DNA from: Escherichia coli | Lineage (GTDB): Bacteria; Pseudomonadota; Gammaproteobacteria; Enterobacterales; Enterobacteriaceae | Length of the DNA: 64,000 nucleotides | Assembly: GCF_013315695.1 (NCBI RefSeq) | Contig: NZ_CP054353.1 | Strand: one strand, 5' to 3' | Shown here: positions 1 to 64,000 of the stretch, piece by piece | Layout of the letters: each line of letters opens with the position of its first letter | Numbering within the stretch: position 1 is the first letter of the stretch | Notes under the pieces: generated by a model | The model's database searches: none | What the model was told of the DNA's origin: nothing | What the model saw: only the letters and a program-made list of their open reading frames with translations | Made by a program: the position numbers and the translations under genes

Positions 1-138
1 GGTTTAAGTGCCGCTCAGGTTGACCGACTACGTGAGGAGTTTGGTGTTTACCTGATTACCAGCGGGCGCATGTGTGTCGCCGGGTTAAATACGGCAAATG
101 TACAACGTGTGGCAAAGGCGTTTGCTGCGGTGATGTAA
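1..138 (+). CDS. tyrB: Aromatic amino acid aminotransferase, 3' end (partial, runs off window start)
   Basis: Frame 1 from position 1 translates without stop to ...[23 protein letters not shown] and ends at TAA 136-138; matches the TyrB C-terminus by recall. Confidence 0.8.
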
Positions 139-148
139 TGCAGGAAAG

Positions 149-171
149 CAGGCTGGAGCTACCCAGCCTGC
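149..171 (+). terminator. Stem-loop downstream of tyrB (gcaggctgg...ccagcctgc); no clear U-tract
   Basis: 9-bp inverted repeat seen directly; the absence of a T-run makes it a weak intrinsic terminator call. Confidence 0.35.
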
Positions 172-360
172 AGTGAAATTAAACTGTCGTCGCTTTCACT
201 CTTGCTTTATAGATGATTTTTTTGATGCCATCGTTTTACGTGAGGGATAATAAAAGGTTGTCAGTTCTTTTATTGTTAAGTTTATCCCAATTATCTGGAA
301 TTCCTTTCCCTGTTTTTTCGTGTGGAGTAATAATTTTTGCACATCTAACCATTATTAAAT

Positions 361-903
361 TTAATAATAAGTATCGGGTTTGTTACGATAGAATATTTCT
401 ATATCCTCAAGAATATGCTTTGCCTTATTGCCTGTGACTTTCTGAGATTCAATTATAGTATCGTTAAATTCTAATGTTAAAGAGAACTCTTTTTTTCCGC
501 TTTGTGTAAGTTTAACCTTATATTGATTACCAATATCAAATAAAAAGGTCCTGTAATGAGAATAATCACCTTTAACCTCCTCGGCAAAACAGCAAAGTGT
601 GCAAATATACATACAATCTTTCTTGCCTCTGATTTTGTTAACTAAATCAATAAATGCATGAAAAACTGTACTTGCAATAGAACTTGATACTTCTTCTCCA
701 GGTCTACAAAAATCTTTTGCAATTTTTAACTGTGTTTCTATATATAAAAAGAAATCTTTGGCATAAGAAAAATCTTTGGAATAAGAGATATCTTTATTAT
801 TTAGTGCATCTAGCTCAACAGGTAAAGATGTCATTTTGTTGCTATTCACATATGATATATTCATATCATCATCTCCTTCGAGAGTAATAAAATTAGTCAC
901 CAT
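361..903 (-). CDS. Hypothetical protein (180 aa), AT-rich orphan ORF between tyrB and aphA
   Basis: Longest ORF in the 1.1-kb tyrB-aphA spacer; Lys/Asn/Ile/Phe-rich composition; no recognisable motif. May correspond to an extended form of the small K-12 gene at this position (recalled as yjbS), uncertain. Confidence 0.35.
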   Translation of the reverse strand: MVTNFITLEGDDDMNISYVNSNKMTSLPVELDALNNKDISYSKDFSYAKDFFLYIETQLKIAKDFCRPGEEVSSSIASTVFHAFIDLVNKIRGKKDCMYICTLCCFAEEVKGDYSHYRTFLFDIGNQYKVKLTQSGKKEFSLTLEFNDTIIESQKVTGNKAKHILEDIEIFYRNKPDTYY

Positions 904-1075
904 TGTAGGGTAGGGTTCTGGTCAACCAGAAATCATCTTTATAAACTTCGATTGTTTTTGTAATGCTGTATCATTAAGTTCATTAAATCGTACAGCAGAT
1001 AAATGTTCTATCAAATTTCGCTCATTTGCAGAGGATTCATCATAATAAACGTAAAATTAATGTATCCTTCATTGA

Positions 1076-1978
<903 letters not shown>

Positions 1979-1983
1979 CAGAG

Positions 1984-2020
1984 CGGGAGAGCGTGACACT
2001 CTCCCGAATGCTGTTTTTTT
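1984..2020 (+). terminator. Intrinsic terminator of aphA
   Basis: Hairpin gggagagcgtgacactctccc followed by ctgttttttt. Confidence 0.6.
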
Positions 2021-2088
2021 AATCACACCTTTATCCTTTCTCTGTCTTGCTGCAAACTGATTAAGAGAGTTTTATCAAGGAGCAGCAC

Positions 2089-2505
2089 ATGTGGTATCAA
2101 AAGACGCTCACGCTTAGCGCCAAATCTCGTGGGTTTCATCTGGTAACGGATGAAATTCTGAATCAGCTGGCTGATATGCCGCGCGTTAACATCGGTTTAC
2201 TGCATCTGTTGCTGCAACATACCTCCGCCTCTCTGACACTTAATGAGAACTGCGATCCCACCGTACGCCACGACATGGAGCGTTTTTTCCTCCGCACCGT
2301 TCCCGACAACGGAAATTATGAGCATGACTATGAGGGAGCAGACGATATGCCTTCTCATATCAAATCCTCAATGCTGGGAACATCGCTTGTATTGCCGGTG
2401 CATAAAGGGCGTATTCAGACCGGCACCTGGCAAGGCATCTGGCTGGGGGAACATCGCATCCACGGCGGATCGCGTCGCATTATCGCGACACTACAAGGGG
2501 AGTAA
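2089..2505 (+). CDS. yjbQ: YjbQ-family protein (138 aa)
   Basis: ORF in conserved position downstream of aphA; translation consistent with E. coli YjbQ by recall. Confidence 0.85.
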
Positions 2506-2508
2506 AAA

Positions 2509-2865
2509 ATGACCATTTCGGAGTTGCTACAATATTGCATGGCAAAACCAGGCGCAGAACAGAGCGTGCATAACGACTGGAAAGCGACGCAGATCAAAGT
2601 GGAAGATGTACTGTTTGCGATGGTGAAAGAAGTAGAAAATCGCCCGGCGGTTTCGCTGAAAACCAGCCCGGAGCTGGCGGAGCTGCTACGTCAGCAGCAC
2701 AGCGATGTGCGTCCAAGCCGCCATCTGAATAAAGCGCACTGGAGCACCGTGTATCTCGACGGTTCGCTGCCAGATTCGCAAATCTATTATCTGGTGGATG
2801 CGTCTTATCAGCAGGCGGTGAATTTGCTGCCGGAAGAAAAACGTAAATTGCTGGTGCAACTCTGA
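2509..2865 (+). CDS. yjbR: YjbR-family protein (118 aa)
   Basis: ORF starts 1 nt after the yjbQ stop (coupled); conserved position. Confidence 0.85.
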   Translation: MTISELLQYCMAKPGAEQSVHNDWKATQIKVEDVLFAMVKEVENRPAVSLKTSPELAELLRQQHSDVRPSRHLNKAHWSTVYLDGSLPDSQIYYLVDASYQQAVNLLPEEKRKLLVQL

Positions 2866-2867
2866 AA

Positions 2868-2892
2868 GGAAAAGGCCGCTCAGAAAGCGGCC
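2868..2892. terminator. Bidirectional terminator between convergent yjbR and uvrA
   Basis: Hairpin aaggccgct-cagaa-agcggcctt in the 34-bp gap between two convergent stop codons. Confidence 0.6.
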
Positions 2893-2899
2893 TTAACGA

Positions 2900-5722
2900 T
2901 TACAGCATCGGCTTGAGGAAGCGTGCCGTATGCGAAGCTTCGCACTCCGCGACGGTTTCTGGCGTACCGGAGACGAGGATCTCGCCGCCGCCACTGCCGC
3001 CTTCCGGTCCCAGGTCGACAATCCAGTCAGCGGTTTTGATCACGTCGAGATTGTGTTCAATCACCACAATGGTATTGCCCTGATCGCGCAGTTTATGCAG
3101 TACGTCGAGCAGTTGCTGAATATCGGCGAAGTGCAGACCGGTGGTCGGCTCGTCGAGAATATACAGTGTCTGCCCGGTGCCGCGTTTTGACAGCTCACGC
3201 GCCAGCTTCACGCGCTGGGCTTCACCGCCTGAAAGGGTGGTTGCGGACTGCCCCAGGCGAATGTACGTCAGGCCAACGTCCATCAACGTTTGCAGCTTAC
3301 GCGCCAGTGCAGGTACGGCATCAAAGAACTCACGCGCCTCTTCGATGGTCATATCCAGCACTTCGTGGATGGTTTTGCCTTTGTACTTAATTTCCAGCGT
3401 TTCACGGTTATAGCGTTTACCTTTACACTGGTCGCACGGTACGTAAATGTCCGGCAGGAAGTGCATCTCCACTTTGATCACGCCGTCGCCCTGACAGGCT
3501 TCGCAGCGTCCGCCACGGACGTTAAAGCTGAAACGTCCCGGCGTATAGCCGCGCGCACGGGATTCCGGTACGCCCGCAAACAGTTCGCGCACAGGCGTAA
3601 ACACGCCGGTATAGGTCGCTGGGTTAGAACGCGGAGTACGACCAATTGGGCTTTGGTCGATATCGATCACTTTATCGAAATGCTCCAGCCCCTGAATATC
3701 GCGATACGGTGCCGGTTCGGCGATGGTCGCACCATTCAACTGGCGTTGGGCAATCGGGAACAGTGTGTCGTTAATCAGTGTCGATTTACCGGAACCTGAA
3801 ACCCCTGTGATGCAGGTAAACAGACCGACTGGCAGCGTTAGCGTCACGTCTTTCAGGTTATTACCGCGTGCACCCGTCAGCTTCAGCACTTTTTCCGGAT
3901 TCGCCGGAACGCGTTTCTTCGGCACTTCAATCTTGCGTTTACCGCTCATGTACTGTCCGGTCAACGACTCCGGCACCGCCATAATCGCTTCCAGTGGACC
4001 TTCCGCGACCACTTCACCGCCGTGAACACCCGCACCAGGACCGATATCGATCACATGGTCAGCCGCGCGAATCGCGTCTTCGTCGTGCTCCACCACAATC
4101 ACGGTATTACCGAGATCGCGCAGATGGATAAGCGTACCCAACAGGCGCTCGTTATCGCGCTGGTGCAGGCCGATAGACGGCTCATCCAGCACGTACATAA
4201 CGCCAACCAGGCCCGCACCAATCTGGCTCGCCAGACGAATACGCTGGGCTTCACCGCCAGAAAGCGTTTCTGCCGAGCGGGAAAGCGTCAGGTAATTCAG
4301 GCCGACGTTAACGAGGAATTTCAAACGATCGCCGATCTCTTTAAGAATTTTTTCCGCAATCTTCGCCCGCTGACCTGCGAGTTTGAGATTGTTGAAGAAT
4401 TCCATCGCATGACCAATGCTCATGTCGGAAATGGCGGGCAGCGGCGTATTCTCGACATACACGTGGCGCGCTTCCCGACGCAGACGCGTCCCTTCGCAGC
4501 TGGCGCACGGGCGATTGCTGATGAACTTGGCTAATTCTTCGCGTACCGCGCTGGACTCCGTCTCTTTATAACGGCGCTCCATATTGTGCAGCACGCCTTC
4601 AAACGGATGACGACGAATGGAGGTATCGCCACGATCGTTCATGTATTTGAATTCAATGTTTTCTTTGCCAGAACCGTACAACACCACTTTATGCACGTTC
4701 GCGCTCAGGCTGCCCCACGGCGCTTCGACGTCGAACTTATAGTGATCTGCCAGCGATTTCAGCATCTGGAAATAATAGAAGTTGCGGCGATCCCAGCCAC
4801 GGATCGCACCGCCAGCCAGCGACAGTTCCGGATTCTGGATCACGCGGTCAGGATCGAAATATTGCTGTACGCCAAGGCCGTCGCAGGTCGGGCAGGCCCC
4901 CGCCGGGTTGTTAAACGAAAACAGTCGCGGCTCCAGCTCGCGCATACTGTAACCGCAAATTGGGCAGGCGAAGTTGGCGGAGAACAGCAGCTCTTCCGCT
5001 TTCGGGTCGTCCATATCCGCCACTACCGCGGTACCACCGGAAAGCTCTAGCGCGGTTTCAAACGACTCGGCCAGACGTTGGGTAAGATCGTCACGCACCT
5101 TGAAGCGATCAACCACCACTTCAATAGTGTGTTTCTTTTGCAGTTCCAGTTTCGGCGGATCGGAAAGATCGCAGACTTCGCCATCAATACGAGCACGGAT
5201 GTAACCCTGGCTTGCCAGGTTCTCCAGCGTTTTGGTGTGTTCGCCTTTGCGCTCTTTAATGATTGGCGCAAGCAGCATCAGACGCTTGCCTTCCGGCTGT
5301 GACAGCACGTTATCCACCATCTGGCTGACGGTTTGCGCCGCCAGCGGGACGTCGTGGTCCGGACAGCGCGGCTCGCCGACGCGGGCGAACAACAAACGCA
5401 AATAGTCGTGGATTTCGGTGATTGTCCCCACCGTAGAACGCGGGTTATGAGACGTTGATTTCTGCTCAATTGAGATGGCAGGAGAAAGCCCCTCAATATG
5501 ATCGACGTCCGGCTTTTCCATCAGTGACAGAAACTGCCGCGCGTAGGCGGAAAGGGATTCAACGTAACGGCGCTGCCCTTCGGCATATAAGGTGTCGAAA
5601 GCGAGCGAGGATTTGCCAGAACCCGAAAGCCCGGTCACGACAATGAGCTTGTCGCGGGGGATAACGAGGTTGATGTTTTTGAGATTATGGGTGCGGGCGC
5701 CCCGAACTTCGATCTTATCCAT
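2900..5722 (-). CDS. uvrA: Excinuclease ABC subunit A (940 aa)
   Basis: Two ABC ATPase modules (GLSGSGKSS and GVSGSGKST Walker A, LSGGE signatures) and zinc-finger Cys clusters ([25 protein letters not shown]); length 940 aa. Confidence 0.97.
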
Positions 5723-5807
5723 TCACCTTTCCCGGATTAAACGCTTTTTTGCCCGGTGGCATGGTGCTACCGGCGATCACAAACGGTTAATTATGACACA
5801 AATTGAC

Positions 5808-5823
5808 CTGAATGAATATACAG
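5808..5823. promoter_or_regulatory. LexA (SOS) box in the divergent uvrA-ssb control region
   Basis: Minus-strand reading CTGTATATTCATTCAG matches the CTGT-N8-ACAG operator; known to control uvrA and ssb. Confidence 0.7.
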
Positions 5824-5976
5824 TATTGGAATGCATTACCCGGAGTGTTGTGTAACAATGTCTGGCCAGGTTTGTTTCCCGGAACCGAGGTCACAACATA
5901 GTAAAAGCGCTATTGGTAATGGTACAATCGCGCGTTTACACTTATTCAGAACGATTTTTTTTCAGGAGACACGAAC

Positions 5977-6513
5977 ATGGCCAGCAGAGGCGTAAACAAG
6001 GTTATTCTCGTTGGTAATCTGGGTCAGGACCCGGAAGTACGCTACATGCCAAATGGTGGCGCAGTTGCCAACATTACGCTGGCTACTTCCGAATCCTGGC
6101 GTGACAAAGCGACCGGCGAGATGAAAGAGCAGACTGAATGGCACCGCGTTGTGCTGTTCGGCAAACTGGCAGAAGTAGCCAGCGAATATCTGCGTAAAGG
6201 TTCTCAGGTTTATATCGAAGGTCAGCTGCGTACCCGCAAATGGACCGATCAATCCGGTCAGGATCGCTACACCACAGAAGTCGTGGTGAACGTTGGCGGC
6301 ACCATGCAGATGCTGGGTGGTCGTCAGGGTGGTGGCGCTCCGGCAGGTGGCAATATCGGTGGTGGTCAGCCGCAGGGTGGTTGGGGTCAGCCTCAGCAGC
6401 CGCAGGGTGGCAATCAGTTCAGCGGCGGCGCGCAGTCTCGCCCGCAGCAGTCCGCTCCGGCAGCGCCGTCTAACGAGCCGCCGATGGACTTTGATGACGA
6501 TATTCCGTTCTAG
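5977..6513 (+). CDS. ssb: Single-stranded DNA-binding protein (178 aa)
   Basis: [32 protein letters not shown]... OB-fold N-terminus, Gly/Gln/Pro-rich linker, acidic tip DFDDDIPF. Confidence 0.97.
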
Positions 6514-6551
6514 AGTTAACTTGTGAGTTATTTGTAAAGAATCCATACGCA

Positions 6552-6580
6552 GGCCCCTGTTAATTCAGGGGTTTTTTGTT
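6552..6580 (+). terminator. Intrinsic terminator of ssb
   Basis: Hairpin caggcccctg-ttaattc-aggggttttttg. Confidence 0.7.
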
Positions 6581-6650
6581 TCTATCGTCGGAAAAAGTGT
6601 CTTGTATAAATTGGTGATTTTTCACATAAAGTGTACCTTGTAATTGTGTA

Positions 6651-7919
6651 ATGTTTATGGGGTGTGAGTGCATGGAAAAGAACTACAGAGTTACAACATT
6701 TGTCATGGATAGTGGCGAGCGCTATTGCATGGTAGTGGATCGTGCTTCTGGGCTTCCCATGTATTACCCCACTCTGTTTCTAACAACTCAAATCCGCAAT
6801 AGAGAGGATGCTTTTTCAACGATGTTGGCGGCGGCTAACAACCTGGTTATGTTGTTACGCTTTGTAGAGAGTCGCGACATTGACCTTGAGCAGCGGTTTT
6901 TGACCAAAGACTTCTTCAAGCCACATGAGCTGGATGATCTGCGAGATTTTGCTCAGTGCAAACAAAGAAAGGGGCCATTAACTGTGTCCTCTACCTCTTG
7001 GTTGGCCGATGCGATGACCGATATCGTTGATAACGGGACACAGCATTCCCGGCTAACAACGTTTGCCAACTATTTACACTGGTATGCGATGCATATCTTA
7101 AAGACGACAGAACTGGAAGTTGTCGAAAAGATCAATGCTATGGCGGCGCAGATAAAGACGCGCCGACCATCTAAAAAGCGCAGAAACCACGACTTACAAG
7201 ACAGGTCATTGAGTGATGTTCAATTGGACGCGCTATTTGAAGTCATCCAGCCTAGATCAGAGTTAAACCCTTTCTCAATAGATGTGCAGCGCCGCAATCG
7301 GCTGATGATCTTACTTCTGTTTTATCTTGGCATCCGAGGTGGTGAATTATTAAATATAAGAATACAGGACATAGATTTTAGCGCTAACAGGATCCGTATC
7401 GTTAGGAGAGCAGATGAACAAGCTGACTCTAGAACCAATGAGCCTAATGCTAAAACTAGAGAACGGCTCTTACCGTTGGCTGAATCCTTAGCTCAAGAAC
7501 TGCATAGTTATATCCTTCAAGATCGCCGGAAAGTCAGAAATGCGAAGAAAAATGACTATCTGTTTGTAACTTACAAGAGTGGACCAACTCTGGGAAATCC
7601 TATCTCCAAAGGGGGATATCATAAAATTTTTTCCGTAGTCAGGTCTATATCACCGCAATTGTATGCAGCGACAGGACATTCGCTCCGCCACACTTGGAAT
7701 CGCAAGTTTTCAGAAAGAATGGATGCCATGAATGAGCAAGTCAGCGAGGAACGCCAAGAGCAACTTCGTTCGTACTTAATGGGCTGGAGAGATGGCTCGG
7801 GAACCGCAGCGACTTACAACAAGCGTTTCATTCGGCAAAAAGGTTTTGAGGCCGCCTTGGCATTACAAGCAGGTAACGGCACTAGCTTGCCAGAGGACTT
7901 CAAGGATGACCATGAATAA
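6651..7919 (+). CDS. Tyrosine recombinase 1 of trio (integrase family, 422 aa; start may be the internal Met at 6672)
   Basis: Catalytic signature seen in translation: ...GIRGGELLNI... (Arg), HSLRHTW (His-x-x-Arg), LMGWRDGSGTAATYNKRF (Tyr nucleophile). Confidence 0.8.
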   Translation: MFMGCECMEKNYRVTTFVMDSGERYCMVVDRASGLPMYYPTLFLTTQIRNREDAFSTMLAAANNLVMLLRFVESRDIDLEQRFLTKDFFKPHELDDLRDFAQCKQRKGPLTVSSTSWLADAMTDIVDNGTQHSRLTTFANYLHWYAMHILKTTELEVVEKINAMAAQIKTRRPSKKRRNHDLQDRSLSDVQLDALFEVIQPRSELNPFSIDVQRRNRLMILLLFYLGIRGGELLNIRIQDIDFSANRIRIVRRADEQADSRTNEPNAKTRERLLPLAESLAQELHSYILQDRRKVRNAKKNDYLFVTYKSGPTLGNPISKGGYHKIFSVVRSISPQLYAATGHSLRHTWNRKFSERMDAMNEQVSEERQEQLRSYLMGWRDGSGTAATYNKRFIRQKGFEAALALQAGNGTSLPEDFKDDHE

Positions 7920-9444
7920 CCTCTTACTTGGGTTAGTACCAGAACGAATCCGTGCCAGGGCCAATGGCTACTCTTTTCTGTTGTATGACACATCGTGGAC
8001 ATTGGATAGAAATATCACTATTAATCTTGCTGATATTCACCATTACTTGTCAGATGGGACGCTAGATGGCTGCCTGCGTACACTGGCGTTTTATGCATCC
8101 AATCGTTCTTCTTCTCATACAAAAAATATTCTTGAACGGTTTCAGCACATGCTGCGTGAGACTGACGCGAGAGAAATTACTGATACGGTATTGATTAATT
8201 ATCGGTCGATGCTGTCGCCTGCAACAGAATGGTATCTAGCAACCATCCGTGGCTTTCTTCGATCCTGGCACGAACTGGGCTATCCCGGCATCAGTAAGGA
8301 GGTGAACCGCTTGCTAGATGGCTGGACGCTAAAGGGTAATCGTAAGGGGGATGCGGTTAAGCGCATGGATCCTCAAGAGGGGCCACTGACGGATAATGAG
8401 CTGACAGCGTTTAACGAGGGGGCTGTTCGGGCTTATGAAAAGAGCTTAATTACTATAGCTGAGTTGGCTATAGCACTTGGCACCAGTCATACAGGACGTC
8501 GTCCCATTCAGATCTCGCTGCTTCGTGTGGTCGATGTCCTTTGTGGTAAAAATGGAAAGGGAGAGCCCTTCTATGTGTTGAATGTGCCGCGAGCCAAGCA
8601 GCGCAGCAGCTCTTTCCGAATAAACTTCAAACCATTTGCAATATCACTGGAACTATGGGCAATCCTGAGTGCTCAGGCAAGAAATGCGATTGCGCAGGTT
8701 GAAAATCGTTTGGGGTTTGAATTGCAGGAAGATGACCGGCAGCAAATCCCTCTTTTTCCTGATCTTGATGTGTTAGATGCCGTCCAATCTCCTTATGAAT
8801 TCCGCCAACTGCATGCTACCGACAAACTCCACATTCCCGCCGCAGAGATAACCGACACCCTCCAATACATCGTAGAAAAGTCCGACATCCGGTCGGAACG
8901 TACCGGTGAGCTATTACATATCAATGCTCGTCGTTTTCGTTATACCACAGGCACACGAGCTGCCCGGGAAGGCTTTGGCGAGCTGGTGATTGCGGAACTG
9001 CTTGACCACGCGGACACCCAAAACGCAGGCGTTTACATCAAGAATATCCCCGAGCATGTGAAAAAGCTTGATGAGGCGGTTGGCTTCCAATTAGCACCAT
9101 ACGCTCAGGCCTTTGTCGGGGCACTTGTCGATTCAGAGAGAGACGCGCATCGAGGTAACGACCCTACCAGTCGTATTCGGACCGAAATGGGTCAGGGTGT
9201 TGGTACTTGTGGAGAACATGGCTTTTGTGGTGCCAATGTTCCTATTCCTTGCTACACCTGCATGCATTTCCAGCCTTGGCTGGACGGCCCACATGAAGAT
9301 GTCTATCAAGGACTGCTCAACGAACGTGAACGGGTGAAAGAGATAACTGGCGACATCCAGATTGCTGCCGTACTTGATCGCAGTATTATCGCGCTGGCAG
9401 ATGTGATCATGCGTTGTGCAAAACGTCGTGAAGAGCTTAGTTAA
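7906..9444 (+). CDS. Tyrosine recombinase 2 of trio (about 513 aa)
   Basis: C-terminal region with RRFRYTTGTRAAREG and LLDHADTQNAGVYI (R/H...Y pattern); ATG at 7906 or 7912 overlaps the upstream stop at 7917-7919. The ORF-track start at 7792 is rejected as an overlap artefact. Confidence 0.75.
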   Translation: MTMNNLLLGLVPERIRARANGYSFLLYDTSWTLDRNITINLADIHHYLSDGTLDGCLRTLAFYASNRSSSHTKNILERFQHMLRETDAREITDTVLINYRSMLSPATEWYLATIRGFLRSWHELGYPGISKEVNRLLDGWTLKGNRKGDAVKRMDPQEGPLTDNELTAFNEGAVRAYEKSLITIAELAIALGTSHTGRRPIQISLLRVVDVLCGKNGKGEPFYVLNVPRAKQRSSSFRINFKPFAISLELWAILSAQARNAIAQVENRLGFELQEDDRQQIPLFPDLDVLDAVQSPYEFRQLHATDKLHIPAAEITDTLQYIVEKSDIRSERTGELLHINARRFRYTTGTRAAREGFGELVIAELLDHADTQNAGVYIKNIPEHVKKLDEAVGFQLAPYAQAFVGALVDSERDAHRGNDPTSRIRTEMGQGVGTCGEHGFCGANVPIPCYTCMHFQPWLDGPHEDVYQGLLNERERVKEITGDIQIAAVLDRSIIALADVIMRCAKRREELS

Positions 9445-9460
9445 CAGGGAGCAATAACCA

Positions 9461-11494
9461 ATGGCTGAGATTTTCCTGTTTAAGCCAAAGGCTACGCTGA
9501 CAGCAGCAGAAAACCTTGAAGCATTCATATCCCAGTGCCGAGATCAATTGACTGTATTCGGCTCTGATCTCACTTGGGAAGATCCTGTTTGGCCAAACAT
9601 AACTGTATTTGCCAAGTTGGGCATTATTACGAGAAAACCCATACTGGAAGAGACGCAAGACCCTGCTTTCATTGATTTTGCCAAAGCCTATTTCCGTTAC
9701 CAGCAGGGGCATAGCCTCTCTAGGGCAAAGAATGAAAGTAAAGCCCTCCGTGCGGTTGAGGCGGCTTTGCTTCAAGTAAATGGAAACGCAAATATTGATG
9801 GCCTGTCGATTTCTGTGCTGGATGAAGCAGCTGAATTGGCAAAGCATTACTACTCCGATGGCTCCGCATATCATTGTGGCCGTGAGATTGAGCGGCTGGC
9901 TAAGTTTGTAGCTGAAAACCAGCTTGTATCAAGTGCTGTACAAAATTGGGTCAATCCAATTAAACGTGCAGAGGATAAGAACAAAACGAGCAGAAAGGCG
10001 AAGAAAAATAGGGAAGATAAACTTCCGAGTGATATTGCTCTTAATGCGTTGGCGGAAATTTTTGCCAACGACCCAATTCATGAGCGAGACATATTTACAA
10101 CATCGGTTTTTGCCATGTTGATGTCGGCACCTTCACGTATTACTGAGGTGTTAGCACTGCCTGTGGATTGCGAGGTTTTTGAAACGGATCGTGAAGGGAT
10201 AGAACGATATGGTTGGCGTTTTTTTGCGGGGAAAGGCTATGAGGGTGATATCAAATGGATACCCACCGTGATGGTCGGTATAGCTAAGACAGCCGTAGCT
10301 AGAGCTAGAGTGCTCTCTGAAAATGCACGACAACTGGCCAAGTGGATCGAGAAACACCCGAATAAGTTTTACCGCCATGCTAACTGTCCCAGTGTAGCCG
10401 ATGATGAGCCATTGACGATGAAGCAGGTTTGTATGGCGCTCGGTTTTGCACATTACTCTAAAAAGACGTGCAGGTCGTGTCTTGGTAATCGAGGTTTAGC
10501 TAAAGAGGATGGTGTACATACTCTAAATAGCCTGTGGCAGCACACAATGGCGCGTTTACCGGATGGCTTTCCGTGGTTTGATAAAGACAAGGGAATTAGG
10601 TACAGCAATGCCTTGTTTGTACTGAACGTAAATCAGTTCCACGGGAACAGAGGATGCATACCAGTTGAGTTACATAAGCCAACCAATAATTTCTTCAACA
10701 GTGATCTGACGCCTCGTCTGTCCTTGAAAGGAAAACATGCCAGTATCTTTGATCGCCATGGTTACCATGCTGTAAACGGAGAGCCGGTGAAATTAACCTC
10801 ACATCAGGCTCGACACCTGCTCAACACCATTATCCAGCGCGGTGGCCTGTCAAACTTGGAAATTGCCAAGTGGTCGGGGCGGGCAGATGTGAAACAGAAT
10901 CGAACTTACAACCACATGACTGAATACGAACTGGTTGGCATTGCTGAACGCCTTGATCCCACAACAGCGCTATTTGGGCCTGCTGGCGAGGTGGCAAAGC
11001 ATCTGCCCGTGACTATGCAGGAGTTCAATACCTTAGAGCATGCCGCAGTCCATGTGACGGAGTATGGCTACTGTGTGCATGATTACACCATGAGTCCTTG
11101 TGAGAAATTCCGAGATTGCGTCAATTGTACCGAACAGGTTTGCATCAAAGGCGATGATGCTGAAAAGTTGGATCGCATTAAGATACGTCTGGAGAAATTA
11201 GAGCGACTGTTTTTTCTTGCTGACGCAGCAGTGGAAAGTGGTGAGATAGGAACTGATCGCTGGTATCAGTACCACAAGAAAACTGTTACCCGGCTTCGTG
11301 AACTAGTGGCTATTTTAGAGAATCCAGACATTGAAAATGGTGTCCAGATTAAGCTCCGGGGCAATGATTTCAGCCAGCTTCGCCGTGTTGTCGCAAAGAC
11401 GTCTATTGTGGCCATCGAGCAAAAAGGCAAAGAAAGTGAAGAAGCTGTGATGTTAGATGATTTGACAACTTTGTTAGGAGGTGGCCTTGGCTAA
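9461..11494 (+). CDS. Tyrosine recombinase 3 of trio (677 aa)
   Basis: LTSHQARHLLNT (H-x-x-R-H) and WSGRADVKQNRTYNHM (Tyr) motifs; RBS-like cagggag 8 nt upstream of ATG. Confidence 0.75.
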   Translation: MAEIFLFKPKATLTAAENLEAFISQCRDQLTVFGSDLTWEDPVWPNITVFAKLGIITRKPILEETQDPAFIDFAKAYFRYQQGHSLSRAKNESKALRAVEAALLQVNGNANIDGLSISVLDEAAELAKHYYSDGSAYHCGREIERLAKFVAENQLVSSAVQNWVNPIKRAEDKNKTSRKAKKNREDKLPSDIALNALAEIFANDPIHERDIFTTSVFAMLMSAPSRITEVLALPVDCEVFETDREGIERYGWRFFAGKGYEGDIKWIPTVMVGIAKTAVARARVLSENARQLAKWIEKHPNKFYRHANCPSVADDEPLTMKQVCMALGFAHYSKKTCRSCLGNRGLAKEDGVHTLNSLWQHTMARLPDGFPWFDKDKGIRYSNALFVLNVNQFHGNRGCIPVELHKPTNNFFNSDLTPRLSLKGKHASIFDRHGYHAVNGEPVKLTSHQARHLLNTIIQRGGLSNLEIAKWSGRADVKQNRTYNHMTEYELVGIAERLDPTTALFGPAGEVAKHLPVTMQEFNTLEHAAVHVTEYGYCVHDYTMSPCEKFRDCVNCTEQVCIKGDDAEKLDRIKIRLEKLERLFFLADAAVESGEIGTDRWYQYHKKTVTRLRELVAILENPDIENGVQIKLRGNDFSQLRRVVAKTSIVAIEQKGKESEEAVMLDDLTTLLGGGLG

Positions 11495-11906
11495 GCATCT
11501 GGACAATAGAGACATTAACGCCATCGTAAATCTAATTCGAGGATGGAAGGAACCAAAACTGTCCTGGTCAGCAATTTGTGAGGCGGCAGAACCATTGGTC
11601 GGAAAGTTGCCGTCAAGACAGTCCCTTAATGCACATGAGGCAATAGTGACTGCCTATCAAACAAAGAAAGAGGCGCTTAAAGGCCGTGGCCCCAAAAATC
11701 CGCGTCCAGCTAGTTTGAACATTGCAGCCGCGAGGATTGTGAATCTTGAAAGCGAAATCGAAGAGCTTAAGGAAGAGAACCGGAGGTACAAACAACAGTT
11801 TGTGATCTGGCAATACAATGCATACAAATATGGAATGACAGAACATCAACTTAATGCGCAGCTGACAAAGATTGACCGTGAGCGCTCTGATGGAGAAAGA
11901 AGATAG
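11481..11906 (+). CDS. Small protein (about 140 aa) coupled to recombinase 3; possible ginD-like accessory factor
   Basis: ORF overlaps the 3' end of recombinase 3 (GTG 11481 or TTG 11487 just after aggagg); C-terminal half has coiled-coil character (LESEIEELKEENRRYKQQ). Function not recognisable. Confidence 0.5.
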   Translation: MALAKHLDNRDINAIVNLIRGWKEPKLSWSAICEAAEPLVGKLPSRQSLNAHEAIVTAYQTKKEALKGRGPKNPRPASLNIAAARIVNLESEIEELKEENRRYKQQFVIWQYNAYKYGMTEHQLNAQLTKIDRERSDGERR

Positions 11907-11981
11907 TTGCTGAGTACGATATCGAGGGTACATTTCTCTGTGTAGGGGTAGTTATTTACAAAAAAATAGGAGAATAATTAA

Positions 11982-14900
11982 ATGGTCAAACCAAACTGGG
12001 ATAACTTTAAAGCTAAATTTAGTGAGAATCCTCAAGGTAATTTTGAGTGGTTTTGCTACTTGTTGTTCTGTCAAGAATTCAAAATGCCCGCAGGTATATT
12101 TAGATATAAGAATCAATCTGGTATCGAAACTAATCCAATAACCAAAGATAATGAAATTATCGGTTGGCAATCTAAATTCTATGACACAAAATTGTCGGAT
12201 AACAAAGCTGATCTTATAGAAATGATTGAGAAAAGCAAAAAGGCTTATCCAGGATTAAGTAAAATCATTTTCTATACTAATCAAGAGTGGGGGCAGGGGA
12301 GAAAGTCCCATGAACCTGAAGGCGATAAGAACGCTGATAATTATTTGGAAACTGTCGGAAATAGTAACGATCCCAAAATAAAAATTGAAGTTGATCAGAA
12401 AGCATATGAGTCGGGTATCGAAATAGTATGGAGAGTTGCTAGTTTTTTTGAATCACCGTTTGTAATAGTTGAGAATGAAAAGATTGCTAAACATTTCTTC
12501 TCCCTTAATGAAAGCATCTTTGATTTATTAGAAGAAAAGCGCAAGCACACAGAAAATGTTTTATATGAAATTCAAACCAATATAGAGTTCAAAGACAGAA
12601 GTATTGAAATTGACAGACGACATTGTATAGAACTTCTACATGAGAATCTAGTTCAGAAAAAAATTGTCATCGTCAGCGGAGAAGGTGGGGTTGGAAAAAC
12701 AGCAGTTATCAAAAAAATTTATGAAGCAGAAAAACAATACACTCCTTTCTATGTCTTTAAGGCTAGCGAGTTTAAAAAGGACAGTATTAATGAGCTATTC
12801 GGTGCGCATGGCTTAGACGATTTCTCTAATGCTCATCAAGACGAATTACGTAAAGTCATAGTCGTAGATTCTGCTGAAAAGCTTTTAGAACTGACCAATA
12901 TCGATCCTTTTAAAGAATTCCTGACTGTTTTAATAAAGGATAAATGGCAGGTTGTTTTCACAACCCGTAACAACTACTTGGCAGATCTGAACTATGCTTT
13001 CATAGATATTTATAATATAACTCCTGGAAACTTAGTAATAAAGAACCTTGAACGCGGCGAGCTAATAGAGTTATCTGATAACAATGGATTTAGCCTTCCT
13101 CAAGATGTTCGATTATTAGAACTAATCAAAAATCCATTTTATCTAAGTGAATATTTGAGGTTCTATACCGGTGAAAGCATCGATTATGTGAGCTTCAAAG
13201 AAAAGCTTTGGAATAAGATTATTGTCAAAAATAAACCTTCTCGGGAGCAGTGTTTCTTAGCGACTGCTTTTCAGCGGGCTAGTGAGGGCCAATTTTTTGT
13301 CTCCCCGGCATGTGATACTGGAATTTTAGATGAGTTAGTTAAAGACGGAATTGTCGGCTATGAAGCTGCTGGTTACTTCATTACACATGATATATACGAG
13401 GAATGGGCATTAGAAAAGAAAATTTCTGTCGATTATATCCGTAAAGCGAACAATAACGAGTTCTTCGAAAAAATAGGAGAATCACTTCCTGTTCGCCGTA
13501 GTTTTCGGAATTGGATATCTGAACGATTGCTTTTAGATGACCAGTCCATAAAGCCTTTTATCGCAGAAATAGTCTGTGGAGAAGGAATATCAAATTTTTG
13601 GAAAGACGAGTTATGGGTAGCTGTCCTTCTTTCCGATAATTCAAGCATATTTTTTAATTACTTTAAAAGATATTTACTTAGTAGTGACCAGAATCTATTA
13701 AAAAGACTTACTTTCTTATTGAGGCTTGCTTGCAAGGACGTTGATTACGATCTGCTTAAACAGTTAGGTGTAAGTAATTCAGATCTGCTTTCCATTAAAT
13801 ATGTTCTTACTAAGCCTAAGGGAACTGGTTGGCAGAGTGTGATCCAATTTATCTATGAAAATTTAGATGAAATAGGGATCAGAAATATTAATTTTATACT
13901 TCCTGTGATTCAGGAGTGGAATCAAAGAAACAAAGTGGGTGAAACGACTCGATTATCTAGTTTGATAGCCCTAAAATATTATCAATGGACTGTAGATGAG
14001 GATGTCTATTTATCCGGAAGGGATAATGAGAAAAATATTCTGCATACGATTCTTCATGGGGCGGCCATGATTAAACCTGAAATGGAAGAGGTTTTAGTTA
14101 AGGTTCTTAAAAATAGGTGGAACGAGCACGGTACCCCATATTTCGACCTTATGACCTTAATCCTTACTGACTTAGATTCATATCCGGTTTGGGCATCTCT
14201 CCCGGAATATGTTCTACAATTGGCAGATCTGTTCTGGTATCGGCCACTTAAAGAAACAGGCGAACGTTATCACAGTATGGATATTGAAGATGAGTTCGGT
14301 CTATTTAGGTCTCATCACGACTATTATCCAGAAAGTCCATATCAGACTCCTATATATTGGTTACTACAATCACAGTTCAAAAAAACAATAGACTTTATTC
14401 TTGATTTTACGAACAAGACAACGATATGTTTTGCCCACTCCCATTTTGCTAAAAACGAAATTGAAGAAGTCGATGTCTTTATTGAAGAAGGAAAGTTTAT
14501 AAAGCAATATATATGCAATCGTCTGTGGTGCTCATATCGAGGAACACAGGTCTCTACCTACTTACTTTCATCAATTCATATGGCATTGGAAAAATTTTTT
14601 CTTGAGAATTTTAAAAATGCAGACTCGAAAGTGTTGGAAAGTTGGCTTCTTTTCTTGTTAAGAAATACCAAGTCAGCTTCTATTTCTGCAGTAGTTACGA
14701 GTATTGTACTTGCATTCCCTGAGAAGACATTCAATGTAGCTAAAGTACTATTCCAAACAAAGGATTTCTTCCGTTTTGATATGAATCGAATGGTTCTAGA
14801 CAGAACACATAAAAGTTCATTAATCTCCCTCAGGGATGGCTTTGGCGGTACAGATTACAGAAACTCTTTGCACGAAGAAGATAGAATTAAAGCTTGCGAT

Positions 14901-16745
14901 GATGTGCATAGAAATACTTATCTTGAAAATCTTGCCTTGCATTATCAAATTTTCAGGAGTGAAAATGTAACGGAGAAAGATGTCATTGAAAGGCAACAAG
15001 TGCTCTGGGGTATTTTCGATAAATACTATAATCAGCTTCCAGATGAAGCTCAAGAAACTGAAGCCGATAAGACGTGGAGGCTCTGCTTGGCAAGAATGGA
15101 TCGGCGAAAGATGAAAATAACTACCAAGGAGAAAGATGAAGGGATTGAGATATCATTCAATCCTGAGATTGACCCTAAACTAAAGCAATATAGTGAGGAA
15201 GCAATAAAGAAAAACTCCGAGCATATGAAGTATGTAACGCTGAAACTATGGGCAAGCTATAAAAGAGAAAAGGATGAACGTTATAAGAATTATGGAATGT
15301 ATGAGGACAATCCGCAAATTGCTTTACAAGAGACCAAAGAAATAATAAAAAAGCTTAATGAGGAAGGGGGTGAAGATTTCAGACTATTAAATGGTAATAT
15401 ACCAGCAGACGTTTGTTCTGTATTACTGTTAGATTACTTTAATCAGTTGAATAATGAAGAGAGAGAATATTGTAAAGATATTGTTCTAGCATATTCTCAA
15501 CTTCCGTTGAAGGAAGGCTATAATTATCAGGTACAAGATGGGACAACCTCGGCAATTTCAGCCTTACCCGTGATTTATCATAATTATCCAATGGAAAGGG
15601 AGACTATAAAAACAATATTACTTTTGACACTGTTTAATGACCACTCTATTGGAATGGCAGGTGGGCGCTACTCAGTATTTCCTAGTATGGTGATTCATAA
15701 ATTATGGCTAGACTATTTTGATGATATGCAGTCTCTATTGTTTGGTTTTTTGATTTTAAAGCCAAAGTATGTAATTCTTTCAAGAAAAATCATTCATGAA
15801 AGTTATCGTCAAGTAGACTATGACATTAAAAAAATAAATATTAATAAGGTGTTTTTAAATAACTATAAGCATTGCATATCAAATGTCATCGATAATAAAA
15901 TATCTATAGATGATTTGGGAAGTATAGATATAGTTGATCTACATATTTTGAACACAGCTTTCCAATTAATTCCAGTTGATACTGTTAATATTGAACATAA
16001 GCAATTGGTTTCCTTAATTGTTAAAAGATTTTCTACAAGCCTATTGTCAAGTGTTCGAGAAGATAGAGTTGATTACGCTCTTCGGCAGTCTTTCTTGGAA
16101 AGATTTGCCTACTTTACGCTTCATGCGCCCGTGAGCGATATTCCCGATTATATAAAACCTTTTCTTGATGGTTTCAACGGTTCAGAGCCTATTTCAGAGT
16201 TATTTAAAAAATTTATTCTCGTCGAAGATAGATTAAATACTTACGCCAAATTTTGGAAGGTTTGGGATTTGTTTTTTGATAAAGTGGTTACTTTGTGCAA
16301 GGATGGAGATAGGTATTGGTATGTAGATAAAATTATAAAAAGTTACCTTTTTGCTGAATCTCCATGGAAAGAAAACTCTAATGGTTGGCACACATTTAAA
16401 GATAGCAATAGTCAATTCTTTTGCGATGTATCTAGGACTATGGGCCATTGCCCTTCAACTTTATATTCTCTTGCCAAATCTTTGAATAACATTGCCAGTT
16501 GCTATCTTAATCAAGGTATAACCTGGCTTTCAGAAATGTTGTCGGTTAATAAAAAGCTATGGGAAAAGAAATTGGAAAATGATACTGTTTATTTTTTAGA
16601 ATGTTTGGTTAGGCGGTATATTAACACTGAGCGTGAGCGAATTAGACGAACCAAACAGTTGAAAGAAGAGGTCTTAGTAATATTGGATTTTTTGGTAGAG
16701 AAAGGATCTGTTGTTGGTTATATGTCACGGGAAAATATTCTGTGA
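11982..16745 (+). CDS. Large STAND-type P-loop NTPase (1587 aa): N-terminal unknown domain (about 1-220), NTPase core (about 225-330), about 1250-aa helical C-terminal region; candidate anti-phage (Avs-like) protein
   Basis: Strong RBS (aggag, 9-nt spacer). Walker A GEGGVGKT (aa 233-240), Walker B VIVVDSAE (aa 292-299), TTR motif in QVVFTTRN (aa 323-330) typical of STAND NTPases. Very AT-rich codon usage; no transmembrane or secretion signals noticed. Confidence 0.8.
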   Translation: MVKPNWDNFKAKFSENPQGNFEWFCYLLFCQEFKMPAGIFRYKNQSGIETNPITKDNEIIGWQSKFYDTKLSDNKADLIEMIEKSKKAYPGLSKIIFYTNQEWGQGRKSHEPEGDKNADNYLETVGNSNDPKIKIEVDQKAYESGIEIVWRVASFFESPFVIVENEKIAKHFFSLNESIFDLLEEKRKHTENVLYEIQTNIEFKDRSIEIDRRHCIELLHENLVQKKIVIVSGEGGVGKTAVIKKIYEAEKQYTPFYVFKASEFKKDSINELFGAHGLDDFSNAHQDELRKVIVVDSAEKLLELTNIDPFKEFLTVLIKDKWQVVFTTRNNYLADLNYAFIDIYNITPGNLVIKNLERGELIELSDNNGFSLPQDVRLLELIKNPFYLSEYLRFYTGESIDYVSFKEKLWNKIIVKNKPSREQCFLATAFQRASEGQFFVSPACDTGILDELVKDGIVGYEAAGYFITHDIYEEWALEKKISVDYIRKANNNEFFEKIGESLPVRRSFRNWISERLLLDDQSIKPFIAEIVCGEGISNFWKDELWVAVLLSDNSSIFFNYFKRYLLSSDQNLLKRLTFLLRLACKDVDYDLLKQLGVSNSDLLSIKYVLTKPKGTGWQSVIQFIYENLDEIGIRNINFILPVIQEWNQRNKVGETTRLSSLIALKYYQWTVDEDVYLSGRDNEKNILHTILHGAAMIKPEMEEVLVKVLKNRWNEHGTPYFDLMTLILTDLDSYPVWASLPEYVLQLADLFWYRPLKETGERYHSMDIEDEFGLFRSHHDYYPESPYQTPIYWLLQSQFKKTIDFILDFTNKTTICFAHSHFAKNEIEEVDVFIEEGKFIKQYICNRLWCSYRGTQVSTYLLSSIHMALEKFFLENFKNADSKVLESWLLFLLRNTKSASISAVVTSIVLAFPEKTFNVAKVLFQTKDFFRFDMNRMVLDRTHKSSLISLRDGFGGTDYRNSLHEEDRIKACDDVHRNTYLENLALHYQIFRSENVTEKDVIERQQVLWGIFDKYYNQLPDEAQETEADKTWRLCLARMDRRKMKITTKEKDEGIEISFNPEIDPKLKQYSEEAIKKNSEHMKYVTLKLWASYKREKDERYKNYGMYEDNPQIALQETKEIIKKLNEEGGEDFRLLNGNIPADVCSVLLLDYFNQLNNEEREYCKDIVLAYSQLPLKEGYNYQVQDGTTSAISALPVIYHNYPMERETIKTILLLTLFNDHSIGMAGGRYSVFPSMVIHKLWLDYFDDMQSLLFGFLILKPKYVILSRKIIHESYRQVDYDIKKININKVFLNNYKHCISNVIDNKISIDDLGSIDIVDLHILNTAFQLIPVDTVNIEHKQLVSLIVKRFSTSLLSSVREDRVDYALRQSFLERFAYFTLHAPVSDIPDYIKPFLDGFNGSEPISELFKKFILVEDRLNTYAKFWKVWDLFFDKVVTLCKDGDRYWYVDKIIKSYLFAESPWKENSNGWHTFKDSNSQFFCDVSRTMGHCPSTLYSLAKSLNNIASCYLNQGITWLSEMLSVNKKLWEKKLENDTVYFLECLVRRYINTERERIRRTKQLKEEVLVILDFLVEKGSVVGYMSRENIL

Positions 16746-16790
16746 TGTAGTTGAAAATAATAATTTTAATGAGAGCTTTTCCAATTTAGG

Positions 16791-16815
16791 CTCCAGGGAT
16801 TGGAGCCTTTTTATT
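16791..16815 (+). terminator. Intrinsic terminator after the large NTPase gene
   Basis: Hairpin ggctccaggg-a-ttggagcc followed by tttttatt. Confidence 0.6.
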
Positions 16816-16840
16816 ATCGAAAAGATTAATATCTTATAAG

Positions 16841-17059
16841 TCAATCAGTAAAACGCAGCAAAGCTCGTTGCTCTTGAATGTTCACTCCGTGATAAATTCT
16901 TTGATTACCACATAAATAACAAGAACAAGCACAAGGGGTGCAGTAAATTTTCCCTACAACTTTTTCAGTTTTAGCCAACGCAATTCGATATGTTTTTCTC
17001 TTAGATTTTAACCGAGATATATGATGACGACGCCATGCCCGATTTCTAACCATTTCCAT
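16841..17059 (-). CDS. Small basic Cys-rich hypothetical protein (72 aa)
   Basis: ORF with GGAG-type RBS; Arg/Lys-rich N-terminus and a CTPCACSCYLCG cysteine cluster (possible zinc ribbon). No family recognised. Confidence 0.3.
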   Translation of the reverse strand: MEMVRNRAWRRHHISRLKSKRKTYRIALAKTEKVVGKIYCTPCACSCYLCGNQRIYHGVNIQEQRALLRFTD

Positions 17060-17283
17060 TCACTCCAATTTTCTACCGCGGTGTTATACCGCGCCCGTAT
17101 CAATCTTTGGAGTTCGATATCGATCTGACCTTTCATGAATACCTCGGAATTTATCAATAAAGTGAGTGCTATATCATAGCTTATGGGATGAAAGTTTGAT
17201 ATTTAGCACTTTTCAGCTTTAGGTAAAGCTGTCCTCAATAAAGCTAATTTCTTGTTTATTAATGGAATTTCTATGTGGAAGTG

Positions 17284-18105
17284 TTAGAAATCCTGTTTTA
17301 CTTTATCCATCGTTAAAACTTTACTTATTATATAAGGATCATAATTTCTTATACTCATAAGGCAATTTATCAAATTGGAAACGTGGCTATCATCAGGTAT
17401 AAGTATATATTTAATATCATCGAAAGAAAAACCAATGCCAAATTCAGAGAATTTTTTACTTAAGACGGCCTTCTGGTTAGGTTCCACCACTCGCTCTAAA
17501 TTTAGGCTAGGCCATAAATCGCCAACAAACGGATGCGGTACATATCTCCATTCTTTTTCGTCAGCGTAGATATAATTCTCAATGGTTTTTTCGTTCGTCC
17601 TTTCTAATTTCCCTTTATAATTTTTCATATAGCGTAATAAATTATAAAGGTCAGCGTACTCTTCTTTAAGGCTTTCAAAATACTTACGCTCTTTATTATC
17701 AAGGATATGCCTTTTCGACCATAGCGGAATTAACGCATCCTTTAGTTTTCTAATTCTTTTATTATACTTTGAAAATAATTCACTGCCTTGATTCATGTAT
17801 AGAACGGGATGGAGATCATTTTTCTCAGCCCATTCTTTTGTTAACCCAAATCCAAATTCACCATATTTTCCACTATGATCTTTAATCTGAGAAAGCTTGA
17901 TGTCACAGAATGAAACCATTGGTACTGCGAAATTTCTTCTTCCTTTTACTCCGACTATGCGTTCACGGGCAAGAAATGGTTTAAAATAGAGTTCTGTTAA
18001 AATGCTATAGAATGCCTCTTCATTTTTAGTAAAGTGAAACAACGTTGTTGGATGTAAACTATTAACTGCTTGTATAACTGTTTCTTGGTTTTCTATAGCA
18101 CTCAT
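17284..18105 (-). CDS. AbiGi-like abortive-infection family protein (273 aa)
   Basis: N-terminal LFHFTKNEEAFYSILTE... resembles, by recall, the FHFT-type N-terminus of AbiGi-family proteins; AT-rich; convergent with the NTPase gene. Confidence 0.55.
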   Translation of the reverse strand: MSAIENQETVIQAVNSLHPTTLFHFTKNEEAFYSILTELYFKPFLARERIVGVKGRRNFAVPMVSFCDIKLSQIKDHSGKYGEFGFGLTKEWAEKNDLHPVLYMNQGSELFSKYNKRIRKLKDALIPLWSKRHILDNKERKYFESLKEEYADLYNLLRYMKNYKGKLERTNEKTIENYIYADEKEWRYVPHPFVGDLWPSLNLERVVEPNQKAVLSKKFSEFGIGFSFDDIKYILIPDDSHVSNLINCLMSIRNYDPYIISKVLTMDKVKQDF

Positions 18106-18483
18106 ATATTAACTGTTCCATAGTGTAAAACCTGACTTAGCAAAGGTTATCATACTAGTCTTTGTACTGTAAGCACACTTGGTTTAATTCCACGCACTTT
18201 TTGAGATTTCCGGTTTTTTGATCTCTTACCAAAATCTATGCCAGATTGAATCAAAGGTCCGAGCTGGGTCACCAAAAAAAGTAAAATTATGCACTTTGAT
18301 AGATTATATTTTAACTAAATTCTTTACAGTTAAATCATTTCTTATGCCTTAGTTTCTGATAAAAAAGGTTTTTTTTCACGATTTATAAGTATCAGGTTAT
18401 GTGAACCGTTCTGATTTGTCGTTAAAACAATAGGTTATATTGTTTTAAGGTGGATGATTAAAGCATCTGCCAGCCATAAAAAA

Positions 18484-18506
18484 GAAGCCTCCGTTTTGGA
18501 GGCTTC
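18484..18506 (-). terminator. Terminator downstream of yjcB (backbone)
   Basis: Hairpin gaagcctccg-ttt-tggaggcttc with an A-run on the plus strand (U-run on the minus strand), immediately after the yjcB stop. Confidence 0.5.
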
Positions 18507-18512
18507 TACATA

Positions 18513-18794
18513 TCAAGTCAAAATCATTGGCCATTGTGGCGGTGTCTGATTCATCTCTTCTATCATCACCGACTCGATGTTGTGCCAGATGGCGGTGATA
18601 TCCGCCATTGTGATGCCAAGCAACCCCATTGCGAACCAGCAGGCAGAAACCACGCCCAGACCGCTGCTGATCACTGCAAGCCCGACATAATCAGACCGAC
18701 GAAAACGGATGTTGAGTGTGCTGGCCAGAAACATCATTACGGCACTAAGAAGTTGCCAGCGAAGAAGAACCACGCCAGTGGTGAGGGTAGCCAT
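18513..18794 (-). CDS. yjcB: Small inner-membrane protein YjcB (93 aa)
   Basis: Hydrophobic ORF MATLTTGVVLLRWQLL...; position after ssb as in K-12. The ORF track extends to 18893, but a 93-aa product starting at the internal Met is expected. Confidence 0.8.
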   Translation of the reverse strand: MATLTTGVVLLRWQLLSAVMMFLASTLNIRFRRSDYVGLAVISSGLGVVSACWFAMGLLGITMADITAIWHNIESVMIEEMNQTPPQWPMILT

Positions 18795-19223
18795 CAAACA
18801 ATTCCTCTGAAAAGAGCCGATGCCTCGGACAGCGCGGCGTTGTTCACGGGAGGCGTGATACAATCTGGCTATCGCGGGGCTTGCAGAACACAAAAAAGAA
18901 ACACTCTGTTTGTTTCATTAATTTTGTGAACTATATCACAATTGATTGTTTGTTAGCCAGATTAGGCCGTGACTTTTATTGCCGTACAGATTATGTGTTT
19001 TTTCAGCGGCATTAAGGGTATATCTTCCCACCGCCTCTGCATTCCTGTAGGAAATTAGTTTTGAATATCAATGAATTATTTTTATTCAGGTGACGATTAA
19101 AAAGGTATCAATTTCAAATCAGGCAAAAGTGCTATTTATACCGTAAGATTTATCTAAAGACGTCGATAACCAGGGTTCTCGCCTTGCAATGACCGGGTAT
19201 AAACAAGCAGGAAATTGATAGCA

Positions 19224-20810
19224 ATGAGTCATCGTGCACGACACCAATTACTGGCGTTGCCGGGCATTATCTTTTTAGTTCTCTTTCCCATCATTCTGTC
19301 GCTATGGATTGCCTTCTTTTGGGCAAAATCAGAAGTGAATAATCAGCTCCGAACCTTTGCTCAGCTGGCGTTGGATAAATCTGAGCTGGTCATTCGTCAG
19401 GCAGATTTAGTGAGCGATGCAGCTGAACGCTATCAGGGGCAAGTTTGCACCCCAGCCCATCAAAAGCGAATGTTGAATATTATTCGTGGCTATCTTTATA
19501 TTAATGAATTGATCTATGCCCGTGATAACCATTTTTTATGCTCATCGCTGATAGCGCCTGTAAACGGCTATACGATTGCACCGGCCGATTATAAGCGTGA
19601 ACCTAACGTTTCTATCTATTATTACCGCGATACGCCTTTTTTCTCTGGCTATAAAATGACCTATATGCAGCGGGGAAATTATGTGGCGGTCATCAACCCT
19701 CTCTTCTGGAGTGAAGTGATGTCTGATGATCCGACATTGCAATGGGGTGTATATGATACGGTAACGAAAACCTTTTTCTCGTTAAGCAACGAGGCCTCGG
19801 CAGCAACGTTTTCTCCACTGATTCATTTGAAGGATTTAACTGTACAAAGAAATGGCTATTTATATGCGACAGTTTATTCGACAAAACGCCCAATTGCGGC
19901 CATTGTTGCGACTTCATATCAACGTCTTATAGCGCATTTTTATAATCATCTTATTTTTGCGTTACCCGCCGGTATTTTGGGGAGTCTTGTTCTGCTATTA
20001 CTCTGGCTACGTATTCGACAAAACTATTTGTCTCCCAAACGCAAATTGCAACGCGCCCTCGAAAAACATCAACTTTGCCTTTATTACCAGCCAATAATCA
20101 ATATCAAAACAGAAAAATGTATCGGGGCTGAAGCATTGTTACGTTGGCCTGGTGAGCAGGGGCAAGTAATGAATCCGGCAGAGTTTATTCCGCTGGCAGA
20201 AAAGGAGGGGATGATCGGACAGGTAACTGATTATGTTATTGATAATGTCTTCCGCGATCTGGGCGCATACCTGGCAACACATGCCGATCGCTATGTTTCT
20301 ATTAACCTGTCGGCCTCCGATTTTCATACGTCACGGTTGATAGCGCGAACCAATCAGAAAACAGAGCAATACGCGGTGCGTCCACAGCAAATTAAATTTG
20401 AAGTGACTGAACATGCATTTCTTGATGTCGACAAAATGACACCAATTATTCTGGCTTTCCGCCAGGCTGGTTACGAAGTGGCAATTGATGATTTTGGTAT
20501 TGGCTACTCTAACTTGCATAACCTTAAATCATTGAATGTCGATATTTTGAAAATCGATAAATCGTTTGTTGAGACGCTGACCACCCATAAAACCAGTCAT
20601 TTGATTGCGGAACACATCATCGAGCTGGCGCACAGTCTGGGGTTAAAAACGATCGCTGAAGGCGTCGAAACTGAGGAACAGGTTAACTGGCTGCGCAAAC
20701 GCGGCGTGCGCTATTGCCAGGGATGGTTCTTTGCGAAGGCGATGCCGCCGCAGGTGTTTATGCAATGGATGGAGCAATTACCCGCGCGGGAGTTAACGCG
20801 CGGGCAATAA
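19224..20810 (+). CDS. pdeC: Cyclic-di-GMP phosphodiesterase (N-terminal membrane/periplasmic sensor domain plus C-terminal EAL domain)
   Basis: EAL-domain hallmarks ([31 protein letters not shown]) seen in translation; two TM segments flank a periplasmic domain. Confidence 0.9.
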
Positions 20811-20812
20811 AA

Positions 20813-21136
20813 CTACAGGCGGTGGCGATAATCGCTTGGAGTGCGATCAAACTGCCGACGGAAAACGCGGGAGAAGGTCTGCTGCGAGACATAACCCAGG
20901 TCCATTGCGATATCAAAAATCGGACGCTCGGTGGTGCGCAACTCAACGGCGGCCAGTAACAGGCGGCGTTGGCGAATGTAATCACCAAGTGTCTGATGCG
21001 TCACCGTGCGGAACATCCGCTGTAAGTACCACTTTGAATAGCCTGATTTTTTTGCGACGACATCAATGTTAAGCGGCTGGTCAATATGCTCGTCAATCCA
21101 TGCGATAAGATCCTGAATAATTTTCTGATGGGACAT
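20813..21136 (-). CDS. soxS: AraC-family superoxide response regulator SoxS (107 aa)
   Basis: MSHQKIIQDLIAWIDEHIDQPLNIDVVAKKSGYSKWYLQRMFR...; divergent from soxR. Confidence 0.95.
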   Translation of the reverse strand: MSHQKIIQDLIAWIDEHIDQPLNIDVVAKKSGYSKWYLQRMFRTVTHQTLGDYIRQRRLLLAAVELRTTERPIFDIAMDLGYVSQQTFSRVFRRQFDRTPSDYRHRL

Positions 21137-21192
21137 AAATCTGCCTCTTTTCAGTGTTCAGTTCGTTAATTCATCTGTTGGGGAGTATAATT

Positions 21193-21210
21193 CCTCAAGT
21201 TAACTTGAGG
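21193..21210. promoter_or_regulatory. SoxR operator in the soxS promoter spacer
   Basis: Perfect palindrome CCTCAAGTTAACTTGAGG seen directly; the known SoxR binding site. Confidence 0.75.
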
Positions 21211-21221
21211 TAAAGCGATTT

Positions 21222-21686
21222 ATGGAAAAGAAATTACCCCGCATTAAAGCGCTGCTAACCCCCGGCGAAGTGGCGAAACGCAGCGGTGTGGCGGTATCGG
21301 CGCTGCATTTCTATGAAAGCAAAGGGTTGATTAGCAGTATCCGTAATAGTGGCAATCAGCGGCGATATAAACGTGATGTGTTGCGATATGTCGCAATCAT
21401 CAAAATTGCTCAGCGTATTGGCATTCCGCTGGCGACCATTCGTGAAGCATTTGGCGTGTTGCCCGAAGGGCATACATTAAGTGCGAAAGAGTGGAAACAG
21501 CTTTCGTCCCAATGGCGAGAAGAGTTGGATCGGCGCATTCATACCTTAGTGGCGCTGCGTGACGAACTGGACGGATGTATTGGTTGTGGCTGCCTTTCGC
21601 GCAGTGATTGCCCATTGCGTAACCCGGGCGACCGCTTAGGAGAAGAAGGCACAGGCGCACGCTTGCTGGAAGATGAACAAAACTAA
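21222..21686 (+). CDS. soxR: MerR-family redox sensor SoxR (154 aa)
   Basis: MerR HTH at the N-terminus and the C-terminal [12 protein letters not shown] [2Fe-2S] cluster motif. Confidence 0.95.
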
Positions 21687-21830
21687 AGCGCCACAAGGGC
21701 GCTTTAGTTTGTTTTCCGGTCTTTGTCTTTCTCTCTATCCCGCTGGTACACAGGAGGGTTTCCCCCGACGTCAACACACCTCATTCGAGCACGTGGTGGA
21801 GGTTCCGGTTGGTGTTGATGCTTTAATTGT
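21687..21830 (-). ncRNA. ryjA: Candidate small RNA RyjA (convergent with the soxR 3' end); coordinates approximate
   Basis: From recall of the K-12 map only (sRNA between soxR and the ghxP gene); the soxR terminator hairpin aaagcgccacaagggcgcttt is present. Not verifiable by eye. Confidence 0.3.
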
Positions 21831-22231
21831 ATGTTACCGGCGTTTCTTCGCCAGTGTAAAAGTACACTTTTTAGCCGCAATATTTTTGTCATCTCAGACG
21901 ATTTTTTATCGCAATCCTGAACGGTATACGGTTCGATAACGCTGCAATCTTGCGCATCGACGATAACGTTTGCGCATCAATTGCCTGGTTTTTCATCGTC
22001 AAGACAATAAAAGAGAAAAAAGCAGCAAACTTCGGTTGAAAAAGCCGCTATGATCGCCGGATAATCGTTTGCTTTTTTTACCACCCGTTTTGTATGCGCG
22101 GAGCTAAACGTTTGCTTTTTTGCGACGCACCAATTTGTCGCAAACCTGGAGCAGGAAGATAACGTTTCGCTGGCAGGGGATTGTCCGCCACGCATCTTGA
22201 CGAAAATTAAACTCTCAGGGGATGTTTTCTT

Positions 22232-23581
22232 ATGTCTACGCCATCAGCGCGTACCGGCGGTTCACTCGACGCCTGGTTTAAAATTTCACAACGTGGAAGC
22301 ACTGTCCGTCAGGAAGTGGTTGCCGGGTTAACAACGTTTCTGGCGATGGTCTACTCGGTTATCGTCGTTCCAGGCATGTTGGGTAAAGCGGGCTTCCCGC
22401 CTGCGGCAGTTTTCGTTGCGACCTGTCTGGTTGCCGGACTCGGTTCTATCGTGATGGGTCTGTGGGCTAATCTGCCGTTGGCGATTGGTTGCGCCATCTC
22501 CCTGACGGCGTTTACCGCATTCAGTCTGGTGCTGGGGCAACATATTAGCGTACCTGTCGCGCTGGGTGCCGTGTTCCTGATGGGTGTGCTGTTTACGGTC
22601 ATTTCTGCCACGGGTATCCGTAGCTGGATTTTGCGCAACTTGCCGCACGGTGTGGCGCACGGCACGGGGATCGGTATCGGTCTGTTCCTGCTGCTGATTG
22701 CTGCGAATGGTGTCGGTCTGGTGATTAAAAACCCGCTTGATGGTCTGCCCGTTGCGCTGGGTGATTTCACGACCTTTCCGGTGATGATGTCACTGGTAGG
22801 TCTGGCGGTGATCATCGGCCTGGAAAAACTGAAAGTCCCTGGTGGCATTCTGCTGACCATTATCGGTATCTCAATTGTCGGTTTGATCTTCGATCCTAAC
22901 GTCCATTTCTCCGGCGTTTTCGCTATGCCTTCATTGAGCGATGAAAACGGCAATTCACTGATTGGCAGCCTGGATATTATGGGCGCGCTGAATCCTGTAG
23001 TCCTGCCAAGCGTTCTGGCGCTGGTGATGACGGCAGTATTTGATGCCACCGGAACTATCCGCGCCGTCGCCGGTCAGGCGAACCTGCTGGATAAAGACGG
23101 GCAGATCATCGACGGCGGGAAAGCACTGACCACTGACTCCATGAGTAGCGTTTTCTCTGGCCTGGTGGGTGCAGCTCCGGCAGCGGTATACATCGAGTCT
23201 GCGGCGGGTACGGCGGCGGGCGGTAAAACCGGGTTGACGGCTATCACCGTTGGCGTGCTGTTCCTGCTGATTCTGTTCCTCTCTCCGCTCTCTTACCTCG
23301 TTCCGGGGTACGCAACGGCTCCGGCGTTGATGTACGTTGGCCTGCTGATGCTGAGCAACGTGGCGAAAATCGACTTTGCTGATTTTGTTGATGCGATGGC
23401 GGGTCTGGTTACGGCGGTATTCATCGTGCTGACCTGTAACATCGTAACAGGCATCATGATCGGCTTCGCGACTCTGGTGATTGGTCGTCTGGTTTCCGGC
23501 GAATGGCGCAAGTTGAACATCGGTACGGTCGTTATTGCCGTGGCGCTGGTGACCTTCTATGCGGGTGGCTGGGCTATCTAA
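22232..23581 (+). CDS. ghxP: Guanine/hypoxanthine permease (NCS2 family, 449 aa)
   Basis: Polytopic membrane protein of 449 aa in the conserved position after soxR. Confidence 0.92.
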
Positions 23582-23605
23582 TCTTACATAGGATTCTGAA
23601 AACGG

Positions 23606-23618
23606 GTGGCAATGGCTG
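23606..23618. repeat. IS4 target-site duplication, left copy (gtggcaatggctg)
   Basis: Identical 13-mer directly abuts both IS4 ends. Confidence 0.8.
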
Positions 23619-25044
23619 TAATGCCAGTCAGTTAAGCAACTGACTGGCTCTTTTTCGGGGCTGTGGGGTATTTCCAGGGCCTCTCCTTTACCACTCTCGG
23701 GAAGGCCCTTTCCCTTCTTGTCGGTAATTTCACAAGTTGTCCCATACTTGCAAGATCGCGCATCAGCTCCGGTATACGTCCCGGTGAAGCGCCCTGCAAT
23801 GTCATCAGCATTCTCATCACCATTCCGCATGATTCTGAGAAACTCAGTTGATTCGGCCAGTAACCTTTCAGATGTTCCGCCATTTTAATCATCTGATATC
23901 TCACCAGATTATAAGCCAGTAAGACACCCCACAGCTCTTGCTCCACAAGCTCCGGTTTTTTACTTCTCAGCGTCAGCCTGCTCAGTTGCATCGTCTGTTT
24001 TATCTCCCTGTATCCCAGTTCGATTTCCCAGCGATGACTGTACAGATCCGCCATTTCTCCTCCGGGGAAGCGCATGGCGTCCGTCATCGACGTCAGCAGA
24101 TGGCAGACTTTTCCTTTGCGCGTCACGGTCAGCAGGCGGGCTGTCACTTCATTTCCCAGTCCCGGCCACTTTTTTCGTGCCTGCGGGCTGGTTTTCAGCT
24201 TCACCAGATGATCGCCTTTACCCAGTTTTCTGATCTCTTCATATTGCGCTCCCTTTCTGAGAGGTATCATCCAGTGGCGGTGTTCTCCCGCCAGGCTCCA
24301 GGCATTTAACAGTCCCAGTGAGTAATAACCTTTATCCATTAACGTCAGAGTGTTATCGCCGGTTTGTTCTATAAGTTGCTCAGCAAGCTCATTTTCGCTG
24401 TTCTTCATCGTGCCGAAGGCTGCAGCCGTCAGCAGATGGCTGGTCAGTTCCATCTGGCAGACCATTTTGACCTGCGGGTAGAGCGCCGGGTTCCCGGCAT
24501 GTGTCTGGCGGGGGAAGGCTGCATCGTTCTCTGGTGTATCCGGTGTGCGCCAGAACACACCATCGATGGCCAGCAGGGTCAGGCCGCACCAGTGCGGATG
24601 CGGCGTGGCGTTATGCCAGAGCTGCGCTGTTTTCGTGAACACGCGGCGGACAGCCTCACTTCCCAGGCGCTGGCGGGCCTGAATAACGGCACTGGGGGCA
24701 ACGAAGGGGCGATTGCCCGGCAGCATGATGTCCAGGCGATTCACAATCTGGTGAAGAGGTTCTTTACGCTCAAGCGCCATGCCAACAATACACCAGACCA
24801 TCATTTCGAGGGGAAGACGGCGCTTGCGTAGCGTTACAGTACCTGATTCGGCAAGGCAACGAGAGATGAGTTCGGGGTCGAGGTAATCCCCCAGAGAAGT
24901 CAGTGGGTTACGCAGAGAATCGTAACGGGATACCAGATCAAGAGCCTGTCCAATGTGCATAAAAAAATCCGGAAACAAGTGAGCGTTTCCGGATTCTTAC
25001 ACAGCCACTGGATCGGTCAACTGATCCTTAACTGATCGGCATTA
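23619..25044 (-). mobile_element. Insertion sequence IS4, complete (1426 bp)
   Basis: Terminal inverted repeats TAATGCCAGTCAGTTAAG (left) and CTTAACTGATCGGCATTA (right, 16/18 match); length 1426 bp equals canonical IS4; single transposase ORF. Confidence 0.9.
23632..24978 (-). CDS. insG: IS4 transposase (DDE family, 448-aa ORF)
   Basis: ORF fills the IS; translation recognised as IS4 transposase by recall. Confidence 0.88.
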
Positions 25045-25057
25045 GTGGCAATGGCTG
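25045..25057. repeat. IS4 target-site duplication, right copy (gtggcaatggctg)
   Basis: Identical to 23606-23618. Confidence 0.8.
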
Positions 25058-25170
25058 CCCGTTTTTATTTTCTCCGCACATTGTGTGAGCTTTTGCGATA
25101 TTCTGAAAAAATGAGAATTCAGGCATAACGCCTTTCTCAGATCATAAAAAACATCGCAAACAGGGAACGC

Positions 25171-26820
25171 ATGGAAATCTTCTTCACCATACTGATAATG
25201 ACCCTCGTGGTCTCGCTGTCCGGGGTGGTCACTCGTGTCATGCCCTTTCAGATCCCGCTTCCGCTTATGCAAATCGCCATCGGTGCGCTACTGGCGTGGC
25301 CGACGTTTGGTTTGCATGTGGAGTTTGATCCTGAACTCTTTTTAGTCTTGTTTATCCCGCCGTTGCTGTTCGCTGATGGCTGGAAAACGCCGACCCGTGA
25401 ATTTCTCGAACATGGGCGAGAGATTTTCGGCCTCGCGCTGGCGCTGGTGGTGGTCACCGTGGTCGGCATTGGCTTCCTTATTTACTGGGTGGTGCCGGGC
25501 ATTCCGCTGATCCCCGCCTTTGCGCTGGCGGCGGTGCTTTCTCCGACCGATGCTGTGGCGCTCTCCGGGATTGTTGGCGAAGGGCGCATCCCGAAAAAAA
25601 TCATGGGCATTTTGCAGGGCGAAGCGTTGATGAATGACGCCTCTGGCCTGGTGTCGTTGAAGTTTGCCGTAGCAGTGGCGATGGGGACGATGATCTTCAC
25701 CGTCGGTGGTGCGACGGTCGAATTTATGAAAGTGGCCATTGGCGGTATTCTCGCCGGTTTTGTGGTGAGCTGGCTGTACGGTCGCTCGCTGCGATTCCTC
25801 AGCCGCTGGGGCGGTGATGAACCCGCGACGCAGATCGTCCTGCTGTTCCTGCTGCCATTCGCTTCTTATCTGATTGCCGAACATATTGGCGTTTCCGGTA
25901 TCCTCGCTGCGGTTGCCGCCGGGATGACCATCACCCGCTCCGGTGTGATGCGCCGTGCGCCGCTGGCAATGCGCCTGCGCGCAAACAGTACCTGGGCGAT
26001 GCTGGAATTTGTCTTTAACGGCATGGTATTCCTGCTGTTAGGTCTGCAGCTGCCGGGTATTCTGGAGACATCGCTGATGGCGGCAGAAATCGACCCTAAC
26101 GTCGAAATCTGGATGCTGTTTACCGATATCATTCTGATTTATGCGGCGCTGATGCTGGTCCGTTTCGGCTGGCTGTGGACGATGAAAAAGTTCAGCAACC
26201 GCTTCCTGAAGAAGAAGCCGATGGAGTTTGGTTCGTGGACCACACGAGAAATCCTGATCGCGTCTTTCGCCGGGGTGCGTGGGGCGATCACTCTGGCTGG
26301 TGTGCTCTCTATCCCGCTGCTCTTGCCGGATGGTAACGTCTTCCCGGCGCGCTATGAGCTGGTATTCCTGGCGGCTGGTGTCATTCTCTTCTCGCTGTTT
26401 GTCGGCGTGGTGATGTTGCCTATTCTGCTACAACACATTGAAGTCGCGGACCATTCGCAACAATTGAAAGAGGAACGTATTGCGCGAGCGGCAACGGCAG
26501 AAGTGGCGATTGTGGCGATCCAGAAAATGGAGGAGCGTCTGGCGGCGGATACCGAAGAGAATATCGATAACCAGCTGCTCACAGAGGTTAGTTCTCGCGT
26601 CATTGGTAACCTGCGTCGTCGCGCCGATGGACGTAACGACGTTGAAAGTTCCGTGCAGGAAGAGAACCTTGAGCGTCGCTTCCGTCTGGCGGCATTGCGT
26701 TCTGAACGTGCTGAACTGTACCACCTGCGCGCCACGCGGGAGATCAGCAACGAAACGCTGCAAAAATTACTGCACGATCTCGATTTGCTTGAAGCGTTGT
26801 TGATTGAAGAGAACCAATAA
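25171..26820 (+). CDS. yjcE: Putative Na+/H+ (cation/proton) exchanger, CPA1 family (549 aa)
   Basis: Polytopic membrane N-terminal domain plus charged C-terminal tail; conserved position. Confidence 0.9.
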   Translation: MEIFFTILIMTLVVSLSGVVTRVMPFQIPLPLMQIAIGALLAWPTFGLHVEFDPELFLVLFIPPLLFADGWKTPTREFLEHGREIFGLALALVVVTVVGIGFLIYWVVPGIPLIPAFALAAVLSPTDAVALSGIVGEGRIPKKIMGILQGEALMNDASGLVSLKFAVAVAMGTMIFTVGGATVEFMKVAIGGILAGFVVSWLYGRSLRFLSRWGGDEPATQIVLLFLLPFASYLIAEHIGVSGILAAVAAGMTITRSGVMRRAPLAMRLRANSTWAMLEFVFNGMVFLLLGLQLPGILETSLMAAEIDPNVEIWMLFTDIILIYAALMLVRFGWLWTMKKFSNRFLKKKPMEFGSWTTREILIASFAGVRGAITLAGVLSIPLLLPDGNVFPARYELVFLAAGVILFSLFVGVVMLPILLQHIEVADHSQQLKEERIARAATAEVAIVAIQKMEERLAADTEENIDNQLLTEVSSRVIGNLRRRADGRNDVESSVQEENLERRFRLAALRSERAELYHLRATREISNETLQKLLHDLDLLEALLIEENQ

Positions 26821-26840
26821 CGCTTGGCGGTGTAATCGGT

Positions 26841-26867
26841 AAAAAGGTGCAGTACATCGCACCTTTT
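26841..26867. terminator. Bidirectional terminator between convergent yjcE and actP
   Basis: Hairpin aaaaggtgc-agtacatc-gcaccttttt with A/T runs on both sides. Confidence 0.6.
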
Positions 26868-26901
26868 TACCGTTGGTCAGGTGACCAGAGGCTAGTGGAG
26901 A

Positions 26902-28862
<1,961 letters not shown>

Positions 28863-29044
28863 CACAGATTCTCCAGAGGTTCCCCGTCGTCTTTCACGCC
28901 GCAGGTTCGTCAGCCGCACTCGCCTCCCCCAGTCACATAGTTTTCTATGCTCCTGGGGAGATGCTCGCTTGCTTCCTTCCTGCAACGCGAAATACTTAGG
29001 GGAATTTTTATATTTGCCCTTTCCCACTATAAAGAAAGGGGCGT

Positions 29045-29079
29045 GTAGACCGGATAAGGCGTTATACGCCGCATCCGGC
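29045..29079. repeat. REP (palindromic unit) element between acs and yjcH
   Basis: gtagaccggataaggcgttatacgccgcatccggc is the reverse complement of the canonical REP consensus GCCGGATGCGGCGT.AACGCCTTATCCGG.CTAC. Confidence 0.7.
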
Positions 29080-29088
29080 AATTGTGGG

Positions 29089-31047
29089 TTACGATGGCAT
29101 CGCGATAGCCTGCTTCTCTTCAAGCAGCTTCTCGACCACGCCAGGATCGGCAAGCGTCGAGGTATCGCCCAGGTTGCTGGTATCGCCCGCCGCAATTTTG
29201 CGCAGAATACGGCGCATAATTTTGCCGGAGCGGGTTTTAGGCAGGGAGTCGGTCCAGTGCAGCACGTCTGGCGTCGCCAGCGGGCCAATCTCTTTACGCA
29301 CCCAGTTGCGGACTTCTGCGTACAGTTCTGGTGACGGTTCCTCCCCGTGATTAAGCGTGACGTAGGCGTAGATCGCCTGACCTTTAATATTGTGCGGAAT
29401 ACCGACGACAGCGGCTTCGGCAATCTTCGGATGGGCCACCAGCGCCGACTCAATCTCCGCCGTCCCCAGACGGTGACCAGAGACGTTCAGCACGTCGTCC
29501 ACGCGCCCGGTGATCCAGTAATAGCCATCTTCATCGCGACGCGCGCCGTCGCCGCTGAAATACATATTTTTGAAGGTGGAAAAATAGGTCTGCTCAAAAC
29601 GTTCGTGATCGCCAAACAGCGTACGCGCCTGACCCGGCCAGGAGTCGGTGATCACCAGACTGCCTTCGGTGGCCCCCTCCAGCGGATGACCTTCGTTATC
29701 GACCAGCGCCGGTTGTACGCCGAAGAACGGACGTGTTGCCGAACCGGCTTTCAGCTCGGTAGCGCCAGGCAGTGGGGTGATCATGAAACCGCCAGTTTCG
29801 GTCTGCCACCAGGTATCGACCACTGGGCATTTCTCGTTGCCGATTTTTTTCCAGTACCACTCCCACGCTTCCGGGTTGATTGGCTCGCCTACGGAACCGA
29901 GAATGCGCAGCGACGAACGGTCAGTGCCTTCGATCGCTTTATCGCCTTCCGCCATCAGCGCGCGAATCGCCGTGGGCGCGGTATAGAGAATATTGACCTG
30001 ATGCTTGTCCACCACCTGCGCCATACGGGCAGGCGTCGGCCAGTTCGGTACGCCTTCAAACATCAGCGTGGTCGCGCCGCAGGCCAACGGGCCGTACAGC
30101 AAATAACTGTGTCCGGTAACCCAACCCACATCGGCGGTGCACCAGTAGATATCGCCCGGATGATAATCAAAGACATATTTAAAGGTCAGCGCCGCGTACA
30201 CCAGATAACCGCCGGTAGTGTGCAGTACGCCTTTCGGCTTACCGGTAGAACCGGAGGTATAGAGAATAAACAGCGGATCTTCGGCGTTCATCTCTTCCGC
30301 CTGGTGCTGATCGCTCGCTTGCTCAACCAGGTCGTGCCACCACAGGTCGCGCCCTTCCTGCCAGTCAATTTTTCCGCCAGTACGCTTCAGTACCACCACA
30401 TGCTCTACGCTGGTGACGTTCGGGTTTTTCAGCGCGTCATCAACGTTTTTCTTCAGCGGAATACTACGCCCGGCACGCACACCTTCGTCGGAAGTGATCA
30501 CCAGTCGTGAACTGGAGTCGATAATGCGTCCGGCAACGGCTTCCGGCGAGAAGCCGCCGAAAATCACCGAATGTACCGCGCCAATGCGGGCGCAGGCCAG
30601 CATCGCGACCGCGGCTTCCGGTACCATCGGCATATAAATCGCAACTACGTCACCTTTTTTAATGCCCAGTTCGAGCAGGGTATTGGCGAAGCGGCAGACG
30701 TCGCGGTGCAGCTCTTTATAGCTAATATGTTTGCTCTGGCTGGCGTCGTCGCCTTCCCAGATGATGGCGGTACGATCGCCGTTTTCTTGCAGATGGCGGT
30801 CAAGGCAGTTTGCCGCCAGATTCAGCGTGCCGTCCTCGTACCATTTAATGGACACATTACCGGGGGCAAAGGAGGTGTTTTTCACCTTCTGGTAAGGTTT
30901 GATCCAGTCGAGAATTTTTCCCTGTTCGCCCCAGAAGGTATCTGGTGCGTTAATAGATTGTTGATACATCGCCTCGTACTGCTGAGGGTTTATCAGGCAA
31001 CGGTCTGCGATGTTGGCAGGAATGGTGTGTTTGTGAATTTGACTCAT
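29089..31047 (-). CDS. acs: Acetyl-CoA synthetase (652 aa)
   Basis: [31 protein letters not shown]...; AMP-binding signature [12 protein letters not shown]. Confidence 0.97.
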
Positions 31048-31298
31048 GCTTTTGTTCTCCTTGTAGGATGTTAATAATATGTGGCATAAGCGTTAAATGT
31101 AGGGGTATTGGCAGTTTTGTTTAGTATTTGGGCGACAGATCACGCAAAAGTAGAATTGTGCAAATAAACGGCAGGGTAATTTTTGAAGGTCAGCAACAAA
31201 AGTTAATTAATTCTTTGAGGAACATGCAGTTATGCATGCTGTTGAAAAAGAGGAAGATACTGACTAACTCTAAAGTGGTATTTTACATGCACTTACAA

Positions 31299-31312
31299 TT
31301 GATTAAAGACAA
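31299..31312. promoter_or_regulatory. Possible FNR-type half-site pair (TTGATTAAAGACAA) in the nrfA promoter region
   Basis: TTGAT-N4-(g)ACAA about 130 bp upstream of the nrfA start; nrfA is known to be FNR-dependent. Weak match. Confidence 0.3.
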
Positions 31313-31397
31313 CATTCACAGTGTGGTTATTTGTTACACATAGGGGCGAGCAATGTCATGACAGTGTAGGTGCGGTTACTGTCGTGAAAAACAATAA

Positions 31398-32876
<1,479 letters not shown>

Positions 32877-32921
32877 CCCCCGTTCCGCCTCGCAAGGGGC
32901 GGAAAACACAATGGAGTGAAT

Positions 32922-33488
32922 ATGAGCGTATTACGTTCGTTATTAACTGCCGGGGTGCTGGCGTCGGGCCTGTTGTGGAGCCTGAACGGAATTACCGCTA
33001 CCCCTGCGGCGCAGGCATCTGGTGATCGCTATGAAGTTACCCAGCAGCGTAACCCGGATGCCGCCTGTCTGGACTGTCATAAACCAGATACCGAAGGTAT
33101 GCATGGCAAACATGCTTCCGTTATCAACCCGAATAACAAACTGCCGGTCACCTGCACCAACTGTCACGGTCAGCCATCACCGCAACACCGCGAAGGGGTG
33201 AAAGATGTGATGCGCTTTAACGAGCCGATGTACAAGGTTGGAGAGCAGAACAGCGTCTGTATGTCCTGCCATTTGCCGGAACAGTTGCAAAAAGCGTTCT
33301 GGCCACACGATGTCCACGTAACCAAAGTGGCGTGCGCCAGCTGCCATTCCCTGCATCCACAGCAAGATACGATGCAGACGTTAAGTGACAAAGGACGGAT
33401 TAAGATTTGCGTCGATTGCCACAGCGATCAGCGCACCAATCCGAACTTTAACCCGGCGTCTGTTCCGTTGCTTAAGGAGCAGCCATGA
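32922..33488 (+). CDS. nrfB: Pentahaem cytochrome c NrfB
   Basis: Five CxxCH motifs (CLDCH, CTNCH, CMSCH, CASCH, CVDCH) in about 188 aa. Confidence 0.9.
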
Positions 33489-34156
33489 CCTGGTCTCGTC
33501 GCCAGTTTCTCACCGGCGTCGGCGTGCTGGCAGCCGTCAGCGGCACCGCAGGACGCGTGGTGGCGAAAACGTTGAATATCAATGGGGTGCGTTACGGCAT
33601 GGTGCATGACGAGTCGTTATGCATCGGCTGTACTGCCTGTATGGATGCTTGTCGGGAAGTGAACAAGGTGCCGGAAGGCGTCTCGCGCCTGACAATTATT
33701 CGTAGCGAGCCGCAGGGCGAATTTCCTGATGTGAAATATCGCTTCTTTCGTAAGTCTTGCCAGCACTGCGATCGTGCGCCGTGCGTTGACGTCTGCCCGA
33801 CCGGTGCGTCTTTTCGCGATGCCGCCAGCGGGATTGTCGATGTAAATCCGGATCTCTGCGTCGGTTGTCAGTACTGCATCGCCGCCTGTCCGTACCGCGT
33901 GCGCTTTATCCATCCGGTCACGAAGACAGCGGACAAATGCGATTTCTGCCGTAAGACCCATTTGCAGGCCGGTAAGCTGCCCGCGTGCGTTGAGGCTTGC
34001 CCGACGAAGGCGCTGACGTTTGGCAATCTGGACGATCCCAACAGTGAGATTTCGCAACTGCTGTGCCAGAAACCCACTTATCGCTACAAGCTGGCGCTGG
34101 GAACCAAACCGAAGCTGTACCGCATACCGTTTAAATACGGGGAGGTGAGCCAATGA
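33485..34156 (+). CDS. nrfC: 4Fe-4S ferredoxin-type subunit NrfC (Tat signal)
   Basis: Twin-arginine motif SRRQFLTG; four Cys clusters ([27 protein letters not shown]). Confidence 0.93.
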
Positions 34157-35109
34157 CGCAGACTTCCGCATTTCATTTTGAATCGCTGGTGTGGGACTGG
34201 CCGATTGCCATCTACCTGTTTTTGATTGGTATTTCTGCCGGTCTGGTGACGCTGGCCGTGCTGTTACGTCGCTTCTACCCGCAGGCGGGCGGTGCAGACA
34301 GTACGTTGCTGCGCACCACGCTGATTGTCGGGCCTGGTGCGGTGATCCTTGGTCTGTTGATCCTCGTCTTCCACCTGACAAGACCGTGGACCTTCTGGAA
34401 GCTGATGTTCCACTACAGTTTTACCTCGGTGATGTCGATGGGGGTGATGCTGTTTCAGCTCTACATGGTGGTGCTGGTGCTGTGGCTGGCGAAAATCTTT
34501 GAACATGATTTGCTTGCCCTGCAACAACGCTGGTTGCCGAAGCTGGGGATCGTGCAAAAGGTTCTGAGCCTGCTGACGCCCGTTCATCGCGGACTGGAAA
34601 CATTGATGCTGGTGCTGGCGGTGTTGTTGGGGGCTTATACCGGCTTTCTGCTGTCGGCGCTGAAATCGTATCCGTTCCTCAATAACCCGATCCTGCCGGT
34701 GCTGTTCCTCTTCTCCGGCATCTCGTCCGGTGCGGCGGTGGCGCTGATCGCCATGGCGATATGTCAGCGCAAAAATCCGCATTCCACGGAAGCGCACTTT
34801 GTACACCGTATGGAGATCCCTGTGGTATGGGGAGAAATTTTCCTGCTGGTGGCGTTTTTTGTCGGTCTGGCGCTGGGCGATGACGGTAAAGTGCGTGCGC
34901 TGGTGGCGGCATTGGGCGGCGGTTTCTGGACGTGGTGGTTCTGGCTTGGTGTCGCCGGGCTGGGGTTGATTGTGCCAATGTTGCTCAAACCGTGGGTCAA
35001 TCGCAGTTCCGGCATTCCTGCCGTGCTGGCGGCGTGTGGGGCCAGCCTGGTCGGCGTGTTGATGCTGCGCTTTTTCATTCTCTACGCCGGGCAGTTAACG
35101 GTGGCGTAA
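34153..35109 (+). CDS. nrfD: Membrane quinol dehydrogenase subunit NrfD
   Basis: Polytopic membrane ORF overlapping the nrfC stop. Confidence 0.93.
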   Translation: MTQTSAFHFESLVWDWPIAIYLFLIGISAGLVTLAVLLRRFYPQAGGADSTLLRTTLIVGPGAVILGLLILVFHLTRPWTFWKLMFHYSFTSVMSMGVMLFQLYMVVLVLWLAKIFEHDLLALQQRWLPKLGIVQKVLSLLTPVHRGLETLMLVLAVLLGAYTGFLLSALKSYPFLNNPILPVLFLFSGISSGAAVALIAMAICQRKNPHSTEAHFVHRMEIPVVWGEIFLLVAFFVGLALGDDGKVRALVAALGGGFWTWWFWLGVAGLGLIVPMLLKPWVNRSSGIPAVLAACGASLVGVLMLRFFILYAGQLTVA

Positions 35110-35164
35110 GCCAGAACAGAGGTGGTTTCTGGACGTATTCCTTCCTGAAGTCGGTTTTCTGGCG

Positions 35165-36847
35165 TTGTTGTTAAGTCTCGGGGTCAACGTGTTGACCCCG
35201 TTGACGGCCTTTGCGGGAGTGCGGTTGCGCTGGCCTGCCATGATGCGACTCACTTGCATCGGCATTCTGGCGCAGTTCGCGCTCCTGCTGCTCGCCTTTG
35301 GCGTACTGACGTATTGTTTTCTCATCAGCGATTTCTCGGTCATTTATGTCGCCCAACATAGCTACAGCCTGCTGTCGTGGGAACTCAAACTGGCGGCGGT
35401 GTGGGGCGGTCATGAAGGTTCGCTGCTGCTTTGGGTGCTGCTGCTTTCCGCCTGGAGCGCGCTGTTTGCCTGGCATTATCGGCAGCAAACCGATCCGCTA
35501 TTTCCGCTGACGCTAGCCGTTTTATCTCTCATGCTCGCCGCACTGCTACTGTTTGTAGTGCTGTGGTCCGATCCCTTCGTGCGGATATTTCCGCCAGCAA
35601 TCGAAGGCCGCGATCTCAATCCGATGCTGCAACATCCCGGTCTTATCTTTCATCCACCGCTGCTTTATCTCGGCTACGGCGGTTTGATGGTGGCGGCGAG
35701 CGTGGCGCTGGCGAGTTTACTGCGCGGCGAGTTTGATGGTACCTGCGCCCGAATTTGCTGGCGCTGGGCACTACCAGGCTGGGGGGCATTAACGGCGGGG
35801 ATCATCCTCGGTTCCTGGTGGGCCTATTGCGAACTGGGCTGGGGCGGCTGGTGGTTCTGGGATCCGGTGGAAAACGCCTCTTTATTACCCTGGCTTTCTG
35901 CCACTGCGCTGCTGCACAGTTTGTCCCTGACACGCCAGCGGGGGATTTTCCGCCACTGGTCGCTGTTACTGGCGATAGTTACTCTGATGCTGTCGCTGCT
36001 GGGCACCTTAATTGTCCGTTCTGGCATTCTGGTTTCGGTTCATGCGTTCGCTCTGGATAACGTCCGCGCCGTGCCGTTGTTCAGCCTGTTTGCACTGATT
36101 AGCCTTGCGTCTCTGGCTCTGTATGGCTGGCGAGCGCGGGACGGTGGCCCGGCGGTGCGTTTTTCGGGGTTATCGCGGGAAATGTTAATCCTCGCTACGC
36201 TGTTGCTGTTTTGCGCAGTGCTACTGATCGTGCTGGTGGGAACGCTTTATCCGATGATTTACGGCCTGCTGGGCTGGGGACGCCTCTCCGTTGGTGCGCC
36301 ATATTTTAACCGCGCAACGTTACCGTTTGGTCTGTTGATGCTGGTGGTGATTGTGCTGGCGACGTTTGTCTCTGGCAAACGCGAGCAGCTTCCGGCGCTG
36401 CTGGCGCATGCGGGCGTGCTGTTATTTGCCGCAGGGATCGTGGTCTCCAGCGTCAGCCGTCAGGAGATCAGCCTGAATTTACAGCCGGGTCAGCAGGTGA
36501 CGCTGGCAGGATACACCTTCCGTTTTGAGCGTCTCGATCTGCAAGCCAGAGGCAATTACACCAGCGAAAAAGCGATAGTGGCACTGTTTGACCATCAGCA
36601 ACGTATTGGTGAACTGACGCCGGAGCGGCGTTTTTACGAAGCACGTCGTCAGCAAATGATGGAACCGTCAATTCGCTGGAACGGCATCCATGACTGGTAT
36701 GCGGTCATGGGCGAGAAAACCGGACCGGATCGTTACGCTTTTCGTTTGTATGTACAAAGCGGTGTGCGCTGGATCTGGGGGGGAGGATTGTTGATGATTG
36801 CGGGCGCATTGTTAAGCGGATGGCGGGGGAGGAAGCGCGATGAATAA
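35165..36847 (+). CDS. nrfE: Haem lyase / CcmF-like NrfE (start codon uncertain; ORF begins with TTG at 35165, GTG at 35189 possible)
   Basis: CcmF-like polytopic protein with WGGWWFWDPVEN motif. Confidence 0.88.
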   Translation: MLLSLGVNVLTPLTAFAGVRLRWPAMMRLTCIGILAQFALLLLAFGVLTYCFLISDFSVIYVAQHSYSLLSWELKLAAVWGGHEGSLLLWVLLLSAWSALFAWHYRQQTDPLFPLTLAVLSLMLAALLLFVVLWSDPFVRIFPPAIEGRDLNPMLQHPGLIFHPPLLYLGYGGLMVAASVALASLLRGEFDGTCARICWRWALPGWGALTAGIILGSWWAYCELGWGGWWFWDPVENASLLPWLSATALLHSLSLTRQRGIFRHWSLLLAIVTLMLSLLGTLIVRSGILVSVHAFALDNVRAVPLFSLFALISLASLALYGWRARDGGPAVRFSGLSREMLILATLLLFCAVLLIVLVGTLYPMIYGLLGWGRLSVGAPYFNRATLPFGLLMLVVIVLATFVSGKREQLPALLAHAGVLLFAAGIVVSSVSRQEISLNLQPGQQVTLAGYTFRFERLDLQARGNYTSEKAIVALFDHQQRIGELTPERRFYEARRQQMMEPSIRWNGIHDWYAVMGEKTGPDRYAFRLYVQSGVRWIWGGGLLMIAGALLSGWRGRKRDE

Positions 36848-37223
36848 AGGGCTTCTCACGCTACTGCTGTTATTTACCTGTTTTGCGCGCGCTCAGGTTG
36901 TAGACACCTGGCAATTCGCCAATCCGCAACAACAGGAACAGGCGTTAACTATTGCCAGCCAGTTACGCTGCCCGCAGTGCCAGAATCAGAACTTACTGGA
37001 ATCCAATGCGCCGGTGGCAGTCAGTATGCGCCATCAGGTTTACAGCATGGTGGCGGAGGGGAAAAGTGAAGTCGAAATCATTGGCTGGATGACCGAACGC
37101 TACGGAGATTTTGTTCGCTATAACCCACCGTTAACCGGTCAGACGCTGGTGTTGTGGGCGCTGCCAGTGGTGTTGTTACTGCTGATGATACTGATCCTCT
37201 GGCGAGTGAGGGCGAAGCGATGA
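36840..37223 (+). CDS. nrfF: CcmH-like thiol-disulfide protein NrfF (127 aa)
   Basis: LRCPQCQNQ motif; overlaps the nrfE stop. Confidence 0.88.
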
Positions 37224-37816
37224 AACAGCCTCAAATACCGGTGAAAATGCTGACAACACTCACGATTTTGATGGTATTTCTCTGTGTCGGCAGTTATCTG
37301 CTTAGTCCAAAATGGCAGGCGGTGCGTGCGGAGTATCAGCGTCAGCGCGATCCGCTACATCAGTTTGCCAGCCAGCAGACCCCGGAAGCGCAGCTTCAGG
37401 CATTGCAGGATAAAATCCGCGCTAATCCACAAAACAGCGAACAATGGGCGTTACTGGGCGAGTATTATCTGTGGCAAAACGATTACAGCAATTCGCTGCT
37501 GGCGTACCGTCAGGCGTTGCAACTACGTGGTGAGAACGCTGAACTGTATGCGGCGCTGGCGACGGTGCTTTATTACCAGGCCAGCCAGCATATGACCGCC
37601 CAGACTCGCGCAATGATCGACAAAGCCCTCGCGCTGGACTCTAACGAAATCACCGCTCTGATGCTGCTGGCTTCCGATGCGTTTATGCAGGCGAATTACG
37701 CGCAAGCCATCGAACTATGGCAAAAAGTGATGGATCTCAACTCACCCCGGATCAACCGGACACAGCTGGTCGAGTCGATTAATATGGCGAAATTGTTGCA
37801 GCGGAGATCAGATTAA
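37220..37816 (+). CDS. nrfG: TPR-containing haem lyase accessory protein NrfG
   Basis: Starts at ATG overlapping the nrfF stop; TPR-like repeats ([25 protein letters not shown]...). Confidence 0.88.
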
Positions 37817-38157
37817 TCATCTGGTGATGAAGATTATGTTATTGAGCTGCATAAAAAATAATCGAATGAACATATGCCAAAAATAATCACCAATCAGTAT
37901 TATTGCAGATTAAACAAATAAAAATCTTTCCATAACAAATGGTTATTCATTAATCCTGCCATAAACTCGCGTTATTATGCATTAATGCAGCGAAAAGCTC
38001 TGTTGTTAAAGGGTTGCGCAACATACCGCGCAAATGATACTGATCATAAGCGTTAAAAAAATCTACAAACCAACGCAACACAATTCATGCCCTGGCAGTA
38101 TGTCACGTTCTCGCGTTTCTGAACGGGGAACGGCGCTCCATTGAGGAAGTTATTCTG

Positions 38158-39471
38158 ATGAAAAATATAAAATTCAGCCTGGCCTGGCAGATTCTGTTTG
38201 CTATGGTGCTGGGCATTCTCCTGGGAAGCTACCTGCACTACCATAGCGACAGCCGCGACTGGCTGGTCGTCAATTTGCTCTCTCCGGCGGGTGATATCTT
38301 CATCCATCTGATCAAAATGATTGTTGTGCCGATTGTGATCTCCACGCTGGTGGTGGGTATCGCGGGTGTTGGTGATGCCAAACAGCTCGGGCGTATTGGC
38401 GCGAAAACCATTATCTACTTCGAGGTGATCACCACCGTCGCCATCATTTTGGGGATCACTCTGGCGAACGTCTTCCAGCCCGGTGCCGGGGTGGATATGT
38501 CGCAGCTGGCGACCGTCGATATCTCGAAATATCAGAGCACTACGGAAGCGGTACAAAGCAGTTCCCACGGCATTATGGGCACGATTTTGTCGCTGGTGCC
38601 GACGAACATTGTGGCGTCGATGGCGAAAGGCGAAATGCTGCCGATCATCTTCTTCTCGGTGCTGTTTGGTCTGGGGCTTTCCTCCCTGCCCGCGACGCAT
38701 CGTGAACCGCTGGTGACCGTGTTCCGCTCCATCTCTGAAACCATGTTTAAAGTGACTCATATGGTGATGCGTTATGCGCCGGTGGGTGTGTTTGCGCTGA
38801 TTGCGGTGACGGTGGCTAACTTTGGTTTCTCGTCTCTGTGGCCACTGGCGAAACTGGTGCTGCTGGTGCATTTCGCCATTCTGTTCTTCGCGCTGGTAGT
38901 GCTGGGAATTGTGGCGCGCCTGTGCGGGTTAAGCGTCTGGATCCTGATTCGTATTCTGAAAGATGAGCTGATTCTGGCGTACTCCACTGCCAGTTCTGAA
39001 AGCGTGCTGCCGCGAATTATTGAGAAGATGGAAGCCTACGGTGCACCGGCGTCGATCACCAGTTTCGTGGTGCCGACCGGTTACTCTTTTAACCTTGATG
39101 GTTCGACGCTGTATCAAAGTATTGCCGCTATTTTCATCGCGCAGTTGTATGGCATTGACCTGTCCATCTGGCAGGAAATCATTCTGGTGCTGACGCTGAT
39201 GGTGACCTCGAAAGGGATTGCTGGCGTGCCGGGCGTGTCGTTTGTGGTGCTGCTGGCAACGCTGGGTAGCGTAGGTATTCCGCTGGAAGGTCTGGCATTT
39301 ATTGCCGGTGTTGACCGTATCCTCGATATGGCGCGTACTGCGCTGAACGTGGTGGGTAATGCGCTGGCGGTGCTGGTGATTGCCAAGTGGGAACACAAAT
39401 TTGACCGTAAGAAAGCGCTGGCTTATGAGCGCGAAGTGCTGGGCAAATTTGATAAAACTGCGGATCAATAA
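38158..39471 (+). CDS. gltP: Proton glutamate/aspartate symporter (437 aa)
   Basis: DAACS family signatures in translation; 437 aa. Confidence 0.95.
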   Translation: MKNIKFSLAWQILFAMVLGILLGSYLHYHSDSRDWLVVNLLSPAGDIFIHLIKMIVVPIVISTLVVGIAGVGDAKQLGRIGAKTIIYFEVITTVAIILGITLANVFQPGAGVDMSQLATVDISKYQSTTEAVQSSSHGIMGTILSLVPTNIVASMAKGEMLPIIFFSVLFGLGLSSLPATHREPLVTVFRSISETMFKVTHMVMRYAPVGVFALIAVTVANFGFSSLWPLAKLVLLVHFAILFFALVVLGIVARLCGLSVWILIRILKDELILAYSTASSESVLPRIIEKMEAYGAPASITSFVVPTGYSFNLDGSTLYQSIAAIFIAQLYGIDLSIWQEIILVLTLMVTSKGIAGVPGVSFVVLLATLGSVGIPLEGLAFIAGVDRILDMARTALNVVGNALAVLVIAKWEHKFDRKKALAYEREVLGKFDKTADQ

Positions 39472-39510
39472 TTGAAGATTGCCGGGGATATCCACCCGGC
39501 AATGTGTGGA

Positions 39511-39548
39511 TGCCTGATGCGACGCTTGCCGCGTCTTATCAGGCCTAC
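39511..39548. repeat. REP element between gltP and yjcO
   Basis: tgcctgatgcgacgcttgccgcgtcttatcaggcctac matches the REP consensus GCCTGATGCGACGCT.GCGCGTCTTATCAGGCCTAC. Confidence 0.65.
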
Positions 39549-39549
39549 A

Positions 39550-40239
39550 TTAACCGTTAGTTAATTTTTCAAACTCTTCACACCCGGTATCAAACCCTTC
39601 CATACAGCTCAGATTCAACCAGTGCAGCGCCTTTTGCTTGTTCTTCTCGATAAAACCTTCTTCACCGTTTAAGAACATCATTCCCGCCCAGTACTCGGAA
39701 TAACCGGTTCGGGAAATCGCAGAGCTGCGTTTGAAATACCAGGTTGCCTTGTCATCGTCGGCCTTAATGCCCACGCCGTTGGCGTAAATCAAACCAAGCA
39801 GCATTTGGGCATCGACGGCAGAGTCGTTCTCCAGATCTTCCGAGGCGTTTTCTAACAGCGAAATCGCCTTTGGATAATCCGGTTTACCCGCTTGCGTATT
39901 TACCAGAATATGCGCCAGCGTTACTTCACCTTCTTTACTGCCCGCTTGCGCCGCTTTCTCTGCAAGAACTTTTGCTTGTGGATAGTCCAGACTGACCGGA
40001 TTGGTGATTTTGATCTGCGCTAACAGCGCGCAGGCATCAGCATCACCGCTGTCGGCGGCTTTCTGTGCCCAATATTCGGCTTTGCTCAAATCGCCGGAGC
40101 TAAACCAGCTGTCGGCAAGAAAATATTGTGCGCGTCGGTCCCCGGCCTCTGCTGCCTTTAAATACTGGCTGCCAGGCTCGGAGTCGTTCGCGTGGGCAAA
40201 GAATGTCAAAAACAACATCAATGCGATAATTTTTTTCAT
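39550..40239 (-). CDS. yjcO: Sel1-repeat (TPR-like) periplasmic protein YjcO (229 aa)
   Basis: Signal peptide plus repeated A..G...A...(Y/W)...A motifs typical of Sel1 repeats. Confidence 0.85.
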   Translation of the reverse strand: MKKIIALMLFLTFFAHANDSEPGSQYLKAAEAGDRRAQYFLADSWFSSGDLSKAEYWAQKAADSGDADACALLAQIKITNPVSLDYPQAKVLAEKAAQAGSKEGEVTLAHILVNTQAGKPDYPKAISLLENASEDLENDSAVDAQMLLGLIYANGVGIKADDDKATWYFKRSSAISRTGYSEYWAGMMFLNGEEGFIEKNKQKALHWLNLSCMEGFDTGCEEFEKLTNG

Positions 40240-40295
40240 TTTGATAATACGATTGGGTAGGGAGTAACCAGTATAAAGAGTTCGAATGGATAAAA

Positions 40296-40320
40296 AAACA
40301 GCCTCCGAAAGGAGGCTGTA
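40296..40320 (-). terminator. Intrinsic terminator of fdhF
   Basis: Hairpin cagcctcc-gaaa-ggaggctg preceded on the plus strand by aaaaaaa (U-tract on the minus strand). Confidence 0.6.
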
Positions 40321-40332
40321 GAAAGGACTGTA

Positions 40333-42480
40333 TTACGCCAGTGCCGCTTCGCGCAGGCGAGTTTTCAACTTGTTGTACTCGTCAATCACGTACTGCTCGG
40401 CGGCGCGCTGATCGGCGATCGGCTCGACGCGCACGGCGCAGTATTTGTATTCCGGCGTTTTCGTAATCGGGCTTAAGTTTTCGGTAACCAGCTCGTTACA
40501 GGCACCAATCCACCACTGGTAGGTCATGTAAATCGCCCCTTTGTTCGGACGATCGCTGACCTGCGCACGGGTGATAATTTTGCCTTTACGCGAGTGCACC
40601 CAAACCAATGCCTCATCTTCAATACCCAGACGTTTGGCGTCTTCGGTATTGATTTGTGCGTAGCCAGGTTCATCAGCCAGCGCCGCCAGTGCCGCACAGT
40701 TACCGGTCATCGAACGGCAAGAGTAGTGACCAACTTCACGCACCGTTGACAGTACCATCGGATACTCGTCGGTGAGTTTGTCGATTGGCGCTACCCAGTC
40801 GCAGGTGAAGAACTGCGCCAGACCGTTCGGGGTATCAAACTTCTCTTTAAACAGATAAGAAGTCCCCTGATCGGCATCTGAAGTATCGCGGCAAGGCCAC
40901 TGAATGAAGCCCAGTTCGCCCATTTTCTCGTAAGTCGCACCGTAGAAATCCGGGCACAGATGACGCAACTCATCCCAGATCTCCTGGGTGTTGTTGTAGT
41001 GCATCGGATAACCCATACGGGTGGCGATTTCACTGATGATTTGCCAGTCCGTTTTCAAATCCCATTTCGGTTCAACTGCTTTAAAGAAACGCTGGAAGCC
41101 ACGGTCAGCCGCAGTAAACACGCCTTCATGCTCGCCCCATGACGTTGACGGTAAAATGACATCCGCCGCCGACGCGGTTTTGGTCATAAAGATGTCCTGA
41201 ACGATGACCAGTTCCAGATCTTCAAAGGCTTTACGTACTGCCGACAGCTCCGCGTCAGTTTGTAGCGGATCTTCGCCCATAATGTACGCGGCACGCACTT
41301 CACCATGCTCTGCGCGGTGCGGCAGCTCGCTGATGCGATAACCGGTATGAGCGGGCAGGCTTTCCACGCCCCAGGCTTTGGCGAATTTCTCGCGGTTAGC
41401 CGGATCTTTCACATACTGGTATCCCGGATACGTATCCGGCAGCGCGCCCATATCGCAGGCACCCTGCACGTTGTTCTGACCACGAACCGGGTTTACACCC
41501 GCATGCGGCTTACCGAGGTTACCAGTCAGCATCGCGAGGCTGGTCAGAGAACGCACGGTTTCCACGCCCTGGTAGAACTGGGTTACACCCATGCCCCACA
41601 GGATGGCGGCGCTTTTCGCCTGGGCATACATCCGCGCCGCCTGACGAATCTCACTGGCGCTGACGCCGGTGATATCTTCAACCGACTCCGGCGTGTAGCC
41701 TTCAACGATTTTACGATACTCTTCAAAGCCTTCTGTACGGGAAGCGACGAACGCTTTGTCGTACAGATTTTCTTCAATAATGACATGGCCCATCGCATTC
41801 AACAGCGCGATGTTCGAGCCGTTTTTCAATGCAATGTGCATGTCAGCAATGCGCGCAGTTTCAATTTTGCGCGGATCGCAGACGATAATTTTCGCCCCGT
41901 TACGTTTAGCGTTAATTACGTGATTCGCCACGATTGGGTGGGAATCCGCCGGGTTATACCCGAAAACGAACACTAAATCGGTATTATCAATTTCGTTAAT
42001 AGCATTGCTCATTGCGCCATTACCGACCGATTGGTGCAGACCTGCAACCGATGGGCCGTGTCAGACACGAGCGCAGCAGTCAACGTTATTGGTACCAATA
42101 ACGGCGCGCGCAAATTTTTGCATTACATAGTTGGTTTCGTTACCCGTACCACGCGAGGAGCCGGTCGTCTGGATGGCATCCGGACCGTACTTCTCTTTGA
42201 TGGCGCTCAGGCGCTCGGCAACGTAATTCAGTGCCTCATCCCAGGAAACAGGTTCGAGTTTGCCGCCACGCTGGCGACGGATCATGGGGGTTTTCAGGCG
42301 CGGGGTCAGGATCTGGGTATCGTTAATGAAGTCCCAGCCATAATAACCCTTCAGACACAGGGTACCCTGGTTGGTTTTCCCCTGCGCTGCCTCCGCCCGG
42401 ACGATTTTGCCGTTATCGACGACCAGGTTGATTTTGCAACCTGATGCGCAATAGGGGCAAACCGTGACGACTTTTTTCAT
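40333..42480 (-). CDS. fdhF: Formate dehydrogenase H, selenoprotein (715 aa; in-frame UGA at 42058-42060 decoded as selenocysteine)
   Basis: Two ORF-track segments (42061-42480 and 40333-42012) are in the same frame and separated only by TGA; N-terminus MKKVVTVCPYCASGCKINLVV...; SECIS-like hairpin immediately 3' of the UGA. Confidence 0.95.
42010..42057 (-). other. SECIS element (selenocysteine insertion hairpin) within the fdhF mRNA
   Basis: mRNA sense reads UGA CAC GGC CCA UCG GUU GCA GGU CUG CAC CAA UCG GUC GGU AAU; matches the fdhF SECIS stem-loop by recall. Confidence 0.75.
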
Positions 42481-42529
42481 CGGTCTCGCTCCAGTTAATC
42501 AAATCACGCATACGCGCTCTCGACTACAG

Positions 42530-42547
42530 TATGCATCTTTTATGCCA
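42530..42547 (-). promoter_or_regulatory. Sigma-54 (-24/-12) promoter of fdhF
   Basis: Minus-strand TGGCAT-AAAAGA-TGCATA fits the TGGCAC-N5-TTGCA consensus about 50 bp upstream of the fdhF start; FhlA-dependent by established knowledge. Confidence 0.7.
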
Positions 42548-42677
42548 CATTTTATTTGGGGTCATTCCCTGATATTACGGGCACTATTTATTCAAAACTC
42601 TGACGAAAAACAGGCTGTCGTCAGTTTTGACGTGACGAAACGAAATACCGCGTGACAGCCATCACGCGGTAGACATT

Positions 42678-44144
42678 TTATTTTTTCTCGACGACGGGAG
42701 CCGCCTGATACCCGCCGCCCAGCGATTTCATCAACTGAATGCTTTGGATCACCCGGCGGCTGTCCAGCATCAGTAATGACATCTCCTCGGCAAGCACTGG
42801 CAACCGGGCTTCGGTGGCCTGTAAGCGGCTGGTTAAGCCGCGTTGATAGGCGGCCTCGGCAGCGCGCTGGGTGAAGCGCGTTGCTTCCACGCGTTCAGCC
42901 TGCATCTCTCGCTCGTCGTTAAGCGTTTGCAGACGCGTGCCGTTGACGGCAACGTCGCGCACCGCGTTCAGTACTGACTGGTTGTAACGTTCAATCATCA
43001 TGTTGCTGGCGGCGCGCGTGCCTTCGAGATTGGCATTCAACCGTCCACCGTCAAACAGCGGCAATTTCAGACCTGGGATAAAGTTGAACTGGCGACTGGT
43101 TTTTTTGAATAAGGTATCCAGGTGGATAGAATCCAGGCCGAAAAACGCTTTGATATCAAAGCTCGGATAGAACAGCGCCCGCGCGGAATCCACCTGATCT
43201 AATGACGCCTGAACATACCAGCGCATGGCTTGCAGATCCGGGCGTCTGGCGAGCAACTCATAAGAGAGTGTTGCCGGAATGCCGGTCTGGACTCGCGGTA
43301 ATGCCACCGGTTTGAGCTCCGGCATATCGCTGGCGCCCGCGCCAATCAATGCGCGCAGAGATTCCCGCGTTTCAGTGATTTGCCCTTTAACGGCAGCAAT
43401 TTGTTTATCGACCGCCAGAATCTGTGCCCGCGCGCCGTGGAAAGGCACTTGCGCTTCCAGACCGTGCGCCACTTTACTCTGGTGCGCTTTTACCGCGTAA
43501 TCAATCACATTGCGTGTTTGTTCTAACAGATCGAGCATCTGATAGCTGGCCTGCATACTGTAATAAAGCTGCGCTACGCCCGTGGTCAGCGATAGCTCTA
43601 CTGCTGCGGTTTCTGCCAGCGCGGCATTATGCGCGCCAATGGCGGCGGCAACCGCTGAGCGATGCACACCCCACAAATCGAGATCCAGTCCGGCAAACAA
43701 ACCTACTGTGGCTTCCGTATAGTACGGCCCGTCCATCCCCAGTGCGGGCGCATCCATCGCATAAGGGCTTAAAAAGCCGTTCGCCGAGACGCGTTGGCGG
43801 TTAAGCATCCCTAACGCTGCCACCTGCAACTGTGAACCGGCATCTAACAAATCGGCCTGCGATTGCGCTTTTTCTTCCCGCAGTTTCGCTTCGGCGAGGG
43901 TGTGTGAACCACTTAGCGTCCGTTGGATCAAAGCATCCAACTGCGGGTCATTGAGTTGTTTCCACCACTGCGCCTGCGGCCAGACGGAGCTGGCAAGATG
44001 AATATCATCGGCCAGTTTGATTTGTTCCGGTTTGAGCTGTTGATGAGGCGCAGAATCCTTACGTACCAGGGCACAGCCGGAAATCAGCGTCGTGCTGCCG
44101 AGAATGCTGCACAACAGCAGGCGTGAAAGTTGACGATTGATCAT
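42678..44144 (-). CDS. mdtP: Outer-membrane efflux channel (TolC-like), multidrug resistance MdtP (488 aa)
   Basis: Lipoprotein signal (LISGCAL); OMF family; last gene of mdtNOP. Confidence 0.9.
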   Translation of the reverse strand: MINRQLSRLLLCSILGSTTLISGCALVRKDSAPHQQLKPEQIKLADDIHLASSVWPQAQWWKQLNDPQLDALIQRTLSGSHTLAEAKLREEKAQSQADLLDAGSQLQVAALGMLNRQRVSANGFLSPYAMDAPALGMDGPYYTEATVGLFAGLDLDLWGVHRSAVAAAIGAHNAALAETAAVELSLTTGVAQLYYSMQASYQMLDLLEQTRNVIDYAVKAHQSKVAHGLEAQVPFHGARAQILAVDKQIAAVKGQITETRESLRALIGAGASDMPELKPVALPRVQTGIPATLSYELLARRPDLQAMRWYVQASLDQVDSARALFYPSFDIKAFFGLDSIHLDTLFKKTSRQFNFIPGLKLPLFDGGRLNANLEGTRAASNMMIERYNQSVLNAVRDVAVNGTRLQTLNDEREMQAERVEATRFTQRAAEAAYQRGLTSRLQATEARLPVLAEEMSLLMLDSRRVIQSIQLMKSLGGGYQAAPVVEKK

Positions 44145-46192
44145 TGCGTGGCTCCTTGTGCCTGTTCCGTGGCGGGCGTTAATGCCGGGGCTGTCCAGTC
44201 TGGCAAGCGGGCGAAAAGCTGGCAGACGTGTTGCTCCTGTTTTAATAAGGTCGGCAGGATGGCCTGCGAGGCGGGTGTTTCTTCAAGCGTTATTTGAGGA
44301 GAACGACTGAGTGCGGTTGCCAGACCGGCGGCGTATTTCTCCAGGGCGTCGGCAAACTGACCAGCTCTGTCCGGCTGTAGTGCGTTATCCAGCGCCTGCG
44401 CCGAGTTCCAGGTGGCATCCCAGGCGTGAAGAATATCGCGACCCTGACGAATAACCGTTTGCGAACGTTCAATCAGTAAGGCGCGTTCTTCGCTGTCCAG
44501 TTGACGCTCCAGCGCCACGCGTTGGCACATCTCTTCACAGGCATTAAACGCCGCATGCAGACCTATGCGAATTTGCAGATAAGTGCGCAGAGCCGTGACT
44601 TCCTGCTGCCGTGGGATCCGCATTACTTTACTTAACATACCCAGCGCGCCAGCCAGTTTTTGCGGCAGGGTGCGCGCTTCACTTTCAGGCCAGACAAAGG
44701 TGTAAATCACCGCGGACACCACGGTACCAATAATGATACCCAGGGCGCGATCGCGAATTTCCACCAGGTCGTACACCGGGCCAAAAACGTTTTCGAGCGT
44801 GGCGAGCGCGAAGGTGACCACCATCTGTGTGCCGATATAAGAAGAGCGTTCAGAGCTGGTGGCAATCCATGCGCCCAACAGGAAAATCGGTGCCAGCACA
44901 AACAGCAATTCGACAATATTGTCCAGCCAGGGCATGACCAGTAGCGTGAATAACAGCGCCAGAATCGCGCCGCAAAAGGCCCCGCCAAAACGCAGCACCA
45001 TCTTCTGGTACGACGAACCAACATTCGGGTTAGCGACGATCACGCAGGTCAGCATACAGGTGTGAATGCCTTCCCAGTCCACGCCGCTGTAGAAGGTGTA
45101 ACAGATCAAACAGGCGAGCAGCGTTTTTACCGCGTAGCGCATATAGTCTGGATTGGTAAAAGCGTCGGCGACCATTGATGGCGGTTTGGTGGCGGGCGTT
45201 GGCGGCGTATTCGGGTCCATCTGACCCAGTTGCAACAATGTCTGGCAGATATTCTCCAGGTTACATTCCCGTGCCGCCATCGCTTCACTTTCAGTGATCC
45301 GCCAGTCGCTTTGCCAGCACTGACCTTCGGCAATGGCATGCTGCAGCTTGTTGATTTCTGAGGCTAATTTTTGCCGGAATTCAATAATTGCCTGAGAATC
45401 AGCAAAAGAGGTGGGATCGTAGCGATTCAGCGTCGAGTAAATGTAGGTTACCGTTGCCACACAGCTTTGCCACCATGCGCTCTGAGTACGCCAGTCGGCA
45501 TCGTCCGCGAGGCAAAAGACATTGAGTTTTTGCAGCGCCAGCGCCTCTCTTTCAATCCGCGTTTCGGGTAGCGGTGTGAGGCTGTTCGTCAGGTGGCTAA
45601 TGGCATCATCAAGCCGATCATTAAGCGCCTGATGCATCTGCGTGATAGCGCGGCTGGGAAACCACAGCACGCCGATTAACGTCATCAGCAAGGTTGGATA
45701 GAGGCCAACAACGATACACCACAGCGTTAAGCGCACGACCACTTCCGGATAGTCGAGCATGGCGGGGAAGGTTTGCCCGTAAATGGCGACAATGGCGACA
45801 GCGAAAAAGACCAGTCCCAGCCGATGGGTGCGCATCAAAAACATACATCCCATCAGGATCGGCCCTGCGATGATCAATCGGATCAACGGTTCGCCGTATG
45901 ACCATTTGTAGATCAAAAACAGGCTGCCGATCTCCAGCACCGTGGCAACCACAAACAAGATCGCGACAAATTTGGTGTAAAACGCGTTGGACTGAATACC
46001 GTAAAACAGCACCGCCAGCGATAACGCCACAAAGGGGATCTCGAAGGTCATCGAGATCAGAATCACCAGCAGGCAGCCTACCCAGAGTTGCACGGTCTGC
46101 GGCACACGACCTGGCCGCCGCTCGCTTAACTCTTCATGAAAGAACGCCAGCAGCCTGACCACCGGTAATGGCAGGGAGTTGAGCGCGCTCAT
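44141..46192 (-). CDS. mdtO: Inner-membrane efflux component MdtO (FUSC/AaeB-like, 683 aa)
   Basis: Polytopic ORF overlapping mdtP (ATGA) and mdtN. Confidence 0.9.
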   Translation of the reverse strand: MSALNSLPLPVVRLLAFFHEELSERRPGRVPQTVQLWVGCLLVILISMTFEIPFVALSLAVLFYGIQSNAFYTKFVAILFVVATVLEIGSLFLIYKWSYGEPLIRLIIAGPILMGCMFLMRTHRLGLVFFAVAIVAIYGQTFPAMLDYPEVVVRLTLWCIVVGLYPTLLMTLIGVLWFPSRAITQMHQALNDRLDDAISHLTNSLTPLPETRIEREALALQKLNVFCLADDADWRTQSAWWQSCVATVTYIYSTLNRYDPTSFADSQAIIEFRQKLASEINKLQHAIAEGQCWQSDWRITESEAMAARECNLENICQTLLQLGQMDPNTPPTPATKPPSMVADAFTNPDYMRYAVKTLLACLICYTFYSGVDWEGIHTCMLTCVIVANPNVGSSYQKMVLRFGGAFCGAILALLFTLLVMPWLDNIVELLFVLAPIFLLGAWIATSSERSSYIGTQMVVTFALATLENVFGPVYDLVEIRDRALGIIIGTVVSAVIYTFVWPESEARTLPQKLAGALGMLSKVMRIPRQQEVTALRTYLQIRIGLHAAFNACEEMCQRVALERQLDSEERALLIERSQTVIRQGRDILHAWDATWNSAQALDNALQPDRAGQFADALEKYAAGLATALSRSPQITLEETPASQAILPTLLKQEQHVCQLFARLPDWTAPALTPATEQAQGATQ

Positions 46193-47223
46193 TATTGTGG
46201 CTCAAGATTAGCGACTGCCGAAGCGCCGATGCGGAACATTTCCGGGTCAGGTTTTTCAACCATGATTTTGACCGGAAAACGCTGGGCAACGCGGACCCAG
46301 TTAATAGAACGAGACACTTTCGGCAGGCCGCCCAGCACCAGGCCGCCGTCATCCGGTAGCACGCCGTAGCCAATCGAATCCACTTTACCCTCGAAGGTTT
46401 TGCCGCTGTCGCTCATCAGGCGAATCGTTGCGGGTGTACCTGAGCGAATATTTTTCAGATCGGTTTCGCGGAAGTTGGCGATCACGTACCAGTGACGAGT
46501 GTCGATTAGGGTAAAAATAGGGCGCATGGCAGAAGCAAATTGCCCGACGGAGGTTTTGAGGGAAATGACCCGGCCATCAAACGGCGCGCGAACGGTCGCC
46601 ATTTCCAGATGCAGTTTGGTCAGGGCAATATCCGCTTCGACCGCCGCACGTTGGGCGACCAGCGCATCGACGCCGCTGACGGCACTGGCGGCTGACTGCG
46701 CCTGCAACAATACGGCATTAAGATCGGCTTCTGCGGCGCGCTGCGCAGTTCTTGCACGGTCAACGTCTTCCGCTGAGACAAAACCTTCTTTCAGTAATGG
46801 CTCGGTGCGGCGTAATGTATCTGTGGCCTGTTTCGCGGCGGCACGGGCTTTTTCTACCGTGGCATTAACCGAGTCGGCACCAAACTGTTGCGCGTCAACG
46901 CTACGTTGGGTGAGCATAATTTGCTTATCCAGCGCCGCGAGGGAGGCTTCGGCTTTCGCCAGATTGGCTTCGTACGGGCGCGGGTCGATGCGGAACAGCA
47001 AATCGCCCTGTTTCACCGCCTGGTTGTCGGTGACCGCCAGTTCTACAATGCGACCGCTGACTTCCGGCACCACATCAATGGTATCTGCTGACGCGTAGGC
47101 GTCATTAGTTGATGGCGCACTGTCTACGCGCCAGATAACGAAAACAAGGGCAACCAGCGCCAACGCAACCACTAACAGAGCAGGGAATTTACTGCGAGGA
47201 GCTTTTTTCGGCGTACTTTCCAT
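46192..47223 (-). CDS. mdtN: Membrane fusion protein MdtN (HlyD family, 343 aa)
   Basis: Single N-terminal TM segment plus coiled-coil; HlyD-like. Confidence 0.9.
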   Translation of the reverse strand: MESTPKKAPRSKFPALLVVALALVALVFVIWRVDSAPSTNDAYASADTIDVVPEVSGRIVELAVTDNQAVKQGDLLFRIDPRPYEANLAKAEASLAALDKQIMLTQRSVDAQQFGADSVNATVEKARAAAKQATDTLRRTEPLLKEGFVSAEDVDRARTAQRAAEADLNAVLLQAQSAASAVSGVDALVAQRAAVEADIALTKLHLEMATVRAPFDGRVISLKTSVGQFASAMRPIFTLIDTRHWYVIANFRETDLKNIRSGTPATIRLMSDSGKTFEGKVDSIGYGVLPDDGGLVLGGLPKVSRSINWVRVAQRFPVKIMVEKPDPEMFRIGASAVANLEPQ

Positions 47224-47241
47224 GAGCGCGTCTCAAATAGA

Positions 47242-47517
47242 TTAGAAAAATGCCAGCCAGAACAGCATGGCGTAGAGAGCAAAAAGGGCGGTATAAATAA
47301 TTCCGACAAATGCCAGATTGATATTTGCCCTCTGAATAATTCGCCTCGTGATGAGCGTCAAAATAAGGCTGGCAATGGCGCAGAAAAACCAGCTGGGATA
47401 ATAAGCGCCGATCACCGGGATTGCCGGAGATAATGAGCATCCCGAAACCATGAAGACGGGAATTATCCAGGCTGTTTTTTTGAGTTGCATCGCCATGCGA
47501 GAGAGAACTGGTGGCAT
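47242..47517 (-). CDS. ytcA: Small lipoprotein YtcA (91 aa)
   Basis: Lipobox (VSGCSL) and hydrophobic C-terminus, immediately upstream of mdtN. Confidence 0.75.
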   Translation of the reverse strand: MPPVLSRMAMQLKKTAWIIPVFMVSGCSLSPAIPVIGAYYPSWFFCAIASLILTLITRRIIQRANINLAFVGIIYTALFALYAMLFWLAFF

Positions 47518-47725
47518 ATTAAATACATCCTGTCTGCTGCGAACAATATCTGTAGTGAATATCAATATCCATTGAAGGCGTCAGTATGGCTATTTTCTCG
47601 ATGAATAAAAATAGCTTTATTCAGCCACCGCATTCATAACTTATATATTTTATTTATTAATTGTCTGTATATATTTTTAAAATAAATGCTTTTGGGGGCT
47701 TCAGCGCCCCCAAAAGCGAGTGGCA

Positions 47726-49711
47726 TTAATTTGGGGTTACGATATTCACCCACAAATCGAAATTATCCAGACAGGCAATAATTTCTTCCAGTTTTGCGCC
47801 ATTGCCAATAATTTTGGCTTTCTTCGCCTTTACCAGATCCGCCATTTTGGCTTGTCCGACCAGCACGTCGTGCAGATCGCTGCGGCTCATGTAAAACGAT
47901 GCGTCTACCTTCGGTTGCAGTACTTTACGGTAGTTCAATACGCTATTGTTGAGTGAGAGGTTCAGGTTATCGTTGTCAGAGAGATTGAAGTTCAGGCTGA
48001 TGGATTTGCCCGCGGCTTTCTCACTGTTCAGACGAACAGCCATGTAATCAAGCAGCATCTCGACGGTCATACCCTTGATGGTGTCAGGAGAGGCGGTGCT
48101 GGCGTGTTCGATTTTCTTCGCGCCCTCACGCAGTTCTTTCGCTCCCGTCAGGTAGAAGCCGCGCCAGGTGGCTGATTCGGCCTGATAACCCAATTGTTCG
48201 AAGGTATCGGCCTGTAGGTTTTTCGCCACCTGGTCTCCCGGATTGGCAGCAATCACCTGTTTCAGCAGTTCAGAGGCCCAGCGGTAGTCGCCCTGGTTAT
48301 AGGCTTCACGCGCCAGATTGATAGCATGTGCGGAACCTCCCAGCGCTTTGACATAACGTTTACCCATATCGACCTGGCCATACGGATTCAGGTTTGCTGG
48401 GTTACCGTCGTAGTAGCCGAGGTAAAAGTTATATACCGCGCGAGCGTTATGACTGACGGAGCCATAATAGCCACGGCTGGCCCAGTTTTTATCCAGCGTT
48501 TCCGGCAGATGAATCATGTTGCCGATTTCATTCATGGTGTAACCCTGGTTCGCCAGGTGCAGGGTCTGGTCGTGAATATACTTAATGGTGTCGCGATATT
48601 TTCCAATATAATCATTGATATGTTGATTACCCCATACTGGCCAGGTATGTGGCATAAACAGCACTTCTGCTTGTGATCCCCACTTATCCAGCGTTTCATT
48701 CAGGTAATCGGTCCACTTCGCGGTATCACGGGTTTTCGCGCCACGCAGGGTGTAGAAGTTATGCAGGGTATGGGTGCTGTTTTCCGCTGTGCACAGGGCT
48801 TTCAACGCCGGAATATAGAGGTGCATTTCAGACGGCGCTTCGCTGCCTGGAGCCATCAGGAATTCGAAATCCAGCCCGTCGATATTGAGTTTCTCTCCTG
48901 TCTTGGTGATAGATCGCGTCGGCGCGATAATTGTCGGGCCGCCGGTAGTAAGCGTAACACCCAGCCCGTTGCCGATATCTCCCTGTGCATTATGCGGGAG
49001 TAGCAGGCCGTAAGAGTAAAATGCACGGCGACTCATGATATTACCCGCCAGCACGTTTTCACTGATGGCTTCGTCCATAAAGCCTGCCGGGGCGATGATC
49101 TGCACTTTGCCTGCTTTTACATCGGCTTCTGAGACAATACCTTTTACGCCGCCATAGTGGTCAGTGTGGCTGTGGGTGTAGATAACGGCCACAATCGGTT
49201 TTTGTGGGCGGTGTTTGAAATAGAGATCAAGGCTGGCTTTTGCTGCATTTGGCGTCACCAGCGGGTCAATGACGATGATGCCCGTATCACCTTCAATGAA
49301 GGTGATGTTCGAGATATCCTGGCTGCGCACCTGATACATGCGGTCGGTGACTTTAAACAGGCCAGAAATGCCGTTGATCTGCGACTGACGCTACAGGCTT
49401 GGGTTAACGGTTTCGGGCGCGGGCGCATTGATATCAAATTTATAATCTTCTCCGAGATAATATGGTTTGCCATTAGCATCGCGCAGAATACCTTCATCCA
49501 GCAGCGGAGCGATAAATCCACGCTGAGCATCGTCAAAATCCTGACGATCGCTAAACGGTAATGATTTGGCGTAATTCTGATTAACCTGTTGGGTATATTG
49601 AGTGGCGGCTTTCGCTTCATCTGTTGCGTTAGCGGTATTTACCATCATGCCGCTGGCGGCAGTTAACGCAATAACAATCCTGCTCAAACGGAATAACCGA
49701 GAGTTATTCAT
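47726..49711 (-). pseudogene. yjcS: Alkyl/aryl-sulfatase family (MBL-fold) yjcS interrupted by an in-frame TAG at 49391-49393
   Basis: ORFs 49391-49723 and 47726-49339 are in the same frame; direct translation across the gap gives ...[31 protein letters not shown]...; MBL motif [11 protein letters not shown] is downstream of the stop. Confidence 0.8.
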
Positions 49712-49983
49712 ATAAATCTCCATTTATCATTTATGTCGTAAATATGTAATCCATGCAAAATACGTCATTTGAAGCTGGCGTTATCATAATTGGGAATTTG
49801 CGATTTTAATAAGTGGAAGTGTGAGCGGAACGCGCCATTTTATTAGGCATTTGTGCTGAAGAGGGGAAATTACAGTAGAACTATCATTGCTGAAAATAAT
49901 ATGAGCTGTTTTATGTGTTTATTATATATATTGTACTTGTCGTTGGCACAGCGGGACATTGCGTTACGGTGCCAACGCTTTAC

Positions 49984-51592
<1,609 letters not shown>

Positions 51593-51602
51593 GTTTAATT
51601 CC

Positions 51603-52583
51603 TTACTTACTGATAAGACGGTCAAGGGCGACAGCCGCGATAATTAATCCGCCCATCACCACCAGTTGGTAATAGGTTTGTACCTGCAAAATATTCAGAC
51701 CGTTGTTGATGGTGCCGATGATCAACCCGCCAATCACCACAGAGAAAATGCGCCCCTTGCCGCCGAAGAAACTGGTGCCGCCAATGATGGCGCTGGCAAT
51801 GGCATAGGTTTCAAAACCCATACCGGCAAGCGGTTCTGCGGCACCGAGTCGTGCAGTTGAGACGACGCCTGCCAGACCTGCACAAACACCGGAGATGATA
51901 AACACCACCAGGATGTGGAATTTCACGTCAATCCCGGAATAGAACGCCGAGTTTTTGTTGCCGCCCAGTGCGTAGATGTTGCGTCCGAGCCGCATACGCG
52001 TTGTCAGAAACCAAAGGATGAGCGCGACAATTAGCGAGAAGATAACGGGAACAGGTATCCCAATTACGCTGGCGGCAAAGAAGTTCACGAAGTCAAATTA
52101 GAAGCCGTATACCGAGTTGGCATCGGAGATCACCAGCGTGATCCCACGGAAAATAGCGTTGGTACCAAGGGTGATAATAAATGGGTGTAGCCCCGTCCAG
52201 TTGACCAGGCAGCCGTTGATCGCCCCCAGTGCACCGCCAACCAGTACACCGCCAATCAGCGCCGCGAGAAACGGGTCAACACCTGCCAACATCAGTTTGG
52301 CGGTCACCATACCGGAAAGCGCCAGAATCGCGCCAACCGAGAGGTCGATACCAGCGACCAGGATAGCGAAAAACTCGCCCATGCCGATCAATACCGTCAC
52401 GGAGCTTTGCACAAAAATCTGGGTAATATTATTGGTGGTCAGAAAATATTCTGGTGACAGCGAACCAAAGATGGCGACGATGATCGCCAGGATAAAAAAG
52501 GTGCCGTATTTATCCCAGAACAGCGCAAAGTTGAACGGTTTCTTCTCGCTCGCTTCGCTTTTTACTCGTGTGGTAAAGCCCAT
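51603..52583 (-). pseudogene. alsC: D-allose ABC transporter permease alsC interrupted by an in-frame TAA at 52098-52100
   Basis: ORFs 52098-52583 and 51603-52088 are in the same frame; translation reads ...SDANSVYGF*FDFVNFFAASVIG...; total span equals 326 codons, as expected for AlsC. Confidence 0.8.
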
Positions 52584-54094
52584 GCCATAATCTCCTCTTC
52601 GCTCATGTCATCGCGATTCGTCAGGATTTGCGTCAGTCGTCCTTCGCAGAACACGGCGATGCGGTCGCAGACGGTGATAATTTCAGGTAGTTCAGATGAC
52701 ACCATCAGGATGACTTTTCCGTCGTCCGCCAGTTGGCGCATCACTTTGTAAATTTCGGCTTTCGCGCCAACGTCGATGCCGCGGGTAGGTTCATCGAAAA
52801 TGATCACTTCCGGGCAACAGCACAGCCATTTGGAGATCAGGACTTTCTGCTGATTCCCCCCGGAGAGTTCGGTGATATTCTGGTTTATCGAATGACATTT
52901 CAGTGCCAGCAGTTCGCGTTGATTTTCAGCGGTACGTTGCTCGTCAACTTCATGAAACAAGCCCATCGCGCCTTTATAGCCGCCGTCTTTCAGACTGCGG
53001 CTGATCGCCATGTTCTGAGCGATGGAAAAGTTGGGGAAAAAACCGTTATCCCGGCGGCTTTCAGTGATGTAAGCCATCCCTTTTTTCACGGCATCCAGGG
53101 GTGAGCGTGGAGAGATATCTTTGTCATTAAGACGGATTTCTCCGCCAGCGCGTTTATCAACGCCAAACAGGCAGTTCATCAGTTCAGTACGTCCGGAACC
53201 GACCAGTCCGGCAAAGCCTAATATTTCTCCCCGGCAGACGCTAAATGAGATATCCCGGACCTTTTTTCTGTCACGGCTGGTGACGTTGCGCACCTCAAAA
53301 ACCGTATCGTGCGCAAGGTTGCTGACATTCTCCTTCATCGCGTTAAAACGGTTTTGCAGTTCGCGGCCTACCATCAGACGGACGATATCGTCATTTGACA
53401 CATCGCTCACCATGCCGCTGCAAACGCTGCTGCCGTCTTTCATCACCGTATAGCGGTCGCAAATACGGCGAATTTCCGCCAACTTATGCGAGATATAGAC
53501 GATGGCCGTACCCTCTTTACGCAACTGATTCATGATCAGAAACAGATAGTCCACCTCTTTATTGGTGAGTGAGGAGGTGGGTTCATCCATGATGATGACT
53601 TTGGCGTCGAGCATCAGCGTTTTGGCAATTTCCAGCATCTGCTTGTGGCTGATAGATAAGTTCGCCACTTTCTCATCTAAATCAACTTTCAAGCCCACGC
53701 GTAATAACATCATGGCGGCGCGGACACGCATTTCTCGCCAGTCGATAATATTGACGCCACAGATTTTTTTCGTCAGATGACGACCAATATATAAATTTTC
53801 CAGTACGGTTAATTCATCAATAACGCTGAGTTCCTGATAAATGATCCCGATACCGAGTTGTGCCGCTAATTTATGATCCAGCTTGTTATAGTTAATGTTA
53901 TTAATGGTAATGGTGCCTTTGGTTGGCTCATGTATTCCGGATAACACTTTCATTAGCGTGGATTTACCCGCGCCATTTTCTCCTAGTAATGCATGTATTT
54001 CACCAGGATAAACCGTTAAATTAACCGACTTTAATGCGTGAACCGGACCAAAGGACTTGCCGATCCCCGCCATCGATATATATGGCGTGGCCAT
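52562..54094 (-). CDS. alsA: D-allose ABC transporter ATP-binding protein (duplicated ABC domains, 510 aa)
   Basis: Two Walker A motifs (GENGAGKST, GLVGSGRTE) and LSGGNQQK signature. Confidence 0.92.
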   Translation of the reverse strand: MATPYISMAGIGKSFGPVHALKSVNLTVYPGEIHALLGENGAGKSTLMKVLSGIHEPTKGTITINNINYNKLDHKLAAQLGIGIIYQELSVIDELTVLENLYIGRHLTKKICGVNIIDWREMRVRAAMMLLRVGLKVDLDEKVANLSISHKQMLEIAKTLMLDAKVIIMDEPTSSLTNKEVDYLFLIMNQLRKEGTAIVYISHKLAEIRRICDRYTVMKDGSSVCSGMVSDVSNDDIVRLMVGRELQNRFNAMKENVSNLAHDTVFEVRNVTSRDRKKVRDISFSVCRGEILGFAGLVGSGRTELMNCLFGVDKRAGGEIRLNDKDISPRSPLDAVKKGMAYITESRRDNGFFPNFSIAQNMAISRSLKDGGYKGAMGLFHEVDEQRTAENQRELLALKCHSINQNITELSGGNQQKVLISKWLCCCPEVIIFDEPTRGIDVGAKAEIYKVMRQLADDGKVILMVSSELPEIITVCDRIAVFCEGRLTQILTNRDDMSEEEIMAWALPHE

Positions 54095-54127
54095 AAATAA
54101 CCTCTCTGCACGAAATATCGTATTATT

Positions 54128-54210
54128 GCCTGATGGGCTACACTTATCAGGTCTACGTTCAGGTTATTTTGTTGGCCGGATAAGACACTTCATTAGCATC
54201 ATCATCCGGC
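54128..54210. repeat. Two REP-like palindromic units between alsB and alsA
   Basis: gcctgatgggctacacttatcaggtctac and ggccggataagacacttcattagcatcatcatccggc; partial matches to REP consensus. Confidence 0.5.
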
Positions 54211-54221
54211 ATCATTCAGTT

Positions 54222-55157
54222 TTATTGAGTGACCAGGATTGAATCGACCAGTTTAAATTCCGGTGCTTTATCCAGCGGGATAACCTTGCCGGATTTCTCA
54301 GCGTCAACCATCAGCTTCAGACCCGTTGCACCGATATCCGCCGGGTTCTGGGCAACCGTCGCGGTCATTTGTCCGGCTTCCACCATTTTGCGGGCTTCCG
54401 GAATTCCATCTGTACCGACGACCAACACTTTGCCCGTTTTTCCGGCGTTTGCGACTGCCTGAGCAACACCCATTGCCATCGTGTCATTCGCGCAATAGAT
54501 CGCTTTAATATTCGGATTACGTTGCAACACGTTAGTGGCGACATCCAGTGCTTTAATACGGTCCCAGTCGGCAGGCTGGCTGGCGACAAGCTTGATCTGG
54601 CTTGCTTTTTTGAAGGCTTCGGTGGCACCATTACGACGCGCTTCACCGGAGGCGTTACCGGCTTTACCCTCAATGATTGCGACTTCACCCCCTTCGGCAC
54701 CCAGCTTGTCAATAATGAATGACGCGCCTTTCGCCCCGACGGCAACATTATCGGTGGTGACAAAACCTTCCACATTACCGCCTGCTTTTTTCAGATTATC
54801 CATGTCGATTTTTTCATCGAGATTGACCAGATAAATGCCTTTTTTCCATGCGCGGGCGACAGGCATGACCAGATTTACTGAGGATAATGGCGCGAAGGCG
54901 ATACCTTTGTAATTTTTATTACTGAGATCTTCAAATAACTGCAATTGAGATTGAAAATCGCCTTCTGAAGGAGAGGCAAAAATATCAACGCTGACGCCTA
55001 GCGTTTTTGCTTCATCTTCAATGCCTTTTTTCATATCTACCCAAAATGGATTGGAGAGTGTTTTCAATACGACGGCATATTCGGCGGCAGCAAAAGCGCT
55101 GGTTGACAACATTAAGCCCACGAGTGTGCCGCTGAAATATTTCAGATATTTATTCAT
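54222..55157 (-). CDS. alsB: D-allose periplasmic binding protein (311 aa)
   Basis: Signal peptide (LMLSTSAFAAA) plus periplasmic sugar-binding fold. Confidence 0.9.
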   Translation of the reverse strand: MNKYLKYFSGTLVGLMLSTSAFAAAEYAVVLKTLSNPFWVDMKKGIEDEAKTLGVSVDIFASPSEGDFQSQLQLFEDLSNKNYKGIAFAPLSSVNLVMPVARAWKKGIYLVNLDEKIDMDNLKKAGGNVEGFVTTDNVAVGAKGASFIIDKLGAEGGEVAIIEGKAGNASGEARRNGATEAFKKASQIKLVASQPADWDRIKALDVATNVLQRNPNIKAIYCANDTMAMGVAQAVANAGKTGKVLVVGTDGIPEARKMVEAGQMTATVAQNPADIGATGLKLMVDAEKSGKVIPLDKAPEFKLVDSILVTQ

Positions 55158-55215
55158 AATCATGTTCTCACGGTAAGGGGAGAGGTAACTCCGCGATGGC
55201 GGAATTACCTTTTTC

Positions 55216-56106
55216 TTATTTCAGCGCGCCTGGTGAGAAGAAATCAACAATTGCGCCGGTTTTTTGCATATTAATATTAGCTTGTTCAATGTTGAGCTGG
55301 GCGACAGAGACAAAAAACGCGTCCAGCAAAGTTAGTTGTAATATTCTTGCCGAGGCATTACGACCTAATAACGGTGTTTCCGGGGCCGGTGAGCAAATAA
55401 TATAATCGGCCAGCTTCGCTATCGGTGAATGGTAGCTATGCGTTATACAAATAATCTTTGCCCCGTTCTTTTTTGCCAGTTCTACAGCCGCTTTTACATC
55501 ACTGGTTCGCCCGGAATGGGTCACCACCAGCACCACATCTCCTTCCTGTAACAACGAAGCAGACATCATCATGATGTGAGCGTCCGGATAGGCCTGGCAG
55601 CGTACGCCAATGCGTAAAAACTTGTGCTGTACATCAGCACAGATAGCATTTGATCCTCCGGCACCGTACAAATCCCGCTGTCTGGCCTGATAGAAAAAGC
55701 GGGCGGCACGGTGGATCTCATCAACGTTGACGATCGACTGACCTTCCATAATGGTGCGTAAAGTGATGTTAAATACCTTATTCACCACATCCTGCGGCGC
55801 TTCATCAAAAGCCAACTCGGACGGCAATACCTGTTCTGACTGAGAAAAATAATCTTCCAGCGCACTGCGTAAGTTACGAAAGCCGCTAAACCCCAGCAGC
55901 TTTGATACCTTAACGATCATCGCTTCAGATACCGCCAGAGCTTCTGCGACATCTTTAATTGCGGGTGCACAACTCAGGTTACCGGGTTTGAGTAACCACT
56001 CCACGATGCGGCTTTCGTTTTCTGTCATTCCTTCCTGCTTCATTCGCAGGTAAGGCGCTAACCCGATACCGTTCGGAAGCGCTGAATCAAACTCTGACTG
56101 GCTCAT
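55216..56106 (-). CDS. rpiR: RpiR/AlsR transcriptional repressor (HTH plus SIS domain)
   Basis: N-terminal HTH, C-terminal SIS-like region; divergent from rpiB. Start taken at the internal Met for a 296-aa product. Confidence 0.88.
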   Translation of the reverse strand: MSQSEFDSALPNGIGLAPYLRMKQEGMTENESRIVEWLLKPGNLSCAPAIKDVAEALAVSEAMIVKVSKLLGFSGFRNLRSALEDYFSQSEQVLPSELAFDEAPQDVVNKVFNITLRTIMEGQSIVNVDEIHRAARFFYQARQRDLYGAGGSNAICADVQHKFLRIGVRCQAYPDAHIMMMSASLLQEGDVVLVVTHSGRTSDVKAAVELAKKNGAKIICITHSYHSPIAKLADYIICSPAPETPLLGRNASARILQLTLLDAFFVSVAQLNIEQANINMQKTGAIVDFFSPGALK

Positions 56107-56464
56107 CACGTTCTCTTGTCCTTGAATTGAAGACGCCACTATATCACCACAGCAAGAACAGAAAAGATGCTGGCAACTTCATAAAAAAATAAAATTTATA
56201 AAGTTTATTTTGTTGTGAATAATGGAGAGTGGCTTAAAATTTCATTTCATTTAATCACTTTAAAAACATGATGTTATTTGTTTTTCTGGTTTATTGGATG
56301 ATAGATGTTGCTGGATAGTGAGTGTCTTTAACGCTATTGCGCTGCCAGATGTAACTCTGTAAAACAGATCAGGAAGGCGGATTTCATCGATTTTGGGTGT
56401 TTTTAATTCATTAACATCACAAATGTTTTTTGATTGTGAAGTTTTGCGCGGGCGGAGAAGATGA

Positions 56465-56914
56465 ATGAAAAAGATTGCATTAGGCTGTGATCATGTCGGT
56501 TTCATTTTAAAACATGAAATAGTGGCACATTTAGTTGAGCGTGGCGTTGAAGTGATTGATAAAGGAACCTGGTCGTCAGAGCGTACTGATTATCCGCATT
56601 ACGCCAGTCAAGTCGCACTGGCAGTTGCTGGCGGAGAGGCTGATGGCGGGATTTTGATTTGTGGCACTGGCGTCGGTATTTCGATAGCGGCGAACAAGTT
56701 TGCCGGAATTCGCGCCGTCGTTTGTAGCGAACCTTATTCCGCGCAACTTTCGCGGCAGCATAACGATACCAACGTGCTGGCTTTTGGTTCACGAGTGGTT
56801 GGCCTCGAACTGGCAAAAATGATTGTCGATGCGTGGCTGGGCGCACAGTACGAAGGCGGTCGTCATCAACAACGCGTGGAGGCGATTACGGCAATAGAGC
56901 AGCGGAGAAATTGA
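56465..56914 (+). CDS. rpiB: Ribose-5-phosphate isomerase B / allose-6-phosphate isomerase (149 aa)
   Basis: MKKIALGCDHVGFILKHEIVAHLVERGVEVIDKG...; RpiB/LacAB family. Confidence 0.93.
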   Translation: MKKIALGCDHVGFILKHEIVAHLVERGVEVIDKGTWSSERTDYPHYASQVALAVAGGEADGGILICGTGVGISIAANKFAGIRAVVCSEPYSAQLSRQHNDTNVLAFGSRVVGLELAKMIVDAWLGAQYEGGRHQQRVEAITAIEQRRN

Positions 56915-56982
56915 GATTCATCCACTACTTGCATGGATGAGTAATGACTAATGTGGATAGAGTTTCTTTTTGAGGTTGGCTA

Positions 56983-57312
56983 ATGAAACGCTTTCCGCTA
57001 TTTCTTTTATTCACCCTGTTCACGCTGTCCACCGTTCCGGCCCAGGCCGATATTATCGATGACACCATTGGCAATATTCAGCAGGCGATTAACGACGCTT
57101 ATAACCCTGACCGTGGGCGAGACTATGAAGATTCGCGCGACGACGGCTGGCAGCGTGAAGTGAACGACGATCGGCGCAGACAATATGACGATCGCCGCCG
57201 CCAGTTTGAAGATCGCCGCAGGCAGCTGGACGATCGCCAGCGCCAGCTGGATCAGGAGCGTCGGCAGCTAGAAGATGAAGAGCGGAGAATGGAAGATGAG
57301 TATGGGCGGTGA
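56983..57312 (+). CDS. yjdP: Small secreted low-complexity protein YjdP (109 aa)
   Basis: Signal peptide followed by tandem DDRRRQ(Y/F/L)(D/E)DR repeats. Confidence 0.75.
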   Translation: MKRFPLFLLFTLFTLSTVPAQADIIDDTIGNIQQAINDAYNPDRGRDYEDSRDDGWQREVNDDRRRQYDDRRRQFEDRRRQLDDRQRQLDQERRQLEDEERRMEDEYGR

Positions 57313-57346
57313 TGTTGAGTCTAGAGCAGGCATCGCCCCTCACCCA

Positions 57347-58105
57347 TCACTCCACCCCAATCACCATCCCATCAAAACCCGCCTCAAACCCCGACGGCAG
57401 TGCGTTTTCCATCAGCCACGCATCAAACTGGTGGCTGATATGGGTCAGAATCACCCGTGGCGAGCGGATAACCTGATTCAGCGCAAGCACGGTATTTAAA
57501 TCACAGTGATTACGCGGTGCATCCTCGCGCGGCGGGTGGCTGCAATCAATCACCATTACCTGCGGCTGATTATTGCGTAAAAATTTCAGCGTTTTTTCCG
57601 GCAAGCCAGCGGTGTCAGACAGCCACGCCACCCGGCTGTGTGCCGTTTCCAGCAGATAACCGAAGGTCAGTTTTGAGTGGTTGAGCGGCAGGGGCGTGAC
57701 CTGTAACCCCTGTAAATCAAACACCACAAACGGTTCCATCGTGTGGCTGAAATCAAGCAGGCCCGGATGTTTAAACAGATCGTCGCAGCCCTGTTCATCC
57801 GGCGGGCCGTAGACCGGGATCTGATCGCCCACGCCCCAGCGCAGCGGAAACAGCCCCTGGACGTGATCCATATGATAATGCGTCAGCAAAAACTGCTGGA
57901 ACGATCCTGGCGACCAGCGATCGGCGAGATCGTGCAGCCCGGCGTCGATCAGGGTGATTGCGTCGTTAAACTTTACTACGCCGCTGCATGGCTGGCGGCG
58001 ATACTGCGGCGAGCGTCGTGCTCTGGCGCAGGCCACGCACTCACAGCCCCATGCGGGAACGCCCTGTGCGCCGCCAGTGCCAGTAAGTGTGAGGGTCAGG
58101 CTCAT
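57347..58105 (-). CDS. phnP: Phosphonate metabolism phosphodiesterase PhnP (MBL fold, 252 aa)
   Basis: HYHMDH motif; last gene of the phn operon. Confidence 0.92.
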
Positions 58106-58106
58106 G

Positions 58107-58541
58107 TTACAGCGCCTTGGTGAAGCGGAAGTGGCTCTGCTCGTAGCCTTCGCGCAGATAGAAACGGTGCGCGTCGTGGCGCTTGACGTTGGTGGAAAGC
58201 TCAGTCATTTCGGCCCCGGCCTGGCGGGCTTCTTCTTCTGCCCATGCCAGTAATTTGCTGCCGACATTCAGACCGCGCGCCTGCGGCATCACCACCAGTT
58301 CCTGAATTTCGCCGATCCAGTTGACATGATGCAGATGAAACTGCAAATGCAGGCCGATCATGCCGACAACTTCGCCATCCAGCAGCGCCAGATGGTAGCG
58401 CATGTACGGATCGCGCAGATTGGCGTTAAACCCCACGCGAAACGCGTGGTGGTCAAACTCCGCCTGTTTTAGCTCACAAATCAGCGCGTAAACTGCGTCG
58501 GTGTCGTACTGCGTAGCCGGGCGAAGCTCACAAGCAGGCAT
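58107..58541 (-). CDS. phnO: Aminoalkylphosphonate N-acetyltransferase PhnO (GNAT, 144 aa)
   Basis: GNAT fold signatures; 144 aa. Confidence 0.92.
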
Positions 58542-59085
58542 GGTGTTTCTCCTTCTGATGAATCAGCGTCAGCAGCTTGTCGACCGACTGGCGCAGGCTG
58601 CCGTCATTATTGAGCGTAAGACAATCCTGAGGAGTATAGCGGGCAGCGCGCGCCAGCCGGGCGTTAATTTCACTGGCATTTTCACGACCACGGTTTTCCA
58701 GGCGCTGGCGCAGGATCTCTGGCGAAACCTGTAAACAAACGGGCAGCAGCGCCGATTGATAGCGCGCCCGCGCCTGCGGCAGATGGGCGCGTGAGCCGTT
58801 GACCACCACGTCAAATCCAGCGTGCAGCCAGAGGTCAATCTCGACGCCGACGCCATAATACAGACCGTTAGCGTGCCAGCTTAAGGCCAGAAGGTTCTGC
58901 CCCGCGCGGGTAAAAAACTCCTGCTCGCTCAGGGCGATATGGTTTTCACTTCCGGCGCTGGCGGCGCGCGTGATGTAGCGATGCGCTACCAGTAGCTGAG
59001 TTTGTTCCCGCTGGCGGAGTTCCGTCAACAGACTGTCTTTTCCGGAGCCAGAGGCCCCCATTAACCAAATCAGTTTTCCCGTCAT
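58528..59085 (-). CDS. phnN: Ribose 1,5-bisphosphate phosphokinase PhnN (185 aa)
   Basis: P-loop GASGSGKDS; guanylate-kinase-like. Confidence 0.92.
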
Positions 59086-60221
59086 CAGAACACCCTTTTA
59101 CCCTGACGCCAGACGTGGTCGATATGAATGTGGTTGCCCTTGCGATGCGCCAGCACCAGGTCGGCGCGTTTGCCCTCGCCAATCACCCCGCGATCCTGAA
59201 GATTAAGCGCCTGCGCCGGATTTTTAGTCACCAGCTTCACCGCCTGCGGCAGCGTAAAGCGGTTGCTCTCGTCATCGGCGACGCGAAATGCCGCATCGAG
59301 CAGGCTGGCGGGGTAGTAGTCGGAAGAGAGGATATCCAGCAGGCCAAGCTGCGCCAGTTCACTGGCCGCCACGTTGCCGGAGTGCGAACCGCCGCGCACG
59401 ATATTCGGCGCGCCCATCAGCACGTTCATGCCATGCTTGCGCGAGGCTTCTGCCGCTTCGAACGTGGTGGGAAATTCGGCGATCACGCTGCCAAGTTGGT
59501 GGGATTCGGCAACGTGGGCGTGCGTGGCGTCATCGTGGCTGGCGAGGGCAATGTGTCGCGCGCGGCACATTGCGGCGATAGTTTCGCGATTAGGCTGTGA
59601 CCAGCGTGCGGCAAGCGCCAGCTGTTCCTCTTCGTACTGCTGCATCTGCGCATCGGTGAGGGAATATTTGCCCTGATAATATTCGCGATACTTCTCGCGA
59701 TTGGCGAACTGGCGCTGGCCTGGCGAGTGGTCCATCAGCGATACCAGCGTCACCGGTTCGCGCTGCACCAGTTTTTCAAACAGCGGCAACGTGGTGTGGT
59801 GCGGCAGTTCGCAGCGCAGGTGCAGGCGGTGCTCGGCGCGGTTGACGCCGCGTTTCTGCGTCTCTTCGATGGCGTTGATCATCTTCTCCAGATTCTCCAG
59901 CCGATCGCCGCCGTCGCGCACGTCGCCAATCGCCACGGCGTCCAGTACGGTGGTTATGCCGCTTGCCACCATCAGCGCGTCGTGGCTACTCATTGCCGAA
60001 TGGGCGGGCCAGTCGACTTTCGGGCGCGGGGTGAAGAATTTATCGAGGTTGTCGGTATGCAGCTCAATCAGCCCCGGCAGCAGCCAGCCACCTTCGCCGT
60101 CCATCGCTTCCGGCTGGCAGCTCTGGCTTTCGGCAAAGGCGCGAATTTCGCCATCCTGTACTTCCAGTGAACCGTGCACCACTTCGTTTTCCAGCACCAG
60201 TTTGACGTTATTGATAATCAT
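59085..60221 (-). CDS. phnM: Phosphonate pathway amidohydrolase-family enzyme PhnM (378 aa)
   Basis: Metal-dependent hydrolase motifs (HTD...); 378 aa. Confidence 0.92.
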
Positions 60222-60898
60222 GAAGAGACTCCCATTGGGTGCAGGCGGTCGGCGACGTCATTGCGTATGGCTTCGTCATGGAAGATACCGACGATGGCCG
60301 CGCCACGGGCTTTGGCTTCGCGAATGAGTTCCACCACCGCGGCGCTGTTTTTGGCGTCCAGCGAGGCGGTGGGTTCATCCAGCAGCAGAATCGGATAGTC
60401 GACGATAAAGCCACGGGCGATGTTGACGCGCTGCTGTTCGCCGCCGGAGAAGGTCGAGGGTGCCAGGTGCCACAGGCGTTCAGGCACGTTCAGGCGCGTC
60501 AGTAATCGGGCGGCTTTAGCGGCGCAGGCTTCACGCGGTACGCCGGTATCGAGCAGCGGCTGCATCACCACTTCCAGTGCCGAAATACGCGGGATGACGC
60601 GCAGAAACTGGCTCACCCAGCCGATGGTGGTTTTGCGGATCTCCACCACTTTGCGGGCTGGCGCGGTGACCAGGTCTACCCATTCCTCACCGTGTTTGAT
60701 CTGGATTTGCCCTTCGTTGGGCAGATAGTTGGCGTACAGCGAGCGCAGCAGGGTTGATTTTCCGCTGCCGGAGTGGCCGTGAAGCACCACGCATTCGCCT
60801 GCGTTGACGGTGAGCGAGGCACGTTGTAAGACGGGCAGGCGCACGCCGTTTTGCTGGTGCAGGATGAAGGTTTTACTGACGTTTTGTACGTTAATCAT
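60218..60898 (-). CDS. phnL: C-P lyase ABC-type ATPase PhnL (226 aa)
   Basis: Walker [10 protein letters not shown], signature FSGGEQQR. Confidence 0.9.
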
Positions 60899-60924
60899 TT
60901 TTCGCCTCGTGGTTCGCATATTGG

Positions 60925-61074
60925 GGATCGGCGCGCGCATTGCCCCTCACCCTAACCCTCTCCCCGAAGGGGCGAGGGGACCGATTGTGCGCGGTGTTGA
61001 ATACGGCACGTTTTTCTCCCTCTCCCTCCGGGAGAGGGCCGGGGTGAGGGGACCAGCGCGCACGGTGTTGCAAC
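60925..61074. repeat. GC-rich palindromic repeat element (two related units) in the phnK-phnL intergenic spacer
   Basis: Unit 1 ccctctcccc-gaa-ggggcgaggggacc...gcgcggtgttg; unit 2 ccctctccctccgggagaggg...ggggtgaggggaccagcgcgcacggtgttg; outer arms gcccctcaccc / gggtgagggg are mutually complementary. Confidence 0.6.
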
Positions 61075-61833
61075 TCAATTCTGCAAAACAGATGACACCA
61101 GCAGCTGGGTATACGGGTGATGCGGGTCGTCGAGCACGCGGTCGGTTAACCCACTCTCCACTACTTGCCCCTGCTTCATCACCAGCAAACGGTCCGCCAG
61201 CAGGCGGGCGACGCCTAAATCGTGGGTGACAATCACCACCGCCAGGTTCAGCTCCACCACCAGGCCGCGCAGCAGGTCGAGCAGGCGCGCCTGCACAGAT
61301 ACATCCAGCCCGCCGGTTGGCTCGTCCATAAATACCAGCTTCGGATGCGTCGCCAGGTTGCGGGCAATCTGCAAACGCTGCTGCATACCGCCGGAAAAGG
61401 TGGTCGGCAGGTCGTCGATCCGGTTGGCGGGAATTTCCACCTCTTCCAGCCACTTCTGCGTGGTGGCACGAATATCGCCGTAATGACGCGCCCCGGTCGC
61501 CATCAGCCGCTCGCCGATATTGCCGCCTGCCGACACCTGGCGGCGCAGGCCGTCGAGTGGATGCTGATGCACCACGCCCCATTCGGTGCGCAGCAGGCGA
61601 CGGCGGTCGGCCTCGCTCATGCCATAGAGGGAACGGTTTTCATAGCGAATCTCCCCCTGCTGCGGCGTCAGGCGCGCGGAGATCGACTTCAGCAGCGTGG
61701 TCTTCCCGGAGCCGGATTCCCCGACGATGCCCAGCACTTCCCCCGGCCATAAATCAAAAGAGACATCGCTAAAGCCTTTGCCCGGCGCGTAAAGGTGGGT
61801 CAGGTTATTGACCGAAAGTAACGGTTGATTCAT
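61075..61833 (-). CDS. phnK: C-P lyase ABC-type ATPase PhnK (252 aa)
   Basis: Walker A GESGSGKTT, signature FSGGMQQR; start overlaps the phnJ stop. Confidence 0.9.
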   Translation of the reverse strand: MNQPLLSVNNLTHLYAPGKGFSDVSFDLWPGEVLGIVGESGSGKTTLLKSISARLTPQQGEIRYENRSLYGMSEADRRRLLRTEWGVVHQHPLDGLRRQVSAGGNIGERLMATGARHYGDIRATTQKWLEEVEIPANRIDDLPTTFSGGMQQRLQIARNLATHPKLVFMDEPTGGLDVSVQARLLDLLRGLVVELNLAVVIVTHDLGVARLLADRLLVMKQGQVVESGLTDRVLDDPHHPYTQLLVSSVLQN

Positions 61834-62675
61834 TGGTTTTTTGCCTCGCTCTGTTGGCGGCAATAATCGGTATCGGAGCAGACAAACATGCGGTTTCCGG
61901 CGTCATCCAGCACCACTTCATCAAGATAGCTGTGGGTCGATCCGCAGATGGCGCATGGCTCATTCCACTGCTGAACGGTGAACGGGTGATCGTCGAAATC
62001 TAGGCTTTCCACGCGGGTAAACGGCGGCACCGCATAGATGCGCTTCTCGCGCCCCGCGCCGAACAGTTGCAGGGCGGGCATCATGTCCATTTTTGGGTTA
62101 TCGAATTTCGGGATCGGCGACGGGTCCATTACGTAGCGCCCGTTTACCTTCACCGGATAGGCGTAGGTGGTGGCGATATGACCGAAGCGGGCGATATCTT
62201 CATACAGTTTCACCTGCATCACGCCGTACTCCTCCAGCGCGTGCATGGTGCGGGTTTCCGTTTCGCGCGGCTCGATAAAGCGCAGCGGTTCGGGGATCGG
62301 CACTTGGAAAATAATGATCTGATCTTCGGTCAGCGGCGTTTCGGGGATGCGGTGGCGCGTCTGGATAAGCGTCGCATCGTCCGTACGTTCAGTGGTGTTT
62401 ACCCCGGTCACGCGCTTAAAGAAGTTACGGATCGACACCGCGTTGGTGGTGTCGTCCGCGCCCTGGTCAATCACCTTCAGCACATCGCTTTCGCCAATCA
62501 CGCTGGCGGTAAGCTGTATGCCGCCGGTTCCCCAGCCGTAGGGCATCGGCATCTCGCGCCCGCCAAACGGCACCTGATAACCGGGGATCGCCACCGCTTT
62601 TAAGATGGCGCGGCGGATCATGCGTTTGGTCTGCTCGTCGAGGTAGGCAAAGTTGTAGCCGCTCAGATTAGCCAT
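61830..62675 (-). CDS. phnJ: C-P lyase catalytic subunit PhnJ (281 aa)
   Basis: MANLSGYNFAYLDEQTKRMIRRAILKAVAIPGYQVPF...; C-terminal Cys cluster CAICGSTHSYLDEV...CSDTDYC. Confidence 0.93.
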   Translation of the reverse strand: MANLSGYNFAYLDEQTKRMIRRAILKAVAIPGYQVPFGGREMPMPYGWGTGGIQLTASVIGESDVLKVIDQGADDTTNAVSIRNFFKRVTGVNTTERTDDATLIQTRHRIPETPLTEDQIIIFQVPIPEPLRFIEPRETETRTMHALEEYGVMQVKLYEDIARFGHIATTYAYPVKVNGRYVMDPSPIPKFDNPKMDMMPALQLFGAGREKRIYAVPPFTRVESLDFDDHPFTVQQWNEPCAICGSTHSYLDEVVLDDAGNRMFVCSDTDYCRQQSEAKNQ

Positions 62676-63732
62676 GGTTCTGCTCCTGTTGCAGACGTTT
62701 GAGTAGCTCCAGTTCGGCCTGGAAATCGACGTAGTGCGGGAGTTTAAGGTGCGAGACAAAGCCTGCGGCTTCGACGTTGTCGGCATGCGCCAGCACGAAC
62801 TCTTCATCCTGCGCCGGGCCTGTCGCGTGCTCGCCGTACTCCGGGGCTTGTAGAGCGCGGTCAACCAGCGCCATCGCCATCGCTTTGCGCTCGCTCATGC
62901 CGAACACCAGCCCGTAGCCGCGCGTGAAGTGCGGCGGCTCATCCGGCGGGTCGATAAAACCGTTGACCATTTCACATTCGGTCATCAGCAGTTCGCCGAC
63001 GTTCACCGCAAATCCCAGCTCTTCCGGCACAATCGACACGTCGATATAGCCGCTGCGGATTTCGCCTGCGAACGGATGATTGCGTCCGTAACCACGCTGG
63101 GTGGAGTAGGCCAGCGCCAGCAAATAGCCTTCGTCGCCGCGCATTAATTGTTGCAGGCGGGAGGAGCGTGAGCAGGGGTAAACCGGCGGCGTGCGGGTGA
63201 TGTCGTCCGGCTGTGCGCCGCTATCTTCTTCAAACTTCGCCAGCCCCTGACGCGCCAGCAGGCTGAAAACGTGCGGCGACGGCTGTTGTTCGCTGTCGGC
63301 TGTGGTCAGCGTCGGCGCTTCGCCGTTTGCCAGCAGGGTGAAATCGAGCAGGCGATGGGTGTAGTCGTAGGTTGGGCCAAGCAGCTGGCCGCCGGGAATA
63401 TCTTTATAAACCGCTGAAATACGCCGTTCGAGACGCATCTCCGTGGTGTCGAGCGGCTCGCTTACTGCGAGCTTCGCCAGCGTGGTGCGGTAGGCGCGCA
63501 GCAGGAAAATTGCTTCGACGTTATCGCCGCTGGCCTGTTTCAGCGCCAGCGCCGCCAGTTCGCGATCGGCAATGCCGCCTTCGGTCATCACGCGATCTAC
63601 TGCAAGATTAAGCTGCTGTTCAATCTGGGCGACGCTCAGTTCAGGCAAATCGGTATTGCCCCGGCGTCGGCTCTCTTGCAGGGCGTGGGCGGCGTCGATC
63701 GCCTTTTCGCCCCCTTTCACGGCAACGTACAT
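62668..63732 (-). CDS. phnI: C-P lyase core complex subunit PhnI (354 aa)
   Basis: [25 protein letters not shown]...; overlaps the phnJ start. Confidence 0.93.
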   Translation of the reverse strand: MYVAVKGGEKAIDAAHALQESRRRGNTDLPELSVAQIEQQLNLAVDRVMTEGGIADRELAALALKQASGDNVEAIFLLRAYRTTLAKLAVSEPLDTTEMRLERRISAVYKDIPGGQLLGPTYDYTHRLLDFTLLANGEAPTLTTADSEQQPSPHVFSLLARQGLAKFEEDSGAQPDDITRTPPVYPCSRSSRLQQLMRGDEGYLLALAYSTQRGYGRNHPFAGEIRSGYIDVSIVPEELGFAVNVGELLMTECEMVNGFIDPPDEPPHFTRGYGLVFGMSERKAMAMALVDRALQAPEYGEHATGPAQDEEFVLAHADNVEAAGFVSHLKLPHYVDFQAELELLKRLQQEQNHG

Positions 63733-64000
63733 CAGCACACCTCCACATGAGTGGTTCGCGGGATAGCCAGCAGACGCTCGCCGCAAGTCAGGATCAGGTC
63801 GATGCCGAGCGGGAATGGGTGCGGGCGCTCGGTGAGTTCGTGCAGAATGCACTCTGGCAGCTGCGGGGCGATCATTCGTTCTTCGGCAATGCCCGCGCCG
63901 GTAAGGCGCAACATACGCCCGCCGCTCAGGCTGGCGACCTGTAAAATCAGCGTCGCACCTGCTTCCGGCGCAACAGCGGTGCCGGTGGAAAGGGCGTTGA
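63732..64000 (-). CDS. phnH: C-P lyase subunit PhnH, 3' part (partial, runs off window end)
   Basis: C-terminal translation ...[62 protein letters not shown]; stop overlaps the phnI start (ATGA). Confidence 0.85.

Follow-up and report, generated by a model that had tools for sequence, protein, structure and literature searches.

The mdtP-fdhF intergenic region of Escherichia coli: a sigma-54 promoter, a conserved half-site array of the FhlA type and a probable mdtP terminator

How much of the DNA that separates mdtP from fdhF in Escherichia coli serves the expression of fdhF, and how much of it belongs to the end of mdtP? The region governs the timing of formate dehydrogenase H synthesis in E. 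coli and, with it, the conversion of formate to H2 and CO2 in fermentation; this enzyme is the formate-oxidising part of formate hydrogenlyase. Work on formate sensing and on sigma-54 enhancers has used the region as a model since the late 1980s, and it is relevant to biohydrogen engineering. The fdhF control region is already known, and is indeed textbook matter; the observation examined here is confirmed and is nothing new in kind. What the re-examination adds is a set of exact coordinates in the stretch of DNA analysed, a distinction between the enhancer and the mdtP terminator, and an 80-species footprint of the half-site array and of its phasing.

The analysis deals with a 64-kb stretch of E. 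coli DNA (hereafter, the window). Its positions 42481-42677 very probably form the control region of fdhF: a sigma-54 promoter and, about 100 bases upstream of it, an enhancer through which FhlA would respond to formate. They also hold the probable terminator of mdtP. These parts are considered below.

Layout of the intergenic region

Over 361 bases around the site, chromosomal matches of 95-100% identity to the window are present in 5419 of the 5426 complete E. coli genomes. The window differs from K-12 MG1655 at four of the 361 positions (42556, 42670, 42700 and 42702). The RefSeq annotation of identical DNA has mdtP on one side and fdhF, the gene of the selenocysteine-containing formate dehydrogenase H, on the other. 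A sequence-only reading had taken 42481-42677 for the fdhF upstream region and had placed the mdtP stop, at 42678, directly against it. Both statements hold: the stretch is exactly the mdtP-fdhF intergenic region, delimited by the mdtP stop codon and by the fdhF start codon, in agreement with RefSeq. The features considered here are the following, with minus-sign positions counted from the predicted transcription start.

42678-42680, minus strand: stop codon TAA of mdtP (sequence and ORF list; the mdtP ORF is 42678-44144; RefSeq agrees)
42646-42671, minus strand: hairpin with a stem of 11 bp and a 4-nt loop, probably the Rho-independent terminator of mdtP (terminator scan)
42652-42656, minus strand: distal conserved GTCAC, -135 to -131, conservation 50-90%
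42618-42639, minus strand: putative enhancer core TTCGTCACGTCAAAACTGACGA, -118 to -97, at least 75-100% conserved
42600-42609, minus strand: putative promoter-proximal enhancer element TTTTCGTCAG, -88 to -79, at least 75-90% conserved
42548-42599, minus strand: A/T-rich spacer and candidate looping region, with conserved TTTTG (42597-42593) and CGTAA (42579-42575)
42530-42547, minus strand: sigma-54 (-24/-12) promoter of fdhF, TGGCATAAAAGATGCATA, with GG at 42546-42545 and GC at 42534-42533
42481-42521, minus strand: predicted 41-nt 5′ leader of fdhF, with the Shine-Dalgarno sequence GGAG at 42492-42489
40333-42480, minus strand: fdhF coding sequence, 715 codons, ATG at 42480 (ORF list and RefSeq)

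In the ORF list, the fdhF frame consists of 139 codons (139 aa), an in-frame TGA at 42063-42061 and then 575 codons (575 aa). On the minus strand, this in-frame UGA is the selenocysteine codon. A SECIS hairpin is found inside fdhF at 42068-42014 (minus strand; Rfam SECIS_2, 87.1 bits, E = 3e-19). The matches of the Rfam scan are confined to the SECIS within fdhF, and no RNA family was matched in the mdtP-fdhF intergenic region. A plus-strand ORF at 42464-42655 (63 aa, GTG start) was discarded; nothing supports it, and it runs across the fdhF start as well as the leader, the promoter and the enhancer.

The part of the region that holds promoter and enhancer, 42528-42640 (113 nt), is found once in each of 5419 genomes out of the 5426. 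In 5327 records its identity is 99% or more, and in 28 of 40 rows sampled evenly down the ranking it is 100%. RefSeq annotates no feature in it. As side observations, the region is absent from 7 of the 5426 genomes, one genome has two copies, and 4 of 5420 matches to this chromosomal region are on records typed as plasmids.

The half-site array and the mdtP terminator

For the promoter as well as for the enhancer, the deciding evidence is position, strand and conservation, not motif counts. Upstream of the spacer, five CGWCA/TGWCG pentamers are found in 42600-42640 (plus-strand starts 42601, 42616, 42619, 42628 and 42633). This is the sole cluster in the window with at least four such pentamers in 45 nt; the pentamer was picked after the sequence had been seen, and a cluster of this kind appeared in 8 of 100 first-order Markov simulations. 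The core contains the palindrome CGTCA-AAAC-TGACG (42632-42619, minus strand, centre at about -104.5), preceded by an overlapping TCGTCA. In its degenerate 14-bp form, CGWCA-N4-TGWCG, the palindrome is found once in the window for 0.19 expected. Its centre lies 78.5 nt upstream of the -24 element, and the half-site array spans -135 to -79. The array thus lies in the range, roughly 70-150 bp upstream of the sigma-54 promoter, that is expected of an FhlA-dependent upstream activating sequence.

Conservation was studied in fdhF loci sampled at species level across Enterobacteriaceae and their relatives, 80 loci in all. For the footprint, sequences were anchored on the sigma-54 motif and aligned, near-identical Escherichia sequences were excluded, and identity to the window was counted in 73 species. 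In these 73 non-Escherichia species, 75-100% identity is observed for the block TTCG.CACGTCAA..TGACGA (42639-42618, -118 to -97), for the block TTTTCGTCAG (42609-42600, -88 to -79), and for the two spacer blocks, TTTTG at 42597-42593 and CGTAA at 42579-42575. Both promoter hexamers (42547-42530; -26 to -9) are at least 75-90% conserved. Upstream of 42640, the sequence is essentially unconserved in the 73 species, as is to be expected where the upstream gene differs among genera; the sole exception is GTCAC at 42656-42652.

The arrangement of the half-sites is conserved as well. The exact palindrome is present in 72 of the 80 fdhF loci, and (C/T)GWCA-N4-TGWCG in 77 of 78 promoter-anchored sequences. 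The palindrome centre and TGGCA at -24 are separated by 78-79 nt in 69 of these 77 sequences; in the other 8, the separation is 69-70 nt, about one helical turn less. In these 77 sequences, TCG(A/T)CA or a close variant always precedes the palindrome, and CGTCA is found exactly 27 nt after the palindrome start in 70. In 68 of the 77, a GTCA precedes the palindrome by 21-25 nt; among these are genera that lack the hairpin and have another upstream gene.

Three of the 80 loci do not have an intact control region: Entomohabitans teleogrylli (L078), Leclercia sp. 29361 (L082) and Enterobacter sp. BIGb0383 (L085). At positions 900-1200 of these loci, the -12 element, the -24 element or most of the palindrome is gone, and remnants of the other blocks remain. 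From their sequences, they look like cases of decayed sigma-54/FhlA control.

The spacer between array and promoter is A/T-rich. An IHF-assisted loop is unsupported, as no IHF consensus WATCAANNNNTTR was found with up to one mismatch in 42481-42677. Several other features of the spacer may be mentioned. Its first block reads TTTTGACC in most genera, resembling a further TGAC half-site, and TTTTGAAT in E. coli. The conserved stretch CGTAA..TC extends over 42579-42571. In E. coli clone D i2 (L088, NC_017651.1), a 10-bp tandem duplication, TTTTGAATAA, is present in the spacer at window position 42598/42597. It adds about one helical turn; a single base in mdtP is the sole other difference in the region. 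This duplication and the two spacing classes would be consistent with face-of-helix constraints on looping.

At the other end of the region, a hairpin at 42671-42646 starts 7 nt after the mdtP TAA; 6 of the pairs of its stem are G-C. The fold has a calculated energy of -19.6 kcal/mol (z = -4.4 versus shuffles), and the tail that follows, UUUCGUUUCG at 42645-42636, is only moderately U-rich. The outer pair of the stem varies, the window having A-U, K-12 G.U and E. albertii G-C, and a Kluyvera sequence (L028) keeps the stem despite changes on both arms. Apart from GTCAC, the stretch 42646-42677 is not conserved outside Escherichia and a few genera. The hairpin is best read as the probable terminator of mdtP, that is, of mdtNOP.

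The distal GTCAC (42652-42656) lies in the 3′ arm of this hairpin. It behaves like a part of the enhancer since it is conserved in genera without the hairpin, and it is probably a fourth half-site embedded in the terminator. The same DNA may therefore act as terminator in the RNA and as enhancer in the DNA. One may go further and imagine an enhancer more elaborate than the textbook picture with two elements. The distal GTCAC would have such a dual role, the conserved blocks of the spacer (CGTAATATC at 42579-42571, and the A-tract that precedes -24) would either encode an intrinsic bend or be bound by a further architectural or regulatory factor not yet described, and indels of a helical turn would be tolerated. 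We hold this extended picture to be rather doubtful.

It may also be asked whether there is an enhancer at all. The repeats of 42600-42677 might represent only the 3′ end of mdtNOP, namely the terminator hairpin and its surroundings, together with chance repeats. The strength of the hairpin and its closeness to the mdtP stop agree with the terminator criteria, its stem varies by changes that preserve pairing, and this part is poorly conserved beyond a few genera. However, the CGTCA/TGACG array at 42600-42639 is located downstream of the hairpin, and its conservation extends to genera that have a gene other than mdtP upstream. Furthermore, the array keeps a fixed distance to the sigma-54 element, not to the upstream gene, and it recurs at other promoters of the FhlA regulon. 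An explanation without enhancer is, on these grounds, very improbable.

The putative enhancer core is thus 42600-42639, to which 42652-42656 probably has to be added; it does not cover all of 42600-42677. The sequence-only reading had proposed the repeats of the whole interval as a possible FhlA upstream activating sequence. This proposal stands for the gtcgtcag/tgacg motifs of 42600-42639, in view of the footprint and of the presence of the palindrome at hydN and hyfA. It does not extend to most of 42646-42677, which is mainly the mdtP terminator hairpin and is poorly conserved except for GTCAC.

FhlA and the related sites of its regulon

The shared motif and the literature point, indirectly but consistently, to FhlA as the protein that would bind the array at 42600-42639. 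The fdhF promoter and its upstream activating sequence were reportedly mapped by Birkmann & Bock in 1989, by Schlensog et al. in 1994 and by Leonhartsberger et al. in 2000. We take the K-12 fdhF enhancer to lie about 110 bp upstream of the start, in agreement with the centre of the footprint at about -105. According to secondary literature, FhlA, activated by formate, binds upstream of fdhF and of hyc, on one face of the DNA (PMC11291172, PMC11841067).

In K-12, (C/T)GWCA and TGWC(G/A) half-sites are likewise found upstream of the sigma-54 promoters of hydN-hypF, hyfA, hycA-hycB and hycA-hypA. The palindrome CGWCA-N4-TGWCG occurs once near hydN (L004, 3221-3234) and once near hyfA (L005, 3036-3049), about 68 and 102 nt upstream of the respective sigma-54 motifs. 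These enhancers differ from each other in their distance to the promoter, which is about 68, 78 (fdhF) or 102 nt. A copy of the palindrome with one mismatch, TGTCATTTTTGACG, is present in the hycA-hycB spacer. In the K-12 hycA-hypA spacer, the palindrome was not found with up to one mismatch, and related direct repeats, TGTCATTTCGACATCATCGACA, are present instead. The palindrome was therefore rejected as a universal FhlA site; it is one arrangement of a shared half-site.

Two further observations concern the hyc locus. The hycA-hycB and hycA-hypA spacers share a near-identical block, TGTCATTT(T)CGACA..CATCGACA (K-12, L002, 10865-10925 and 11540-11580). The hycA-hycB spacer, which is presumably the enhancer for hyp, also carries TGTCATTTTTGACGAAAAC, resembling the fdhF core.

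With the published 14-column FhlA matrix (PMC7658346), a weak discriminator that does not single out the palindrome, the best score of the region is that of the palindrome, 8.56 bits, which ranks 70 in the window; the hyc-hyp site scores 15.38 bits. A full-text literature search with the string of the palindrome gave no hits other than primer lists unrelated to it.

Considering that the enhancer is real, its main activator might be another enhancer-binding protein, most likely HyfR, the paralogue of FhlA. The same class of palindrome lies upstream of hyfA, and sequence alone cannot tell the paralogues apart. Skibinski et al. in 2002 reportedly found that hyfA responds to both HyfR and FhlA. 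Such a role of HyfR at fdhF is at odds with published genetic work and with reviews, in which FhlA is given as the activator of fdhF in E. coli and in Salmonella (PMC11291172, PMC11841067, PMC3844500). Moreover, the activity of the Proteus mirabilis fdhF promoter is lowered in an fhlA mutant, as it is in an rpoN mutant (PMC7658346). We would give another main activator as slight a chance as the absence of an enhancer, and FhlA is retained below as the likely activator.

The sigma-54 promoter and a model of fdhF activation

The promoter consists, on the minus strand, of TGGCAT (42547-42542), AAAAGA (42541-42536) and TGCATA (42535-42530). Its GG and GC doublets are 10 bp apart, which is the canonical sigma-54 geometry. 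With the same doublets, TGGCATAAAAGATGCA at 42547-42532 (minus strand) conforms to a TGGCAC-N5-TTGCW-like pattern. The motif is on the same strand as fdhF and starts 67 nt before the ATG at 42480. TGG[CT]A[TCA]-N6-TGCA is kept in 77 of the 80 fdhF loci, 51-84 nt before the ATG. The promoter scan found no promoter of the sigma-70 type in 42300-42900.

Taken by itself, the -24/-12 pattern is not above chance: the loose form TGGCAY-N6-TGCW occurs once in the 64-kb window for 0.93 expected. With an RpoN matrix (PMC7658346, Table 2), the fdhF promoter scores 13.37 bits and ranks third among all window positions. The two better matches are both intragenic and antisense to their ORF. The first, TGGCACAGCAGTTGCG (16.98 bits, 34053-34068, minus strand), is within a 223-aa plus-strand ORF at 33485-34156, which matches nrfC by its size and gene order. 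The second, TGGCAGACGTGTTGCT (14.99 bits, 44220-44235, plus strand), is within mdtO. Both are absent from the main-text tables of the K-12 ChIP-seq paper (PMC4591121). It may be noted that the coordinate offset of the window relative to MG1655 is not the same at nrfC as at fdhF; the difference, 563 nt, implies an insertion or deletion somewhere between these genes (window about 34156-42480).

Published binding data bear directly on the fdhF motif. The window 17-mer GTGGCATAAAAGATGCA is identical, letter for letter, to the K-12 MG1655 sigma-54 ChIP-seq site OS41 upstream of fdhF. This site has a fold-above-threshold value of 41 and is flagged in EcoCyc as an experimentally confirmed promoter (PMC4591121). 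In vitro, the fdhF-mdtP spacer gave a peak in genomic SELEX with the reconstituted RpoN holoenzyme (PMC8743547). In Salmonella Typhimurium, the counterpart site TGGCATAAAACATGCATA is bound in ChIP-chip and fdhF is 29-fold sigma-54 dependent, FhlA being named as the activator (PMC3844500). Occupancy of the window promoter by sigma-54 would thus be supported by its identity to the bound K-12 site. This identity and the conservation bear out the earlier proposal that TGGCAT-N6-TGCATA, at 42530-42547 on the minus strand, is a good -24/-12 element. That the motif is a chance or silent sigma-54 site, fdhF transcription coming instead from a sigma-70 promoter or from mdtP read-through, is the least credible of the explanations considered, for although such a pattern is expected about once per window, two intragenic matches score higher and many E. 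coli sigma-54 sites are transcriptionally inactive (PMC4591121), this one has the correct orientation and place before the ATG, is kept across the species sampled, is bound in K-12 in vivo and lies in a spacer bound in vitro, and is separated from mdtP by the probable terminator, with no sigma-70-like promoter found nearby.

From these elements, a model of fdhF activation may be proposed. Sigma-54 RNA polymerase would bind the -24/-12 element at 42547-42530 and form a closed complex unable to start alone. FhlA, an enhancer-binding ATPase activated by cytoplasmic formate, would bind the (C/T)GWCA half-sites that are arrayed at about 80-135 bp from the start, on its upstream side. This array would comprise the core (42639-42618), the proximal element (42609-42600) and the distal GTCAC (42656-42652), and FhlA would oligomerise on it. 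Looping of the A/T-rich spacer, of about 50 bp, would then bring FhlA into contact with sigma-54, and ATP hydrolysis would open the promoter. Transcription would begin near 42521 and produce the 41-nt leader. In parallel, the hairpin at 42671-42646 would end the mdtNOP transcript and insulate fdhF from read-through.

The predicted start in this model follows a published rule, according to which transcription begins 19 bp downstream of the motif centre (PMC4591121). The rule gives a G at 42521 (± 2) and reproduces the 41-nt distance to the fdhF start tabulated in the same paper.

The same architecture is found in known systems. The K-12 fdhF promoter and upstream activating sequence represent the same locus with an identical 17-mer, and 42528-42640 differs only at 42556, in the spacer. 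Within the control region, the differences between K-12 and the window are strain-level single bases, at 42556 and at 42670, the outer pair of the terminator; no functional difference is claimed for them. In Salmonella enterica fdhF (STM4285), the orthologous site TGGCATAAAACATGCATA differs by one base, a G-to-C change in the promoter spacer. Salmonella fdhF has TCGACA as its first half-site, where the window has TCGTCA, and upstream of the hairpin the two sequences diverge. The enhancer core and the leader of S. enterica arizonae are almost identical to those of the window.

Promoters of the NtrC-dependent glnAp2 type share with the model for fdhF an activator array about 100 bp from the -24/-12 element, looping and ATP hydrolysis (PMC3844500). 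However, they use another activator and another site. The signal at fdhF would be the binding of formate and not phosphorylation, and no IHF consensus was found in the fdhF spacer.

A last observation concerns the leader. The sequence GCGCGTATGCGTGATTTGATTAACTGGAGCGAGACCG (42481-42520), which matches no Rfam family, is nearly invariant across E. coli, E. albertii and S. enterica arizonae. Conservation is lower in the spacer that precedes the promoter.

Follow-up and report, generated by a model that had tools for sequence, protein, structure and literature searches.

The yjcS gene of this Escherichia coli genome is almost certainly a lineage-specific pseudogene, in which the tryptophan codon at position 107 changed from TGG to TAG in the ancestor of a now-widespread clone. 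The gene occupies positions 47726-49711 on the minus strand of the window (the whole stretch of 64,000 nucleotides that was analysed); its translation gives 661 codons and a terminal TAA with exactly one internal stop, an amber codon at 49391..49393 (minus strand), which stands in the context AAC CCA AGC CTG TAG CGT CAG (NPSL*RQSQ). An earlier note had placed this TAG about 106 codons into the gene, and translation together with a direct reading of the DNA fixes it as codon 107. The note had also described two flanking reading frames that lie in one frame and together span the expected length of about 661 aa; this is borne out by the 661 codons and by the list of open reading frames, in which both frames flanking the TAG are in register and no frameshift is found in yjcS. 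Its reading of the lesion as a point nonsense mutation that makes the gene a pseudogene is likewise supported, by the one G→A change described below and by PGAP, which calls the gene pseudo. The location is that of yjcS in K-12 (b4083), with alsK on one side (upstream) and ytcA-mdtNOP on the other (downstream). The lesion is already known as such: RefSeq annotates a pseudogene, and earlier GenBank records show a split gene.

The stop leaves two remnants of very different content. The N-terminal one (49394..49711, minus strand; 106 codons from the annotated start at 49711) consists of the signal-peptide-like leader and about 77 further residues and contains no catalytic residues; in the list of reading frames it appears as 49391..49723, with 110 aa counted from an upstream ATG and 106 aa from the start at 49711. 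The C-terminal one (47726..49339, minus strand; 537 codons from Met125) contains the HSHTDH motif and all three Pfam domains, and has no leader peptide. A Pfam search of the conceptual translation, in which codon 107 had been repaired, gives Lactamase_B (residues 132-355, 3e-23), Alkyl_sulf_dimr (392-530, 5e-56) and Alkyl_sulf_C (539-660, 4e-38), and the repaired protein thus has the three-domain architecture of type III alkylsulfatases, with a metallo-beta-lactamase (MBL) domain, a dimerisation domain and an SCP2-like C-terminal domain. It matches over its full length the PDB entries 4PDX (K-12 YjcS, E=0), 4NUR (PSdsA, 4e-212), 2YHE (Pisa1, 1e-181) and 2CFU (SdsA1, 2.5e-180), and its HSHTDH motif, which is of the binuclear-zinc HxHxDH type, aligns with those of 4PDX, 4NUR and 7TL5. 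In an NCBIfam scan of the repaired protein no model passed its curated threshold, the matches being weak and to generic MBL models, and the assignment to the family is accordingly based on Pfam and PDB. With the reading frame, the PGAP call and these matches taken together, 47726..49711 (minus strand) is best described as a pseudogene of a type III metallo-beta-lactamase-fold alkyl/aryl-sulfatase. Codon 107 precedes the HSHTDH motif and every one of the Pfam domains, so that the frame an active enzyme would need is interrupted ahead of them all; judged from its sequence, the locus is a member of the family by descent that would encode no functional member.

The closest characterised relative is K-12 YjcS (annotated as 'linear primary-alkylsulfatase'), which shares with the window gene its position, its 661 codons, its three domains and its HSHTDH motif, and which reads NPSLWRQSQ around the site of the stop. 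Unlike the window gene it is intact, and since the window has a minority haplotype (discussed below), identity between the two alleles amounts to no more than 83% at the nucleotide level and 87% at the amino-acid level. The K-12 enzyme is described as an SDS-active alkylsulfatase (Liang et al., 2014, Protein Sci 23:1442, as relayed in passages of PMC9426430 and PMC6107682). SdsA1 of Pseudomonas aeruginosa (2CFU) and Pisa1 (2YHE) resemble YjcS in their homology over the full length, with E values of about 1e-180, and in their combination of MBL, dimerisation and SCP2-like domains; they differ from the window gene in being distant homologues from other genera, and intact, characterised enzymes. 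For Pisa1, the relevant passage of PMC6107682 gives secondary alkyl sulfates as the substrates.

The ancestral state of codon 107 can be read from the closest intact alleles, those of SMS-3-5, MS 21-1 and AF14, which all have TGG (Trp). Of the two ancestors that had been guessed beforehand, TGG or CAG, this comparison of orthologous codons singles out TGG, and the stop therefore arose by one transition, which is G→A when read on the coding strand and C→T at 49392 when read on the plus strand. Since SMS-3-5, which serves as the outgroup, has TGG, TAG is the derived state. The tryptophan lies in a motif, NPS[L/F]WRQ, that is invariant across 14 enterobacterial sequences and the structures 4PDX, 4NUR and 7TL5; a conserved sense codon has thus been replaced by a stop, as is characteristic of a nonsense pseudogene. 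A second change in the same gene, R86L (codon 86, CGC→CTC, 49454..49456, minus strand), emerged from the comparison of alleles as specific to the same clade; it also affects a residue, Arg86, that is invariant in all intact orthologues examined.

An in-frame stop inside a long conserved reading frame need not be a lesion, and the window itself holds another instance, the UGA at codon 140 of fdhF (42061-42063), which we take to be a programmed selenocysteine codon at the known Sec position. The two cases are alike in this outward respect and differ in their distribution: the fdhF coding sequence with its UGA is annotated as intact in every genome examined, whereas a stop at codon 107 of yjcS is not conserved across orthologues, as it would be in recoding of the selenocysteine or pyrrolysine type, every other allele examined having TGG. 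Confined to one clade and replacing an invariant tryptophan, the UAG of yjcS is a mutation and not a recoding signal.

The same allele is found in independent genomes. The window yjcS (1,986 nt) is identical, TAG and R86L included, to the gene in two complete genomes, MSB1_4I (Australia, rectal swab; NZ_LR898874.1, JMX41_RS24010) and AF3 (UK, blood culture; NZ_OZ547117.1, AC9VVF_RS20060), both of which PGAP labels 'alkyl/aryl-sulfatase, pseudo, internal stop'. These two pseudogenes agree with the window in the gene itself, in its neighbours (alsK, ytcA-mdtNOP) and in a companion TAA in alsC. In the 24 kb that were compared, 2 SNPs separate the window from MSB1_4I and 4 separate it from AF3, at different positions and all outside yjcS; the window is thus a third independent sequence. 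Against their nearest relatives with TGG, MS 21-1 and AF14, the three carriers share seven differences in this 24-kb region: yjcS W107*, yjcS R86L, alsC S162*, one synonymous change each in mdtO, phnJ and phnI, and one intergenic change. The lesion is therefore heritable, belongs to one clade and is absent from its sister lineages.

The truncated products extend this distribution much further. Across NCBI, JGI/IMG, ENA and Logan, the exact 106-aa product occurs on 716 contigs and the exact 537-aa product on 530; the latter is found in 1,048 collection blocks, which include another 5.3-Mb chromosome and one metagenome assembly, both with the same succession of alsK, the 106-aa frame, the 537-aa frame and ytcA. 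In the E. coli strains KTE69 and KTE143 the 106-aa fragment is recorded as a 'hypothetical protein', and the two fragments of yjcS bear consecutive protein accessions, ELF13732.1 and ELF13733.1. The TAG is a fixed marker of a widespread clone. These observations also dispose of the idea that the stop is an error of sequencing or assembly and that the true genome has a sense codon at this place, a general possibility that arose when only a single sequence was at hand. The identical base in two complete genomes sequenced independently on different continents, the slightly different third sequence in the window, and the wide record of the truncated products (716 and 530 contigs, 1,048 blocks, a metagenome assembly among them) exclude such an error for all practical purposes.

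The gene had been called a pseudogene with the proviso that the strain carries no amber suppressor, and screening for alleles of the supE/supF type had been proposed; such a screen was run, and it found none in the clone-mate genomes. The window contains no tRNA gene in its 64 kb, and K-12 tRNA genes with their anticodons changed to the suppressor form were used as queries against all 5,426 complete E. coli genomes, MSB1_4I and AF3 included. The screen covers, for the clone-mates, ten families of tRNA genes in their classical single-step suppressor forms, with tyrU, the gltT family, leuZ and serT lying outside it. As a positive control, supE (glnV-CUA) was recovered at 100% identity in 155 genomes, and the 40 matches listed are laboratory strains of the K-12 type (C600, DH5α, DH1, J53), which shows that the search method works. 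Because the matches listed do not cover all 155 genomes, the glnX-metT cluster of MSB1_4I was read directly; glnV and glnX have the anticodon CUG and glnU and glnW the anticodon UUG, all wild type, which leaves no supE or supB allele there. Among the 5,426 genomes, supF (tyrT/V-CUA) and trpT-CUA were each found in none, and supD (serU-CUA) in one, DSM 498, which is unrelated to the clone. For supP (leuX-CUA) there was no full-length match in the 5,426 genomes, the best full-length sequence reaching 98.8% identity; seven matches in the band of at least 99% are partial only and were rejected as supP alleles. Ochre alleles were worth including because the stop in alsC of the clade is a TAA, so that both genes could be read by one and the same ochre suppressor; Tyr-UUA and Lys-UUA were each found in none of the 5,426 genomes.

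It is thus exceedingly unlikely that full-length YjcS is still made with the help of a suppressor tRNA, be it an amber suppressor or an ochre one that reads both the UAG of yjcS and the UAA of alsC. Such a tRNA would account for the presence of a TAG and a TAA within 3 kb of each other in one clade, and natural coliform isolates with amber suppressors have reportedly been found (Marshall & Levy 1980). Against it stand the wild-type glnV, glnX, glnU and glnW of MSB1_4I, the confinement of supD to DSM 498 in a search that recovers supE, and the absence of the other suppressor forms that were searched for; moreover, the UAG of yjcS is followed by C, which is a poor context for suppression, and the replacement of the invariant Arg86 fits a gene that is no longer under selection. 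The amber alleles of laboratory strains, which are read by supE44 or supF, resemble yjcS in having an in-frame UAG in place of a sense codon, and differ from it in the suppressor that accompanies them, the tRNA with a CUA anticodon that marks a suppressed amber allele having no counterpart in the clone-mates among the alleles tested. With no decoding mechanism for the stop among the classical amber and ochre alleles in the clone-mates, the UAG of yjcS is expected to terminate translation.

In the pseudogene, the ribosome would accordingly stop after 106 residues and release the export leader with the roughly 77 residues that follow it. This fragment would comprise none of the zinc-binding, dimerisation and SCP2-like domains, and so no periplasmic alkyl-sulfatase (SDS hydrolase) is predicted to be made. 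It could be argued that the allele is hypomorphic and not null, with a low level of near-cognate read-through at UAG-C or re-initiation at Met125, the more so as the C-terminal frame is fully open over 537 codons and retains all its domains, and termination at UAG-C is comparatively weak in E. coli. We consider this very unlikely. No Shine-Dalgarno-like sequence precedes any of the in-frame restart codons Met125, Val128, Val152 and Val174; the 20 nucleotides upstream of Met125, TGTTTAAAGTCACCGACCGC, contain no GGAG-like motif. A product restarted there would be without the export leader and about 95 N-terminal residues of the mature protein, for an enzyme that is periplasmic, and in wild-type E. 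coli read-through does not usually exceed 1%. A trace of near-cognate read-through may occur; in so small an amount it would not restore normal expression. That the downstream frame is still open is explained by the youth of the mutation, as seen in the seven differences specific to the clade over 24 kb.

Effects of the stop beyond yjcS are not expected. Nine nucleotides past the yjcS stop codon begins a hairpin resembling an intrinsic terminator (47688..47717, minus strand), which a consensus scan identified by its 12-bp stem with eight G-C pairs and its T-rich tail. With so strong a predicted terminator at its end, yjcS is probably monocistronic, and polarity of the TAG on ytcA-mdtNOP, which was considered for mdtNOP, was rejected on this ground. 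A candidate sigma-70 promoter lies at the other end of the gene, in the intergenic region between alsK and yjcS (49921..49949, minus strand), where GTGCCA and TATAAT are separated by a 17-nt spacer and match the consensus at 10/12 positions; the scanned region has 3 promoter-like sites, where shuffled sequence averages 5.1.

The allele in which the stop arose is itself unusual. Binned identity delimits a divergent block of a minority haplotype within yjcS (47777..49625, minus strand), with the TAG inside it: per bin of 150-200 nt the nucleotide identity of the block to the K-12 allele is 74-91%, as against 95-100% for the ends of the gene and its flanks. In bins of 200 bp the divergence from K-12 is sharply bounded and covers the interior of the gene, with 74-88% identity from about 47800 to 49600. 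Identity to the window allele reaches 95% or more in the yjcS of 179 of 5,358 genomes and lies at 80-90% in that of 5,175, while the surrounding 24 kb are 95-99% identical in most genomes. Between the window and K-12, codons 36-640 show a dS of 0.87 and a dN of 0.085 (dN/dS 0.10), against a dS of 0.03-0.10 for the ends of yjcS and for the neighbouring alsK and mdtN. Both haplotypes have thus been under purifying selection, from which it follows that the TAG represents the recent loss of a previously functional gene.

A search among the GTDB species representatives found no donor of the block, the best matches being 88-89% identical in amino acids overall and 92-93% in the core. These core values are those to Pseudocitrobacter, against 87% to the majority form of Escherichia, and in a neighbour-joining tree the window YjcS groups with Pseudocitrobacter. 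A match in Kluyvera was set aside, its span not being divisible by three and so giving no clean translation. When yjcS is divided into bins of 150 nt, its opening bin and its final 36 nt are E. coli-like (98-100%); between nt 301 and 1650, Pseudocitrobacter (84-95%) is nearer than the Escherichia alleles in seven of nine bins, consistently from about nt 750 onwards, and the remaining two are about tied or slightly E. coli-like. This mosaic fits the homologous replacement of a gene-sized segment by that of a Pseudocitrobacter-like donor, or else a very old polymorphism.

The preferred reading of the stop itself is the simple one, in which the TAG has been inherited vertically and would act as neutral or tolerated gene decay. 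It has to be weighed against adaptive loss, that is, against the view that the inactivation of yjcS and alsC was selected in a human-associated clone and did not come about by drift. In favour of selection, the carriers have in alsC an independent TCA→TAA change (S162*), and the six coding SNPs specific to the clade in the 24 kb comprise two nonsense changes, three synonymous ones and a single missense change, R86L, which again falls in yjcS and is damaging. As substitutions that create a stop make up about 3.0-3.5% of all those possible in these genes, the unconditional probability of at least two nonsense changes among six coding SNPs is about 0.012-0.016. Losses in related strains point in the same direction: alsA is independently frameshifted in the sister strain MS 21-1, N-terminal fragments of yjcS that end at other positions are known from E. 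coli and Shigella, the gene survives in S. diarizonae as a decayed remnant, and the lineage with the allele is present on hundreds of contigs. The region was, however, chosen for already having a stop, and conditional on this first stop the probability of one more nonsense change among the other five SNPs is 0.14-0.16; the enrichment is therefore not significant, and nonsense enrichment in the clade was rejected after this correction for ascertainment. On the branch leading to the carriers, yjcS itself has W107* and one replacement (Arg86) and no synonymous change, numbers too small for a test. Recurrent decay, too, is equally expected of a dispensable gene, and for yjcS and als, as dispensable accessory functions, it is what is expected. 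We thus regard adaptive loss as improbable, and tolerated decay as the reading to be preferred. The remnant in S. diarizonae had separately been considered as a parallel fragment, through its match to residues 1-106; it has its own stop at codon 46 and was discarded as an unrelated decayed remnant.

The import and the loss may be joined in one scenario, in which an interior segment of yjcS of about 1.8 kb came from a Pseudocitrobacter-related donor, was maintained under purifying selection (dN/dS of about 0.1) and was later lost together with alsC, the paired losses having been selected and not due to drift. Taken as a whole, this is a doubtful proposition; if true, it would mean that a globally distributed, human-associated clone had adaptively discarded a periplasmic alkyl-sulfatase and its uptake of allose.

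Under tolerated decay, yjcS is one more routine pseudogene in a natural E. coli clone and of little importance in itself, and its Pseudocitrobacter-like haplotype is of somewhat more evolutionary interest than its stop codon. Isolates of the clone are predicted to be without YjcS-dependent hydrolysis of SDS and other alkyl sulfates and without allose uptake, and the combination of the TAG with R86L and alsC S162* provides a handy marker that defines the clade. The case also illustrates how quickly sister genomes and an anticodon screen can resolve a lone in-frame stop when the gene around it is conserved. In MSB1_4I an IS4 transposase is annotated with an 'internal stop'; the window has an open frame there and lacks this stop.

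E. coli yjcS is dimorphic, and the allele in the window is the minority haplotype among the 5,358 genomes compared: 179 of these carry a gene that matches it at 95% identity or more; in 5,175 the identity is 80-90%. The divergence is confined to a gene-sized block in the interior of yjcS (47777-49625), where dS is 0.87 and dN/dS 0.10, against a dS of 0.03-0.10 in the flanks. The core of the window gene is 92-93% identical at the amino acid level to Pseudocitrobacter yjcS, but 87% to the majority form of Escherichia; a Pseudocitrobacter-like core within a block the size of the gene thus suggests that this block arose by inter-genus homologous replacement. The actual donor was not found among the GTDB species representatives. 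The GTDB representative genome of E. coli itself appears to carry a further yjcS allele, with a core 92.9% identical to K-12 in amino acids.

Inactivated copies of yjcS also occur elsewhere. E. coli and Shigella boydii contigs the size of a chromosome encode short N-terminal YjcS fragments (P0018, P0019, P0025, P0029); their end points differ and some have frameshift-like tails, which indicates that the gene was inactivated independently in other lineages. In S. enterica subsp. diarizonae CCUG 30040T (L033 3001-3315), yjcS is reduced to about 100 N-terminal codons, with a stop inside at codon 46 and unrelated sequence beyond; it is a remnant that decayed independently, and the equal length of its 106-residue match and the window fragment is a chance agreement, not a parallel.

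In a search of 5,426 complete E. coli genomes with K-12 tRNA genes whose anticodons had been altered, 155 carried the supE44-type glnV-CUA allele and none a supF, Tyr-UUA, Lys-UUA or trpT-CUA allele. All of the 40 glnV-CUA genomes listed (of the 155) are K-12 laboratory-type strains, although several bear host labels, Homo sapiens, mouse gut and oil palm among them; the suppressor tRNA has no PGAP annotation (feature 'none' at the match).

Loss in the clade extends to the als operon, where alsC, the D-allose ABC permease gene, carries an independent ochre mutation at codon 162 (TCA→TAA; 52098-52100, minus strand), common to the window, MSB1_4I and AF3 and flagged by PGAP as 'internal stop'. 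The sister strain MS 21-1 has a frameshift in alsA instead, and the operon is thus undergoing repeated loss in this group. The in-frame TGA at codon 140 of fdhF (…DCCARV*HGPSVA…; 42061-42063, minus strand) is not a lesion but a legitimately recoded stop, the long-established selenocysteine codon of formate dehydrogenase H.

Between yjcE and ghxP, an IS4 transposase (23632-24978, minus strand) has a frame that is open throughout in the window, but its MSB1_4I counterpart bears the flag 'pseudo, internal stop'; either the two sequences may differ here or the flag may be an artefact of annotation, caused by an extended 5' boundary. The interval from yjcB to ssb (about 6672-18105) holds a defence or integrative island; as annotated in MSB1_4I, whose genome is nearly identical, this encodes an AbiGi-family protein and has a 4.76-kb gene for Avs4 (AVAST type 4), two tyrosine recombinase/integrase genes and a pair of hypothetical genes.

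Follow-up and report, generated by a model that had tools for sequence, protein, structure and literature searches.

A premature ochre codon in the D-allose permease gene alsC is inherited within one natural Escherichia coli lineage

The als genes of the window (the whole 64-kb stretch of DNA that was analysed) follow the order alsR-alsB-alsA-alsC-alsE-alsK, flanked by a divergent rpiB upstream and by yjcS on the downstream side, as given by the RefSeq annotation of near-identical genomes. The AlsA, AlsE and AlsK frames all scored above their own cutoffs against the corresponding NCBIfam equivalogs, and the location of alsC inside the als operon, as claimed in the original prediction, was confirmed by the gene order together with these hits. 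The alsA frame overlaps the alsC start by 22 nt. Coordinates carried over from the locus of strain MSB1_4I were converted as window position = locus coordinate + 27000. Apart from alsC, every als gene is intact and encodes a protein identical to its counterpart in the sister genomes. The features are collected in Table 1.

Table 1. Positions of the als genes, the alsC subfeatures and yjcS in the window.
Feature	Coordinates	Strand	Basis
alsC pseudogene, D-allose ABC transporter permease	51603..52583	-	translation, NCBIfam, Pfam, RefSeq of genomes with identical alsC
premature ochre TAA, codon 162	52098..52100	-	translation and alignment to relatives
remaining N-terminal alsC ORF, ATG start, 161 aa + stop	52098..52583	-	ORF list
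residual C-terminal alsC frame, GTG start, 161 aa, residues 166-326	51603..52088	-	ORF list
alsA, ATP-binding subunit, intact, 510 aa	52562..54094	-	ORF list, alignment, NCBIfam
alsB, periplasmic D-allose-binding protein, intact	54222..55157	-	annotation transferred from MSB1_4I
alsR, RpiR-family regulator, intact	55216..56106	-	annotation transferred from MSB1_4I
alsE, D-allulose-6-phosphate 3-epimerase, intact	50897..51592	-	NCBIfam
alsK, allose kinase, intact; start overlaps alsE end	49984..50913	-	ORF list, NCBIfam
yjcS pseudogene, alkyl/aryl-sulfatase	47726..49711	-	alignment, RefSeq of near-identical genomes

Translation of the window yields an alsC frame of 327 codons, counting the terminal TAA, that contains a single internal stop in the peptide context ...SDANSVYGF*FDFVNFFAASVIG.... 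Retranslation and the ORF list agreed with the original prediction on the coordinates, the codon, the surrounding peptide and the length of the frame. The comparison with a reference alsC codon, which had been proposed as a check, was made by aligning the window with the sister genomes MS 21-1 and AF14 and the outgroup TCM3e1. These relatives carry TCA (Ser) at codon 162 where the window carries TAA, so that the coding strand has undergone one C>A transversion; at the derived base, window position 52099, the plus strand reads T in the window and G in the relatives (G>T). The intact AlsC protein (WP_000507105.1) is identical across the sisters and the outgroup, and consequently the ochre codon is the sole change in the window alsC. 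Because one base is all that separates the interrupted allele from the intact one, chance is not at issue.

The identity of the gene was assessed after restoration of Ser162. The resulting 326-residue protein gave 654.1 bits against the NCBIfam AlsC equivalog NF007252 (curated cutoff 396 bits), with residues 1-326 aligned to model positions 1-326, and this end-to-end match upholds the earlier assignment of the frame as alsC. The next-best family was the ribose permease RbsC, at a far lower score. The Pfam domain BPD_transp_2 (PF02653) was found at residues 52-318 of the restored protein (E = 5e-55). The 161-residue truncated form, by comparison, reached 310 bits against NF007252, which is under the cutoff, and the uninterrupted frame that membership of the equivalog entails is broken in the window by the TAA at codon 162. 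The window alsC carries a real premature ochre codon and is a pseudogene; it does not encode a functional member of the AlsC family.

The ochre codon cuts the BPD_transp_2 domain roughly in half, and the N-terminal half remains. No PDB chain matched AlsC by sequence, and the break was placed from the hydropathy profile instead. It falls in a hydrophilic loop (DANSVYGFSFDF) between hydrophobic segments, and the truncated protein is without the hydrophobic segments at approximately residues 166-190, 216-242 and 305-325. Also downstream of the stop, and absent from the truncated form, is the conserved GGNKNSAFYSGI loop (GGN..A...GI, residues 207-218), which corresponds to the cytoplasmic segment that couples permease to ATPase in this permease family.

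Isolate AF3, from a blood culture in the UK, and strain MSB1_4I, from a rectal swab in Australia, carry an alsC whose nucleotide sequence matches that of the window at 100% identity, TAA included; outside alsC, a few SNPs set the window apart from both genomes. In both genomes the gene is marked by PGAP as a pseudogene with an "internal stop" (AC9VVF_RS20075 and JMX41_RS23995, respectively). The distribution of the allele was determined by querying 5,426 complete genomes with a 55-mer centred on the variant base, such that each 28-base megablast seed must span that base. The derived 55-mer matched two of these genomes, AF3 and MSB1_4I, and a control 55-mer with the ancestral base matched 3,372. 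The stop is accordingly found in 2 of the approximately 3,374 complete E. coli genomes that bear alsC, and no parallel mutation at the same site was found in other lineages among the complete genomes. The exact 161-residue product was in addition recovered from 774 public contigs (NCBI, ENA, JGI and Logan), including those of E. coli KTE69 and KTE143; the split products of KTE69 in GenBank are ELF13737.1 and ELF13736.1, and the truncated protein is identical to that of the window. In the two examples examined, an ENA assembly and an NCTC genome, alsC and yjcS were both split in the same way as in the window. NMEC O18 was considered as a carrier of the stop and rejected, as it has only a 130-residue C-terminal fragment in common.

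A separate observation concerns a K-12-type alsC fragment of 162 residues, present on 111 contigs of approximately 4-5.3 kb (Logan and ENA). In the four contigs examined the gene occupies positions 3001-3486 and the contig ends right after codon 162, beside the site mutated here. Coverage is low in one of the four (0.7x), and the sequencing runs appear to have no connection with one another. These features suggest a recurrent cloned fragment, a contaminant, or an insertion or deletion junction.

Along its full 64 kb the window runs colinear with MSB1_4I, with 6 SNPs between the two, and is therefore another isolate of the same clade. SNPs at window positions 24590, 28814, 52904 and 61352 separate it from MSB1_4I, and three of these are private to the window relative to the sisters and the outgroup, namely 28814 (yjcH E17K), 52904 (alsA codon 397, synonymous) and 61352 (phnK V161A). 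Judged by these positions, the window is a further isolate of the stop-carrying clade, separate from both complete genomes. From E. coli clock rates, the approximately 1e-4 differences per site between clade members would, as a rough inference, make the allele decades old or more. The window contains no MLST loci; among the closest non-clade genomes are ST648 strains, listed as phylogroup F in PMC8281228. No paper joining alsC, allose and pseudogene was found in the literature searched, and that on strains MSB1_4I and MS 21-1 offered nothing useful on the allele or the lineage.

The annotation of the colinear MSB1_4I genome also describes an insertion adjoining ssb/uvrA at approximately 6672-18105, that encodes an Avs4 (AVAST type 4) anti-phage nuclease and carries an AbiGi-family gene, two integrase/recombinase genes and two hypothetical ones; it looks like a small integrative defence island.

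The stop in yjcS lies 2.7 kb from that in alsC. Codon 107 of yjcS is changed from TGG (Trp) to TAG at 49391-49393 (derived base 49392, W107*), and the gene also carries a derived missense change, R86L (49455). The centred 55-mer test for W107* returned the two complete genomes that carry the alsC stop and no others; yjcS is likewise annotated there with an "internal stop", and both lesions were consequently inherited together on one branch of the lineage. They form a convenient marker pair for it. The original prediction had called a second independent nonsense mutation near the yjcS TAG notable. It is indeed a separate mutational event, 2.7 kb away; however, the pair is co-inherited and only mildly unusual. 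The branch leading to the clade holds 8 shared-derived substitutions in window 27001-64000, comprising 2 nonsense, 2 missense, 3 synonymous and 1 intergenic. With approximately 3.5% of random coding substitutions in these genes giving a stop, the probability of at least two nonsense changes among 7-11 substitutions is approximately 0.02-0.05, a mild excess that was selected after the fact. Two further in-frame stops in the window concern other genes. The TGA at codon 140 of fdhF (40333-42480, minus strand) encodes the selenocysteine expected in formate dehydrogenase H and is no lesion, and an IS4-family transposase pseudogene with an internal stop (approximately 23632-24978, minus strand, from the annotation of the colinear MSB1_4I) constitutes a further nonsense lesion.

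In combination, these observations favour, with a probability of about 0.93, a lineage-specific alsC pseudogene. The C>A change (TCA, Ser162, to TAA) would date to the ancestor shared by a natural E. coli clade, with vertical inheritance from then on. Translation would end after residue 161, leaving a product that retains about the N-terminal half of BPD_transp_2 and is devoid of the C-terminal hydrophobic segments and the GGN..A...GI loop. The AlsBAC importer would in this way be inactivated, and the fixation of the allele is most likely due to drift, selection on an accessory operon being weak.

The suggestion in the original prediction that selection on these genes is relaxed gains support from the wider distribution of the locus. 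The alsC gene is present in 3,382 and absent from 2,044 of the 5,426 complete genomes (38% without), and differently truncated AlsC products occur in other lineages. Moreover, the sister MS 21-1 has a 2-bp deletion in a ATATATAT ((AT)n) run near the alsA start, equivalent to window 54076-54077; its alsA is annotated as frameshifted, with alsC and yjcS intact. This deletion is an independent lesion of the same transporter or, possibly, an assembly error. Likewise, the NCTC clade member GCA_900448625.1, which also has the alsC and yjcS stops, shows compensating -1 and +1 indels in A-runs of alsA, 175 nt apart (window 53799 and 53624), which may represent further decay or long-read homopolymer errors. 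Since the remaining als genes of the window show no lesion and encode the same proteins as in the sisters, the loss of alsC is recent by the standards of gene decay. The pattern is that of an accessory operon that was inactivated not long ago and is weakly selected.

The main competitor to drift is fixation by positive selection, the lineage having gained in its niche by shedding allose or ribose uptake or the cost of expressing the operon. The two nonsense changes among the 8 shared-derived substitutions in 37 kb, in mild excess over the neutral expectation, would fit such a scenario, as would the independent alsA frameshift in MS 21-1 and the fact that the allele has persisted and spread across countries. 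However, the statistic is weak and post hoc, no functional link between yjcS and alsC is known, and the frequent complete absence of als agrees equally well with neutrality. Among the complete genomes, furthermore, other lineages show no parallel hits at the same site. An adaptive loss is therefore considered unlikely, and the neutral pseudogene remains the preferred reading.

Considerably less probable still is a functional split gene. An in-frame GTG (52088) follows the stop by 9 nt and opens a 161-codon ORF; reinitiation at this codon could in principle supply the second half, so that residues 1-161 and 166-326 would assemble with AlsA and AlsB and render the strain allose-positive. The break in a hydrophilic loop between hydrophobic segments would be favourable to such an arrangement, and both halves are otherwise unchanged. 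Conversely, no Shine-Dalgarno-like sequence was found upstream of the GTG, residues 162-165 would be lost, and no permease of this type that is naturally encoded by two genes is known to us. The allele is moreover limited to one young clade, not conserved, and the presence of the yjcS nonsense mutation on the same branch fits decay. If true, the arrangement would represent a natural split ABC permease made by one nonsense mutation, a prospect that we regard as very improbable next to simple loss of the gene.

Readthrough of the ochre codon, by a suppressor tRNA or through its context, would yield full-length AlsC, and some low-level readthrough occurs at any stop codon; nothing specific points to it here. 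The stop lies in the context TAA-T, which is among the most efficient termination signals of E. coli, and neither a leaky context nor a downstream stimulatory structure was found (the downstream hairpin has z = -1.3 against shuffled sequence). The stop is also not conserved across related lineages, as would be expected of recoding, given two complete genomes with the derived base against 3,372 with the ancestral TCA. No tRNA gene, and hence no suppressor tRNA, is encoded within the 64-kb window, an ochre suppressor would be costly genome-wide, and PGAP treats alsC as a pseudogene. Readthrough can consequently be given hardly any weight.

A sequencing or assembly error concealing an intact alsC is a similarly negligible prospect: a single-base change might in principle be an error, but this one is a substitution rather than a homopolymer indel, and the same base is found in two complete genomes sequenced independently in different countries, in the ENA assembly and in the NCTC genome, with the exact truncated product on 774 contigs. 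The original prediction had further raised the laboratory history of a stock strain, in which nonsense mutations do build up; this is contradicted by the carriers, primary isolates (clinical or carriage) in UK, Australian and other collections with several SNPs per 64 kb between them, and has next to no likelihood. The shared allele in independent clinical genomes and 774 contigs thus excludes both sequencing error and laboratory history. The alsC stop is a lesion inherited within one natural E. coli lineage, and the window gene is an ordinary lineage-specific nonsense pseudogene, already flagged in public annotation. It is best annotated as a pseudogene, as in RefSeq, and not as an assembly error.

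The expected consequence follows from the role of AlsC in transport. AlsB, AlsA and AlsC form the allose transporter (PMC9633178), and AlsC is in addition described as a route of low-affinity ribose uptake (PMC12589546). As AlsC is the only membrane subunit of AlsBAC, uptake of D-allose as well as low-affinity uptake of ribose is predicted to be lost. The strain should accordingly fail to grow on D-allose, residual function being conceivable, and the same allose-negative phenotype is predicted for the clade as a whole.

An effect on the genes downstream of alsC can also be envisaged. The premature stop leaves 505 nt untranslated up to the alsE ATG (51592), which may reduce expression of alsE and alsK via Rho-dependent polarity. 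The first approximately 180 nt after the stop have a C/G ratio of 1.10-1.44 in 78-nt windows, a modest bias that is compatible with Rho loading and not striking. A pattern scan for minus-strand promoter-like sites between the alsC stop and alsE, from which alsE and alsK might be rescued, returned none. Polarity on alsE and alsK is plausible on these grounds, and would have little further effect on the phenotype if uptake has been abolished anyway. An intrinsic terminator exposed by the stop was considered separately and rejected, as the weak hairpin at 52062-52046 shows no gain in folding energy over shuffled sequence (z = -1.3).

The situation resembles classical Rho-dependent nonsense polarity in that a premature stop within an operon is followed by untranslated mRNA before the next gene. 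It differs in that alsE has a ribosome-binding site of its own (AAGGA), that no intrinsic terminator is exposed, and that polarity in the present case is a prediction from sequence. The reference for the gene itself is E. coli K-12, whose AlsBAC importer and alsRBACEK operon are described in passages of PMC2808357 and PMC9633178 that cite Kim et al. 1997 and Poulsen et al. 1999. The K-12 AlsC agrees with the window gene in identity, in its length of 326 residues, in operon position and in its neighbours, whereas the window frame is broken at codon 162 and leaves a 161-residue fragment. Beyond bookkeeping the alsC stop is of little importance, and it constitutes one further case in which the dispensable als operon of E. 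coli has decayed. A closely related outcome is known from E. coli EAEC 042, which has no als locus and is allose-negative on Biolog plates (PMC2808357). The predicted outcome, no use of D-allose, is the same in both strains; however, in EAEC 042 the whole locus is missing, whereas here a point mutation is flanked by intact neighbours.

Follow-up and report, generated by a model that had tools for sequence, protein, structure and literature searches.

The yjdP gene in the 64,000-nt stretch of Escherichia coli DNA analysed here (the window) is a known core gene under strong purifying selection, and its DDRRRQ-type heptad repeats, which had been predicted to vary in number, are selected to stay at six, with variants being rare. 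The real hypervariability of the locus resides in a 9-bp repeat that lengthens the hydrophobic core of the signal peptide in one clonal lineage. As first noted, the yjdP observation is ordinary and the predicted variability is mostly absent; the clone-level hypervariability of the 9-bp repeat is the most interesting by-product of the analysis. The gene is present in nearly every E. coli genome and has no assigned function, and three testable handles on it emerge: a conserved, RcsB-like promoter box that fits the induction by envelope stress known from published data; a fixed six-heptad helix with antisymmetric charge, pointing to a specific partner or to antiparallel pairing; and the signal-peptide repeat, which differs among otherwise identical genomes of one lineage.

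Identity and conservation of YjdP

The identity and architecture of YjdP are close to certain. The protein matches the NCBIfam equivalog model NF041443 ("DDRRRQL repeat protein YjdP") with 146 bits against a cutoff of 90 (E = 3.4e-43) over the entire profile (positions 1-101 of 101), which bears out the gene name given in the original prediction, and RefSeq places the name yjdP on 5404 of 5426 complete E. coli genomes (99.6%). Close database homologues of the window protein are assigned to Pfam PF28054 (YjdP); our local Pfam copy did not contain this model and returned only sub-threshold, coiled-coil-like matches for YjdP. RefSeq, NCBIfam and Pfam already name the gene together with its signal peptide and DDRRRQL repeats, and the window protein is a full-length member of the family that shares its signal peptide, N-terminal motif and heptads and shows no substantive difference. 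Strain GF131 has an allele 100% identical to that in the window. Relative to K-12, identity is 97% at the DNA level and 98% at the protein level, the two differences in the protein being L13F and S61N. An exact-sequence look-up in a protein collection found neither the window allele nor the expanded alleles described below; allele frequencies given here are BLAST counts on complete genomes. The coordinates of yjdP, its parts and its neighbours are collected in Table 1.

Table 1. Features of the yjdP locus, in window coordinates.
Feature	Coordinates	Strand	Basis and remarks
rpiB	56465..56914	+	Upstream neighbour of yjdP in the window
Conserved 20-bp box (window AATTGAGATTCATCCACTAC; consensus ATTTGAGATTCCTCCGCTAC)	56909..56928	+	Upstream alignment; overlaps the rpiB stop codon
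RcsB-box-like 14-mer TGAGATTCATCCAC	56912..56925	+	Consensus comparison
-10-like hexamer TAATGT (TAACGT in most genera)	56949..56954	+	Partly conserved columns T.A.TA...T in the box-anchored alignment
Shine-Dalgarno GAGG	56972..56975	+	7 nt before the ATG; GAGA/GAGG conserved there in other genera
yjdP CDS	56983..57312	+	109 aa plus stop; ORF list, NF041443, RefSeq annotation, dN/dS
Signal peptide, residues 1-22 (MKRFPLFLLFTLFTLSTVPAQA)	56983..57048	+	Inspection; predicted SPase I cleavage before D23
9-bp in-frame tandem repeat (TTCACCCTG, TTCACGCTG, TCCACC...; encodes FTL/LFT)	57010..57033	+	Tandem Repeats Finder (TRF)
Predicted N-terminal amphipathic helix, residues 23-40 (DIIDDTIGNIQQAINDAY)	57049..57102	+	AlphaFold2, conservation across genera
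Mechanical antisense ORF	57089..57343	opposite yjdP	ORF list
Acidic low-confidence linker, residues 41-52	57103..57138	+	AlphaFold2, without secondary structure
Predicted long charged helix, residues 53-108	57139..57306	+	AlphaFold2, charge-pair statistics
Heptad repeats (D/E)(D/E)RRRQΦ, residues 62-103	57166..57291	+	TRF, repeat search, lag-7 statistic
phnP, last gene of the phosphonate C-P lyase operon	57347..58105	-	Convergent neighbour; ORF list, annotation in relatives

A scan with one genome per species yielded 80 YjdP loci from more than 20 Enterobacteriaceae genera, to which the layout of a signal peptide plus DDRRRQL-type heptads is common. Compared with K-12, E. whittamii and Citrobacter, dN/dS of yjdP is 0.06-0.16. 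We found no functional work on the protein in literature containing "yjdP", the E. coli papers examined reporting no experiments on it, and a search under "b4487" gave irrelevant matches only; on this point the original prediction, which assigned no function, stands.

Predicted export and structure, and the heptad repeats

By inspection, the signal peptide consists of an MKR n-region, a FPLFLLFTLFTLSTV core and PAQA followed by Asp, and the arrangement of A-x-A and then D/N-x-x-D recurs in 74 of 76 species homologues. A rule-based check for Sec and SPase I finds a positive n-region, a hydrophobic h-region and small residues at -3 and -1, in agreement with the signal peptide claimed originally. 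The Sec signal peptide is predicted to be cleaved after AQA, which would leave an 87-residue periplasmic protein. Inspection also rules out a lipoprotein, as there is no lipobox Cys, and a Tat substrate, as there is no twin-arginine motif.

The heptad repeat is real and well beyond chance. Over residues 62-109, residue identity at a lag of 7 is 26, compared to 7.7±2.3 in shuffled sequences, and none of 10,000 shuffles reached 26. The six heptads read DDRRRQY, DDRRRQF, EDRRRQL, DDRQRQL, DQERRQL and EDEERRM, which puts Y68, F75, L82, L89, L96 and M103 at the Φ ("a") positions. They had been taken to make up almost the entire protein; the repeats stand, but they amount to approximately 42 of the 87 mature residues, i.e., about half. 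Residues 23-61 are non-repetitive and comprise a conserved amphipathic segment (DIIDDTIGNIQQAINDAY) and, after it, the acidic linker. Asp, Glu, Arg and Gln together account for 67% of the mature chain. At the DNA level, Tandem Repeats Finder places 4.1 copies of a 21-bp unit, with 78% matches, at 57166..57251, and a repeat search detects three overlapping 42-nt copies with a spacing of 21 nt. The nucleotide-level repetition that the original prediction had pointed out is therefore present, but only the first four units (57166..57249) show it clearly, and the 21-nt units are mutually only 57-81% identical, so that there is no clean slippage-prone tract.

An AlphaFold2 model built on a 19-sequence alignment has a helix at residues 21-40 with pLDDT values of 55-66, in which the hydrophobic residues are 3-4 apart (I25, I29, I32, I36, and A39). 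In the linker that follows, pLDDT drops below 50 at residues 44-46; in the sequence, the acidic stretch covers residues 41-61, and the length differences between species (101-116 aa) map to this acidic linker. The remainder is modelled as a continuous helix of residues 53-108 with pLDDT 89-97 (means of 10-residue blocks covering residues 61-100), in keeping with the single long helix that was thought likely from the sequence. Within this helix, 36 attractive i+3/i+4 charge pairs are present versus 21.8±3.5 after shuffling, and 4 repulsive ones versus 21.1±3.5; none of 5000 shuffles was as extreme.

To this charge pattern, conservation adds a second one. Among 54 distinct homologous helices, position a is occupied by Y, L/F, L, L, L, and L/M in heptads 1 to 6 (hydrophobic in 54 of 54), and position d is Arg in the first three heptads, then E/D, D/E, and D/E. 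The mean net charge per heptad runs from +0.9 and +1.0 via -0.06 and -0.06 to -1.6 and -2.7, and individual heptads have invariant residues of their own, with, for example, e3 = Q, f3 = R, g3 = Q, and b4 = D in all 54 helices. The YjdP helix is thus predicted to have one basic and one acidic end, via the switch at position d from Arg (heptads 1-3) to Glu/Asp (heptads 4-6). A charge pattern with such two-fold antisymmetry is what an antiparallel self-pairing helix would need, judging from the sequences. A tandem two-copy AlphaFold2 model gave a pTM of 0.47 and no readable helix-helix contacts. Foldseek searches against the PDB returned no matches for the monomer model and two, both with E > 6, for the tandem model, and a sequence profile search of the PDB found no solved relative and only weak coiled-coil matches (M protein, GCN4, and EibD, with E = 0.003 to 0.14).

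Two classes of helical proteins are relevant for comparison. Charged single α-helices (CSAH or ER/K motifs) are found in, for example, myosin VI/X and caldesmon. The predicted long helix of YjdP, which is 64% charged, resembles them in its dense, regular opposite-charge pairs at i+3 and i+4. It differs in using Asp, Arg and Gln where CSAHs use Glu and Lys, and in belonging to a bacterial, predicted periplasmic protein. Moreover, CSAHs are stable monomers in solution that lack a hydrophobic seam, whereas YjdP is hydrophobic at every a position; this conserved hydrophobic residue at every seventh position and the polarity switch at d are atypical of CSAHs and suggest pairing or docking. Canonical coiled coils such as GCN4 and streptococcal M proteins share the heptad periodicity, but position d in YjdP is Arg or Glu/Asp rather than hydrophobic. 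With only a hydrophobic and d charged, and with neither homology nor a fold match, we do not classify YjdP as a canonical coiled coil.

Genomic neighbours, upstream box and candidate functions

In the window, yjdP lies between rpiB and the convergent phnP, with 34 nt separating its stop codon from phnP. The downstream arrangement is the more widely kept one: phnP is convergent in 71 of the 80 species loci, with the two stop codons overlapping by 4 nt in some genera, whereas rpiB is upstream in only about 17 of the 80, the others having a nitroreductase, an SSF transporter or other genes there. The adjacency of yjdP to phn is older than that to rpiB and could hint at a functional link. In nine of the 80 species, including E. 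whittamii and Phytobacter, phnP is undetected within 6 kb of yjdP. In EHEC, the als genes upstream have been replaced by the OI-167 island (PMC10128022), and locus L004 in our comparison is an EHEC example of this replacement. PADLOC gave nothing meaningful (PbeC at E = 0.04).

Regardless of the upstream gene, a 20-bp box is located 70-75 nt upstream of the ATG in all 77 usable species loci, and approximately 17 of its columns have near-maximal information content. A 14-mer inside it resembles the RcsB box, TN(G/A)GAN4TC(T/C)NA (PMC7913699), agreeing at 9 of the 10 specified positions; the last is C rather than A in 77 of 77 species. Such a degenerate 14-mer is expected by chance at about 2.6 matches per 64 kb, so that a single match is not significant, and it is the conservation of the box rather than the consensus match that counts. 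We would put the assignment of the box to RcsB, which we infer from this likeness, at about an even chance; since the box misses the consensus at one position and chance matches are expected, the regulator could be another factor or an RcsB heteromer. The TAA(T/C)GT hexamer downstream would, as a putative -10 element, place the centre of the box near -42.5 and the start of transcription near position 56961. A generic sigma-70 scan found no promoter upstream of yjdP, as would be expected of an activator-dependent promoter, which should escape such a scan. Two minus-strand "terminators" at 57186..57203 lie within the GC-rich repeat and are at chance level.

Published expression data agree with a link to the envelope. 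In an RNA-seq study of a LolCDE inhibitor, yjdP was induced 9.5- and 10.6-fold (PMC5105897, Table 1), and the list of co-induced genes was dominated by Rcs, σS and Cpx genes such as osmB, bdm, wca, rcsA, spy, ivy, mliC, osmY, and cpxP (PMC5105897). In the experiment in which yjdP rose 9.5-fold, spy and cpxP rose 31- and 12.6-fold, respectively (PMC5105897). The response to the LolCDE inhibitor mixes the Rcs, σS and Cpx regulons. When CsiR was induced in another study, yjdP was among the repressed genes and had a genic ChIP peak (PMC5217608), which counts against taking its regulation as settled.

The account that we prefer, and that we regard as fairly probable, is that yjdP encodes an Rcs- or envelope-stress-induced, Sec-exported protein with a salt-bridged six-heptad helix that pairs with itself or docks onto a partner. 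The gene would have its own activator-dependent promoter, with the RcsB-like box near -42.5, and such an activator box would explain the approximately 10-fold induction alongside Rcs, σS and Cpx genes. Mature YjdP is predicted to consist of a short amphipathic helix, a flexible acidic linker and one helix of approximately 56 residues, the six heptads of which would be stabilised by dense i to i+3/i+4 salt bridges between Asp/Glu and Arg and carry a conserved hydrophobic stripe (Y, F, L, L, L, and M) along their length. The helix may then serve as a length-defined structural element in the envelope-stress response and would most likely pair with itself in antiparallel fashion or dock onto a specific envelope partner via its Leu/Arg/Gln face. 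The molecular function proposed here is much more tentative than the account as a whole.

The conserved neighbourhood suggests a different role, in which YjdP would be a periplasmic accessory of phosphonate or phosphate metabolism, for instance with the Arg-rich helix binding phosph(on)ate ligands. The persistence of convergent phnP while the upstream neighbour changes, and the 4-nt overlap of the stop codons, speak for such a role. However, the convergent orientation precludes co-transcription, a conserved box of its own lies upstream of yjdP, and neither this box nor the approximately 110 nt upstream of the start resembles a Pho box (by eye only). In addition, yjdP persists in the nine species with phnP undetected within 6 kb, no E. 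coli paper examined that mentions yjdP concerns phosphate limitation, and short-range synteny can simply be inherited. We consider a role in phosphonate or phosphate metabolism improbable.

The composition of the mature chain, with its preponderance of Asp, Glu, Arg and Gln, would also suit a generic hydrophilic protectant of the periplasm, such as a hydrophilin- or LEA-like shield or a non-specific chaperone, for which composition alone matters. Hydrophilins have a Gly content above 6% together with very high hydrophilicity. Mature YjdP has 4 Gly in 87 residues (4.6%), which is under this value, and it is predicted to be helical and not disordered. Co-induction with osmY, yjbJ, ymdF, osmB, and spy (PMC5105897) is in favour of a protectant; against it, the invariant residues are specific to individual heptads and heptad number is fixed, which argues for a specific structure or partner, and the Spy/CpxP LTXXQ family of Pfam gave no match. 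A protectant of this kind thus has, in our estimate, the same slim prospects as a phosphonate accessory, and a stress-induced helix that pairs or docks specifically remains the better account. YjdP does resemble Spy, CpxP and ZraP in being small, predicted to be exported and helical, and induced together with spy and cpxP in one RNA-seq experiment; it lacks the LTXXQ motif and any sequence or profile similarity to them, and none of the present tests indicates a chaperone function.

Length variation in the heptads and in the signal peptide

The original prediction expected the heptad tract to be prone to changes in repeat number, and one reading of the gene is that this tract is slippage-prone and length-variable, its repeat number changing often and possibly adaptively, as in a contingency or phase-variable locus. 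Variants do exist. Within Escherichia, in-frame alleles are found with one heptad fewer (102 aa; P0025, P0028, P0037, P0190, and P0192) or two fewer (95 aa; P0188, P0198, and P0200), and E. albertii has a 123-aa allele with two more (P0041). The heptad-number alleles show at least six different junctions, and the events therefore recur. The most widespread short allele, P0037 (102 aa, 309 nt), is present on at least 1000 contigs. However, this same allele matches only approximately 16-18 of 5405 complete E. coli genomes, and the six heptad-spaced hydrophobic positions are retained in 75 of the 80 species, across more than 20 genera. Relative to Citrobacter, the repeat segment, with dN of approximately 0.02 and dS of 1.3-2.5, is the most constrained part of yjdP; for the signal peptide, dN in this comparison is approximately 0.3. 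Together with the divergence of the 21-nt units, these data largely refute the heptads as a variable region, a reading that we now regard as very unlikely. The best explanation for the rare heptad deletions and duplications is recombination between imperfect 21-bp units.

The comparison of repeat number across strains that had been proposed as a check thus gives a near-constant six with rare exceptions, and proneness to repeat-number variation is only weakly supported. The outcome set down in advance as fatal, an invariant repeat number across many strains with no evidence of expression, is not what we find either, given the rare variants and the 9.5- and 10.6-fold induction by RNA-seq. The units of both tracts in yjdP (21 and 9 bp) are multiples of three and lie within the coding sequence, and all sequenced length variants are in frame; on/off phase variation by frameshift is therefore impossible, and yjdP is not a phase-variable on/off locus. 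Finally, that the ORF is not a protein-coding gene and its repeat a DNA- or RNA-level element, as the unstudied protein and the antisense ORF might lead one to think, can be dismissed given the low dN/dS, expression in RNA-seq, the lack of any Rfam match at E≤1 over 56400..57800 and the fact that more than 20 genera conserve the frame, the Shine-Dalgarno sequence and the signal peptide.

The tract that truly varies, which the original prediction missed, is the 9-bp repeat in the signal peptide. Tandem Repeats Finder detects it in the core with a period of 9 and 2.7 copies. The window represents a short, two-unit state, and it is the L13F difference to K-12 that creates the second near-perfect unit; elsewhere, the tract has 3, 4, 5, 6, or 8 perfect units. 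The length variants in the first genome search, of 339, 348, 357, and 366 nt, are all expansions of this tract. Strains G749, REF1, 30345_1#31, AVS0155, AR_0081, and S3 have 6, 6, 5, 4, 3, and 3 units, respectively, while these six genomes have no differences at all in the 5-kb flanks and the last 240 nt of yjdP. Indels inflate the ungapped Hamming distances between this set and Nissle or the window, and these distances were left out. Copy number was found to differ among very close relatives for the 9-bp tract, which is the tract that the close-relative comparison covered, and no such case came up for the 21-bp heptads.

With a diagnostic 45-nt query, the expandable 9-bp haplotype is found in 548 of 5426 complete genomes (10.1%). 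The offset matches that a 54-nt query makes in a record seem to number two fewer than the units, a rule that held in the two cases checked: KE54 has matches at 3 places and 5 units, and IPCEC42, the yjdP gene of which is 384 nt, has matches at 6 places and 8 units. By this offset count, a sample of 30 records comprises 7 with 3 units, 6 with 4, 12 with 5, 4 with 6, and 1 with 8. The maximum of 10 places would, if the apparent rule holds, imply approximately 12 units. The haplotype takes in a record named O25b:H4-ST131, in which the YjdP, RpiB and PhnP proteins are the same as in G749. A literature search combining ST131, tandem repeats and signal peptides found nothing relevant.

In the ER system, long h-regions distinguish signal-anchors from cleaved signal peptides (PMC2120157). 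Since long h-regions behave as uncleaved signal-anchors, expansion of the 9-bp tract would switch the localisation of YjdP: with a core that grows from approximately 15 residues to 27 at 6 units and to over 30 at 8 or more, the tract might act as a frame-preserving "localisation switch" between a free periplasmic and an inner-membrane-tethered protein, or alter the route or efficiency of export. We consider either outcome improbable. Were such a switch real, it would make yjdP a contingency locus of a different kind from those with on/off phase variation. Differing as it does within a clinically important lineage, the repeat could serve in typing, and it is possibly a natural experiment on h-region length.

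A polymorphism of comparable kind occurs in human APOB, the signal peptide of which has a 9-bp, three-residue indel. The likeness between yjdP and this named insertion/deletion polymorphism (PMC4201729) lies in an in-frame indel of a few hydrophobic residues in the h-region of a cleavable signal peptide. In APOB the indel has two alleles, whereas the tandem array in yjdP has multiple alleles, with 2 to at least 8 units, and changes within one bacterial clone.

A conserved box upstream of yjdP

The features compared are collected in the table below. The 20-bp box that precedes yjdP is kept in all 77 species in which it could be compared, whichever gene stands upstream, and shares 9 of 10 positions with the RcsB box described in the literature. 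In E. coli, it overlaps the stop codon of rpiB. Two exact matches to the RcsB-box consensus occur elsewhere in the window, on the plus strand at 19144..19157 and 19371..19384, 227 nt apart; their number is at chance level, with 2.6 expected per window.

Features in and around yjdP (window positions)
Feature	Position	Strand	Remarks
Conserved 20-bp box	56909..56928		70-75 nt upstream of yjdP, in the window and in one genome per species (L021-L100)
9-bp in-frame repeat	57010..57033		hydrophobic core of the signal peptide; also compared in other E. coli loci (L010-L015, L101, L102)
Antisense ORF	57089..57343	-	84 aa, across the yjdP repeat region
yjdP-phnP gap	57313..57346		34 nt in the window

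The yjdP-phnP junction and the antisense ORF

Convergent orientation of yjdP and phnP is found in 71 of the 80 species, and in some genera the two stop codons overlap by 4 nt. A scan of the window revealed no terminator-like hairpin between the genes. K-12 carries an insertion of approximately 112 nt at this junction (L006:728-876, the K-12 locus) that is absent from the window (57310..57346). The inserted sequence is G-rich and palindromic, and resembles a REP element. Given that a G-quadruplex/hairpin element has been catalogued in the yjdP-phnP interval (PMC5100583), we infer that it and the K-12 insertion are the same sequence. The codons of the yjdP repeats are GC-rich and poor in stops, and the antisense ORF is most likely a consequence of this.

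Variation and loss of yjdP in E. coli

The 9-bp signal-peptide repeat is present as 2 units in the window; on one haplotype its unit count ranges from 3 to 8, with 12 as a possible maximum. Of the 5426 complete genomes of E. coli, 548 carry this expanded haplotype, to which a record with the name O25b:H4-ST131 belongs. Six genomes with the haplotype are identical over 10 kb of flanking sequence.

The gene can also be lost. In strain FLI21, an IS1X2 insertion splits yjdP (L005:574-1679, the FLI21 locus), providing an example of natural loss, and 22 of the 5426 genomes have no yjdP match whatsoever. In O55:H7 strain DEC5D (locus L004), a hybrid histidine kinase of the OI-167 island replaces rpiB upstream of yjdP. 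The signal peptide of this YjdP has a divergent N-terminus (MKRHSTLF...), and the protein carries the additional substitutions R46L, R87H, D90N, and R109Q. Among the genome-search matches H37-H39 and H97-H99, those from O157:H7 have 5' ends that are similarly divergent.

Follow-up and report, generated by a model that had tools for sequence, protein, structure and literature searches.

An ordinary BoxC pair and an alternative BIME allele at the phnK-phnL junction of Escherichia coli

Background

Holder et al. (2015, PMC4666352) unite in one family their own TMECO motif, the BoxC repeat described in the 1990s and Hoyne and Maher's PIT (potential intrastrand triplex) elements. The family literature comprises Bergler 1992, Bachellier 1996, Hoyne and Maher 2000 and 2002, and Holder et al. 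2015 (PMC4666352). The published TMECO pattern is 5'-CCCTCNCCC N3-6 GGGNGAGGG N3 GGGNGAGGG-3', and its second loop defines the type of a unit, TTA for type A and CCG for type B. Where copies are paired in K-12, the two units are without exception inverted and of different type, one A and one B. CD and NMR of consensus oligonucleotides showed that the G-rich strand folds in vitro into an intrastrand purine-motif triplex; in vivo, DMS footprinting failed to reveal it. Local sequence variability is raised around TMECO loci, a link to mobile elements was not found, and neither promoter nor terminator activity is ascribed to PIT elements where that paper summarises earlier experiments (all PMC4666352).

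REPs, which also occur at the locus described here, stabilise upstream mRNA (PMC3333891); the work cited in the same source includes a study of the stability of the pstS transcript, from another Pho-regulon operon. REPs have a known Y1 transposase partner as well as protein partners (PMC3333891), whereas none are known for BoxC.

Results and discussion

A 176-bp spacer in a tightly packed operon

The DNA analysed here is a 64-kb stretch of the E. coli chromosome (the window), in which the phn operon lies on the minus strand, as established by translation. Two genes encoding C-P lyase ATP-binding proteins meet at the junction in question, namely phnK at 61075..61833 (minus strand; stop codon 61075-61077, translation ending in ...SVLQN*) and phnL at 60218..60898 (minus strand; ATG 60896-60898, translation beginning with MINVQNVSK...). 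Both are annotated by RefSeq in the identical region of strain AR_0077. The phnL start and the phnK stop delimit a spacer of 176 bp at 60899..61074 (minus strand), which is transcribed within the phn mRNA, so that the BoxC pair described below sits between two co-transcribed genes. The size of this spacer had been given correctly by the initial annotation, and so had the crowding of the neighbouring genes: in the ORF table, phnP and phnO are separated by 1 nt, and overlaps of 14 nt (phnO/phnN), 1 nt (phnN/phnM), 4 nt (phnM/phnL) and 4 nt (phnK/phnJ) are found.

Allele alignment identified a tail at 60899..60916 (minus strand; mRNA CGAACCACGAGGCGAAAA) that is common to both E. coli alleles of the spacer and is also present in REP-bearing relatives. 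The phnL Shine-Dalgarno sequence GAGG at 60905-60908, 6 nt before the ATG, is intact in the BoxC allele, including its spacing. A 60-aa ORF with a TTG start at 60891-61073 was rejected as a mechanical ORF running through the repeat; the interval is replaced by BIME in ~90% of strains.

The spacer contains an inverted BoxC pair

The spacer is built of two GC-rich triple-block palindromes with complementary outer arms. One internal hairpin, CCCTCTCCCC-GAA-GGGGCGAGGG, is located at 60956-60978 and the other, CCCTCTCCC-TCC-GGGAGAGGG, at 61018-61038. The arms form an inverted repeat (I1) of 38 nt each, at 60933-60970 and 61024-61061, with 76% complementarity. According to this repeat and to the MFE folds, the left outer arm (GCGCGC-ATTG-CCCCTCACCC, 60933..60952) pairs with the right outer arm (GGGGTGAGGGG-ACCA-GCGCGC, 61041..61061). 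Two internal hairpins enclosed by complementary arms had been noticed in the initial annotation, and both components are indeed present.

The published TMECO pattern was matched exactly twice in the 64-kb window, both times inside the phnK-phnL spacer, while 0.00 matches were expected from 100 shuffles. The matches themselves cover 60944-60978 (minus strand) and 61018-61050 (plus strand). The variable-loop form of the pattern was needed for this, and a version with a fixed 4-nt loop gave no match, the loop being 3 nt when the blocks are 9 nt long. The unit on the minus strand, at 60943..60978 (CCCTCGCCCCTTCGGGGAGAGGGTTAGGGTGAGGGG), has the second loop TTA and belongs to type A with one mismatch (A-mm); the unit on the plus strand, at 61018..61051 (CCCTCTCCCTCCGGGAGAGGGCCGGGGTGAGGGG), has the second loop CCG and belongs to type B. 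The two are mutually inverted, which is the A+B pairing that the family leads one to expect, and as far as sequence goes, both fit the classes that were tested for triplex formation. Together with a conserved flank, AACACCGCGCACAATCGGT (mRNA strand), the type A triple block makes up an extended unit of 56 nt at 60943..60998 (minus strand), which equals the length quoted for BoxC in PMC2267715. Megablast matches elsewhere cover exactly query positions 45-100, and the flank recurs in the BoxC copies at ytfQ-ytfR and yjdP-phnP. Both units of the pair can be aligned with BoxC/TMECO copies at other loci. Between the units lies a 39-nt linker (60979..61017), homologous by alignment to the linker of the K-12 yjdP-phnP composite; among strains, it is the most variable part of the BoxC composite.

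The same two sequences are listed in Table S8 of Holder et al. (2015) for E. coli O104:H4 2011C-3493, at 4,828,952-4,828,985 and 4,829,026-4,829,061, where the type B sequence is TMECO no. 690 and the type A sequence no. 691. According to the RefSeq annotation, the interval holding both entries is the phnK-phnL spacer of that strain. The BoxC pair is therefore real but ordinary, its locus having already been catalogued for O104:H4. It agrees with BoxC/PIT/TMECO in consensus, A and B loops, inverted pairing, 56-nt unit and intergenic multicopy occurrence, and differs in nothing essential. As for its arrangement, the third-strand blocks point outside and the linker measures 39 nt, as in the K-12 pair 17+18 and in the yjdP-phnP composite, whereas four K-12 BoxC pairs with linkers of 16-27 nt are arranged differently.

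The REP consensus palindrome (of the GCCGGATGCGGCG...CGCCTTATCCGGCCTAC type, in alternating orientation) is absent from the spacer, and outside the flanks there is no similarity to the K-12 REP pair, which bears out the earlier remark that the element does not resemble a classical REP. The same remark placed REPs elsewhere in the window. REP-like sequences do occur at 29067-29080 (plus strand) and 39511-39524 (minus strand), represented by CGCCGCATCCGGCA and a variant with 2 mismatches, but their number (2 versus 0.89 expected) is not above chance for so short a pattern.

Copies of the family elsewhere in the chromosome

By BLAST, the 56-nt unit is far from unique: it was detected in 5408 of the 5426 complete E. 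coli genomes, at 1-28 places in each (median 16), and only 40 of 77,985 places were plasmid-borne. The three copies checked (ytfQ-ytfR, trmJ-iscR and yjdP-phnP) all lie between genes, and the first of them is located inside an operon, downstream of the binding-protein gene ytfQ. BoxC is a dispersed, chromosomal, intergenic repeat family of E. coli and its relatives, in keeping with the initial description of the element as a small, GC-rich, dispersed palindromic repeat lying intergenically within a polycistronic operon. In the ytfQ-ytfR spacer of E. coli CFS3313 (L088:328-636), a type A BoxC unit comes immediately after three REPs, which shows that BIME and BoxC can adjoin as well as replace one another.

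A remnant of a second BoxC composite lies in the vicinity. K-12 carries a full composite of ~130 nt 3' of phnP (TMECO no. 22 in Table S2 of Holder 2015), homologous to the phnK-phnL composite over its length, linker included. The yjdP-phnP spacer of the window (57313-57346) is 112 bp shorter than that of K-12 and retains just the terminal GCATCGCCCCTCACCC block (57330..57345), which abuts the phnP stop. This loss likely represents a deletion between CCCTCNC microhomologies. A reciprocal pattern, with BoxC at phnK/L in one strain and after phnP in the other, was considered and dismissed as a general rule, as O104:H4 carries both.

Two alleles at one site

In K-12 MG1655, the phnK-phnL spacer measures 110 bp and contains two classical REPs, forming a BIME. 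When the window is aligned with K-12, the flanks are identical (the tail CGAACCACGAGGCGAAAA-ATG on one side and the phnK stop on the other), while the interior is wholly different. Comparison across strains showed that the spacer differs among them: the full-length BoxC spacer is present in 549 (~10%) and the full-length K-12 BIME spacer in 4846 (~90%) of the 5426 complete E. coli genomes. A query consisting of the flanks only found the locus in 5392 genomes. Sixty rows spread over its ranking were inspected, 59 of which spanned the junction, and only two sizes were encountered, 551 bp (6 rows) and ~485 bp (53 rows). The site is thus essentially biallelic, at ~10% versus ~90%.

The K-12 allele shares with the BoxC pair its position, flanks, similar size class, GC-rich palindromes, strong predicted mRNA hairpin and dispersed intergenic occurrence. 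The sequences of the two are nevertheless unrelated, and the triple-block design, with one C-block and two G-blocks, is absent from REPs. Taking all this together, we consider it highly probable that the phnK-phnL spacer represents an inverted BoxC pair at a two-allele site, occupied alternatively by this pair or by a two-REP BIME.

Among genomes with the BoxC allele, 16 are identical to the window, 5 match at 98.3% (including IAI39 and CE10) and 3 at 94.4%, while most carry the O104:H4 variant (95.4%). Almost all differences between the variants fall in the loop of the B unit and in the linker, and none in the A unit. The coding flanks of the window (60720-61270) are 98.5% identical to those of strain H54, which has the BIME allele (span 485), and 96.2% identical to those of H89-H93, which have the BoxC allele. 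This suggests that spacer allele and flanks may have been shuffled by recombination. Because both E. coli alleles share the tail CGAACCACGAGGC with REP-bearing RIT691 and Pluralibacter, we infer that the REP-bearing state is probably the older one and that the BoxC composite would have replaced the REPs.

The junction in relatives

Species-representative genomes were scanned with PhnL as the query, which yielded 80 loci. In most of the sampled Proteobacteria, the gap between phnK and phnL ranges from -4 to about 40 nt. The closest insert-free Enterobacteriaceae have gaps of 7-9 nt of the form TGA-GAGGCSAAC-ATG (in the 9-nt version TGA-GAGGCGAAC-ATG), and these empty sites keep GAGGC. At 14 of 14 Enterobacteriaceae loci, both phnJ-phnK and phnL-phnM overlap, whereas phnK-phnL never do so and are separated by at least 7 nt. 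REPs or BoxC occupy this gap at 9 of the 14 loci; REPs were found in Kluyvera, Enterobacter asburiae, E. cloacae, Citrobacter werkmanii, Pluralibacter, Cedecea and isolate RIT691. Every insertion is placed between the phnK stop and the phnL Shine-Dalgarno sequence. Repeats appear to collect at phnK-phnL because it is the only non-overlapping junction of the three examined.

A homologous BoxC composite with identical boundaries was detected in a record titled Pseudocitrobacter faecalis DSM 27453 (L038:1203-1500). It is 298 nt long and, compared with the window, contains two extra tandem 61-nt units, each composed of a hairpin plus linker. The phnK and phnL genes of this record share 92% nucleotide and about 98% amino-acid identity with those of the window, an unusually high value for a different genus that may reflect horizontal transfer or mislabelling.

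Outside Enterobacteriaceae, the alphaproteobacteria Pelagibacterium and two Devosia species (L043:1291-1500, L051:1248-1500 and L071:1304-1500) have phnK-phnL spacers of 197-253 nt with pairs of inverted, triple-block GC-rich palindromes, for example CCCCCACCCC-TAA-CCCCTCCCC-TCAA-GGGGGAGGGG ... CCCCTCCCCC-TTGA-GGGGAGGGG-TTA-GGGGTGGGGG. Their architecture and orientation to the mRNA are the same as those of the E. coli BoxC pair, and the L051 spacer holds the E. coli 9-mers CCCTCTCCC and GGGAGAGGG.

The only mildly new point of this survey is that different palindrome families, including the triple-block pairs of Devosiaceae, repeatedly occupy the phnK-phnL junction. Such repeated occupancy could reflect selection for a structured spacer; permissiveness of the site is the simpler explanation.

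Predicted folding and a possible role

Folded as the mRNA strand, the BoxC spacer reaches -92 kcal/mol (z = -6.0), and none of 200 shuffles was as stable. With 30-nt flanks, the values are -107 kcal/mol for the BoxC allele and -71.5 kcal/mol (z -5.6) for the K-12 BIME allele. Folded as single-stranded DNA, the BoxC spacer reaches -41.8 kcal/mol (z -4.1). In scans of the spacer, neither strand yielded a sigma-70 promoter-like site, and terminator-like sites were absent from the mRNA (minus) strand; the one weak terminator-like site on the plus strand is within chance (1 found versus 1.2 expected). When 60700-61300 was compared with Rfam at permissive E-values, no family reached its threshold, and the only matches, all below it, were to generic hairpins (miRNA).

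We propose the following model. The A-mm and B units, with the linker typical of the family between them and the GC-rich arms at their outer ends, are transcribed in the phn mRNA and would form a long hairpin, by prediction very stable, that separates the phnK stop from the phnL ribosome-binding site. Palindromic repeats could land or be exchanged at this junction without gene damage. At most, the hairpin would behave as a REP-like stabiliser that stops 3'-to-5' exonucleases, to the advantage of the phnC-K segment over phnL-P. In the DNA itself, the pair would constitute a locally unstable spot, subject to indels, unit expansion and replacement. Several signs of instability were indeed observed, i.e. 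the allele replacement, variation of the B loop and linker, the two extra 61-nt units in L038 and the 112-bp deletion 3' of phnP. The BoxC pair is likely a tolerated passenger, perhaps serving, by analogy with REPs, as an exonuclease barrier; as to an RNA-level role as such, we lean somewhat against it. The effect on mRNA stability raised in the initial annotation would be plausible on the same analogy. In many relatives, phnK and phnL are only 7-9 nt apart, so that no structure is required there. Moreover, the BoxC sequence is conserved rather than covarying, which is more in line with recent spread or with recognition of a specific sequence than with selection for RNA pairing alone.

The distance to the upstream gene might also matter. 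The outer stem begins 11 nt after the phnK stop in the BoxC allele, and the K-12 REP about 7 nt after it. A REP no more than about 15 nt from a stop codon reportedly lowers expression of the upstream gene via ribosome stalling (Liang, Rudd and Deutscher, Mol Cell 2015), and a comparable stop-proximal effect at phnK, exerted by the outer stem or by the K-12 REP, is conceivable. Our literature search returned nothing usable linking phnK/phnL to palindromic repeats or dealing with REP-dependent ribosome stalling.

Alternative explanations

The initial annotation had called the spacer BIME- or MITE-like and had suggested a role in termination or attenuation, and these labels give way to the identification as BoxC. 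If a REP/BIME-type element or a MITE had transposed into the phn operon, one would picture just such a repeated, palindromic, intergenic sequence with imperfect 38-nt inverted outer arms at a polymorphic site, all the more as a ~130-nt composite recurs 3' of phnP in K-12. However, the spacer lacks the REP consensus and matches the BoxC/PIT/TMECO pattern exactly, while the true BIME, the REP pair, is the other allele, found in K-12. MITEs resemble the BoxC pair in their small size, non-coding and repeated nature, inverted outer arms and presence/absence polymorphism, but a target-site duplication could not be demonstrated at this site, a cognate transposase is not known for BoxC and the copies are essentially chromosomal, as the plasmid count given above illustrates. 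Compared with the empty sites TGA-GAGGCSAAC-ATG, at most an ambiguous G/GAG repeat of 1-3 nt is seen, which does not make a convincing duplication. With the missing link of the family to mobile elements (Holder 2015, PMC4666352) added to this, we regard transposition of a REP or MITE as extremely improbable. A terminator or attenuator lowering expression of phnL-P relative to phnC-K is hardly better placed and appears very improbable, even though a very stable hairpin directly follows the phnK stop and REPs can terminate in some contexts (PMC3333891). No U-run follows any stem on the mRNA strand, the 3' sequences being CAAUGCGCGC... and AGAAAAACG..., and because the BoxC hairpin lacks a U-tract, it is not an intrinsic terminator. 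The scan without a minus-strand terminator and the earlier PIT experiments, as summarised in PMC4666352, point in the same direction. Furthermore, C-P lyase function requires phnL-P, and these downstream genes are intact in strains with the BoxC allele.

A stable hairpin of whatever family might instead be positively selected at phnK-phnL, as an mRNA stabiliser or translational decoupler setting the PhnC-K : PhnL-P ratio. Such selection would account for REPs in K-12 and in at least 7 further loci of Enterobacteriaceae, for the BoxC copies of E. coli and L038, for triple-block pairs in three Devosiaceae, and for two E. coli alleles that both fold strongly and leave the phnL Shine-Dalgarno sequence in place; precedents are provided by REP stabilisers within operons and by another BoxC copy that follows ytfQ inside its operon. 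Several close relatives and most of the Proteobacteria sampled nonetheless have only a short gap, and a sole non-overlapping junction is the simpler account of the occupancy. We therefore judge this selection improbable, and still a little more so its elaborated form, in which the junction would be a selected "structured spacer", filled by unrelated or distantly related palindrome families and acting as an exonuclease barrier or translational decoupler. An exclusively DNA-level role, in which a sequence prone to triplex or cruciform formation would give rise to errors of replication or repair and act as a mutational hotspot with no role in RNA, is easier to entertain but on the whole unlikely. 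It is favoured by the in vitro triplex and the raised variability around TMECO loci (PMC4666352), by the allele replacement, linker and loop indels, 61-nt unit expansion and nearby deletion, and by the single-strand DNA fold. On the other hand, in vivo DMS footprinting did not reveal the triplex (PMC4666352), and a DNA-level role is compatible with RNA effects, as the element is certainly transcribed within the operon. The reading that we prefer remains that of a BoxC pair at a two-allele site.

Conclusions

For annotation, the value of these results is that an unusual phnK-phnL spacer corresponds to a named repeat, BoxC/PIT/TMECO, and to no new regulatory element. The locus illustrates how, in a tightly overlapping operon, the single non-overlapping junction gathers palindromic repeats, and that a single site can have alleles drawn from two different repeat families. 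Should the hairpin tune the relative expression of the ABC ATPases PhnK and PhnL, the two alleles would offer natural, isogenic-like variants for testing BoxC function.
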